From an uncultured Opitutales bacterium (GTDB taxonomy: Bacteria > Verrucomicrobiota > Verrucomicrobiia > Opitutales > Intestinicryptomonadaceae): DNA of 32,000 nt. This document shows positions 1-32,000 of the stretch, piece after piece (within the stretch, counting starts at the first letter, position 1; every line of letters begins with the position of its first letter). The DNA is taken from positions 150,001 through 182,000 of the forward strand of contig CAKTSY010000003.1 of NCBI GenBank assembly GCA_934613415.1, in the 5' to 3' direction. The notes below the pieces were generated by a model. That model did no database searches, had not been told where the DNA came from, and was given only the letters and a program-made list of their open reading frames with translations. The translations under genes were made by a program, and so were the position numbers.

Positions 1-1652
1 ACGAAGCCAAACCTATGACTTTTGAAGAAAAAGTCGAAAAGGCGAAGGCCGAAGTTTTAAAACGCTACGAAAAGATTGTGGAAAACGCCGAAAAGTCGGA
101 CGCAATGGAAATTCAGGAGATATACCTGCACACCCTTTGCAGTATGTACGACCCGCATTCGGAATTTATGTCGGAATACTTCCTTGAAGAGTTCGACATT
201 TCCATACGCAATTCGCTTGTGGGCATAGGCGCGGTTTTGCAAGACAAAGACGGCTATTGCACAATCAACGAGCTTATGGCAGGCGGCCCTGCCGAAAAGA
301 GCAAAAAAATTAAAACGGGCGACAAGATTGTTGCCGTAAGCGACGCCAAAGGCGAGATGGTAGATGTAATAGGAATGAAGCTTCGCAAGGTTGTAAAGAT
401 GATTAGAGGCGACAAAAACACAACCGTACGCCTTAAAATAGAACCGGCAAACAACACTTCGGCAGCCTACGAGATAAGCCTGGTAAGAGACGAAATAAAG
501 CTTACAACCAAGCTGGCAAAGGCGGCGGTATATCAAATACCCTATCGCGACAGAACCATACCCATTGGCGTTATAGACTTGCCCGCTTTCTACGGCGAAA
601 ACGAAACGCACGGGGCAAAGGGCTTTTCTACAACAAAAAATGTAGAGGAGCTTTTGCTTAAGCTGAAAGCGCAAAACGTTAAGGGCGTAATTTTAGACAT
701 TCGCCGAAACGGCGGCGGCTTTTTAAACGAAGCCATAGACTTGGCTGGCTTGTTTATAAAAAAAGGCCCCGTTGTGCAGACAAAAGACACCGCAGGCCGC
801 CAAAACGTTTTAAGCGACGAAAACCCGAAAGTTGTTTGGCAAGGGCCCTTAATTGTGCTAGTAAGCAAGTTGTCGGCGTCGTCATCGGAAATTTTGGCGG
901 GGGCTTTAAAAGACCACAAGCGCGCCATAATTGTGGGCGACAAAAACACCTTCGGCAAAGGCACCGTACAAACCGTATACAACCTAAGCAACTTCGAGCC
1001 CGAATTGAAAAGCGCGGCAAAAATTACCGTGCAAAAATGGTACGCCCCCAACGGAGAATCCATACAGCTTAAGGGAATTGAATCGGACATAAGCTTCCCG
1101 TCGATATACGACGATATGAAGATAGACGAAGCCTCGAAAGACAATGCAATGAAGTGGGATTCGATAAAGAGCGTAGACGTTGGCGAAGTTTACAACTACG
1201 GAATAAACGCCGCAAACTCGAACGACCTAATCGCAAAATTGCGCTTCGAGTCGGAAAAACGCAGGCAAAATTCGAACGAATTTAAGTTCTATCAGGAGCG
1301 CGTAGACTGGTTTAAACAAAAGCAAAAACAAAAAAGCTATTCTTTGGATATAGACGAACGCAAAAGCCAAATGGAAAAAGACCAGGCCTTTTTGGACGAA
1401 AACGAAAAGCGCGAAAAGGAGTTTGTAAAAACAAACTACACCTTTACCGAAATTTTGCTAGACAGCGCAAAAGAGCTTGAAAAAGATACCCCAAAAAAGA
1501 AAAAGAAGCTCGACGACGACCTAAACGAGCTTGACGCCCTTGAAGAAGACGACGCCCCCGAGTTCGACGTTCAGCTAAGGGAGTCTTTACACATTATGTG
1601 CGATTGGATTAGCGAAATTGAATCGCAAAATTCGCAGGTAAAAACAAACTAA
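1..1652 (+). CDS. prc: Tail-specific (C-terminal processing) protease, peptidase family S41; 5' end lies outside the window
   Basis: The frame of ORF 15..1652 stays open back to nt 3, so the N-terminus is cut by the window edge. PDZ-like segment GIGAVLQDKDGYCTINELMAGGPAEKSKKIKTGDKIVAV. S41 core ILDIRRNGGGFLNEAIDLAGLF and SASSSEILAGALKDHKRAIIVGDKNTFGKGTVQ. Prc-type tail motif NAMKWDSI followed by a K/E-rich C-terminus. Confidence 0.9.
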   Translation, partial: EAKPMTFEEKVEKAKAEVLKRYEKIVENAEKSDAMEIQEIYLHTLCSMYDPHSEFMSEYFLEEFDISIRNSLVGIGAVLQDKDGYCTINELMAGGPAEKSKKIKTGDKIVAVSDAKGEMVDVIGMKLRKVVKMIRGDKNTTVRLKIEPANNTSAAYEISLVRDEIKLTTKLAKAAVYQIPYRDRTIPIGVIDLPAFYGENETHGAKGFSTTKNVEELLLKLKAQNVKGVILDIRRNGGGFLNEAIDLAGLFIKKGPVVQTKDTAGRQNVLSDENPKVVWQGPLIVLVSKLSASSSEILAGALKDHKRAIIVGDKNTFGKGTVQTVYNLSNFEPELKSAAKITVQKWYAPNGESIQLKGIESDISFPSIYDDMKIDEASKDNAMKWDSIKSVDVGEVYNYGINAANSNDLIAKLRFESEKRRQNSNEFKFYQERVDWFKQKQKQKSYSLDIDERKSQMEKDQAFLDENEKREKEFVKTNYTFTEILLDSAKELEKDTPKKKKKLDDDLNELDALEEDDAPEFDVQLRESLHIMCDWISEIESQNSQVKTN

Positions 1653-1674
1653 AAAGCTAAAAAGGCAAAATAAG

Positions 1675-1705
1675 AAAGGCTGCATTTTATGTGGCCTTTT
1701 TTATT
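1675..1705 (+). terminator. Possible weak rho-independent terminator after prc
   Basis: AAAGGC (1675-1680) pairs with GCCTTT (1694-1699), with a 13-nt loop and then T6. The short stem and large loop make it weak. Confidence 0.4.
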
Positions 1706-1721
1706 GCTCGCAATATTCCAC

Positions 1722-1760
1722 AAAAAAACGGCGCAATTTTTAAACTGCGCCGCTTTTTGT
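1722..1760. terminator. Bidirectional rho-independent terminator between convergent prc and argG
   Basis: CGGCGCA (1729-1735) pairs with TGCGCCG (1746-1752). A7 lies on the left and T5 on the right, so it reads as hairpin plus U-run on both strands. Confidence 0.75.
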
Positions 1761-1779
1761 TTTTGTTGTAAAGAAAATG

Positions 1780-3042
1780 CTACTTTACGATTTTCGACTT
1801 CGAGGCAACTTTTGCGCCCTTTTGCCTTAAGGCTCTTTCGCGGAGTCTTAATGCCTGCAGGTGTATAAAGCCTGTTGCGTCGTCTTGGTTATAGTCGCTC
1901 TTTACGCCTTCCATGCTTGCAATCTTGTCGTCGTACAAGCTGTAGGGGCTCTTTCTGCCGACGCAGATTACCGAGCCTTTGTAGAGCTTTAGGCGAACTG
2001 TACCTGTTACGCATTCCTGACTCTTGTCGATAAATGCCTGCAATGCTTCGCGTTCGGGAGCATACCAAAAACCGTTGTATACCAATTCGGCATATTTGGG
2101 GGTAAGCATATCGCGCAAGTGCATAAGTTCCCTATCCATTGTAATGGTTTCCATATTTCTATGGCCGGCAAGCAATATTGCGCCGCCGGGGGTTTCGTAT
2201 ACGCCGCGGCTTTTCATGCCAACAAAGCGGTTTTCTACAATGTCTACCCTGCCTATGCCGTGCTTGCCGCCAAGCTTGTTCAAGGTTTTCATAACCTGCG
2301 AAGGAGTCATCTTTTTTCCGTTTATTGCAACGCAGTCGCCTTCCTTAAATTCCAAGTCGATATACTCGGGCTTGTTGGGGGCGTCTTGAGGGTCTACACT
2401 AAGCTTGAACATACCCTTGTTTGCGGGAACGGTCGGGTCGAACCACGGGTCTTCCAAAATGCCAGCTTCGTAGGAAATATGCAGCATATTTCTGTCCATC
2501 GAATAGGGTTTTTTTGCCGAAGCTTCTACATTGATATTGTGCTGCTTGCAGTATTCAATCATTTCGCTTCTGCCGGGGAAAGCCGCGCGAAAGTCGTCCA
2601 TTCTCCAGGGCGAGATAACCTTAAGGTCGGGAGCTAATGCCGCAAACGACAATTCAAAACGGCACTGGTCGTTGCCCTTGCCCGTTGCGCCGTGGGCAAC
2701 TGCGTCGGCCTTAACTTTTTTTGCTATTTCAATGTGCGCTTTTGCAATCAACGGACGCGCAATGGAAGTACCCAAATAGTACTGGTTTTCGTAGAGCGCG
2801 TTTGCCCTCATCATCGGGAAGATGAAGTCTTTGGCGAATTCGTCTACCAAGTCTACAGTATAGTGCGCAACCGCGCCCGACTTTTTCGACTTTTGGGCGA
2901 GACCTTTTAGCTCCTCTTCCTGACCTACGTCTGCGGAAAATGTTACTATATCCGCATTGTAGCGTTCTTTAAGCCAGCTTACCAAAACGGAAGTATCCAA
3001 ACCGCCCGAATAAGCCAATACGATTTTCATTTTCTTTTTCAT
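1780..3042 (-). CDS. argG: Argininosuccinate synthase
   Basis: N-terminal ATP-pyrophosphatase loop [14 protein letters not shown], then [15 protein letters not shown], with typical length. Two in-frame ATGs exist (3042 and 3030, the latter giving [10 protein letters not shown]); either could be the start. Confidence 0.95.
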
Positions 3043-3062
3043 ATATGTTTTATTAAAAAAAA

Positions 3063-4004
3063 TTACCTTTTTGCCAGTTTCGAAATTATCGCCTTTTGAA
3101 CGTGCAGCCTGTTTTCGGCCTGGTCGAAAACAATGCTTGCCTTCGAGTTTAAAACTTCGTCCGAAACCTCCTGACCCGCGTGCGCCGGCAGGCAGTGCAT
3201 AAATATGGCCGAGGGCTTTGCCAGCGACATAAGCTTTGCGTTTACCTGATAGGGGGCAAAAAGCTTCATACGCTCTTCAACTTCGGCCTCTTTGCCCATG
3301 CTTACCCAAACGTCGGTATACAAAACGTCGGCGTTCTTTGCCGCCTTTTTGGGATCCGGCTCAAAAGTGTAGGTTTTTTCGAGCTTTGCGTCTTTGTAGA
3401 TTTTGTCTAAATCGCCCTTCGGCTCGCAAGATTCCGGGCCGCACAAAACAACGTCGAACCCGAACATAGAACCCGCCAACGCCAGCGAATAGCCCATATT
3501 GCAGGCGGTGTCACCAAAGAACACAAACTTTTTGCCCTTAAGGGAATCTAGCGAAACATTGCCATCTTTAGAGAAATGCTCCATCATTGTAAATGTGTCG
3601 GTATAGCTTTGGCAGGGGTGCAACAAGTCGGTAAGCGCGTTTACAACGGGCAACTTGCTATATTTTGCAAAGTCTTCAACAACCTTGTGCTCGTAGGCTC
3701 TAATTACCAAGCCGCTTAGGTAGCGGCCCATAACTTTTGCGGTGTCTTCTATAGTTTCGCCGCGCGAAATTTGAAGGTCGTTTGCATTCAAAAGCATCGG
3801 GTGGCCGCCCAGCTCGTATACGCCTACTTCAAACGACAGGCGCGTGCGCGTGCTTTTTTTGAAGAATATAAGCCCCCACGACTGCCCCCTAAGCAAATCC
3901 AAAGGACAAGCCGAACGCGCGCGCTTGTAGCGTTGCGCCAATTCAAAAGTTTCTTTTGCCTCCTGCAGGCTAAAGTCGGTTTCTCTTAAAAAAGATGTGT
4001 TCAT
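3063..4004 (-). CDS. argF: Ornithine carbamoyltransferase
   Basis: Carbamoyl-phosphate site STRTRLSFE, plus HPCQ, DVWVSMG and HCLPAH motifs. 313 aa, located in the arg operon. Confidence 0.9.
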
Positions 4005-4011
4005 TTTTTAA

Positions 4012-5202
4012 TTATAGTGCATTTAATGTTTTGTCTACAATAGTCAAAGCCTTTTTAATTTCGGCTTCCTTTACTATAAGCGGCGGCAAAAACCTTACCG
4101 CGTTCGAGCCTGCGGGAATCGTTATAAGCGAATTTACCAGCAAGGCCTTTACTAAGTCGGCGTTTTTGTAGGGCTCGTTAAGCAAAAGACCTATCATAAG
4201 GCCAACGCCCCTTGCGCATTTTACCTTTTCGGGATATTTTTTTGCGAGTTTTTGCAAACCGTTTAAAAGCAGTTTTCCGCATTTTGCCGCGTTTTCGGCA
4301 AGCTTGCGTTTTTTAACCGCCTTTACAACCGAAAGCGCAACGGCGCATGCCAGCGGGTTGCCGCCGAACGTAGTTCCGTGCGTGCCGGGGGTAAAGAGCT
4401 TTGCAAGCTTGTCGCTCATTAAAACCGCGCCTATGGGGAAGCCGCCGCCCAAGCCCTTTGCCATGGAAATTGCGTCGGGTTTTACGCCGAATTTTTGGAA
4501 CGCAAAAAACTTGCCGGTGCGCGCAACGCCGCATTGAACTTCGTCGAAGAACAAAAGCGTCGAATACTTGCTGCACAAGCTGCGCAATTCCTTAAGGAAC
4601 TTTACGTCTACTGGCAAAACGCCGCTTTCGCCCTGAATGGGCTCTATCAAAACGGCGGCAATGTCTTTTTTTGCAAGCTTTGCCTTAAAGGATTTTATGT
4701 CGTTAAACTCGGCCGTTTCAAAGCCCTCCAGCAAAGGCGAAAAGTGCTTTTGTATCTTTTCCTGAATTGTGGCCGAAAGCGCGCCCATTGTTCTGCCGTG
4801 AAAGGAATTGCGGGCAACCAAAATTTTGTATCTTTTTACGGGCAAAGTTTCGCCGTAAATACGGGCGGCCTTAATCAAAGCTTCGTTGGCCTCGGTGCCG
4901 CTGTTGCAAAAGAACATTTTGCCGAATTTGGATTCGCCGATAAGGGCTTCGGCCAAATCTGCCTGCGGCACATTTAGGTATAAATTGCTGCAATGGGCAA
5001 CGGTTTGCGCCTGTTTTGTAAGGGCTTTTACCCAGTCTTTGTCGCAATGCCCCAAAATGTTTACGGCAATGCCCGCGCCAAAATCCAGATATTTTTTGCC
5101 CGCTTCGTCGTAGGCGTACATACCCGCGCCTTTGGCTATGCAAATTTGGCGTTCGCCGTAGTTGTTAAGGGTATATTTCTTAAATTTTTCCTTAGTGTTC
5201 AT
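4012..5202 (-). CDS. argD: Acetylornithine aminotransferase (class III PLP aminotransferase)
   Basis: FFDEVQCGVARTGKFFA and the PLP-lysine region DAISMAKGLGGGFPIGA. I place the start at ATG 5202 (MNTKEKFKKYTLNNYGER). This lies 7 nt after the argB stop (5192-5194). The track start at 5259 would overlap argB by 68 nt. Confidence 0.9.
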   Translation of the reverse strand: MNTKEKFKKYTLNNYGERQICIAKGAGMYAYDEAGKKYLDFGAGIAVNILGHCDKDWVKALTKQAQTVAHCSNLYLNVPQADLAEALIGESKFGKMFFCNSGTEANEALIKAARIYGETLPVKRYKILVARNSFHGRTMGALSATIQEKIQKHFSPLLEGFETAEFNDIKSFKAKLAKKDIAAVLIEPIQGESGVLPVDVKFLKELRSLCSKYSTLLFFDEVQCGVARTGKFFAFQKFGVKPDAISMAKGLGGGFPIGAVLMSDKLAKLFTPGTHGTTFGGNPLACAVALSVVKAVKKRKLAENAAKCGKLLLNGLQKLAKKYPEKVKCARGVGLMIGLLLNEPYKNADLVKALLVNSLITIPAGSNAVRFLPPLIVKEAEIKKALTIVDKTLNAL

Positions 5203-6094
5203 TGCTTTTAAAATCGTGTACAATTTCCGTTCCAATGCCCTCGTCGGTAAAGATTTCAAGTATCAGCGAATGGGGCATATAGCCGTTTACAAAGTGAACC
5301 CTGCGCACGCCCGACTTAAGGGCTTTTACGCCGCTGTCTACCTTCGGCAACATTCCGCCTGCAATAACCTTGCTTTGCTTTAAAGATTCTATTTCGCCCA
5401 TCTTTAGTGTGGAAATAAGCGAAGTTTTGTCTTTAAAGTCGCGCATTAGCCCCGGAACGTCGCAAAGGAAAACAAGCCTGCGCGCCCTTAATGCGCACGC
5501 AACCGCGCTTGCGGCAACATCGGCATTGGTGTTGTATGGGTGAAAGTCGTCGCCCAAAGCTATGGGCGAAACTACCGCAACCGAGCCGTCGGCAATGGCG
5601 TCGACAATAACCTGTGCGTCTACCTCGGTTGTTTCGCCGACATAGCCTAAGTCCACTTCGTTGCCCGCGGCGTCTTTGCTAAGCAGTTTTTTGCACTTTA
5701 AAACCATATTGCCCTTAATAGACTTGGCGTTTACGCCGCGCGCCTTAAGCATTTCGCAAATTTCGGAATTTACCTGGCCGTTTAAAACGCGTTCTACAAT
5801 GCCTACGGTTTTTTCGTCGGTAACGCGCATTCCGTTTTTAAATTCGGGAACAAGCCCCGCTTTGTCCATTGCGCGACTAATAGCCTTGCCGCCGCCGTGT
5901 ACGACCACAACCTTAATGCCAACCGAGGCTAAAAAGGCTATGTCTTGAGCTACCGATGTGCGGATTTTCGGGTCGGGGTCGTCCATAAAGGCGCCGCCGT
6001 ATTTAATTACAAACACCGAATTTTTAAAGCGTTGTATATAGGGCAGCGCCTCTATCAAAATGTCGGCCTTTTTTGTGATTTCGCAAATGTCCAT
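5192..6094 (-). CDS. argB: Acetylglutamate kinase
   Basis: Amino-acid-kinase motifs VIKYGGAFM and VVVVHGGGKAISRAM. The start ATG overlaps the argJ stop by 1 nt (TAATG at 6092-6096). Confidence 0.95.
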   Translation of the reverse strand: MDICEITKKADILIEALPYIQRFKNSVFVIKYGGAFMDDPDPKIRTSVAQDIAFLASVGIKVVVVHGGGKAISRAMDKAGLVPEFKNGMRVTDEKTVGIVERVLNGQVNSEICEMLKARGVNAKSIKGNMVLKCKKLLSKDAAGNEVDLGYVGETTEVDAQVIVDAIADGSVAVVSPIALGDDFHPYNTNADVAASAVACALRARRLVFLCDVPGLMRDFKDKTSLISTLKMGEIESLKQSKVIAGGMLPKVDSGVKALKSGVRRVHFVNGYMPHSLILEIFTDEGIGTEIVHDFKSNEH

Positions 6095-7326
6095 TATTCG
6101 CCCTTATTGAAATCCACATAGGCTTCCGACAAGTCGGTTGTAAGAACCGTCCACGAAAATTCGCCCAAGTTCAAATTCATATTCACGGCAAAGCTTTTTT
6201 CGGCAACTTCCTTTTTCCACAAAGGCTTGTTGTTTGCCAAAACCTCGCCCTTGACTATTACGGGAACGTTGTTGTAGGCCAAGTCCATTTTCTGGAAGTC
6301 TATGCCCGTTTTTGCGTAGCCTGCAGCGTCTACAAGCCTGCCCCAGTTGGGGTCGCCGCCGTACCAGGCCGACTTTACCAACATGGAATTTGCAATAGAC
6401 TTTGCTATTTTGCGCGCCTGCTCTTCGCTTTTTGCGCCCGAAATGTTTACTTGAACAACCTTTGTAATTTTTTCGCCGTCGGCAACAATGTGCGAAGCCA
6501 AATACGAGCACACTGTTTGCAGAGCCTCCTTAAAGGCTTCAAGCAAGTCGGCATTGTCGTCTATCTTAACGTGGCTTTGGCCGTTGCACAAAACCAAAAC
6601 GGTGTCGTTTGTGCTCATATCGCCGTCTACGCTAATGCAGTTAAAGCTCATTTCAACCGACTTCGACAGACATTCCTTAAGCAGCTTTTGCGAGATTTCG
6701 GCGTCGCAGGCAATGTAGGCAAGCATTGTGGCCATGTTAGGCTCTATCATGCCCGCGCCCTTTGCCATTGCACCCATGTGGAATTCTTTGCCGCCGCAGT
6801 TTACGGTTACGGAAATCGTCTTTTTACGGGTGTCGGAAGTGAGAATTGCCGAGGCCGCCGCAACGCCGCTTTCCTGCGAATTCGAGATTTTCGAAACCGC
6901 TTCCTTTATGCCCTTTTCGATTTTCTCCATGGGCATAAATTCGCCTATTCTGCCCGTAGAGGAAACCAAAACCTCGTTTTCGAGCAGGCCGAATTCTTTT
7001 GCAACCAATGCGCACATTTTGCGGGCATCGTCCATACCCCTTTGCCCCGTGCAGGCGTTTGCGTTGCCGCTGTTGGCAATAACAGCCCCTATTTTGGGAG
7101 ACTTCCAAAGGTGTTCAATGTCTACATAAACGGGGGCGGCCTTTACGTCGTTGGTGGTAAATGTGCCTGCCGCCGTTGCAAGAACGTCGCTCTTAATAAT
7201 TGCGGTGTCCAGCCTGCCGTCGTTCTTGTTGCGAATGTCGCTAGAAACGCCTGCAACTTTAAAACCCAAAACGTCTACAATGCCTGCGCTGTCTTCCTTA
7301 ACAGTTAAAGTATAATTCTTAGCCAT
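6094..7326 (-). CDS. argJ: Bifunctional glutamate N-acetyltransferase / amino-acid acetyltransferase (ornithine acetyltransferase)
   Basis: Autoprocessing-site context GMIEPNMATMLAYIACDA and a typical 410-aa length. Sits between argC and argB. Confidence 0.95.
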   Translation of the reverse strand: MAKNYTLTVKEDSAGIVDVLGFKVAGVSSDIRNKNDGRLDTAIIKSDVLATAAGTFTTNDVKAAPVYVDIEHLWKSPKIGAVIANSGNANACTGQRGMDDARKMCALVAKEFGLLENEVLVSSTGRIGEFMPMEKIEKGIKEAVSKISNSQESGVAAASAILTSDTRKKTISVTVNCGGKEFHMGAMAKGAGMIEPNMATMLAYIACDAEISQKLLKECLSKSVEMSFNCISVDGDMSTNDTVLVLCNGQSHVKIDDNADLLEAFKEALQTVCSYLASHIVADGEKITKVVQVNISGAKSEEQARKIAKSIANSMLVKSAWYGGDPNWGRLVDAAGYAKTGIDFQKMDLAYNNVPVIVKGEVLANNKPLWKKEVAEKSFAVNMNLNLGEFSWTVLTTDLSEAYVDFNKGE

Positions 7327-7330
7327 AATT

Positions 7331-8371
7331 TTACAATAGTCCTTCCTTTTCGTCGAAGCCGAACAAGCCGTTCATAATCTGAACCGCCTGACCGCTTGCG
7401 CCTTTAACCAAGTTGTCGATTGTGCTTGAAATGATGAAATTTTTTGTGCGCGGGTCGTAGGCCGCGCTTATGTCGCACCTGTTTGTGTTGGCAACATTTG
7501 CTGTGTCCGGATAGCTTTTTTCGGGCAGTATTTTTACAAATGTTTTGCCGTCGTAATACTTGTGCCAGATTTTATATAAATCCTCTATTGTTGCCCCGTT
7601 AGAAGGAACAGTGATTGTAGTTAAAATGCCCCTGTTCATCGGGCAAAGGTGCGGGTTAAATTGAACAACAACCTCGCCGCCGTTTGCGTCGGAAAGCTGC
7701 TCTTCTATTTCCGACAAATGCCTGTGAAACACATAGCCGTAGCCCTTTGCGCTTTCGTTGCGTTCGCAGAATATGTAGTTAACGTCGGCCTTTTTGCCCG
7801 CGCCGCTAACCGCGCTGTAGCTGTCTATGACAATGTTTTTGTCTACGCCCAATTTTTCGCGCAAAAGGGGCACCATTGGCACTAAAATGCTTGTAGGGTA
7901 GCACCCCGGACACGCAATAAGTTTGGAGTCTTGCCAGTTGTCGAACAATTCGGGCAAAACATATTTGCCAAGCTTTAGCAGTTCGGGAGCCGGGTGGTCT
8001 ACCCCGTAATACTTTTTGTAGGTTTCCAAACTATTAAGCCTAAAGTCGGCGGAAATGTCTATAACCTTTTTGTTTGCGTTAACTAGTGCTTTTGCATATT
8101 CGGCCGCCACCCCATGCGGAAGAGCCAAAAACCAAACGTCTATGTTGTCCATCTTTGCCTGTTCTTCGGGGGAAGACGCCGTAAACAATAAATTGTCGGG
8201 CAACAAGTGCCTTAGGGCGGGCATTACATCGGCAACTTTTTTGCCGCTTAAACTGCGGCTTGTAACACAAGCCAAGTTTGCGTGTGGGTGCCTGCAAATC
8301 AAGCGCACAAGTTCTGCGCCTGCATAGCCTGCCGCGCCCGTTATGCCAACATTTATAGTTTTTCCGCTCAT
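7331..8371 (-). CDS. argC: N-acetyl-gamma-glutamyl-phosphate reductase
   Basis: NAD-binding ITGAAGYAGAELVRL and catalytic Cys context CPGCYPTS. The track start 8383 is a TTG. ATG at 8371 gives MSGKTINVGITGAAGY, which I prefer. Confidence 0.93.
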   Translation of the reverse strand: MSGKTINVGITGAAGYAGAELVRLICRHPHANLACVTSRSLSGKKVADVMPALRHLLPDNLLFTASSPEEQAKMDNIDVWFLALPHGVAAEYAKALVNANKKVIDISADFRLNSLETYKKYYGVDHPAPELLKLGKYVLPELFDNWQDSKLIACPGCYPTSILVPMVPLLREKLGVDKNIVIDSYSAVSGAGKKADVNYIFCERNESAKGYGYVFHRHLSEIEEQLSDANGGEVVVQFNPHLCPMNRGILTTITVPSNGATIEDLYKIWHKYYDGKTFVKILPEKSYPDTANVANTNRCDISAAYDPRTKNFIISSTIDNLVKGASGQAVQIMNGLFGFDEKEGLL

Positions 8372-8458
8372 AATTATCTGCAAATTAAACTGCTAAGTTT
8401 GCACTGTTTGGCGGCAAATGCAAACAATAATTAACTGATTGCGCGCTTTATTAACCGC

Positions 8459-9328
8459 TTACGCGTTTTCCAGCTTTTGGCAAAGCTCGTCTATAAGAAA
8501 GTCGGGCGTAGAAGCCCCCGCCGTTACCCCTATTACCGAGTATTTCTTTTTTAGGGCGTCTACGTCAAGCTCGGCAACAGTTTCTACATGGAAGCATTCC
8601 AGCCCCGTGCGCTTTGCCATAATTGCCAGCTTAACCGTGTTTGCCGAGTGCCTGCCGCCAATTACAATTATCGCCTGCGCGCCCTGCTGGGCAAGAATGT
8701 TAACGTCTTTTTGACGCTCTTTTGTTGCCCCGCAAATTGTGTCGATTACAACTGTTTTCGGGAAACGCTTTTTTATGTATTCGCAAATTTCGCGGTAGTC
8801 GTCGGTAAACATTGTAGACTGCGAAACAACGCAAATTTCGCCCTGTATGTCGGGCAAATTGTCCACATCGGCAAAAGACTTAACAACAAAGCCCTTGCCT
8901 TTTTTGGCATAGCCTAAAAGCCCCATAACTTCGGGGTGTTGGGGGTCGCCCACAATTAAAACCGTGAAATTTTTTGTTGCGTGAATTTTAATTTGCCCCG
9001 CAATTTTGCCAACGTCGGGGCAGGTTGCGTCCTTTAGGGGTACGCCCAAATCCTTAAGGTATTTTCTTCTTTCGGGCGAAACACCGTGCGCGCGAACAAC
9101 CAAAACGCAGTCGCCGCAGCTCGGGTTAATATTCAGGCTCGACTCGCTTTTATAGTCGCCTATTTCGTCTATGCCCTCGTCTTTAAGACGGCGCATCATC
9201 TGACTATTGTGAATAAGCGGGCCGTCGGTAAAAACTTTTTTGTTTTCGCCCGCCAAACTTCTTGCTATGCCTATGGCCCGTTCAACGCCAAAGCAAAAGC
9301 CCGCGCTTTTTGCCCTTATAACTTTCAT
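8459..9328 (-). CDS. ispH: 4-hydroxy-3-methylbut-2-enyl diphosphate reductase
   Basis: The three Fe-S cysteine contexts are present: SAGFCFGVERAI, DATCPDV and DTICGATKERQ. The true start is ATG 9328 (MKVIRAKSAGFCFGV), preceded by AGGGGGC. The 102 codons upstream in the 391-aa track ORF are Cys/Phe-rich junk spanning the intergenic region. Confidence 0.9.
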   Translation of the reverse strand: MKVIRAKSAGFCFGVERAIGIARSLAGENKKVFTDGPLIHNSQMMRRLKDEGIDEIGDYKSESSLNINPSCGDCVLVVRAHGVSPERRKYLKDLGVPLKDATCPDVGKIAGQIKIHATKNFTVLIVGDPQHPEVMGLLGYAKKGKGFVVKSFADVDNLPDIQGEICVVSQSTMFTDDYREICEYIKKRFPKTVVIDTICGATKERQKDVNILAQQGAQAIIVIGGRHSANTVKLAIMAKRTGLECFHVETVAELDVDALKKKYSVIGVTAGASTPDFLIDELCQKLENA

Positions 9329-9494
9329 ATTGCCCCCTACAAAATAGCATTTGCATAAATTTTGCAAAAACATTTTGTTAAAAGAAATCTTTTTTTGCGA
9401 AAACAAAAAATGCCATGCGGCAAAACGCATAAAAAATTCTAAGAACAAATTTAAAACGCAATTTATTGCGCAAATTGCGGCACAAAACTTGGGC

Positions 9495-9535
9495 ACAAAA
9501 AAACGGCTTTTGGAAAGCTCACAAAAGCCGTTTTG
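9495..9535 (-). terminator. Rho-independent terminator of the PEP-CTERM protein gene
   Basis: On the minus strand, AACGGCTTTTG ... CAAAAGCCGTT forms an 11-bp stem with a 9-nt loop, followed by a T-run (TTTTTGTG). It starts about 17 nt after the stop at 9552. Confidence 0.8.
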
Positions 9536-9551
9536 CAATTTTAAATTAACC

Positions 9552-12500
9552 TTACTTTCTGCGGCGGTATATCGCAAATGCCAAAGCCAATGCGCCGAAT
9601 ATTGCCGCCCATGTAGCCGGTTCTGGAACTTCAAATGTAACGTTAAAGTTCGAGCCGTCTATCGAGAATGTGCCGTTATATTTTGCAGCTGTTTTTGCGT
9701 CTACATATTCAAACGTTTTGCCGTTTAACGACTTTAACGATTCGTTTATGTTTGCTGCATCTGCAAACGAGATAAGGGTCATTTCAACATCAAGCTCTTG
9801 CATGTCGAAGCTCGAGAATAAGAAGTCCGAGCCCAAGACATTGCCGATTAGGTCGTTTTTGATATTGATTGTGTAGTCGGACTGCGAGAAGTCGAAGGCA
9901 AGGTATGCGCCGTCGGCTTTGGTCAACGAATTAACATTTAACGCGCCTGCGGCACCGAATGCCGCACCCGTAGCTATGGAAACATCGCCAACATTTGCGC
10001 TTGCAAGGAGCAATGCGCCGCCGTTAACCGCAACAGAGCCGCCGTTAAGGTTGTTGTTTGTGCCCGAAAGAACCTGTGCATTTGCGCCTGTTTTTACAAT
10101 GCTAATGGTGCTGTTTGCGTTGTTTGCGTAAATACTGCCTGCATATGCGCTTAACGAACCTACATTGTTGCCGAGCTGCAATGTGTAGTCTACATAACCG
10201 CCCATTTCGTTGCCGTATATGTTGCCTGTGCCGTTAAGAGTGCCAACAACTGCCTTGTAGGCTGCTCTTGCTTCGGCGGTTCCAGTATACGAATAGCCAA
10301 GCTTTAGACGGCCGTCGTTCATATTAAGCTCGCCAATATTTACGTTGTAGTCGGTCGACCTTGCAACGCCGCGCAACTGCAACACGCCGTTTGCGTTAAG
10401 GTTTGCCTTGCCAATCGAGATATAGTCGCGGTCGTCGCCGGTGTTCGTACCGTCTTTATTGGCAGTGTATGTAGAGCCGTTTACCGTTACCCATACCGAA
10501 TTTGCGGCGCTGTCGGCACCTATTGTCAATTCTTCGAATGTGGTTTTTTCGAAGCTGTTGAATGCTGTTTCGATAGAACCCGCCGTGCTTGTGATATTGG
10601 CAGTGCCAAAATCCAAATTCTTTGCCAAGAAGGAACCTCTTATATCGTTTTTATAGGCATAGTTTATGTCCAAATTGTCTACTCTATAGTCTGTGCCATA
10701 GTAGCCTGCAACAGTGAAGTTGTACTCGTGGTCGATACTAAATGCGGTTGTATCGATTACCATGTTTTTAACCAAAATGCTGTGGGTATAGTGCGTGCCG
10801 AAGAAAATTTTCTGGCCGGATTTAAACGCCCCCGTAAACTGCAAGTTGTCGATAGTTGCAACATTTGCGGTTGTTTTTGCGGTATTTACACGGGTTTGAA
10901 CACCGTAGGTTGCGGCGTCCGTCGTTTCGCCGCCCTTTAAGGCAAAGGTGCCAAAATGCGTTGTAGCGGTTGCCGCCGTAGAGGCGTTGCGGATATACAA
11001 ATATTGAGTGCCCAAAGCAGTATCGCCCGAAAGCGTAAGTTTGTTAATGTCTAGCTTATTGCCCGCTTTGATACGCGCATGCCCCCAGTCTAGGTTGGCT
11101 GTATACGAGCTGCCCGCTTCGCCCATGCCGCCGGCAATATTCAATTCGTTCACATAAACGTCTTTGCCGTTTAGTTGGAAGAAATAGTCGCCATATTTTG
11201 TGTCGGGTATGCCGCCCGAATATTTGCCGTTACCCTTAAAGTTTATAACGCCCGATATGTTAACGTCTGCCGAAGTACCGCCGTCTACCTTGCCTTTTGC
11301 GGGGTTTGTGTAGTTGATGTGGAACTTGTTTGTTTCGGCGTTGATAACGGCGTCGGCTGCCAATGTAAAGGCGGTGCTTTCGTTGCTTGTGGCAAACTGG
11401 CCGTCTTTAAATGTGGTTGTACCGCTTAAAGTACCGCCGTAGTATTTAAGCAATGCACCGTCGGTAAACGAGGCGTTTTCGGAAACTGCCGTACCGCTCA
11501 TGTTTATCAGGCCGCCCTTTTGGGTGGAATTTACAAACCTGCCGCCGCTAAAGTGCGTTGTGCCACCTACAATTGTAGTGTCGGTTACAACGGCGCTGTC
11601 GTTGATATTTGTAACGCCTTCAACAGTTTCCTCGCCGTCGGCAAATGTTTGCGTTATTGTTTTGCCGCTTACAGCAGAGGCACTGGTTGTGCCCTTAAAC
11701 GAAAGCGTACCGCGGTTGTTAATGTCGCCCATCAAAGAGGCGCTGGCGACATTGTTTATTATAAGGTTACCGCCCTTGGCAATGTCTATATTGCCGATAT
11801 AGGCGTTTTGAACTTCGCTGTCTATCTGCAAGGCGGAATTTGCCGCAACAGTTGAAGCCGCCAGAGAATTCAACGCATAGTCGCCGCTTTCGCTTTTGTC
11901 TACGCCAATTCTTAGTTCGCTTATTGTGCCCTGCCCGTTGCCGAATTTTAATGTCGACGAGCTGTCGAACGCAACATTAAGCCTGCCAAGATTGATGTAG
12001 TCGGCAACAAGCCCTTTGTCTGTATAGAATATAATATTCTTGCCGCCGCCGACAGTCATTGTGTCGGCAACATTCATTGTATTCTGAGACGAAGTCTTAT
12101 CTATAAAGTGGAATGTAAAAGTCTGGTTCGGGTTGGAGGAGTTGCCGAACAAAAATTCTTTTGCAAAATTTATGGTTAAATTATTTGCATAAACATTGGT
12201 GCCGCCGTTGTGAAGACTCGACAAAATTCTTTCCACATAGTTCGTCTTCGATACTACTGTTTTTTCGGCGTCTTTATAGCCCGTTGTCACCATATCGTCG
12301 GTTGTGCCCTTTATCCAGTACATCGGGTGCGAACCGTCGCCCGTCTGCCAAGACTTTTCTTCGTAGGCCTGTATCCATCCGGCGTTGCCGTTAACGTATT
12401 TGTCGCCTTCGGCATAGCCCGAAATTGTAACATTGTCTTCAATAGTGGGGCTTCTGTTTACAGGGCCTTGGTCTAGCACATAGTATTTTACCGTAATGCC

Positions 12501-12671
12501 GTCTTCCTCGTAAACGGGAACGTATTTAGCGTCGGCCGAATACCACATCCTGCCGTCTCTATTATAGGTTGTATTGCCGTCGGCAATCTGCCTATATACC
12601 AAATCGGCACCCAAAGACACCGATGCTGCGGCCGCAAACACCGCAAATATAGCCAATCTTATCGTTTTCAT
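9552..12671 (-). CDS. Secreted beta-helical surface protein with a PATR-type (autotransporter-associated beta-strand) repeat and a C-terminal PEP-CTERM sorting signal
   Basis: Signal peptide MKTIRLAIFAVFAAAASVSLGA. G/N/T/S-rich sequence typical of parallel beta-helices. PATR-like unit SIVKTGANAQVLSGTNNNLNGGSVAVNGGALLLAS. C-terminus VPEPATWAAIFGALALAFAIYRRRK. ATG confirmed at 12669-12671. Confidence 0.85.
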   Translation of the reverse strand: MKTIRLAIFAVFAAAASVSLGADLVYRQIADGNTTYNRDGRMWYSADAKYVPVYEEDGITVKYYVLDQGPVNRSPTIEDNVTISGYAEGDKYVNGNAGWIQAYEEKSWQTGDGSHPMYWIKGTTDDMVTTGYKDAEKTVVSKTNYVERILSSLHNGGTNVYANNLTINFAKEFLFGNSSNPNQTFTFHFIDKTSSQNTMNVADTMTVGGGKNIIFYTDKGLVADYINLGRLNVAFDSSSTLKFGNGQGTISELRIGVDKSESGDYALNSLAASTVAANSALQIDSEVQNAYIGNIDIAKGGNLIINNVASASLMGDINNRGTLSFKGTTSASAVSGKTITQTFADGEETVEGVTNINDSAVVTDTTIVGGTTHFSGGRFVNSTQKGGLINMSGTAVSENASFTDGALLKYYGGTLSGTTTFKDGQFATSNESTAFTLAADAVINAETNKFHINYTNPAKGKVDGGTSADVNISGVINFKGNGKYSGGIPDTKYGDYFFQLNGKDVYVNELNIAGGMGEAGSSYTANLDWGHARIKAGNKLDINKLTLSGDTALGTQYLYIRNASTAATATTHFGTFALKGGETTDAATYGVQTRVNTAKTTANVATIDNLQFTGAFKSGQKIFFGTHYTHSILVKNMVIDTTAFSIDHEYNFTVAGYYGTDYRVDNLDINYAYKNDIRGSFLAKNLDFGTANITSTAGSIETAFNSFEKTTFEELTIGADSAANSVWVTVNGSTYTANKDGTNTGDDRDYISIGKANLNANGVLQLRGVARSTDYNVNIGELNMNDGRLKLGYSYTGTAEARAAYKAVVGTLNGTGNIYGNEMGGYVDYTLQLGNNVGSLSAYAGSIYANNANSTISIVKTGANAQVLSGTNNNLNGGSVAVNGGALLLASANVGDVSIATGAAFGAAGALNVNSLTKADGAYLAFDFSQSDYTINIKNDLIGNVLGSDFLFSSFDMQELDVEMTLISFADAANINESLKSLNGKTFEYVDAKTAAKYNGTFSIDGSNFNVTFEVPEPATWAAIFGALALAFAIYRRRK
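9555..9629 (-). other. PEP-CTERM sorting domain (exosortase recognition signal)
   Basis: The last 25 codons give VPEP, then the hydrophobic helix ATWAAIFGALALAFAIY, then the basic tail RRRK. This is the canonical tripartite PEP-CTERM layout. Confidence 0.9.
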
Positions 12672-12754
12672 TGTTAGTATCCTAAAAGTATATTACTAAA
12701 GTTTGGGGTGTATCATTGTCCATAACTCGCACCTTTGCAAGTATTTTTTTATTC

Positions 12755-12766
12755 AAAAAAAAAAAA
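12755..12766. repeat. A12 homopolymer (T12 on the coding strand of the 9552..12671 gene), 84-95 nt upstream of its ATG
   Basis: Counted directly: 12 consecutive A at 12755-12766. A TTGCAA hexamer (12735-12740) lies 14 nt closer to the gene. Confidence 0.9.
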
Positions 12767-12783
12767 TGATTAAAAAAATTACC

Positions 12784-12814
12784 CACACTTTGCTTTTTTA
12801 AAAAGCAAAGTGTG
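12784..12814. promoter_or_regulatory. Perfect 15-bp inverted repeat with 1-nt spacer (operator or insulating hairpin)
   Basis: CACACTTTGCTTTTT (12784-12798), t, AAAAAGCAAAGTGTG (12800-12814) are exact reverse complements. On the minus strand the hairpin is followed by GGGTAATTTTTTT. Confidence 0.5.
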
Positions 12815-12888
12815 CAAAAAAGCAAAAATCCAAAAAAATAAAAGCTACTTGTATAAATCGCAAACGGCACATGCCGCAAAAAGAATGC

Positions 12889-12964
12889 CCTATCGCTAAA
12901 ACAGAAAAATCACCCACATAAAAAATTCCTATCGCCTAAAACAAAAATGCGCATCACACCCACA
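12889..12964. repeat. Degenerate direct repeat pair in an ORF-free AT-rich spacer
   Basis: CCTATCGCTAAAACA (12889-12903) with CACCCACA (12911-12918) is repeated as CCTATCGCCTAAAACA (12928-12943) with CACCCACA (12957-12964). Confidence 0.6.
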
Positions 12965-13066
12965 CCACCTAAAACTATGCCCATTAAATTCGCCTAAAAA
13001 TATGTCGATTTTTGCAAATAAATTGCACAAACTAGCCGTCCAAAATTCCCCTAAAAACCCCTTTCC

Positions 13067-13155
13067 CCACAAAAAGTCCATCAAAAAAAGTAAAACTTTC
13101 CCTAAAAGTCGATGGACTTTTGTAGAAGTTTCCACAAAAGTTGATTGACTTTTGT
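13067..13155. promoter_or_regulatory. Cluster of related ACAAAAGT(C) palindromes upstream of the AAA+ ATPase gene (candidate operators)
   Basis: AAAAGTC-gatg-GACTTTT at 13104-13121 and ACAAAAGT-tgattg-ACTTTTGT at 13134-13155, with centres 32 bp apart. CCACAAAAAGTCCATC at 13067-13082 is the near reverse complement of GATGGACTTTTGTAG (13111-13125). The cluster ends 37 nt before ATG 13192. Confidence 0.45.
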
Positions 13156-13191
13156 ATAGAATTCTACAAAAACATACCCACTAAAGAAAAT

Positions 13192-14478
13192 ATGGAACGC
13201 TTTGCAATAAATAAACTTATAGACTGGAAAAAGTCTAAAAACAGAAAACCCCTAATAATAGAGGGTGCGCGCCAAGTGGGCAAAACCTACCTTATGCGCG
13301 AATTCGGCTCAAAGTTTTACAAAAACACGCTTTATGTAAACTTCGACCGCAACGAAAGAGCAAAAGACAGGTTTAAGGGCGACATAGACCCCGCAAGAAT
13401 ACTAAAAGAGCTTTCCGTTCAGTTCGAATGTGAAATAAACGAAAACACCCTTATTATTTTCGACGAAATTCAGGAATGCAAAAACGCCCTGCGCTCGTTA
13501 AAATATTTTTGCGAAGAAACCCCGCAATATAGCATAATGGCGGCGGGCAGTTTGCTTGGGGTTGCCCTGCACGAAAACGATTCGTTCCCAGTGGGCAAAA
13601 CCGACTTTTTGCAGATGTACCCGCTTTCTTTCTACGAATTTTTGTTGGCTACAGGCAAAAAAATGCTGGTAGACATTCTGCGCGAAAAAGATGTACAAAC
13701 AATAACGTCGTTTAAAGACACCCTTACCGAGCTTTTGCGCGTTTACTACATAACAGGGGGAATGCCCGCCGTTGTAAACAGCTATATTTTGGAACACGAC
13801 TTTGCCAAAGTAAGGGAAACTCAAAATGCTATATTGACAGCCTACCAGCTTGATTTTTCGAAACACATACCCTTGTCGGCATATCCAAAAGTAGGGCAAA
13901 TTTGGAATTCGTTGCCGCAACAACTTGCAAAGGAAAATAAAAAGTTTGCATATAATTTGGTGGCAAAAAACGCAAAGAGCAAGGAATATTCGGTTGCGTT
14001 AAACTGGCTTGTTAAAACGGGGCTTTCGTACGAAATAAACAAAGTTTCCAAGCCCGATTTGCCGCTAAGCGCATACGCCGAAAGCGGATTTTTTAAGCTG
14101 TATTCTTTAGATGTGGGGTTGCTTGGCGCGCTAAGCGGGCTAGACACTCAAACGGTTTTAAATTCGAATACGCTTTTTACCGAATTTAAGGGAGCGTTAA
14201 CCGAGCAGTTTGTTTTGCAACAATTAAAGGCATTGGGCATAAAGAATGTCTATTACTGGACAAGCAATGCAAACGCCGAAATAGACTTTTTGATACAACA
14301 CCAAAACGATGTAATTCCGGTAGAGGTGAAGGCGTCGATAAACAATCAGGCAAAGAGCCTGAAAGTTTATAGGCAAAAATATTCGCCGAGAAAATCATAC
14401 AGAATTTCGCTGAACGACTACAAGATAGACGGCGACATTGTAAACATTCCGTTATATGCGATGGAATCTTTCGTTTAA
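13192..14478 (+). CDS. AAA+ ATPase with a C-terminal PD-(D/E)xK nuclease-like domain (COG1373 / AAA_14 + DUF4143-type architecture)
   Basis: Walker A GARQVGKT (13264-13287), Walker B LIIFDEIQ, and a C-terminal EIDF...VIPVEVKAS (14278-14331) D...E-x-K signature. The track start 13141 is a TTG inside the palindrome cluster. ATG 13192 (MERFAINKLIDWKK) is preferred. Confidence 0.85.
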   Translation: MERFAINKLIDWKKSKNRKPLIIEGARQVGKTYLMREFGSKFYKNTLYVNFDRNERAKDRFKGDIDPARILKELSVQFECEINENTLIIFDEIQECKNALRSLKYFCEETPQYSIMAAGSLLGVALHENDSFPVGKTDFLQMYPLSFYEFLLATGKKMLVDILREKDVQTITSFKDTLTELLRVYYITGGMPAVVNSYILEHDFAKVRETQNAILTAYQLDFSKHIPLSAYPKVGQIWNSLPQQLAKENKKFAYNLVAKNAKSKEYSVALNWLVKTGLSYEINKVSKPDLPLSAYAESGFFKLYSLDVGLLGALSGLDTQTVLNSNTLFTEFKGALTEQFVLQQLKALGIKNVYYWTSNANAEIDFLIQHQNDVIPVEVKASINNQAKSLKVYRQKYSPRKSYRISLNDYKIDGDIVNIPLYAMESFV

Positions 14479-14543
14479 AAGTTTTCTTTTTTTCTACCCA
14501 CTTTTTAGGCAAAAGGGGGTTTATACGCGCAAAATATACACAA

Positions 14544-14580
14544 AAAATGCCGCAGTAGATTTCTGCGGCATTTTGTTTTT
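14544..14580. terminator. Bidirectional rho-independent terminator between the convergent AAA+ gene and the giant gene
   Basis: AAAATGCCGCAG (14544-14555) pairs with CTGCGGCATTTT (14563-14574), a 12-bp stem with a 7-nt loop. It is A-rich to the left and followed by TTTTGTTTTT to the right. Confidence 0.85.
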
Positions 14581-14597
14581 GTAGGCTAGTTTTTTGG

Positions 14598-17500
14598 CTA
14601 GATTTCTCTTTCCGACAACCAGCGGAACGACACAACTTTAAAGCGTCTGCCCAAATATTTGTTAGACAAGTTGCCGTCGCTTAGTTCCGTATATATTGTG
14701 TCGTAGTCGGTCTTGTTCTGCGTGCCCAATTCCCTGTCGCGGTTTTCTATGTCGGTGGGTGCATTTGCAACCGAGTCTACATATTCAGGATAACGCTGAA
14801 CAACCATTTCACACCAAGCCTTGCTTTCTATTGCGCCTGTAATTGGGTTGCGGATTTCGCCGTAGGCTCTAATCTTAAAGGTGTCGCCCCTTACGGTTAT
14901 AAACGAGCCTATTTGCTGGAGAATGTCGGCCTGTGTTAGATATGCCGATGCCCCCGCCAATGTAGAACCTAAAACTGCGCGGTAGTTTTCCCACGATTCG
15001 CGCGGGTCGCCCATATAAGACCAAATTTGCCCCAACTGCGAAGCCGACGGGAACGAGCCGCAAACGGCAAGCGTCCAGTTGGCGGAGCGGTCGTCGTAGC
15101 TGGATATTTTTGCAAAGCGCGAATTTAGCGCGCTGTCGCCAAGCTCTATAAGGTATGCCGAATCGAAGAACGCTTCGTTTATTATCGTCATATCTATAGC
15201 CGACTGCATAACACCCTTTTGCATATGGTTTTGCATAACATAGAACGACTCTTTGTTTTCGTCTTTATTTACGTTAATCTTCGAGGCGTCCGACAGGGCA
15301 TCTCCTGCGTAAAAGTCGTCGCTTAGGTCGTAAACGCGCTGTTGGTGCATTCTTCTTACTTCGGCAGAACGCATTTCAACAGTGCGGTTTACAAAGTCTG
15401 CCAAAGAGTAGAATGGGCCGCGGTCTTTTACGTTTTCTACCATCGAAAGCGCAAGCTCTTCAAGCTCTTGGCTGTCGAGTGCCCTAAAGTTTGTCATGGC
15501 GTTCTTCGCGCTATTGTCTACGCTGTTGTCGGTAAATTCCTTATTTGTTGCGGGCAAACCGTTTCTTGGGAAGGGAGCCTTTTTGCCGACCCTTATGGGC
15601 GAAGTGCTGTCTACACTCATAACATCGGTGCCAAAGCTTGTTGCCAAAACCGCCTTCCATGCGTCGACATCTGTAGAATTTACGTTAAATGGCCCGTTAA
15701 TCCACAACCTTGCGGCGTTCGCCTCGAAGTCTAATTCCAAGTTGCGCGAATCGGAAATTGTGCTCTTTACATCACCCCTTAGGTGCGGAACCTGAATATC
15801 GGGGCCTAGGGTATCTACATACTTTATGCGCGGGTTGCGCGGGTTCCAATAAGTGCGGTCTAGCCTTGTGGAACGTTCGTCGGTTCTATAGGGTATGGTA
15901 GAGAAGAAGTATTCGTCCCACAAAACGTCGTTTAAGTGCCACGACAAGTCGTAGTTAATACCCCTATATTCCGATTCCATCTGGAAAGTGCCGTTTCTTG
16001 TTGCCGAAGCCGTTGTTGCCTTTTCGCCGTCGCACCACCAAAAGTCGTATGTTCTTTCGGGGGCAATGCGCATATTGGCAAACGAATTGCCTATTGAATA
16101 TGTCGGGTACAAAATGTCGCCGGTTGCAACACCCAAGCCCCAAGCCGAAAAGCCGCCGCGGCCAACTTCGGCACCGAACGACAAGTCTGCCGAAGACAAC
16201 TGCGCCATATTCGAAACAACTTCCTTTTCCCTTAAGAAGTGCCTCATGGGCAAGTCGTAGGTATTTGCAGAAGTCGGGTTCGGGCCAACCTGAGCCTTTT
16301 CGCCCATATTCCTTAATATGTTAATTGTCTTATATATGTAGCGACTGCCTGCATTGCGGCCATCGCCGCCAAATTCAACTGCGGCATATTGCATATTGTT
16401 TAACCTGCCGAAACGGCCGTGGCCTTCGCCCGTAAATATCTGCCCAGTACGCGGGCCGTAGCTGCTGTCGCGCAAAGAGCCGCCGCGGGCTGCAGTTGGG
16501 TCGCCGTAAAACTTGCCCGTTATGTTCGTGTTTGTTATATACGGGTATTTTAACGGATACTGCGTTTGCCAATCTACGGAACTGTCGAGATTTGTAGAGA
16601 TTGGCCTATATGCGCTTACGCCAACCGACATAACAATGCGGTCGCTATTTTGCCCCGTAAAGTTGGAGATGGGCAAAGCCGCCGTGCTTGTTGCAGCAAC
16701 CACAAAGGGGACAAAGTTTTGGGGCTGGCGGTCGTAGCAGCGCCCGCCGCTGTTGTTGTCTTTATCGGTAGTATACGCCGTGCTCCAAAACGAGGGGCTT
16801 ATGCGGCGCGGGTCTGTAAAGAGGAAATAAAAGTCTTCCCAAAACCAGTAGCCGTTTGTAGAAATGTTGCCCAAACCGGCTTGGCGTTTAAATTCCTTAT
16901 AGAATTCGTATTCGCTTGAAAACGCCTGCTGCCACTGGGGAACCGCCGCCTTTATCTTGTTCAACAAATATTTGTCGTAGGGCGACTTTGCATTGTTGCC
17001 AAGCCACTGCAAATAGGGCTGCGAGAAAAAGCCCTTTACATAGTTGCTTTCAAACCTAATTCCGTAGCCGTTGTTTAGGTAGTTGTAGCCCAAACCTGTA
17101 GAGCCTTCGCCGAACATGCAGTTTGCGCCGCTAAGCATATTTGCAGCCCCTATGGCACTGCCGCCCATGCCGCCGTATCTCCACAAGGGGTGCTCGCCCC
17201 ACGAAACGGTATCTTTTGCCCAGTTCATTCTGGGGAAGGGGAAAGACGTTATATTGTTACCGCCTGTAGAGTCCCAACAGTTTTGGTTAAGCAAATATCT
17301 TTTTAATGTTTGGAAGGTTGCCGCATTGCGCGGGGCGTTGTCGTTGCCGTCGTCGTCTCTATATAGATTTACCTTGTTGTTGTCGTCGGAATAGTCCCAC
17401 ATTAAAAGGGGAGTTCTTTCAATAGACCAGCTCAATACGCTGTTGAACGCGCCAAGCTTGCCCCTGTCGGGAATCTCCTTCATCGGGTTGTTGCTGCCCA

Positions 17501-20270
17501 ACCAATATTTGTCGTACCTATAATAGCCGTAGGGCGAAGAAAATGTATCTATTTGCTGCGAGCCCGCCTGCGGCACCATAGCTTCGGCGTCGTAGTCGAG
17601 CCTGATTTGAGCAAGCGAAACGGCTTCGGTTGCAAAACCGTCGTTGCCAGTGCCCAAAGCATCATTTATGTTAAACAATGCGCCAAGGGGCTTGTTGTCG
17701 GCGCCAACGTAGCCTTTGTCGTATTCCCATGGGTCGGTTCTAAAGGCTGGGCTTGTAGTTGTAGTTGCCGTGCCGCTACCCAAACCCGCAATATTTGCGT
17801 GAGCCTTTTCGGGGTGCAAAATGTCTATGAAGAAACCGCCCATTTTGTTGTTCGAAATGCCTTCGGTTAGGCACCATTCGGTTGGGTGCGACTTTTGCGC
17901 CCTGTAGAAATTGCCTGCATAGCCAAGCTTGCCGTTAAACTTAAGGTTGTAGGGCACAGACTCTTTAAGGGAGAATATCTTTGCCTGCCCGGGCTGCAAA
18001 CCGCTAGAATTTACCAAGAAGCGGAAGTTTACATCGTAGCCGTTGCCGTCTTTTACAACGCTTGCGTTTGTAGCCCTCGATTCCGTCATATAGCTCATGG
18101 AACCGCGGCTAGACAACGCCCTTTGCCCCACTCTGGCAATGGAGGTTTTTACGTCGTTTAAATAAAGTCTTCTAAAGTAGAACGAGTCTTTTGTTAAAAC
18201 TTTAAACGATACCGCAGCCGTTTTTTGAACGGGCGCGCCCGTAACCGAGTCGGCAACAGTGTAGGTAAAGTTTAATGTTTTGGGCTGATAGAAACGGATT
18301 AAGCCGCCAAACTTCGGGTCGTTTGGTATTTCGGAATCCTGCTTCATTGTATCTTCCCAAGTCCACGGGCCATAGCCGAAATAGGCTTTGTTTATGGCGC
18401 TGTCGTCGCTTGTGGCAATGCCGTTGGGCGAAGACTTAGGCATTACGCCGCTGCGATTTACATAGCGGTAGCGGTTTAGGTTTGCCGTATCGTAGCTAGG
18501 CAAAGACTTGCCGCCGCTGCTTGTTGCCCCGCTGGAATTTATAATCGGGCGGGTAATTCTTTCGGTTCTATAGTCGCGTATGCTTTGGAATACGTTGCCG
18601 CCCTTTAGGTAGCCAATTGCAACTCTGGAAGACGACAAAAAGCTTGAATCTGCAGCTCCTATTTGGAATGCATAAAAGTTTGCGTCTATCTTTGCGTCGT
18701 ACGGATTCCAAAGAACTACAACGGGAACATAGTATATTCTAACGCCGTAGTCGCCGCCGCCGTAGTCCGACAAAGCGGGAATAACCAAAAGCTGGAAGTG
18801 CTGAAGCACGGGGCTTAAGCCTGTTGTAGTGTCTGTCTTTACCTTAACTTTGTTGTCGTAAGAGGCGTTCGAGCCCGTACCATTTTGGTCTACGCGGGTA
18901 TTGTAGTAGCTGCGCAAAGAATCCCACAAAGGACCGCCTGGGTCTTTATGCTGGCGCACATAACCGTATGTTTGCGAATTGCCCTTGTTGTAGTTTAGGC
19001 CTTTATAGCTAAGGTTTATATCGTCTGCCGCCTGTGGGCCGAACATGTGGCCTGCGCCGTTTAGCTTGTTCTTTTTAAATTGGTTGTATTCGCCCGAGCG
19101 GTTGTGGAAATATGCGTCGTAGCCTTCAACACCGTAGGGACGTTCGAAATAGCTGGGGTTTAAGGGGTCGTTATTAAGGCGAAGCAGGCCAACGCTAAGG
19201 TCTTTTTTAAGGCCGCCCGCCCTTGTGTTTACCAAAAGCCCCTTTGTGCCAAAGGTAATACTGTTAAAGAAAATCTTGCCCAAGCCCAAGTTCGAAGACG
19301 AATCGCTTAGCAAATCCAACTGCGAAAGCTCGCTTACTTTTTTAAGCAAAATGCGATCGTCTCTATTTTCCATTCTAAAGTTGAAGGCTTCTACTCTGGA
19401 ATTTGGAATTGTTAAAGCCGCCAAGCCCGAATTGTAGGGCATTTGCTGAAGCCTTATAAGGTTTTGCCCCGTTCTTGCGTCGGAATATTCGTCGTAAGAG
19501 GCAATGGCGTCGGCGGCAGCCTTCTGCGATTCGTCGGAAACCCACCAGGCTATTCTCGTTTCGTAGGAAGACGCCGTTGTTCTTGCGGGGTTTTCGGGTA
19601 TGGTTACAACGGGAACTTTAACGCGCATGGTCTGCGTATCGTACGAACCGTTTTCGTCGGCATACGAATTTTTGCGAACCATATTTATGTAGTTGTCGGT
19701 AAGGTCGTCGGTTGGCCAGTGCTTTAAAGATTCAGACCTGTTGCGTATTATGTTGTTGCCCGAAACCAAGAAGGTTACAGCCCCTCTCATAACGTCGTCG
19801 GAATAGTCCATGCGGCTTTGGTCGGGGCCGCGCCACAACGGGTGCTTGCCAGGGGTGGAATTCCATACGCCAACCCAAAGCGGGTTTGCAATGCCGTCTA
19901 TACGCTTGGCGACTTGTCTGGAAAAGTTGGGGTTGCTGTTCCACCAGTCGTAGTTTTTGTTGCTTTCCAAGTCGTCAAAGACGGCGTCTAGACTTTGGTC
20001 TAAAATTGCGGCGTTGGCGGTTATTCTTTGGTCGGGGCCCAAAGTCTTTTGTATTTCGCCCAATGCCTGATATGCCGCAAAACGGGCGGCCTGCTTGGCG
20101 CGCTGGTCCAGCATGGCCTGCTTGTTTGCCTTAAGTTCTATCTGTACAATAGCCGAAAGCGTTACCACCAGTAAGACGAGAAACGCCATCAGCGCAAGCG
20201 CAATAATAAGCGCAAAACCCTTCCTGTTTTTAGGGGAGCGGTGTTTCAATAAAGTAAAGTGTTTTTTCAT
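14598..20270 (-). CDS. Giant (1890 aa) protein with a GspK/PilX-like minor-pseudopilin N-terminus; possibly related to Verru_Chthon cassette protein A
   Basis: Uninterrupted 5.67-kb ORF with ATG confirmed at 20268-20270. N-terminus MKKHFTLLKHRSPKNRKG-FALIIALALMAFLVLLVVTLSAIV has a basic leader, a Gly-Phe junction and a hydrophobic helix, with Ile rather than Glu at +5. RIAWWVSDESQKAA motif. C-terminal VRGDTFKIRAYGE...KAWCEMVVQRYPEYVD. The family assignment is from memory of these families, not from a search. Confidence 0.65.
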   Translation of the reverse strand: MKKHFTLLKHRSPKNRKGFALIIALALMAFLVLLVVTLSAIVQIELKANKQAMLDQRAKQAARFAAYQALGEIQKTLGPDQRITANAAILDQSLDAVFDDLESNKNYDWWNSNPNFSRQVAKRIDGIANPLWVGVWNSTPGKHPLWRGPDQSRMDYSDDVMRGAVTFLVSGNNIIRNRSESLKHWPTDDLTDNYINMVRKNSYADENGSYDTQTMRVKVPVVTIPENPARTTASSYETRIAWWVSDESQKAAADAIASYDEYSDARTGQNLIRLQQMPYNSGLAALTIPNSRVEAFNFRMENRDDRILLKKVSELSQLDLLSDSSSNLGLGKIFFNSITFGTKGLLVNTRAGGLKKDLSVGLLRLNNDPLNPSYFERPYGVEGYDAYFHNRSGEYNQFKKNKLNGAGHMFGPQAADDINLSYKGLNYNKGNSQTYGYVRQHKDPGGPLWDSLRSYYNTRVDQNGTGSNASYDNKVKVKTDTTTGLSPVLQHFQLLVIPALSDYGGGDYGVRIYYVPVVVLWNPYDAKIDANFYAFQIGAADSSFLSSSRVAIGYLKGGNVFQSIRDYRTERITRPIINSSGATSSGGKSLPSYDTANLNRYRYVNRSGVMPKSSPNGIATSDDSAINKAYFGYGPWTWEDTMKQDSEIPNDPKFGGLIRFYQPKTLNFTYTVADSVTGAPVQKTAAVSFKVLTKDSFYFRRLYLNDVKTSIARVGQRALSSRGSMSYMTESRATNASVVKDGNGYDVNFRFLVNSSGLQPGQAKIFSLKESVPYNLKFNGKLGYAGNFYRAQKSHPTEWCLTEGISNNKMGGFFIDILHPEKAHANIAGLGSGTATTTTSPAFRTDPWEYDKGYVGADNKPLGALFNINDALGTGNDGFATEAVSLAQIRLDYDAEAMVPQAGSQQIDTFSSPYGYYRYDKYWLGSNNPMKEIPDRGKLGAFNSVLSWSIERTPLLMWDYSDDNNKVNLYRDDDGNDNAPRNAATFQTLKRYLLNQNCWDSTGGNNITSFPFPRMNWAKDTVSWGEHPLWRYGGMGGSAIGAANMLSGANCMFGEGSTGLGYNYLNNGYGIRFESNYVKGFFSQPYLQWLGNNAKSPYDKYLLNKIKAAVPQWQQAFSSEYEFYKEFKRQAGLGNISTNGYWFWEDFYFLFTDPRRISPSFWSTAYTTDKDNNSGGRCYDRQPQNFVPFVVAATSTAALPISNFTGQNSDRIVMSVGVSAYRPISTNLDSSVDWQTQYPLKYPYITNTNITGKFYGDPTAARGGSLRDSSYGPRTGQIFTGEGHGRFGRLNNMQYAAVEFGGDGRNAGSRYIYKTINILRNMGEKAQVGPNPTSANTYDLPMRHFLREKEVVSNMAQLSSADLSFGAEVGRGGFSAWGLGVATGDILYPTYSIGNSFANMRIAPERTYDFWWCDGEKATTASATRNGTFQMESEYRGINYDLSWHLNDVLWDEYFFSTIPYRTDERSTRLDRTYWNPRNPRIKYVDTLGPDIQVPHLRGDVKSTISDSRNLELDFEANAARLWINGPFNVNSTDVDAWKAVLATSFGTDVMSVDSTSPIRVGKKAPFPRNGLPATNKEFTDNSVDNSAKNAMTNFRALDSQELEELALSMVENVKDRGPFYSLADFVNRTVEMRSAEVRRMHQQRVYDLSDDFYAGDALSDASKINVNKDENKESFYVMQNHMQKGVMQSAIDMTIINEAFFDSAYLIELGDSALNSRFAKISSYDDRSANWTLAVCGSFPSASQLGQIWSYMGDPRESWENYRAVLGSTLAGASAYLTQADILQQIGSFITVRGDTFKIRAYGEIRNPITGAIESKAWCEMVVQRYPEYVDSVANAPTDIENRDRELGTQNKTDYDTIYTELSDGNLSNKYLGRRFKVVSFRWLSEREI

Positions 20271-20461
20271 TTGCGTTTAGAATAGTGTAAATTGTTGCCA
20301 TTTGACAAGCAATTTTTTGCGCAGTTCTTCCGTTAAACGCTTAATATTTTTGCGGCCGTCTTTAACATGCGCCGACGCAAAAAGAAAGGGGCTTTTTTAA
20401 AGCAAAAACACAAAAAACTGTTTGCTAAGAGCGGCTTTTTGCGCCATAAAGCGGATTTAAT

Positions 20462-20935
20462 ATGAAATACAAAGCAATAGTGGCCGCCGACGAAAATATG
20501 CTTATAGGCAACGGGCTTGAAATTCCGTGGCATATAAGCGACGACTTTAAGCATTTTAAAAACACCACAATGGGTGGCGTAATTTTGTTCGGCAAAAATA
20601 CCTGGCTAAGCCTTGGCAAACGCCCGCTAAAAGGCAGGTTAAACGCCGTTTTAAGCCGTTCTTTAACCGAAACACCCCCCGAAAACGCAATGTATTTTAA
20701 AAGCAAGGCCGATTTCGACAAATATTTTGAAAACGACCCGCGCAATGTGTGGATTTGCGGCGGAGCGAATATTTACGAACAGTTTTTGCCCGACTGTTCC
20801 GAAATTATTTTAAGCAAAATTAAGGGGAAATTTAAAGGAGACACGTTTTTTCCCGATATATCGAAAAGCTTTAAACAAACCGAAATTTTGTTGGAACACC
20901 CGCAGTTTACGGTTGTAAAACTAACACGAATTTAA
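20462..20935 (+). CDS. folA: Dihydrofolate reductase
   Basis: 157 aa. IVAADENMLIGNGLEIPWHISDDFKHFKNTTMGGVILFGKNTWLSLGKRPLKGRLNAVLSR matches the DHFR N-terminal and NADPH-binding pattern. Confidence 0.9.
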   Translation: MKYKAIVAADENMLIGNGLEIPWHISDDFKHFKNTTMGGVILFGKNTWLSLGKRPLKGRLNAVLSRSLTETPPENAMYFKSKADFDKYFENDPRNVWICGGANIYEQFLPDCSEIILSKIKGKFKGDTFFPDISKSFKQTEILLEHPQFTVVKLTRI

Positions 20936-21105
20936 CGCAACGCTTACACGCGCAAACACGGGGGTTTGAGTGCGGCAGTTAAAAAAATATAAATTTTTCA
21001 AAATATTTGTAATAAAAAGCTTGCATTTTGCAAGTTAGCCCAGACAATAACATTCCTTTATATAAACAGGTATACCAAATATACTTTCATTGAAAGGATA
21101 AAAAA

Positions 21106-21510
21106 ATGCCTATCAAACACAGAACACCTAGAAGAAACGCAGTAAAGAGCGCAGAAACCAAGGCCGCCGCAAAAGCGACGACTGTTAAAAAAACCGCTGC
21201 TGCGGCAAAAAAGCCCGCAAAAGCTAAAAAATGCGATTGCACTTTGGGCGACGCAAAATTGACCATTGTTGTGGCCAAGATAGACGCCGGCTGGGGCAAC
21301 AGCCTCTACATTAGGGGTCAGGGCGCAGGCCTTAGCTGGGACAAAGGCGTGCTAATGCAGTGCGTTGGCGACCAGGAATGGATTTGGGAAAAGAAAAACG
21401 TTAAGGAAAACTTCGAATTTAAATTCCTGCTTAACGACACAGTTTGGGCCGAAGGCGAAAACATTGCAGGCCAGCCCGACGAAATCCGCACATACTACCC
21501 CAAGTTCTAG
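21106..21510 (+). CDS. Small protein: Lys/Ala-rich histone-H1-like N-terminal tail fused to a CBM20-like beta-sandwich domain
   Basis: AAGGA ribosome-binding site 7 nt before the ATG. Residues 1-42 contain 14 K/R, 12 A and 1 E (KAAAKATTVKKTAAAAKKPAKAKK). Residues ~48-134, LTIVVAKIDAGWGNSLYIRGQGAGLSWDKG...WIWEKKNVKENFEFKFLLNDTVWAEGEN, follow the CBM20 pattern (G-x-x-hYhhG...L-x-W...W...FEYKF...W-E-x-G-x-N). Confidence 0.7.
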   Translation: MPIKHRTPRRNAVKSAETKAAAKATTVKKTAAAAKKPAKAKKCDCTLGDAKLTIVVAKIDAGWGNSLYIRGQGAGLSWDKGVLMQCVGDQEWIWEKKNVKENFEFKFLLNDTVWAEGENIAGQPDEIRTYYPKF

Positions 21511-21537
21511 TATCTGCACAAAGTATTTACAAAAAAC

Positions 21538-21578
21538 AAACCCCACGGGCTTTACCGCTTGCGGGGTTTTTTGTTTTT
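21538..21578 (+). terminator. Rho-independent terminator after the small H1/CBM20-like gene
   Basis: AAACCCCACGGGC (21538-21550) pairs with GCTTGCGGGGTTT (21557-21569): 10-bp core CCCCACGGGC/GCTTGCGGGG with one mismatch and two G-U pairs, extended by three A-U pairs, with a 6-nt loop. It is followed by TTTGTTTTT. Confidence 0.65.
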
Positions 21579-21598
21579 AAAAATTTGCGCAAATTTTT
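21579..21598. repeat. Perfect 20-bp AT-rich palindrome in a convergent intergenic region
   Basis: AAAAATTTGC|GCAAATTTTT (21579-21598) is exactly self-complementary. It is followed by TTTGCAAA (21597-21604) and TTTTGCGAA variants. Confidence 0.6.
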
Positions 21599-21688
21599 TG
21601 CAAACTTTTGCGAATTTGACTTGCTCAAAAAAACACAACAACTTTTGCCTACAAAAATAAAATAGGGCAAAAAAGCTCCGCAAAAATT

Positions 21689-23041
21689 CTATTTTTTAAA
21701 TACGGCGTAGCCTGCGCCGTCGTTATGGGCAGCAGGCAAAACTATGCGGCTTTCAAGTAATTGGGCGCTTCGGGCAAATTCGGCAACGTTTTCGGTATTT
21801 TCGCACGCGTCTATCGAGCATGTAGAAAAAACAATAACCCCGCCCTTTTTCACAAAATTTAAAGCCTTAAAAAACATACGCCTTTGAATTTCGGCACAAT
21901 TATTTATGTCGCTTTCGGTTATGCGATATCTGGCATCGGCGCGGCGGCCCAGCACGCCCGTGTTCGAACAGGGAGCATCTAAAAACACAACGTCGTATTG
22001 CATGGGAACTCCCGCGCTTTCAAGCTTTTGGGCAACGTCGTCTTCCAACAAATCGAACGCAACTTGCTTTGTTTTTAAATTCGAAAATTTGCGAACTGCA
22101 AAATTAGCCTTAAGCGTTTCAAACCTTTTGTTGGGCAAGTCGCAACTGACCAAAAGCGAAGTCGTGTTTTTTTCGGAATTCTTTTTGTTTAAAATGTCGG
22201 CAATGTAGGCGCTTTTGCCGCCGGGGGCTGCGCACAAGTCTAACACATTTTGCCCCGCGCAAAAAGAAACCGCGTTTACGGCAAAACTTGTAGACGGGTC
22301 TTGCGCGTAGGCATAGCCATTTTTAAGCATAAACGAAACGTCGTTAAAACGCTGCGGCCTTACCGCGTAAAAATCGGCAAAAGGAGTCGGCAAAAAGGCG
22401 TCTTTTACCTGCAAAAAAGCGTCGCGCGCCTCGGGCGAATGCGCCACCCTAAAATATACCGATTTTTGCGAATGAAAATCTCTTAAAATTTCTAGCGCCT
22501 TTTCTTCGCCAAACTGCGCTTTAAAACGCTTTGCAAGCCATAGCGGCATTGAATATAGCAAGGCAAAATCTTCAAAGTTTTTTAAATTTTTTCTTAACGA
22601 ATCCAAATAGCCCAAAAATTTTCTTTGGGCTGCATTTACAAGTTTAGACTCGGGCACGCTAAAGAGCGCCTTCGCCGAATTTACGGAGCTGTCGGCGCGT
22701 TTGCAAGCCTTATCATATTCGCAATCAACCAGTTGCGAGCACGCCATACACAAATATGCATATAGTTTCGCCTTCGGCTTTTTATGCAAAAAACCGCTCA
22801 AAAAGTGTTCTACAAGCCCCTTGTTTCGCAGAAAATCCAAAAAGATACATTGACAAACCCGCCTTTCTTCTGTGTTGTAGTGTATAGAATTATAGTGAGT
22901 TGCTATAGCCGTATCGCTTTTGCCGCCGCGGTTAATGTAGCTCGTTATCAACTCCAACGCCGACAATGCGGCTTTTTCGGCGGCGCAGCTTGCACCGTTA
23001 TGAAAGGCTTTATTCATTTTCGGTTGAGGGAAAATGTACAA
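21689..23041 (-). CDS. rsmB: rRNA cytosine-C5 methyltransferase, RsmB/Sun (NOL1/NOP2) family
   Basis: SAM-binding DLCAAPGGKS, the two catalytic-Cys motifs FLDAPCSNTGVLGRR and VFSTCSI, and a NusB-like N-terminal region. An alternative start is ATG 23017 (MNKAFHNG). Confidence 0.85.
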   Translation of the reverse strand: MYIFPQPKMNKAFHNGASCAAEKAALSALELITSYINRGGKSDTAIATHYNSIHYNTEERRVCQCIFLDFLRNKGLVEHFLSGFLHKKPKAKLYAYLCMACSQLVDCEYDKACKRADSSVNSAKALFSVPESKLVNAAQRKFLGYLDSLRKNLKNFEDFALLYSMPLWLAKRFKAQFGEEKALEILRDFHSQKSVYFRVAHSPEARDAFLQVKDAFLPTPFADFYAVRPQRFNDVSFMLKNGYAYAQDPSTSFAVNAVSFCAGQNVLDLCAAPGGKSAYIADILNKKNSEKNTTSLLVSCDLPNKRFETLKANFAVRKFSNLKTKQVAFDLLEDDVAQKLESAGVPMQYDVVFLDAPCSNTGVLGRRADARYRITESDINNCAEIQRRMFFKALNFVKKGGVIVFSTCSIDACENTENVAEFARSAQLLESRIVLPAAHNDGAGYAVFKK

Positions 23042-23100
23042 AATTTTCCCGATTACAACAAAAAAATTTCAAAACAAACAAAAAATCGCAGGTAAAATAT

Positions 23101-25161
23101 ATGGAAGCATCGGCAGTAGCCACAATATTGGGAAAACACCCGAATCTCCAGTCGAAAAAGGAAAAGCTGGAAATTCTAAAGCAGGGAACTTTCTGCATAC
23201 ACAACGCCTGGGGCATTGGTATGGTAACGGCTCTAGACCCTGAAAGCAGCAGGGTTACAATAGACTTCGAAAACAAAAAAGGCCACTCTATGGACATTGC
23301 CTTTTGCGTGGAAAAGCTGCAAATTTTGGAGGACGACAATATTATTGTGCGCAACATAAAAGACAGGGCGGCCGTTGAAGGCGAAATGAAAAACCCCGCC
23401 GAATTTGTTAAGGCGATAATCTCGAAAAAACCCGACTTGTCGATTAGCTCTATAGAGCTTGAACAGATTTTAACCAGACTTTTTGCCGACGAAAAATCGT
23501 ATAAAAACTGGTGGAAAGTTGCCAAGAAAGACTTGGAAAGAGACCCTTCGGTAGGGTGTCCCAAAAAGAAGAACGACCCGTATTTCCTCCGCGCCGAGCT
23601 AAAGACCCCCGAAAGCGAAGCATTGGAAGAATATATGCTTTATAGGGATCCGAAAAAGAAAATAGAATTGGCAGAAAAGTTGCACGCCGTTGCCGAAAAT
23701 GTAGACGAAATTGCCGAAAAGCTCCCCTTAATTAGAGACGAGCTTACCGAGGCAATTAAAAAGGCAAAGGGTTTGACGCAAGCCGACAGGCTTAGAGGCA
23801 TTTGGGTAAGAAACGACTTTATCCGCGATATAGAGCGCAAAAAGTATGTGGAAAAACCCGAAGACAAGCTTAGCCCGGAACAGGCAAAAGAAATAGAAAA
23901 CGAGCTTGAAAAGGTAGAACCGCGTTCGAAGGACATTTTGGCCGAAACCCGCGAAAAGAACGAAAAAGACGGTCTTAACATTTTGGCTCGCAACCTTTGC
24001 CCCGCCTACTACGAAAGGTTTTTGGACCTTCTTACCAGAACCTACGATTCGGAATGGAAAGACATTATAATAGACCTTCTTAAAAATTCGGAGGGCAGGT
24101 TTACAAACGAATGCGTAAACTTCCTTATAGGCAAAGACAGGCAACAATCCAGCAAATTTACCGGCGAAAATATCAACCTAGAAGCAACCGCCAAGACAAA
24201 GAAAATTACCGACGAAAGCAGCTGCCAGCAGTTGGTAAAAGCGGCGTTCCAAAAATGGCTAGACGAGCAGACATTGCACGGCCCCGTAATTTTGTGGATT
24301 GCCAAGAACAGAAATTCCGACAAGCACAAGGCAATGCTTGCAAACCTTATAAACCACAAGCTGCTTAGCGCGCTTTTGTCCGCTATAGACGAAGAGGCTT
24401 TGCTTAGCGATTCGAACCGCAAAATAGCATTGGCCGAAGCCCTTAGCGAAGATAAATCTCTTGTTTTAGACCTTTTGGCAGGCCGCGTTTTAACCGCCGA
24501 CGAGCTTAAGAAAAAGAAGATTTCGCGCGACGAACGCTCGGCTTCCGACGAAACTGCAAGAGACTTGGCTCAAACTTTGTTGCTTAACCAAGGCTTTGAA
24601 GACCTCACCAAAAAATCTATTTTGGCAAGGTTTATAAGATACTCTAAAGAAGTGCAGTCGCTCATATCCAGCGGGGCAAAGCAGGTGGAACGCCTCTTTG
24701 TTTCGAAATGGAGCTTGCAGGCACGCATGGAAGAACTCGACGACATCATCAAAAACCAACAGCCCGCAAGCAAAAAGGCAATCGAAGCCGCACGCGAATT
24801 GGGCGACTTGCGCGAAAACTCCGAATACAAAATGGCGCGCGAACACGACGAAGTTCTTTCGGCTCGCAGAATGGAATTGGAAAGGGATATTTCCATGGCA
24901 GAACCTATCGACTTTTCGCAGGTTTCGACAGACCGCGTAAACATCGGCTCGGTTGTTACATTGCAAGACCCCGACGGCAAACAGCATGTATACACCATTT
25001 TGGGCGCGTGGGATTCGGATACCGACAAGAACATATTCTCGTACAAGACACCTATTGCGCAGGCTATGATGGAAAAGACCGTAGGCGACACATTCGAAAC
25101 AAACGTAGAAGGCCACAAGACTTCCTACAAGATTTTGAAGATAGACCGCTACGTTCCCTAG
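23101..25161 (+). CDS. greA: Long-form Gre-family transcript cleavage factor (686 aa: 533-aa N-terminal extension plus a canonical GreA module)
   Basis: The C-terminal 153 aa (24700-25158) align motif by motif with GreA: ARELGDLRENSEYKMAREH (acidic finger tip), VNIGSVVTLQD, YTILG, SYKTPIAQAMMEKTVGD. I place the start at ATG 23101 (MEASAVATILGK). The track start 22966 would overlap the divergent rsmB-like gene. Confidence 0.85.
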   Translation: MEASAVATILGKHPNLQSKKEKLEILKQGTFCIHNAWGIGMVTALDPESSRVTIDFENKKGHSMDIAFCVEKLQILEDDNIIVRNIKDRAAVEGEMKNPAEFVKAIISKKPDLSISSIELEQILTRLFADEKSYKNWWKVAKKDLERDPSVGCPKKKNDPYFLRAELKTPESEALEEYMLYRDPKKKIELAEKLHAVAENVDEIAEKLPLIRDELTEAIKKAKGLTQADRLRGIWVRNDFIRDIERKKYVEKPEDKLSPEQAKEIENELEKVEPRSKDILAETREKNEKDGLNILARNLCPAYYERFLDLLTRTYDSEWKDIIIDLLKNSEGRFTNECVNFLIGKDRQQSSKFTGENINLEATAKTKKITDESSCQQLVKAAFQKWLDEQTLHGPVILWIAKNRNSDKHKAMLANLINHKLLSALLSAIDEEALLSDSNRKIALAEALSEDKSLVLDLLAGRVLTADELKKKKISRDERSASDETARDLAQTLLLNQGFEDLTKKSILARFIRYSKEVQSLISSGAKQVERLFVSKWSLQARMEELDDIIKNQQPASKKAIEAARELGDLRENSEYKMAREHDEVLSARRMELERDISMAEPIDFSQVSTDRVNIGSVVTLQDPDGKQHVYTILGAWDSDTDKNIFSYKTPIAQAMMEKTVGDTFETNVEGHKTSYKILKIDRYVP

Positions 25162-25182
25162 TTTTTACAACAACATTTAAGC

Positions 25183-25212
25183 AAAAAGAGCGCATTTTAA
25201 TGCGCTCTTTTT
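25183..25212. terminator. Bidirectional rho-independent terminator between convergent greA-like and fic
   Basis: AAAAAGAGCGCATT (25183-25196), tt, AATGCGCTCTTTTT (25199-25212) is perfectly self-complementary, with a T7 run on the plus strand and T5 on the minus strand. Confidence 0.8.
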
Positions 25213-25245
25213 TTGTGTATATGCCAACAATTTTTTTGGTTTGCC

Positions 25246-26352
25246 CTACAAGCTTTCGGTTAAATCGAGCAGGTCTTTTAAAAAATATACTGTTTTTGCG
25301 CGCCCTGCCCCCTTTTCGTATACTGATATAATTTTCCTATCTATCAATTTTTGAAAAATGTTATACATTGTAGCTTTTGATGGATTGCTGGAAACTTTTA
25401 GCGACGATTGCGTAAACATAGGGCTTGCAACCATTGCGTCTAGCAACGGCACTGCGTGCTGCGACGAAGTTGCCTCTATTATCGAAATCTTGGTCTTTTC
25501 GTAATAGGCTATTATGTCTTTGGCAATTTTATAGTTTTTGTCGGCCTGCCATTTTATCGCACCCAAGAAAAACTCTATCCACTGTGTCCAGTTGCCGCAA
25601 TCGGTTATGTTGCGCAAAGAGTCTTTATATGCCATTTCGTTCTTATCCAAATACTGGCTTATGTATAGCGACGGCGTTGCAATAATATTTTTCTTATATA
25701 AAAACAGCGGAACAAGCATTCTGCCCAACCTGCCGTTTCCGTCGCAAAAGGGGTGTATTATCTCGAATTGCGCGTGCAAAACGGCGGTTTGTGCCAAAAC
25801 GTCTTTATCGTTTATGCTAAGGTAATCTATAAAATTATCCATATATTCGGGCACAATAAGAGTGTCGGGCGGAACATAGCGCGCGTTTTCTATACCGCCG
25901 CTTTTCGAGCCTATGTAGTTTTGAATTTCCCTTATTTGCCCCGGGTTTTTGGATTTGCCGCGAACGCCGTCTAGTAAAATCGTGTGCAACCCCTTTATTA
26001 ACGAAAGCGAAATCTCGCGGTTTTCCAGCGATTCGGCTCCAGATGTAAGAGCTTTTTTATAGTTCAAAACTTCGTTAATATCGTCTTTTTTTTCGTCCGA
26101 ATCTTCGCCAATGTTCGCCTGATATTTTAAAATGTCTATAGTGTCGGCTTGCGTTCCCTCTATTTTGCTAGACAACACAGCCTCGTTATCGACAAGCGGC
26201 GAAAGCAATAAGTTGGGGTTTGGCATTACGTTTAAAATGCCGTTAAAATTCGACACTGCCCTATTAGCCTCGCCCATTTTCGGCACAAGACTAGTCCAAT
26301 CTATACAGTTTAATGGAAGTTTTTGCGGAATATACGGTTTCATTGTGTCCAT
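25246..26352 (-). CDS. fic: Fic-family protein (AMPylase-type), class II with an intramolecular inhibitory motif
   Basis: Fic active-site motif HPFCDGNGRLGR (25720-25755) and an N-terminal inhibitory-helix motif S-S-K-I-E-G (26155-26172) fitting [ST]xxxE[GN]. About 368 aa. The track start 26406 is a GTG inside the repeat array. ATGs at 26352 (MDTMKPY) or 26343 (MKPY) are more plausible. Confidence 0.9.
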   Translation of the reverse strand: MDTMKPYIPQKLPLNCIDWTSLVPKMGEANRAVSNFNGILNVMPNPNLLLSPLVDNEAVLSSKIEGTQADTIDILKYQANIGEDSDEKKDDINEVLNYKKALTSGAESLENREISLSLIKGLHTILLDGVRGKSKNPGQIREIQNYIGSKSGGIENARYVPPDTLIVPEYMDNFIDYLSINDKDVLAQTAVLHAQFEIIHPFCDGNGRLGRMLVPLFLYKKNIIATPSLYISQYLDKNEMAYKDSLRNITDCGNWTQWIEFFLGAIKWQADKNYKIAKDIIAYYEKTKISIIEATSSQHAVPLLDAMVASPMFTQSSLKVSSNPSKATMYNIFQKLIDRKIISVYEKGAGRAKTVYFLKDLLDLTESL

Positions 26353-26373
26353 AATATACAACAATCGTAAGTT

Positions 26374-26591
26374 TTGTGTCAAGCAAAAGGCTGTTTGGTT
26401 AGACACAACGGGCTTTGTGTTTATCGAAACGACATTTTATTAGACACAACTGGCTTTGTGTCTAATAGAATAAACGCTAGCAAATTTGTGTCTAACGAAA
26501 GTGCATTTGGTTAGACACAAAATAGTTTGTGTCTAATCTGTTAGACGCTACAGGCTTTGTGTCTAACGAACTCGGGTTTGGTTAGACACAA
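26374..26591. repeat. Phased array of 12 TTAGACACAA / TTGTGTCTAA half-sites, including a 71-bp tandem duplication
   Basis: F = TTAGACACAA at 26399, 26440, 26511, 26541 (ttagacGcTa) and 26582. R = TTGTGTCTAA at 26374 (ttgtgtcAaG), 26415 (ttgtgtTtaT), 26456, 26486, 26527 and 26557, plus a weak ttgtgtcc at 26344. There are four F-N6-R palindromes: 26399-26424, 26440-26465 (perfect), 26511-26536 (perfect) and 26541-26566. There are three R-N15-F units whose spacers end in TTTGG. Segments 26440-26510 and 26511-26581 are colinear 71-bp copies. Same-orientation spacing alternates between 41 and 30 bp. Confidence 0.9.
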
Positions 26592-26648
26592 AACAAAACT
26601 TATAAAACTTAAAGCGTTTAAAAACTCAAAAAAAAGCCAACAGGAAGG

Positions 26649-27755
26649 CTAAAGCAATTCTTTTACTGCCTCTTCGCCGCCCGAATGCATAATATTGTAG
26701 ATGCAGTTTCTTAACACGCGCATTCTGTGGCGGTTGTCTAGCGATTTTATAAGCTCTACGCTGGCAGTGCCGTCGCCTGCCATTGCAAATGCGGTTGCCG
26801 CATACATAACATAGTTTACCCTGTCGCGCTTTGTGTCTAAAAACTGCTTTTCGCTTAGCGAAAGCGTTTTGTAGTGCTCATACAAAGCAGCATTTCCGTT
26901 TGTCTTTGCAACAAAAGCATATAAGGGGAAAGACGCATTATACCAATTTTTGCCCTTTTGCGATACCTGAAAAACCCAAACCGCTTTTATAGCCTTTTCC
27001 TCCGACCTTTTTATATCTTCGGGGCTGTCGCTTTTTGGAAAAAAGTCGTAAAACCAAAACAGACACCAAAACATTACCCTTGTTTCCTTGTCCCAAGTAG
27101 CGCGGTTTTTAACCCAACTTTTCCTTAAATAATCCATAAGCGGCTTATTTTTTGTCTGCCAATAAAGCTCTAGAAGTCTTTCGTTAGACCAGTTGGATTT
27201 CCTAAGCAGGTTTGAAAAAGCTTCAAAATTGTTTGTGTCGGCCAAAATGCGCATAACTTGGGCGGTTTGGCGCATCGACACCATATTTTGGCAGGCATCT
27301 ACCGCTTTTTGCGCAAAAATATTTCTTTTTTCAATGTTGCCATTTCCCGCATATATTGCCGAAAGCTTTGCGTATATTAAAGCGGCATAGCCTTTGTTTT
27401 TAAGGAAATTAGCCCTGGAAGCGCAAACTGCAAGCGATGCATTTTTATTTTTTAAGTCGTAATCTATAAGCAAATAGCGGTATAGCGACTGGTTGTAGTC
27501 GCCCTCTTGCACGGTTTGCGGCAAGCCCTTAATTTGCCTTAGATATTTTTGGGCAGCCCTTGCAACTTTTTGGTTATATTCGCCCCTAATTTGCACCAAA
27601 CAATGCTCCAACTCGGGCAAATTTTCGGTTTCGGCGTAATATATGCACATTTGCGCGAGCACGTTGTCTTTGTCGGGACTATACGATTTTTTTATATCTA
27701 GCCAAACTAGCAAAGCAAACAAGCAACATGCAACAAGCAATAGTTTTTTAAGCAT
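26649..27755 (-). CDS. Membrane-anchored all-alpha hypothetical protein, translationally coupled to the Wzy_C-like gene
   Basis: ATG at 27755 overlaps the upstream stop (27748-27750) in ATGCTTAA. N-terminal anchor MLKKLLLVACCLFALLVWL, with the rest predicted helical and carrying no motif I recognise. The track extension to 27863 would overlap the upstream gene by more than 100 nt and encodes C/W/R-rich junk. Confidence 0.7.
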   Translation of the reverse strand: MLKKLLLVACCLFALLVWLDIKKSYSPDKDNVLAQMCIYYAETENLPELEHCLVQIRGEYNQKVARAAQKYLRQIKGLPQTVQEGDYNQSLYRYLLIDYDLKNKNASLAVCASRANFLKNKGYAALIYAKLSAIYAGNGNIEKRNIFAQKAVDACQNMVSMRQTAQVMRILADTNNFEAFSNLLRKSNWSNERLLELYWQTKNKPLMDYLRKSWVKNRATWDKETRVMFWCLFWFYDFFPKSDSPEDIKRSEEKAIKAVWVFQVSQKGKNWYNASFPLYAFVAKTNGNAALYEHYKTLSLSEKQFLDTKRDRVNYVMYAATAFAMAGDGTASVELIKSLDNRHRMRVLRNCIYNIMHSGGEEAVKELL

Positions 27756-29106
27756 TTTTGCCCCCTCTCGAAAGCGAAGTTGCAGCCAGCACCAGCGCAA
27801 CCGCAAAGAAAACCATAACCGGCAAAAAGTGCATGGCAATATCAACACTACAGTGCATAGCACACAGCCCTGCCGACGCCAACAGCATGTAGTTTTCGGC
27901 CTTTAAATTTTTCAGGTTGCCAAAAAGCAAAATCGCATAGGCAACCCCGCTACCGAAAATACCCAATAGTCCCAAAAAGCCAAACTCTATAAAATATTCT
28001 AAAATATCGCTATGCGCCCTTTCGGGAACCGAAATTTTTGCGCCGCCTACTTTAAGCAACTCTTTTTTTGCCTTTACAGGCAGCGCATATTTGCAGCATT
28101 CGCCGCCAACGCCCCACAGCGGGTTTTCGCAAATCAAGGCAATATCTAGTTTATGGAACTGCAACCTGGAAGAAAACGAACCGCTTAACTGCATGCGTTT
28201 TGGTTTTGCGCTTTCGCCCGAAAGGCGGTGCGCCACCTCGTTATAGCCCAAAAAAGCAACGCCCAAAGAGCACATTGCCACAACAAAAGTTGCTGCCGCC
28301 ATATTCATTGCGCGCCTTAAAAAGACATATAGCGCAATAAGTGCAAAAACGGCGCAATTTAGCGCGGCAAATCCCATCGCCCCAAAAGATTCAGATTTAA
28401 ATGCCCCAACCGCACAAACTGCCGCCGCAAATAGAAATAATATACAGCTAAAAATATGCCTTCTTTTTGCGTGGTAAATAAGCAGACTAAAACAAAAGCC
28501 CAGCCCCAAATTTATAAAGGCACCCGAAACATTTGCCACAAACGAGTTTGCGTAAAAGTCCGACGTTGCGGCAAATATGCCGTAAAGCCAATCAAATGCA
28601 AAATGTTTTTCTATTATGCCGTAGGCGGCGCACAAAACCCCGCAAAAGGCGGCAAAATTAAGCACATATAGCGAGTTGCCGCGCTTTTTGCATACGCAAT
28701 ATAAACTTAGCACGGTTAAGAAAACCGTTGTTAATTTGCAAAGGCTTGCCAACGCATTTACGTTTTCGGCGGGCGTTTTTACAGACTTCGGCAAAAATGC
28801 AATGTGGGGCAAATTGTTAAGCAAAAAGTAGCCGTCGGCTATCTCGAATTCGGCGTAGCAGTTGAAATATTGCACAACACAAACGGCCGCGGTATATAGC
28901 GCGCAAAGCGCAATGCGCTTTTCAAACACGCTTGGACCAGTTTTGCCGAAAGCCGCCGGCAAAAACGCCAAAATTGCAGCCAAAAAGCATGGGAACACAA
29001 AAATTTCGCGCGAATTTGGCGCCCAAAATGCGCAAACAAAAAGCGAAAAAAACAACAAAATAAGGCTTATTTTGTTCTGTGTTGGCGATATTTTGGCGTT
29101 GTCCAT
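27748..29106 (-). CDS. O-antigen ligase / polymerase-like (Wzy_C family) polytopic membrane protein
   Basis: Many hydrophobic segments throughout. Signature loop and helix PERAHSDILEYFIEFGFLGLLGIF, typical of Wzy_C/WaaL/PglL-type proteins. The track start 29118 is a TTG; ATG 29106 (MDNAKISPTQNK) is preferred. Confidence 0.8.
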   Translation of the reverse strand: MDNAKISPTQNKISLILLFFSLFVCAFWAPNSREIFVFPCFLAAILAFLPAAFGKTGPSVFEKRIALCALYTAAVCVVQYFNCYAEFEIADGYFLLNNLPHIAFLPKSVKTPAENVNALASLCKLTTVFLTVLSLYCVCKKRGNSLYVLNFAAFCGVLCAAYGIIEKHFAFDWLYGIFAATSDFYANSFVANVSGAFINLGLGFCFSLLIYHAKRRHIFSCILFLFAAAVCAVGAFKSESFGAMGFAALNCAVFALIALYVFLRRAMNMAAATFVVAMCSLGVAFLGYNEVAHRLSGESAKPKRMQLSGSFSSRLQFHKLDIALICENPLWGVGGECCKYALPVKAKKELLKVGGAKISVPERAHSDILEYFIEFGFLGLLGIFGSGVAYAILLFGNLKNLKAENYMLLASAGLCAMHCSVDIAMHFLPVMVFFAVALVLAATSLSRGGKNA

Positions 29107-29188
29107 AAAATTACACAAAATAGAGAATTTACAGAGCCCCTTTTAGTCAAACAAAAAACAAAATTACAAAGCTAAAAGCATAGTAAAT

Positions 29189-29205
29189 ATGCCATATTAT
29201 GACAT
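29189..29205. promoter_or_regulatory. Imperfect 17-bp palindrome in the divergent promoter region
   Basis: ATGCCATATTATGACAT matches its reverse complement at 14 of 17 positions (ATGnCATAwTATGnCAT). It lies 83 nt from the Wzy_C-like ATG and 153 nt from the paralogue-2 ATG. Confidence 0.3.
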
Positions 29206-29265
29206 TTTTTGCGCACAAAACGCCGCATAATTTATTTGCCTAATTTTTAAGTACTTACACAGTTC

Positions 29266-29278
29266 AAAAAAAAAAAAA
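29266..29278. repeat. A13 homopolymer 80-92 nt upstream of the second PATR-protein gene
   Basis: Counted directly: 13 consecutive A at 29266-29278. A TTGACG hexamer (-35-like) starts 5 nt downstream (29284-29289). Confidence 0.9.
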
Positions 29279-29357
29279 TACCCTTGACGCCGACAGCATA
29301 AATCGTTTATCTCTTGAGCACAAAAACGATAACAGCCAATTGTATCTACTTAAGACT

Positions 29358-32000
29358 ATGAAAAGCATAAAAAATACCCTTATATTGCTGCCAATATTCG
29401 CGGCGTCGGTGGCGGCGGCTACCGATTATGTATACATACAAACAGGAGGAAGCGGCGGCCACACTGCTTGGAATAACGAGGCCTGCTACTACCTTGCTAG
29501 CGACGTTTTAACCGACGGCAAGATAGATATAGAAAAGGTAAAGAACGCAAAACCTGCGGGCATTAGCAAGCCCGCGGCCGACGACAATGTGTTTTTTGGC
29601 ACCTACACGGGATCGCTAAACACAACATCGCCCGAAGTTACCAACGCAAACGGCGACACAGTTTGGCAGATGTACAATACGTTTCACAACAATACGCAAC
29701 CTATTCTTACCGAGAACCTTACGTTTGATTTCGATTACGACCAACTTTTCAGAGGTCAAACCGCGCACAAAGACTATGTAATTTATACAAATACCGCTGA
29801 AACTACAAAGCTTACCGATAAGACACGCAACGCTATAAAGACTGGCGGCACCCTTTCGGTTCTGGGCGGCACTTTGGTTAACATAAACGGTATGAAAAAC
29901 CGCTATTCAAGCGAAAATGTGTTGGAAAACTACGCCAACTATTCGCTGATAGACATAAACAAGCTTTACCTTGAAACAACCGACACTGCTTCCAGCAGCG
30001 CGAAGGCGGGCTTAAGCCTTGGCAACTATATAGAGGAAATCCGCATAGGCGTAAACGAAGTAGACGGCGCATACTCGGCAAGCGGCATTGTTTCGGAACT
30101 TAAAAAGAATACAAAGCTTGTTGTAGGCTCCGACAAATACGAATCCCACACGGGCAACTATGTTGGCGACGTTAACAACGCGGGCGACTTTGTAATTTAT
30201 GGCGGCAATTTCTACGGCGTTGGCACCATAAACAACGCCGCCGACAGCGAAAATATCGGCCAGGTTCGCATTGGCTCGAACGGCTCGGTAAAATCGCTAA
30301 ATGTTGCAGGCGGCACATTGCAATATGGCGGCGCCGAAGTAGACGGCAAAATAACGCTCGACAATGTTGCGTTTAAAACCTCTAGCACAAATACAAAGCT
30401 GAACTTTACGGCCAACAGCTCTATAGACGCCACAACAAACCAGTTTTGGGTAAACTTTGCGCCCACCGCAGGCGGCAACCCCGCTTACGACGGCGTAAAG
30501 ACAGCCGACGTAAATATGCTTGGCGTATACAATCTAAAGGGCACTGGCGAATATGGCGACCTTTACAATAACGGCCGCTCCATTCAACAAGTGCTTATTG
30601 CCGGCAACAACATTGCCATAAACGAAATTAACTTCCTGGGTAATTTCAATATGACAAAGGCCACTATCGACTACGGCAACATGATTTCGGCAAACAACAG
30701 CCTGAACATAAACAAGCTTTCTATTACATCGGACAGCTACACCGTAGGCACGCAATACCTCTTGGTAAGGTCGGCAAACGAAATGAACATTGGCTCGCTC
30801 GACTTTATTGGGGCAAAAAGCGCAGCCGAAGCCACAAGTAATGTAAACTACATTCGCATATTCAACTGGTTTAACGGCGTAACGGCAAAGATAGGCAATA
30901 TCAACGTTACTGGCTACTCTAACAATGCCGACTTGATAGGGTTTCACAGCACTTCCAGTTTGGAAATCGGCAACTTGAATATAGAAAGAACGTTTAGAAT
31001 AGACCATGAACAAAACCCGAACATAAGTAGTTACCAGGGCACAGAAGCTACCATCGGCAACATACAAAGCAGCCTTATAAGCAATTCGGGCTATTCTAAT
31101 TGGTACTTAAGGTCGTTAACCGTTACGGGCGATGCCGCGTTTTCGAACGCCACTGGCAAAGAGCACTATACAATGATTAGATTGTTCAAGAATGCCGATT
31201 TCCAAGGCACGCTTACAGTTGGCGGCGAAAGCGACACCGCCACAACCTTTGTATTATTCGAAAATAAAACCTATGTAAAAGACAGCAAAACAGGCGAAGT
31301 TATAGACGAACGCCAAACCCACACATTCAACAACGTTGTGGTAAACCAAAAGGGCATAGTTTACTTTTCGGGCAATAGAGCCGACGACAACGGTTTCGAT
31401 ACAACTGTAAATTCGCTGACATCAAAAGGCAATGTCCGCTTTGGTTGCGGCACTAATGTAGACACCATCGCAAAAATCGGCACACTTAACGGCATAGGCG
31501 GCACTTTGGGTGCCTACGGCGAAGTTGGCCGCGGGTTAACACTTGTTTTGGGTACCGATACTGCGGGAACAAGCATATACTACGGCACTGTTTTCGACAA
31601 TACTCACGAAAACGACGTTGTAAGCATTGTTAAAAACGGCGCGAACCGCCAAATTTTGGCAGGCGCAGACAACAACATTAAGGGCACAATTACCGTAAAC
31701 GAAGGCGTATTGGGCTTTGCTTCTAAATCGAAAGTTGCAAGCGTTAACCTAAACGGCGGCGAATTTGCAAGCTGGAACAGCTCTTCGGCAGGCGATCTTA
31801 GCATTGGCACGCTTAATATGAACGGAGGCAAATTGCACTTCGATTTTAACACGGGGCTAAACTCGGCGTTGTCTTTGGCAAAAAACAGCGACTTGATTGG
31901 CAGCATATTGTCTAGCGACTTTACATTTGCCAACATTGTAGCCGATACTTCATACATACTCTTTAGCTTTGAAGACGGCTCTATGAACAGCTACCTGCAG
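29358..32000 (+). CDS. Second PATR-type beta-helical surface protein, paralogue of 9552..12671; 3' end beyond the window
   Basis: It is absent from the ORF track because no stop is reached. My manual translation from ATG 29358 runs 881 codons to nt 32000 without a stop. Signal peptide MKSIKNTLILLPIFAASVAAA. PATR-like SIVKNGANRQILAGADNNIKGTITVNEGVLGFAS. Several motifs are colinear with the 1039-aa protein. Confidence 0.85.
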   Translation, partial: MKSIKNTLILLPIFAASVAAATDYVYIQTGGSGGHTAWNNEACYYLASDVLTDGKIDIEKVKNAKPAGISKPAADDNVFFGTYTGSLNTTSPEVTNANGDTVWQMYNTFHNNTQPILTENLTFDFDYDQLFRGQTAHKDYVIYTNTAETTKLTDKTRNAIKTGGTLSVLGGTLVNINGMKNRYSSENVLENYANYSLIDINKLYLETTDTASSSAKAGLSLGNYIEEIRIGVNEVDGAYSASGIVSELKKNTKLVVGSDKYESHTGNYVGDVNNAGDFVIYGGNFYGVGTINNAADSENIGQVRIGSNGSVKSLNVAGGTLQYGGAEVDGKITLDNVAFKTSSTNTKLNFTANSSIDATTNQFWVNFAPTAGGNPAYDGVKTADVNMLGVYNLKGTGEYGDLYNNGRSIQQVLIAGNNIAINEINFLGNFNMTKATIDYGNMISANNSLNINKLSITSDSYTVGTQYLLVRSANEMNIGSLDFIGAKSAAEATSNVNYIRIFNWFNGVTAKIGNINVTGYSNNADLIGFHSTSSLEIGNLNIERTFRIDHEQNPNISSYQGTEATIGNIQSSLISNSGYSNWYLRSLTVTGDAAFSNATGKEHYTMIRLFKNADFQGTLTVGGESDTATTFVLFENKTYVKDSKTGEVIDERQTHTFNNVVVNQKGIVYFSGNRADDNGFDTTVNSLTSKGNVRFGCGTNVDTIAKIGTLNGIGGTLGAYGEVGRGLTLVLGTDTAGTSIYYGTVFDNTHENDVVSIVKNGANRQILAGADNNIKGTITVNEGVLGFASKSKVASVNLNGGEFASWNSSSAGDLSIGTLNMNGGKLHFDFNTGLNSALSLAKNSDLIGSILSSDFTFANIVADTSYILFSFEDGSMNSYLQ

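Follow-up and report, generated by a model that had tools for sequence, protein, structure and literature searches.

K-type minor pilins cap and prime T2SS pseudopili and type IVa pili, and are normally about 300 residues long. GspK/XcpX/PulK (NF037980; PF21687 and PF03934; 3CI0 chain K and 5VTM chain X) is the K-type minor pseudopilin of the T2SS pseudopilus tip, and PilK/PilX represent the class in type IVa pili. In tip complexes, the capping subunit lacks Glu5, and prepilin peptidase cuts after a Gly or an Ala (PMC10191384). Bulky tips are also described. Modular type 4 pilins carry grafted adhesive domains; PilB and PilC of Streptococcus sanguinis are small pilins of a tip complex to which an adhesive domain of recognisable type (vWA, lectin) is appended (PMC10191384). 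PMC10191384 tentatively places the large (>1000 aa) PilY1/PilC proteins of type IVa pili at the extreme end of the pilus, on the complex of minor pilins. These proteins are not pilins; they have a Sec signal, and their C-terminal domain is a beta-propeller. Verru_Chthon cassette protein A (TIGR02600), finally, is a Verrucomicrobia protein of ~1300 aa that starts like GspK. Our literature search found no paper on this cassette or on the family described below.

Here we describe a protein of 1890 aa from a human-gut Opitutales bacterium. It has in common with GspK a basic leader, the G↓xAL layout of the cleavage site (↓ marks the cut), the missing Glu5 and a homologous alpha1 helix. On the other hand, it is far larger than GspK (about 330 aa), with about 1100-1250 extra residues between the N-terminal strands and a helix-hairpin-helix-like region. 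Its probable place is a pilus tip, where it would present a large variable head.

The gene and its Verrucomicrobiota family

The DNA analysed, hereafter the window, is a stretch of 32 kb. The gene is a single uninterrupted 5.67-kb ORF on the minus strand, with its ATG at 20270 and its stop codon at 14598-14600 (Table 1). It is monocistronic, between a convergent AAA_14/DUF4143 gene (13141-14478, plus strand) and a divergent DHFR gene (20462-20935, plus strand). The uninterrupted ORF and its neighbours agree with an earlier sequence-only reading of the same DNA, which had named an AAA+ gene and folA. The promoter match just 5' of the ATG is one site against 0.7 expected from shuffled sequences, and is alone no evidence.

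Table 1 Features of the giant gene and its flanks, in window coordinates
Feature	Coordinates	Strand	Description
Whole ORF	14598..20270	-	1890 aa plus stop codon; putative giant K-type (GspK/PilX-class) pilin-like protein
Basic leader peptide, residues 1-18	20217..20270	-	Ends ...NRKG; predicted prepilin-peptidase site after Gly18
Pilin alpha1 helix, residues 19-77	20040..20216	-	Hydrophobic part FALIIALALMAFLVLLVVTLSAIV, then amphipathic part ending ...ALGEIQKTL; Ile at +5
N-terminal strands of conserved core, residues 78-262	19485..20039	-	GPDQRITANA, WVGVW, FLVSGN, RIAWWVSDESQKAA; conserved in all 59 aligned relatives
Family-conserved module, residues 263-570	18561..19484	-	Without GspK counterpart; GGLKKDLS, GGPLWDSLRSYYN, VLWNPYD; BLAST-alignable to nearly all relatives
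Clade-specific variable head, residues 571-1320	16311..18560	-	About 400 aa longer than in typical 1200-aa relatives
Conserved C-module, residues 1321-1890	14601..16310	-	Two helix-hairpin-helix-like motifs, three terminal strands; conserved in all relatives
Terminator-like hairpin, bidirectional	14544..14574	.	In the gap between the convergent giant and AAA genes; 12-bp stem, T runs on both strands
Sigma-70-like promoter match, weak	20279..20308	-	TTGTCA-18-TATTCT; just 5' of the ATG

The earlier description of the protein as an orphan has to be abandoned. A word-indexed search returned 67 homologues, and an exhaustive profile search collected 6147 cluster representatives at E<=1e-3, 3954 of them at E<=1e-30. 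The protein is 99% identical to P0001, 98% to locus L008 of the Opitutales MAG SUG3736 and 86% to P0002. The family is spread all over Verrucomicrobiota, often with several copies per genome, and its cultured carriers include Cerasicoccus, Puniceicoccus, Luteolibacter, Haloferula, Roseibacillus, Rubritalea and Thalassobacterium. Members are typically about 1200 aa long; versions of about 1750-2070 aa, such as the present one, are a minority. Neither Pfam nor NCBIfam has a model for it. Sequence comparison places the protein in a large, so far uncharacterised Verrucomicrobiota family with a GspK-like start, of which it is an enlarged representative.

The sequence-only reading had also linked the protein to Verru_Chthon cassette protein A, and this link stood for relatives, over a short segment. 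Of 15 relatives scanned, 11 have a TIGR02600 match, which is confined to about 60 N-terminal residues and to positions 1-61 of the 1296 in the model, and UniRef gives the cassette protein A name to two relatives. In addition, prepilin genes resembling D, B and C (TIGR02596/8/9, all below their cutoffs) precede the family gene in three loci, L022, L030 and L032, and in these only. One could therefore ask whether the protein is a bona fide member of TIGR02600 that has merely diverged. However, it has no TIGR02600 match at E<=1, the best relatives score 15-30 bits against a cutoff of 332.3 bits for the 1296-position model, no family match extends past position ~61, and B, C and D genes are all missing from the window. 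Membership is refuted for the protein itself, and we regard the diverged-member explanation as very improbable. Most family loci, this one included, are without D/B/C genes; the usual companion is instead a Sec-signal partner of ~250 aa.

The N-terminal signal and the alpha1 helix

The N-terminus reads MKKHFTLLKHRSPKNRKG↓FALIIALALMAFLVLLVVTLSAIV, exactly as quoted in the sequence-only reading, whose account of a basic leader, a Gly-Phe junction, a hydrophobic helix and a GspK-type Ile in place of Glu at +5 was supported. The class III signal, KNRKG↓FALIIALALMAFLVLLVVTLSAIV, combines a short basic leader, Gly at -1 and a hydrophobic stretch, and the +5 residue is Ile23. Across 102 family sequences, position -1 is G (87) or A (15) and nothing else, positions -2 and -3 are mostly K or R, +1 is F without exception, +2 is A, +3 is L in 100, and +5 is I, V, L, A, M or S, never E. 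GspK proteins have R-G↓V-A-L at the cleavage site, with the same G↓xAL layout and likewise no Glu5; they differ at +1, which is Val in GspK and Phe here. By its residues, then, this N-terminus carries a class III (pilin-type) signal like that of GspK, with a predicted cut after Gly18.

The likeness extends along the whole first helix. With hhalign, residues 13-77 align to GspK 2-66 over 65 columns (94.6% probability, E 7e-8), and the full alignments give 91.9% and E 7e-7 for the same helix. AF2 models residues 17-77 as a single continuous helix of 61 residues (pLDDT about 90). In the NCBIfam scan, the first or second match of the protein, and of the majority of 15 relatives, was T2SS_GspK or TIGR02600, at the N-terminus only. 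For the protein, T2SS_GspK (NF037980) matched residues 17-69 only, with 13.4 bits and E 0.04. Profile comparison thus identifies the ~60-residue alpha1 as homologous to that of GspK.

Could such a likeness be a by-product of any hydrophobic N-terminus, in an ordinary surface adhesin that is exported by Sec or held by a signal anchor? The absence of any curated model at threshold and of any significant match in the structure searches would fit this. The specificity control argues otherwise: GspK was the best pseudopilin (E 1.8e-4 over 64 columns), ahead of GspI (4.8e-4) and GspG (7.8e-4), whereas the non-pilin transmembrane proteins GspC/L/M/O gave E 0.2-0.7. Moreover, the 65 matched columns include the amphipathic half of the helix, the 24-residue hydrophobic run continues as a 61-residue helix, unlike a signal peptidase I signal, and the G/A↓FAL motif is invariant in the family. 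We therefore consider an ordinary adhesin improbable. The pilin-type N-terminus and the lack of any PilC/PilY1 Pfam match likewise led us to reject a PilY1/PilC tip adhesin.

Conserved termini, a variable middle and a possible GspK likeness beyond alpha1

The earlier estimate of about 1,600 aa of unassignable sequence was too high, since the family conserves residues 1-570 and 1320-1890 as modules and only about 571-1320 are clade-specific. In the N-terminal part, AF2 places strands at 82-86, 133-137, 194-198, 217-220 and 237-246, and the RIAWWVSDESQKAA motif, which had been noted about 230 aa in, lies at residues 239-252. The following module (263-570) is beta-rich in the model of a relative, and has no Pfam or PDB match. 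At the other end, the helix-hairpin-helix-like motifs of the C-module are GPFNVNSTDVDAWKAVL (1526-1542) and LALSMVENVKDRGPFYSLADFVNR (about 1606-1629), and its terminal strands are DTFKIRAYGE, KAWCEMVVQRYPEY and GRRFKVVSFRWL. The protein does not end with VRGDTFKIRAYGE, as had been stated: this motif begins at residue 1793, and 58 residues come after it, among them the conserved strand GRRFKVVSFRWL at 1874-1885.

The head, of ~750 residues, behaves differently. Except for a patch at about 700-825, it can be aligned to six relatives only (P0001-P0006). Identity to relatives that are 42% identical overall is 55-72% at the termini, 16-31% over most of the head and 41-46% in the patch (701-830); even identity to the 86% relative drops to 63-76% in the head. 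Neither Pfam domains nor repeats (self-BLAST) were found in it. Conserved termini around a variable middle are what would be expected of a buried base and an exposed head. For the protein as a whole, the earlier statements that internal repeats and PEP-CTERM are absent were upheld (the former by self-BLAST), while the W/Y/N/G-rich interior proved only mildly so, with W 2.1, Y 5.4, N 7.5 and G 8.0% overall.

The sequence-only reading had seen GspK/PilX-like motifs at both ends and had called for model and structure searches of the termini. The order of the motifs stood: the protein and GspK have in common, in one order, the weak motifs of a D-x-Q-K/N strand, two helix-hairpin-helix-like motifs and a terminal 'S/D-x-F-x-I/L' strand. 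Their statistics did not, as each match is insignificant on its own. Besides alpha1, hhalign gave four further matches, collinear in both proteins, with E 0.008-0.4 and probabilities <8%: residues 238-260 align to GspK 91-113 (E 0.4), and parts of the C-module to GspK 217-233, 242-261 and 260-297 (E 0.008-0.08). The C-module alone reached E 0.024 at best (2% probability). Among the most recurrent sub-threshold Pfam matches of 65 C-modules were HHH_6 (9/65, best E 0.019) and T2SSK (2/65, best E 0.031).

Other sequence searches of the body were negative. The whole protein has no Pfam match at E<=1, and PDB sequence searches with the protein or with a 59-sequence profile gave zero matches at E<=10. 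A word-indexed profile search from the C-module toward T2SSK-bearing proteins recovered nothing but pieces of this family, all lacking Pfam domains. The protein fails all curated GspK thresholds and was rejected as a member of these models: the NF037980 score of 13.4 bits compares with at least 130 required, and neither PF21687 nor PF03934 matches at E<=1.

For structural comparison, residues 1-262 were joined to 1385-1890 in an artificial construct of 768 residues. Its AF2 model (pTM 0.81, pLDDT 75, terminal strands about 85-96) suggests that the conserved N- and C-terminal segments co-fold into one body. When the model was compared with 350,542 PDB chains by Foldseek, GspK (3ci0_K) ranked first, XcpX (5vtm_X) fourth and an Xcp pseudopilus model twelfth; with a whole 1181-aa relative, GspK ranked second. 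These ranks come with insignificant E-values (0.95 and 0.37, TM about 0.15). Hence, of what the earlier reading proposed for the termini, the GspK-like alpha1 was recovered, while no model reached its threshold and the fold matches lacked significance. The likeness outside alpha1 is only suggestive.

A modular type 4 pilin offers a similar concept, in which a tip-complex pilin module displays a bulky extra domain on the filament. Here, however, the extra ~1100-1250 residues would sit inside a putative K-type fold, at several times the size of an appended adhesive domain. They have no Pfam, NCBIfam or PDB sequence match, and a modular pilin with a domain known outside pilus biology was rejected on this ground.

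Gene neighbourhoods and proposed role

We favour, with moderate confidence, the reading that the gene encodes a K-type minor pilin, of the class of GspK in T2SS and PilK/PilX in type IVa pili, whose globular part is enlarged about six-fold. The alpha1 helix would insert the protein in the cytoplasmic membrane, and a prepilin peptidase encoded elsewhere would cut after Gly18. As a Glu5-less subunit, the protein could then cap the tip complex that primes a T2SS- or type IV pilus-like filament, with the machinery acting in trans. The variable head would be the most distal part of the filament and may bind a ligand for adhesion or substrate capture.

Unlike GspK, the giant gene lies outside any gsp operon and has no H/I/J genes nearby in the 32-kb window. 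A motif scan, together with phmmer searches of the six-frame translation with E. coli Gsp proteins, detected no pseudopilin, secretin, ATPase, prepilin peptidase or platform gene of a pilus or secretion machinery there, and the motif scan found no prepilin-type ORF. The absence of adjacent machinery genes, already remarked on in the sequence-only reading, thus extends to the whole window.

The loci of about 64 relatives bear on whether the protein is still part of a filament. Pilin genes directly upstream are missing in 61/64, GspE/F lie within 10 kb in only 2 (roughly chance level, hence not enriched), and the conserved neighbour, in 49/64, is the gene for the ~250-aa Sec-signal protein, not a pilin. 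These scarce H/I/J-like (3) and GspE/F (2) loci, and the lack of anything statistically significant past alpha1, count against a place at a filament tip. They would suit a pilin descendant that no longer assembles, with alpha1, cleaved or not, kept as an inner-membrane anchor and a large periplasmic body that, in most relatives, would act jointly with the ~250-aa Sec-exported partner. Secretin passage is also awkward for so large a protein, as a folded head of ~200 kDa may exceed the channel. Against such an anchor, all 102 sequences have G or A at -1 and F at +1, a pattern that a prepilin peptidase site requires and a plain anchor would not. In addition, cassettes with GspH/D-like, GspI/B-like and GspJ/C-like prepilin genes stand directly upstream of the family gene in L022, L030 and L032, in H-I-J-K order, and the collinear GspK-like motifs and top-ranked GspK fold matches reach past the anchor. 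We give a non-assembling descendant some weight but consider it unlikely.

The ~250-aa protein belongs to no known pilus tip complex and has no Pfam, NCBIfam or PDB match. At the present locus it is absent, being neither encoded in the 32-kb window nor fused into the giant ORF. A link to a downstream PEP-CTERM protein was considered and dropped: the two genes are neighbours in the closest relatives (L001, L008) alone, and not in a 41% relative (L002/L009). Some relatives' neighbourhoods are rich in CAZymes, an observation that we do not count as evidence.

Returning to the giant K-type pilin, its gene class is recognisable from the N-terminus by what is already known, and it is the function and the link to a filament machine that we infer. 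An extension to the whole family is tentative and, to us, rather doubtful: the phylum would hold interchangeable giant tip modules, each paralogue being a K-type pilin with a variable binding head of 1000-2000 residues, and most loci would use the dedicated Sec-exported ~250-aa partner, not adjacent H/I/J-type minor pilin genes.

Among curated models, TIGR02600 alone is related to the family, over no more than the first 60 residues, and the conserved Sec-signal partner is likewise undescribed. The cultured carriers make cleavage, peptidase dependence and location at the filament tip directly testable. Thousands of K-type versions of 1200-2000 residues, with conserved ends around a fast-evolving middle, would take the idea of the modular pilin to an extreme. 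Such a family would indicate an unstudied route of attachment or substrate capture in these polysaccharide-degrading and gut-dwelling bacteria. If the tip-module reading is true, a common type IV filament machine of Verrucomicrobiota, human-gut Opitutales and Akkermansiaceae included, could display many adhesive or substrate-capturing tips, perhaps suited to different polysaccharides or host surfaces.

A giant protein in a very large Verrucomicrobiota family

The sequence-only reading had described one uninterrupted ORF at 14598-20270. This is borne out on the minus strand, where the giant gene runs from an ATG at 20270 to a stop codon at 14598-14600 and encodes 1890 aa. The N-terminus quoted there matches the translation exactly, as does the motif RIAWWVSDESQKAA, placed about 230 aa in and found at residues 239-252. 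The motif VRGDTFKIRAYGE is present and starts at residue 1793, but it is not the C-terminal end, as had been stated: 58 more residues follow, within which the strand GRRFKVVSFRWL is also conserved. Self-BLAST found no internal repeats, in line with the same reading.

In contrast, the description of the protein as an orphan does not stand, since a word-indexed search returned 67 relatives. The closest, P0001, is 99% identical to it. P0002 (86%) comes from a Hadza human-gut metagenome contig syntenic with the window, and four others (P0003-P0006) share ~42% identity along their whole length. Some 25 more relatives of 1740-2070 aa, and many of ~1200 aa, have only the ends in common with it. An exhaustive search of 1.84 billion cluster representatives with a profile built from 39 relatives retrieved 6147 proteins with E<=1e-3, 3954 of them with E<=1e-30, and lengths are mostly 1150-1350 aa. 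When one genome per species was scanned, more than 590 family loci came up, with several in single genomes (five in one Rariglobus MAG); the best 79 all belong to Verrucomicrobiota (Opitutales; Verrucomicrobiales including Akkermansiaceae; Chthoniobacterales). Hence, the giant protein is a member of a very large Verrucomicrobiota family. One match to the C-terminal module, P0377, is annotated as from a Kiritimatiellia MAG, and the family may thus reach past this phylum within the PVC group. The family is large and without any curated model, and our literature search found no study of it.

The window DNA is 93-95% identical to the MAG "Opitutales bacterium SUG3736". The neighbours had been correctly named as a convergent AAA+ gene (AAA_14/DUF4143) and a divergent folA (DHFR, upstream). 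Because a bidirectional 12-bp hairpin parts the giant gene from the former and DHFR diverges from it, the gene is monocistronic. The AAA_14/DUF4143 ATPase gene, which lies between the giant gene and a PEP-CTERM gene, is an indel, found in L008 (MAG contig, 93-95% identical) but not in L001 (the Hadza contig, 85-95% identical), where the PEP-CTERM gene comes next on the same strand. The secreted 1039-aa product of the latter carries a C-terminal sorting signal, VPEPATWAAIFGALALAFAIYRRRK (TIGR02595, 19.9 bits vs cutoff 16), and otherwise nothing recognisable; the signal implies that an exosortase system is encoded at another site in the genome. The listed ispH/LytB ORF (TTG start, 391 aa) is extended N-terminally by ~100 residues, and this extension overlaps the end of the PEP-CTERM gene. 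Its LYTB domain begins at residue 105, and in the relative the gene is annotated with 304 aa; translation probably starts at a more downstream codon. In a 731-aa protein, GreA/GreB N- and C-terminal domains are confined to the last ~150 residues, after a ~580-residue extension in which a relative's orthologue has a Pfam HTH_GRAD match. The arginine cluster (argG, argF, argD, argB, argJ, argC) is syntenic in L001.

Positions of features in the window, at relatives' loci and in the giant protein
Feature	Sequence	Position	GspK residues
Arginine biosynthesis cluster	window (-)	1780-8383	
ispH/LytB ORF	window (-)	8459-9634	
PEP-CTERM protein gene	window (-)	9552-12671	
AAA_14/DUF4143 gene	window (+)	13141-14478	
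Bidirectional hairpin	window	14544-14574	
GreA/GreB-domain gene	window (+)	22966-25161	
Fic-domain gene	window	25246-26406	
Wzy_C/O-antigen-ligase-like gene	window	27748-29118	
Partner gene	L003	15737-16495	
Partner gene	L004	13794-14552	
Partner gene	L006	13641-14408	
Partner gene	L007	13555-14361	
Three prepilin-type genes before family gene	L022	5185-7264	
Three prepilin-type genes before family gene	L030	2515-4783	
Three prepilin-type genes before family gene	L032	7879-9980	
hhalign match	giant protein	238-260	91-113
hhalign match	giant protein	1526-1542	217-233
hhalign match	giant protein	~1607-1627	242-261
hhalign match	giant protein	~1777-1806	260-297

A pilin-class, GspK-like N-terminus

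The proposed prepilin-type, Glu5-less N-terminus is supported by the family's site pattern and by a profile-profile match to GspK. Across 102 aligned members, Gly (87) or Ala (15) precedes the junction; Phe occupies +1 in all, followed by Ala and then Leu (100/102), and +5 is Ile, Val or Leu, never Glu. The same R-G|x-A-L layout, likewise without Glu5, is seen in a GspK alignment of 39 sequences (E. coli K-12 GspK and relatives). Residues 13-77 align to GspK 2-66 with 94.6% probability (E 7e-8; 91.9% and E 7e-7 with full alignments). As a specificity control, the profile of the N-module was aligned to individual Gsp proteins of E. coli: GspK scored E 1.8e-4 over 64 columns, GspI 4.8e-4, GspG 7.8e-4, GspH and GspJ ~0.03, and the non-pilin membrane proteins GspC, L, M and O 0.2-0.7. 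Therefore, the match is pilin-specific and best for K, only modestly ahead of I or G. The N-terminus is pilin-class, and the gene class can be recognised from it alone. In the family alignment A1/A3, Ala replaces Gly at -1 in 20 of 59 members, mostly of the long 1800-2000-aa type (KKAFAL...); the giant protein keeps Gly18 at its predicted cleavage site.

AlphaFold2 predicts residues 17-77 as one unbroken helix, as long as a pilin alpha1 and unlike a signal peptidase I signal in its length; that the protein is a plain Sec adhesin is unlikely. Against 18,950 NCBIfam models, it matches only T2SS_GspK (E 0.04) and ComGE (E 0.65). In most of 15 relatives scanned, T2SS_GspK, TIGR02600 (Verru_Chthon cassette protein A) or both match the first 60-90 residues. 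True membership of TIGR02600 is nevertheless very unlikely and was rejected: the giant protein has no match, and its relatives match positions 1-61 of 1296 only, with at most 30 bits vs a cutoff of 332. A PilY1-like identity was also rejected.

Conserved ends around a variable middle

BLAST against all relatives delineated two modules present across the family, at residues ~1-570 and ~1320-1890, while the middle aligns only within the closest clade. Identity to the 42% relatives is 55-65% over residues 1-78 and 71-72% over 1771-1890, vs 16-31% over 571-700 and 831-1320; even to the 86% relative, the middle is 63-76% identical. Hence, the termini are conserved and the centre evolves fast.

An artificial construct joining residues 1-262 to 1385-1890, folded with 61 aligned sequences, reached pLDDT 75 and pTM 0.81 (pLDDT 66 and pTM 0.74 for the whole 1181-aa relative P0035). 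Because this pTM is high, the N- and C-modules are predicted to make one body; the model has five strands in its N-terminal part, a helical region and, at the end, three long strands. The conserved core of both modules is thus predicted to co-fold around the variable insertion.

Beyond the helix, likeness to GspK is suggestive, short of significance. Foldseek against the PDB ranked GspK (3ci0_K) first, XcpX (5vtm_X) fourth and the Xcp pseudopilus model twelfth for the construct (E 0.95-6, TM ~0.15), and GspK second for P0035 (E 0.37); PDB sequence searches gave no match. Four further hhalign matches are collinear in both proteins, each with E 0.008-0.4 and probability below 8%. When 65 C-modules were scanned singly against Pfam (24,736 models), HHH_6 was the commonest weak match (9/65, best E 0.019) and T2SSK tied third in recurrence (2/65, best E 0.031). 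These are the two features of the GspK alpha-domain, both sub-threshold here.

Overall, the giant protein is likely homologous to K-type minor pilins, with GspK/PilK as its probable ancestor. It fails curated models of GspK and is sixfold larger. In concept it resembles modular pilins, but its extra mass matches no known domain and is inserted, not appended.

Gene neighbourhood and a possible tip subunit

The window contains no other pilin-like ORF, nor any homologue of the E. coli proteins GspC-O. In the 64 relatives' loci with usable flanks, prepilin-type genes lie directly upstream of the family gene at only three (L022, L030, L032). These genes match GspH/cassette D, GspI/cassette B and GspJ/cassette C best, all below threshold, and stand in the order of gspH-I-J-K. 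L022 and L030 also encode an 884-aa Sec-signal protein between these genes and the family gene. GspE/F lie within 10 kb of it in two loci, about chance level. The neighbourhoods therefore support common descent with H-I-J-K sets, and for most members, the giant protein included, the machinery would have to act in trans.

At 49 of the 64 loci, a conserved but unannotated same-strand partner ORF of ~230-290 aa starts within ~190 bp downstream of the family-gene stop. Its product bears an ordinary Sec signal, and 44 of these products fall into a single BLAST cluster; they have no match in Pfam, NCBIfam or PDB. The partner gene is absent from the window and from its closest relatives, L001 and L002, nor does the giant ORF include it as a fusion. 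The main rival reading, which we consider distinctly less probable, is that alpha1 is now a mere membrane anchor and that the giant protein acts in the periplasm with this exported partner.

A Glu5-less subunit caps tip complexes (PMC10191384). We infer a function for the giant protein and a link to a filament machine, taking it to work like GspK/PilK, and on balance favour a K-type pilin-like tip subunit. A prepilin peptidase whose gene lies elsewhere would cut it after Gly18, and the protein would enter a type II secretion or type IV pilus-like filament as its capping subunit and display the variable head for binding.

Follow-up and report, generated by a model that had tools for sequence, protein, structure and literature searches.

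A phased array of inverted half-sites at a SoFic-type fic promoter of an Opitutales bacterium: a probable autoregulatory operator

SoFic-type Fic enzymes are widespread anti-phage, toxin-like proteins, and the way in which their toxicity is restrained is still debated. In the 32,000-nucleotide stretch of an Opitutales genome analyzed here (the window), one such gene is directly preceded by a dense cluster of inverted copies of a single 10-mer. What binds these repeats, and what do they do to the neighboring gene?

Half-sites, promoter and gene neighborhood

An exact search for the 10-mer found eight half-sites in region 26399-26591, namely four copies of TTAGACACAA (F) and four of TTGTGTCTAA (R), whereas about 0.0004 exact copies are expected by chance in 193 bp. 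With up to one mismatch allowed, the whole window gave 10 matches; the mean for dinucleotide shuffles was 1.9, and none of the 100 shuffles reached 10. Together with five degenerate copies, one of them at the fic start codon, the number of half-sites in 26343-26591 comes to 13. The count of 12 copies given by a previous sequence-only reading of this DNA was generous in one respect, since eight of them are exact, three carry two mismatches and one carries four, and short in another, since the site at the start codon and an exact copy at 26831-26840 were overlooked. The features of the locus are as follows, with primes marking degenerate half-sites.

25246-26343, minus strand: fic, a class II Fic AMPylase gene of the SoFic type (Pfam Fic_N and Fic; PADLOC SoFic)
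26343-26352, minus strand: start-codon half-site, the 13th, reading TTGTGTCCAT on the plus strand and ATGGACACAA on the fic strand, two mismatches
26353-26358, minus strand: putative -10 box TATATT (promoter scan), conserved in the related loci L006 and L014
26374-26591, no strand: candidate operator array of 12 half-sites, colinear and conserved in L006 and L014
26374: degenerate half-site TTGTGTCAAG, two mismatches
26377-26382, minus strand: putative -35 box TTGACA (promoter scan), within the proximal half-site CTTGACACAA (26374-26383)
26399, 26440, 26511 and 26582, plus strand: exact half-sites TTAGACACAA (10-mer search)
26399-26408, plus strand: the exact half-site TTAGACACAA that partners the -35 site across a 15-bp spacer
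26415: degenerate half-site TTGTGTTTAT, two mismatches
26415-26449, no strand: R'-N15-F unit (TTGTGTTTAT ... TTAGACACAA)
26440-26510: first full 71-bp unit, F-6-R-4-F'-6-R-15 (TRF and unit comparison)
26456, 26486, 26527 and 26557, in plus-strand reading: exact half-sites TTGTGTCTAA (10-mer search)
26470: degenerate half-site ATAAACGCTA, four mismatches
26511-26581: second full 71-bp unit (TRF and unit comparison)
26541: degenerate half-site TTAGACGCTA, two mismatches
26582-26591, plus strand: distal exact half-site, which closes the last R-N15-F unit (26557-26591)
26592-26651, minus strand: AT-rich linker between the array and the upstream gene, 26-30% GC
26831-26840, minus strand: solitary exact copy, TTGTGTCTAA in plus-strand reading, in the 3' part of the upstream ORF

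In plus-strand notation, the order of the array is R'-15-F-6-R'-15-F-6-R-4-F'-6-R-15-F-6-R-4-F'-6-R-15-F. Successive half-sites are thus separated by 15, 6 or 4 bp, with the exception of 21 bp ahead of the start-codon site. The two perfect F-N6-R palindromes (26440-26465 and 26511-26536) are exactly as had been described, and the 41/30-bp spacing of same-orientation sites and the distances from the array to the fic ATG and to the preceding stop codon were also correct. The three R-N15-F units reported earlier, each having a spacer that ends in TTTGG, were recovered, and the unit at 26415-26449 brings their number to four. The array was distinguished from a CRISPR, in agreement with the previous reading, by its 10-bp unit, inverted orientation, gaps of 4, 6 and 15 bp, and Pfam-annotated fic neighbors other than cas.

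The proposed 71-bp tandem duplication is real. TRF returned a period of 71 with 2.5 copies and 77% matches, and the two full units are alike at 51 of 71 bases. The strong half-sites are identical between the units at 30/30 positions, while the short spacers agree at 3/16; the duplication must therefore be old, and selection has maintained the half-sites. As 71 bp corresponds to 6.76 helical turns, the claim that the sites occupy one face of the helix holds locally, but over the whole array the phase drifts by about a quarter of a turn per unit. No structured half-site pairs were found elsewhere in the 32-kb window. The solitary half-site, which lies 239 bp past the array, may be an auxiliary site; it has an exact counterpart in L006 (7632-7641), and a one-mismatch match at 5154 in L014 is probably its counterpart.

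The fic product comprises 365 aa if translated from the ATG at 26343 or 368 aa from the alternative ATG at 26352, and the start-codon half-site spans both candidates. Its translation contains SSKIEG, the inhibitory motif of class II, as well as the catalytic sequence HPFCDGNGRLGR. The PADLOC SoFic model PDLC03963 matched with an E-value of 2.4e-101 (residues 1-362 on model positions 6-358 of 361), and the NCBIfam SoFic equivalog scored 135 bits against a cut-off of 550, so the protein was assigned to the SoFic family but not as a SoFic orthologue. In the AF2 model (pLDDT 91.8), the C-terminus is predicted to form a winged helix consisting of helix 297-306, strand 309-311, helix 323-335 and strands 340-343 and 352-354, the last two strands being the wing; sequence comparison of this part gave only a weak PadR match. 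Based on Foldseek, the model resembles SoFic (3zcn, TM 0.83 over 367 columns), as well as the Fic structures 7cb8, 7xux (TM 0.64) and 8cil. The latter is the DNA-binding CbFic2, and 7xux may be the structure of CccR.

The promoter scan placed a sigma-70-like promoter, TTGACA-18-TATATT, on the fic strand with 11/12 matches, a score to be read with the reservation that promoter rules for Verrucomicrobiota are not established. Its putative -10 box sits right before the fic ATG, so the predicted transcript would have almost no 5' UTR. This promoter is conserved in L006 and L014, and the same layout was seen by eye in two more distant loci (L027 and L029).

According to Pfam annotation, the upstream gene (26649-27758, minus strand) has no known domain. 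Its stop codon (26649-26651) falls within the linker, and an O-antigen-ligase-like (Wzy ligase) gene lies beyond it. A greA-fusion gene converges with fic from the opposite side, rsmB is also nearby, and no rep, par, integrase or transposase gene was found in the window neighborhood. The linker contains a weak hairpin, AGCC-N8-GGCT followed by T8, which is visible in the RNA fold and too short for the terminator scan. Tentatively, it could be a terminator. Since such a terminator is weak, read-through from the upstream gene is possible, and the array might be transcribed in this way.

Conservation of the array in orthologous and distant loci

A palindrome search of about 186,000 GTDB representative genomes gave 25 stretches, which is near the estimated chance level, and three of them were relevant (L006, L014 and the gammaproteobacterial L012). 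L006 and L014 are Opitutales MAGs with the same flanking genes as in the window. Dispersal of the unit over the genome, proposed earlier as a check, was not seen: the palindrome occurs at one locus in each of these two related assemblies. A search of viral sequences gave a single chance match inside a phage ORF. Other candidates were set aside. The Bacteroidetes matches L001, L016, L021 and L010 belong to a different hairpin repeat that happens to include the 10-mer, L013 and L023 are separate repeat arrays unlinked to fic, and an apparent 10-site array in L058 is a tandem repeat of a different type with a 105-bp unit.

The three orthologous arrays (window, L006 and L014) align colinearly with every site matched, so the suggested comparison of orthologous loci found the array both colinear and conserved. 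Invariant columns make up 77/80 (96%) of the half-site positions, 70/119 (59%) of the spacers and 49% of the flanks. In addition, the 15-bp spacers retain symmetric AAA...TTT tracts. The array is under selection, and it is almost certainly regulatory.

Homologues with 60-66% identity to the window Fic are located between different housekeeping genes, and each has kept the array grammar upstream of its gene with a different half-site. In L029, this is CTATACACAA or CTTTACACAA; for L027, it is CTAAAAACAA or TTAAACGCAA. In both cases, the array finishes with CTTGAC(A/G)CAA, then a -10-like box and then the ATG. The analysis was extended to 80 metagenomic loci with a Fic protein 42-60% identical to that of the window. 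Many of them share the module TTGTGTnnnn-N20-TTGTGTnnnn-N15-nnnnACACAA-N20-nnnnACACAA-ATG, and an nnnnACACAA site directly abutting the ATG recurs in many homologues. Over the 80 loci, TTGTGT/ACACAA cores reached a density of 8.5 per kb within the 150-bp region preceding fic versus 0.47 per kb elsewhere (18-fold), with quantized spacings of 28-29 bp (the dyad), 30 bp (same orientation) and 58-59 bp. The family module thus has four sites versus 13 in the window. Its length together with a 6-bp joint (10+20+10+15+10+6) amounts to 71 bp, which explains the period in the window and, independently, that in L012.

The outer 4-nt extension of the half-site is symmetric within a locus and variable between lineages. 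Loci with a common extension have winged helices more alike than the identity of their Fic domains predicts (0/2000 label permutations, with ancestry uncorrected), and where the extension is of the TG type, the recognition helix has an Arg. Extension and protein do not correspond one-to-one, however: the CTTT class includes two distinct recognition-helix types, and L012 combines TTAG sites with a Fic that shares only 37% identity with that of the window. The L012 array was also considered as counter-evidence to protein-DNA co-variation, and this was rejected because its resemblance is largely a selection effect, the search having used the exact 10-mer, together with the 71-bp module length that the whole family shares.

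A probable operator of fic and the competing explanations

CccR, a Fic-HTH protein of Yersinia pseudotuberculosis, is a repressor of its own promoter: it binds AGATAATCAT-N26-ATGATAATCT, a site that covers the -35 and -10 boxes, and this binding requires the dimer and the HTH domain (PMC9755527). For CccR, a spacing of 70 Å has been reported, with which the separation of the winged helices in a Fic dimer can be compared. SoFic of Shewanella oneidensis (SO_4266) binds the 100 bp located 5' of its own ATG as a dimer and not as a monomer, with a motif that was not defined; AMPylation by SoFic is dimer-dependent like its DNA binding (bioRxiv 10.64898/2026.07.09.737422). In the Shewanella locus L115, whose protein shares 99% identity with SoFic across the 247 aa that were compared, we found three ATCGACAT/ATGTCGAT half-sites in the 100 bp before the ATG and two more just upstream, with spacings of 12, 29, 40 and 41 bp. 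A Photorhabdus SoFic homologue has at least eight sites of the same type, spaced by 30, 40 and 70 bp. These phased sites indicate that a multi-site phased design is common to the wider family, while the recognized sequence differs.

Based on the self-repression of CccR and the promoter binding of SoFic, the array was read as an autoregulatory Fic operator. We consider it probable that it belongs to the fic promoter, is bound by the winged helix of Fic itself and was enlarged through tandem duplication. A cooperative operator for this domain was one of the options raised by the sequence-only reading, and it is favored by the winged helix, the recurring grammar, the overlap with the -35 box and the CccR and SoFic precedents. 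We infer that Fic is the binder, that repression is the outcome and that the R-N15-F pair is the one contacted by a dimer.

We suggest the following mechanism. The winged helix would recognize TTAGACACAA as an ACACAA core with a lineage-specific 4-nt extension, and the basic binding unit would be the inverted repeat TTGTGTCTAA-N15-TTAGACACAA, contacted by one Fic dimer. Since adjacent units are 6 or 4 bp apart, bound dimers could touch one another. On the fic strand, the array ends as R-N15-CTTGACACAA(-35)-N21-ATGGACACAA(ATG). With its end on the -35 box and the ATG, occupancy by Fic would mask the -35 box and the starts of transcription and translation, thereby repressing fic. Such self-repression would keep the toxic enzyme at a low, self-limited level. 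In the Opitutales lineage, the four-site module has probably grown to 13 sites as its natural length of 71 bp was duplicated in tandem, and this expansion would provide either more cooperative and tighter repression or a bigger DNA-bound pool of Fic. Points that speak against the operator reading are the number of 13 sites, since four suffice in relatives, the loose correspondence of extension and protein, the lack of a SoFic-like_C match in the window clade, the almost absent 5' UTR and the possible read-through from the upstream gene. Taken together, these elements amount to a testable operator code (ACACAA core, variable 4-nt extension, R-N15-F dyad, phasing by 30 bp, and half-sites covering the -35 box as well as the ATG), which is expandable by tandem duplication.

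An explanation that overlaps with the operator, since Fic remains the binder, is that the array is a DNA platform tuning Fic activity rather than a simple autorepressor, the pool of Fic being held on it or released on infection. We regard this as possible but clearly the less likely of the two. By inference, the bound pool would tune AMPylation or deAMPylation, or a DNA state altered by phage would free Fic; the module would also double as a Fic-controlled promoter for adjoining defense genes. The presence of 13 sites where four suffice in relatives agrees with such a role, as does the dimer requirement shared by the AMPylation and DNA binding of SoFic. Furthermore, the activity of CbFic2 is reported to be switched on by DNA binding (PMC10628234). 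Additional support comes from the opposite end of the gene. In nine metagenomic loci, a module lies 35-54 bp past the fic stop, and the next gene, typed at seven loci with downstream modules (six of these nine and L012), encodes HsdS, HsdM, HsdR, a DNA methylase, an HSP70-TPR protein, a HEPN protein or a DUF3800 protein. Loci of the L090 or L012 type have the order hsdM-fic-module-hsdS/hsdR. The fic gene of L029 stands between two arrays that are 95% identical to each other. Against the platform, only fic lies downstream of the array in the window, where there is no second array, and no convincing -10 box accompanies the downstream copy in L029.

The distal half-site of several downstream modules reads TTGTGTATA(A/T), which is -10-like. 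A small antitoxin similar to AS1 (PMC12249575) was also looked for, and no conserved small ORF was found past the downstream modules.

Tentatively, a SoFic-type Fic might be bifunctional, that is, both an AMPylating toxin and the transcription factor dedicated to a promoter-operator module that is portable, the array being its reservoir or sensor. In many defense islands, such a protein would control the neighboring hsdS, hsdM, hsdR, methylase, HEPN and HSP70-TPR genes like a controller protein, and expanded arrays would couple the occupancy of Fic dimers to AMPylation during phage infection. If true, the module wiring R-M neighbors to Fic would be a new regulatory layer in defense islands.

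That another, unlinked host transcription factor binds the sites, with fic merely the regulated gene, appears improbable. It is in keeping with such a factor that binding by Fic is itself deduced, that the extension does not strictly track Fic identity and that the CRP half-site TGTGA loosely resembles the core TGTGT. However, the module follows fic over several phyla and through unrelated neighborhoods, and Fic, which has a DNA-binding domain, is its sole constant partner. The half-site also varies with the Fic lineage, up to ATGTCGAT in the SoFic clade, which a global factor would not tolerate. A CRP-like site in particular was rejected: the N15 and N6 gaps have the opposite orientation in comparison with TGTGA-N6-TCACA, and the core differs between Fic clades.

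Still less credible is a function as RNA or single-stranded hairpins, whether in a 5' leader, a terminator structure or a REP/BIME-like element; a REP/BIME-like element or a multi-hairpin RNA was among the options of the sequence-only reading. The region folds strongly (-89 kcal/mol, z = -5.6), each F-N6-R unit gives a stem of 10-11 bp, and the weak upstream terminator would permit read-through into it. The z-score is uninformative, because any set of inverted repeats folds well. An Rfam scan of 25000-28000 gave sub-threshold chance matches (best 25.7 bits versus a gathering score of 120), and the half-site changes in L006 (TTAGACTCAA and TTAGAAACAA) and L012 (TGAGACACAA) have no compensating change in the partner sites. 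In addition, the same-orientation sites conserved at a distance of 30 bp lack a partner to pair with, and the promoter predicted at the fic-proximal edge places the array upstream of the transcription start. A REP-like element is further disfavored by the single locus in each related MAG and by the lack of copies elsewhere in the window.

Equally slight is the chance that the array is a relic of mobility or replication, such as iterons, a plasmid centromere or the recombination sites at the borders of a fic cassette that is mobile. Short phased repeat arrays are typical of iterons and parC sites, the chromosomal surroundings of fic and its array differ from lineage to lineage, and the two L029 copies flank fic in direct orientation. 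Nevertheless, the setting is chromosomal and housekeeping, without rep, par, integrase or transposase genes nearby, and the sites are inverted pairs rather than head-to-tail repeats. Moreover, the array is stable and colinear at the same locus in three related genomes and always ends in the fic promoter, as a recombination site need not. An iteron or centromere-like relic, the remaining option of the earlier reading, was thus rejected. An oriC with DnaA boxes was discarded as well: TTAGACACA matches TTATCCACA at 7/9 positions, but no GC-skew switch was found at the locus, and the array travels with fic and not with replication genes.

Comparison with known autoregulatory systems

Like multi-site cooperative operators such as the plasmid parC/ParR iteron arrays, the locus has many short phased sites within about 200 bp beside a regulated promoter. 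The parC/ParR sites, however, are direct repeats spaced by one helical turn, bound by RHH proteins and linked to par genes, whereas those of the window are inverted pairs accompanied by Fic.

In type II toxin-antitoxin systems and with the controller (C) proteins of R-M systems, a DNA-binding module acting on its own palindromic operators limits a toxic activity. By analogy, the toxic activity in the window would be held low at its own promoter, and modules at other loci precede R-M genes. The difference is that the toxin-like enzyme itself carries the DNA-binding domain as a fusion, and the window has no separate antitoxin or C gene.

The closest parallel in domain architecture and fold is SoFic. 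The window protein is nearer to it (TM 0.83) than to 7xux (TM 0.64), and phased half-sites near 29-30, 40-41 and 70 bp are shared with the Shewanella and Photorhabdus loci. The half-sites themselves differ (ATCGACAT for SoFic versus TTAGACACAA in the window), and the C-terminal family SoFic-like_C (PF21248), present in the SoFic clade, is missing from the window clade according to Pfam. SoFic is part of an operon for type I R-M; the fic gene of the window, by contrast, is solitary.

That a Fic-HTH enzyme can regulate itself through inverted repeats set far apart is already known from CccR. The window repeats its main elements, namely a Fic enzyme whose C-terminus forms an HTH domain and inverted half-sites of about 10 bp that are separated by a long spacer and overlap the enzyme's own promoter. 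No T6SS context is apparent among the Pfam-annotated neighbors in the window, unlike that of CccR. Instead of one 10-N26-10 palindrome of unrelated sequence, the window has 13 half-sites with 15-, 6- and 4-bp gaps and a 71-bp repeat. In the literature searched, we found no description of such a phased, expandable, multi-site architecture of family-wide occurrence, and it is this conserved grammar that sets the window apart from the single palindrome of CccR.

An outlying half-site and a lone core on the two sides of the window fic

One exact copy of the array half-site was found outside the array:

26831-26840, window: lone TTGTGTCTAA (11-mer TTTGTGTCTAA), in the 3′ part of the ORF upstream of fic

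This half-site is located 239 bp from the array, on its far side. In the orthologous Opitutales MAG loci, an exact copy is present at 7632-7641 of L006, and, judging from a match with one mismatch, its counterpart in L014 is probably the site at position 5154. It could represent an auxiliary or looping site or, alternatively, could be kept by coding constraint.

The 3′ side of fic in the window contains the following features:

22966-25161, + strand: gene for a 731-aa protein, converging on fic
~25179-25227: bidirectional terminator hairpin, common to fic and the 731-aa GreA/GreB-fusion gene
25213-25218: one isolated ACACAA core (fic strand: ATATACACAA)

The last ~150 residues of the 731-aa protein form a complete GreA/GreB with N- and C-terminal domains, and no Pfam match was obtained in the ~580-residue extension ahead of this part. 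The ACACAA core lies 28 nt past the fic stop, immediately ahead of the terminator hairpin. Since its extension, the 4 nt beside the core, differs from the TTAG of the window, it is probably a chance occurrence (about 7%).

Downstream modules and twin arrays

Based on the comparison of fic loci, the TTGTGT/ACACAA operator module was found directly downstream of fic, not upstream, in L045, L068, L069, L076, L077, L090, L095/L096 and L098, 35-54 bp past the fic stop. Array positions relative to fic were also notable in two further loci:

L012 (gammaproteobacterial), 980-1190: downstream-of-fic operator module
L029 (fic homologue), 2860-2990 and 4095-4215: direct-repeat array copies on both sides of the fic ORF

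In the seven typed loci, the gene following the downstream module encodes HsdS, HsdM, HsdR, an N6_N4 methylase, HSP70-TPR, or a HEPN or DUF3800 protein. Neighbouring defence genes may thus be under Fic regulation in loci with a downstream module. The flanking arrays of L029 (~115 bp each) are 95% identical, and their similarity ends right past the last half-site. Possible readings are two arrays joined by DNA looping, duplication of a promoter module, or the trace of a cassette insertion.

Repeats of other sequence

L058, 49-309: 2.5 tandem copies of a 105-bp unit with 96% identity, upstream of the gene for a further Fic homologue
L034, 2880-2975: two palindromes TGACATT-N8-AATGTCA, nothing more, upstream of a Fic homologue (51% identity)
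L013 (Candidatus Atopostipes MAG), 7022-7260: six tandem 42-bp units, each a palindrome TTAGACACAG-N8-CGTGTCTAA
L001, 235-317; L016, 187-211 and 1349-1416; L021, 3854-3878 and 6424-6485 (Bacteroidetes MAG Cu122P3bin3); L010, 879-937: dispersed hairpin repeat of GACnnTTAGACACAA units

The L058 repeat has no sequence relationship with the TTGTGT module. Because the L034 palindromes also differ from the window type, the recognised core can switch completely inside the Fic family. The L013 array has no adjoining fic and lies between a small ORF and an ORF that presumably encodes an RNase Y. In one MAG, the GACnnTTAGACACAA repeat occurs at the ends of genes, spread over several contigs, and it looks REP-like; it is distinct from the window array, whose 10-mer it shares by chance only.

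Candidate operator of the SoFic clade

No operator motif is defined in the 2026 SoFic preprint (bioRxiv 10.64898/2026.07.09.737422). Upstream of the fic-family gene, phased half-sites were found in two loci of the SoFic clade:

L115 (Shewanella), 1363-1481, and L116 (Photorhabdus), 1313-1480: phased ATCGACAT/ATGTCGAT half-sites

The L115 protein shares 99% identity with SoFic over 247 aa, L116 carries the Photorhabdus homologue, and the SoFic copy of the Shewanella locus is flanked by hsdR and hsdM. The ATCGACAT/ATGTCGAT half-sites represent a candidate SoFic operator motif.
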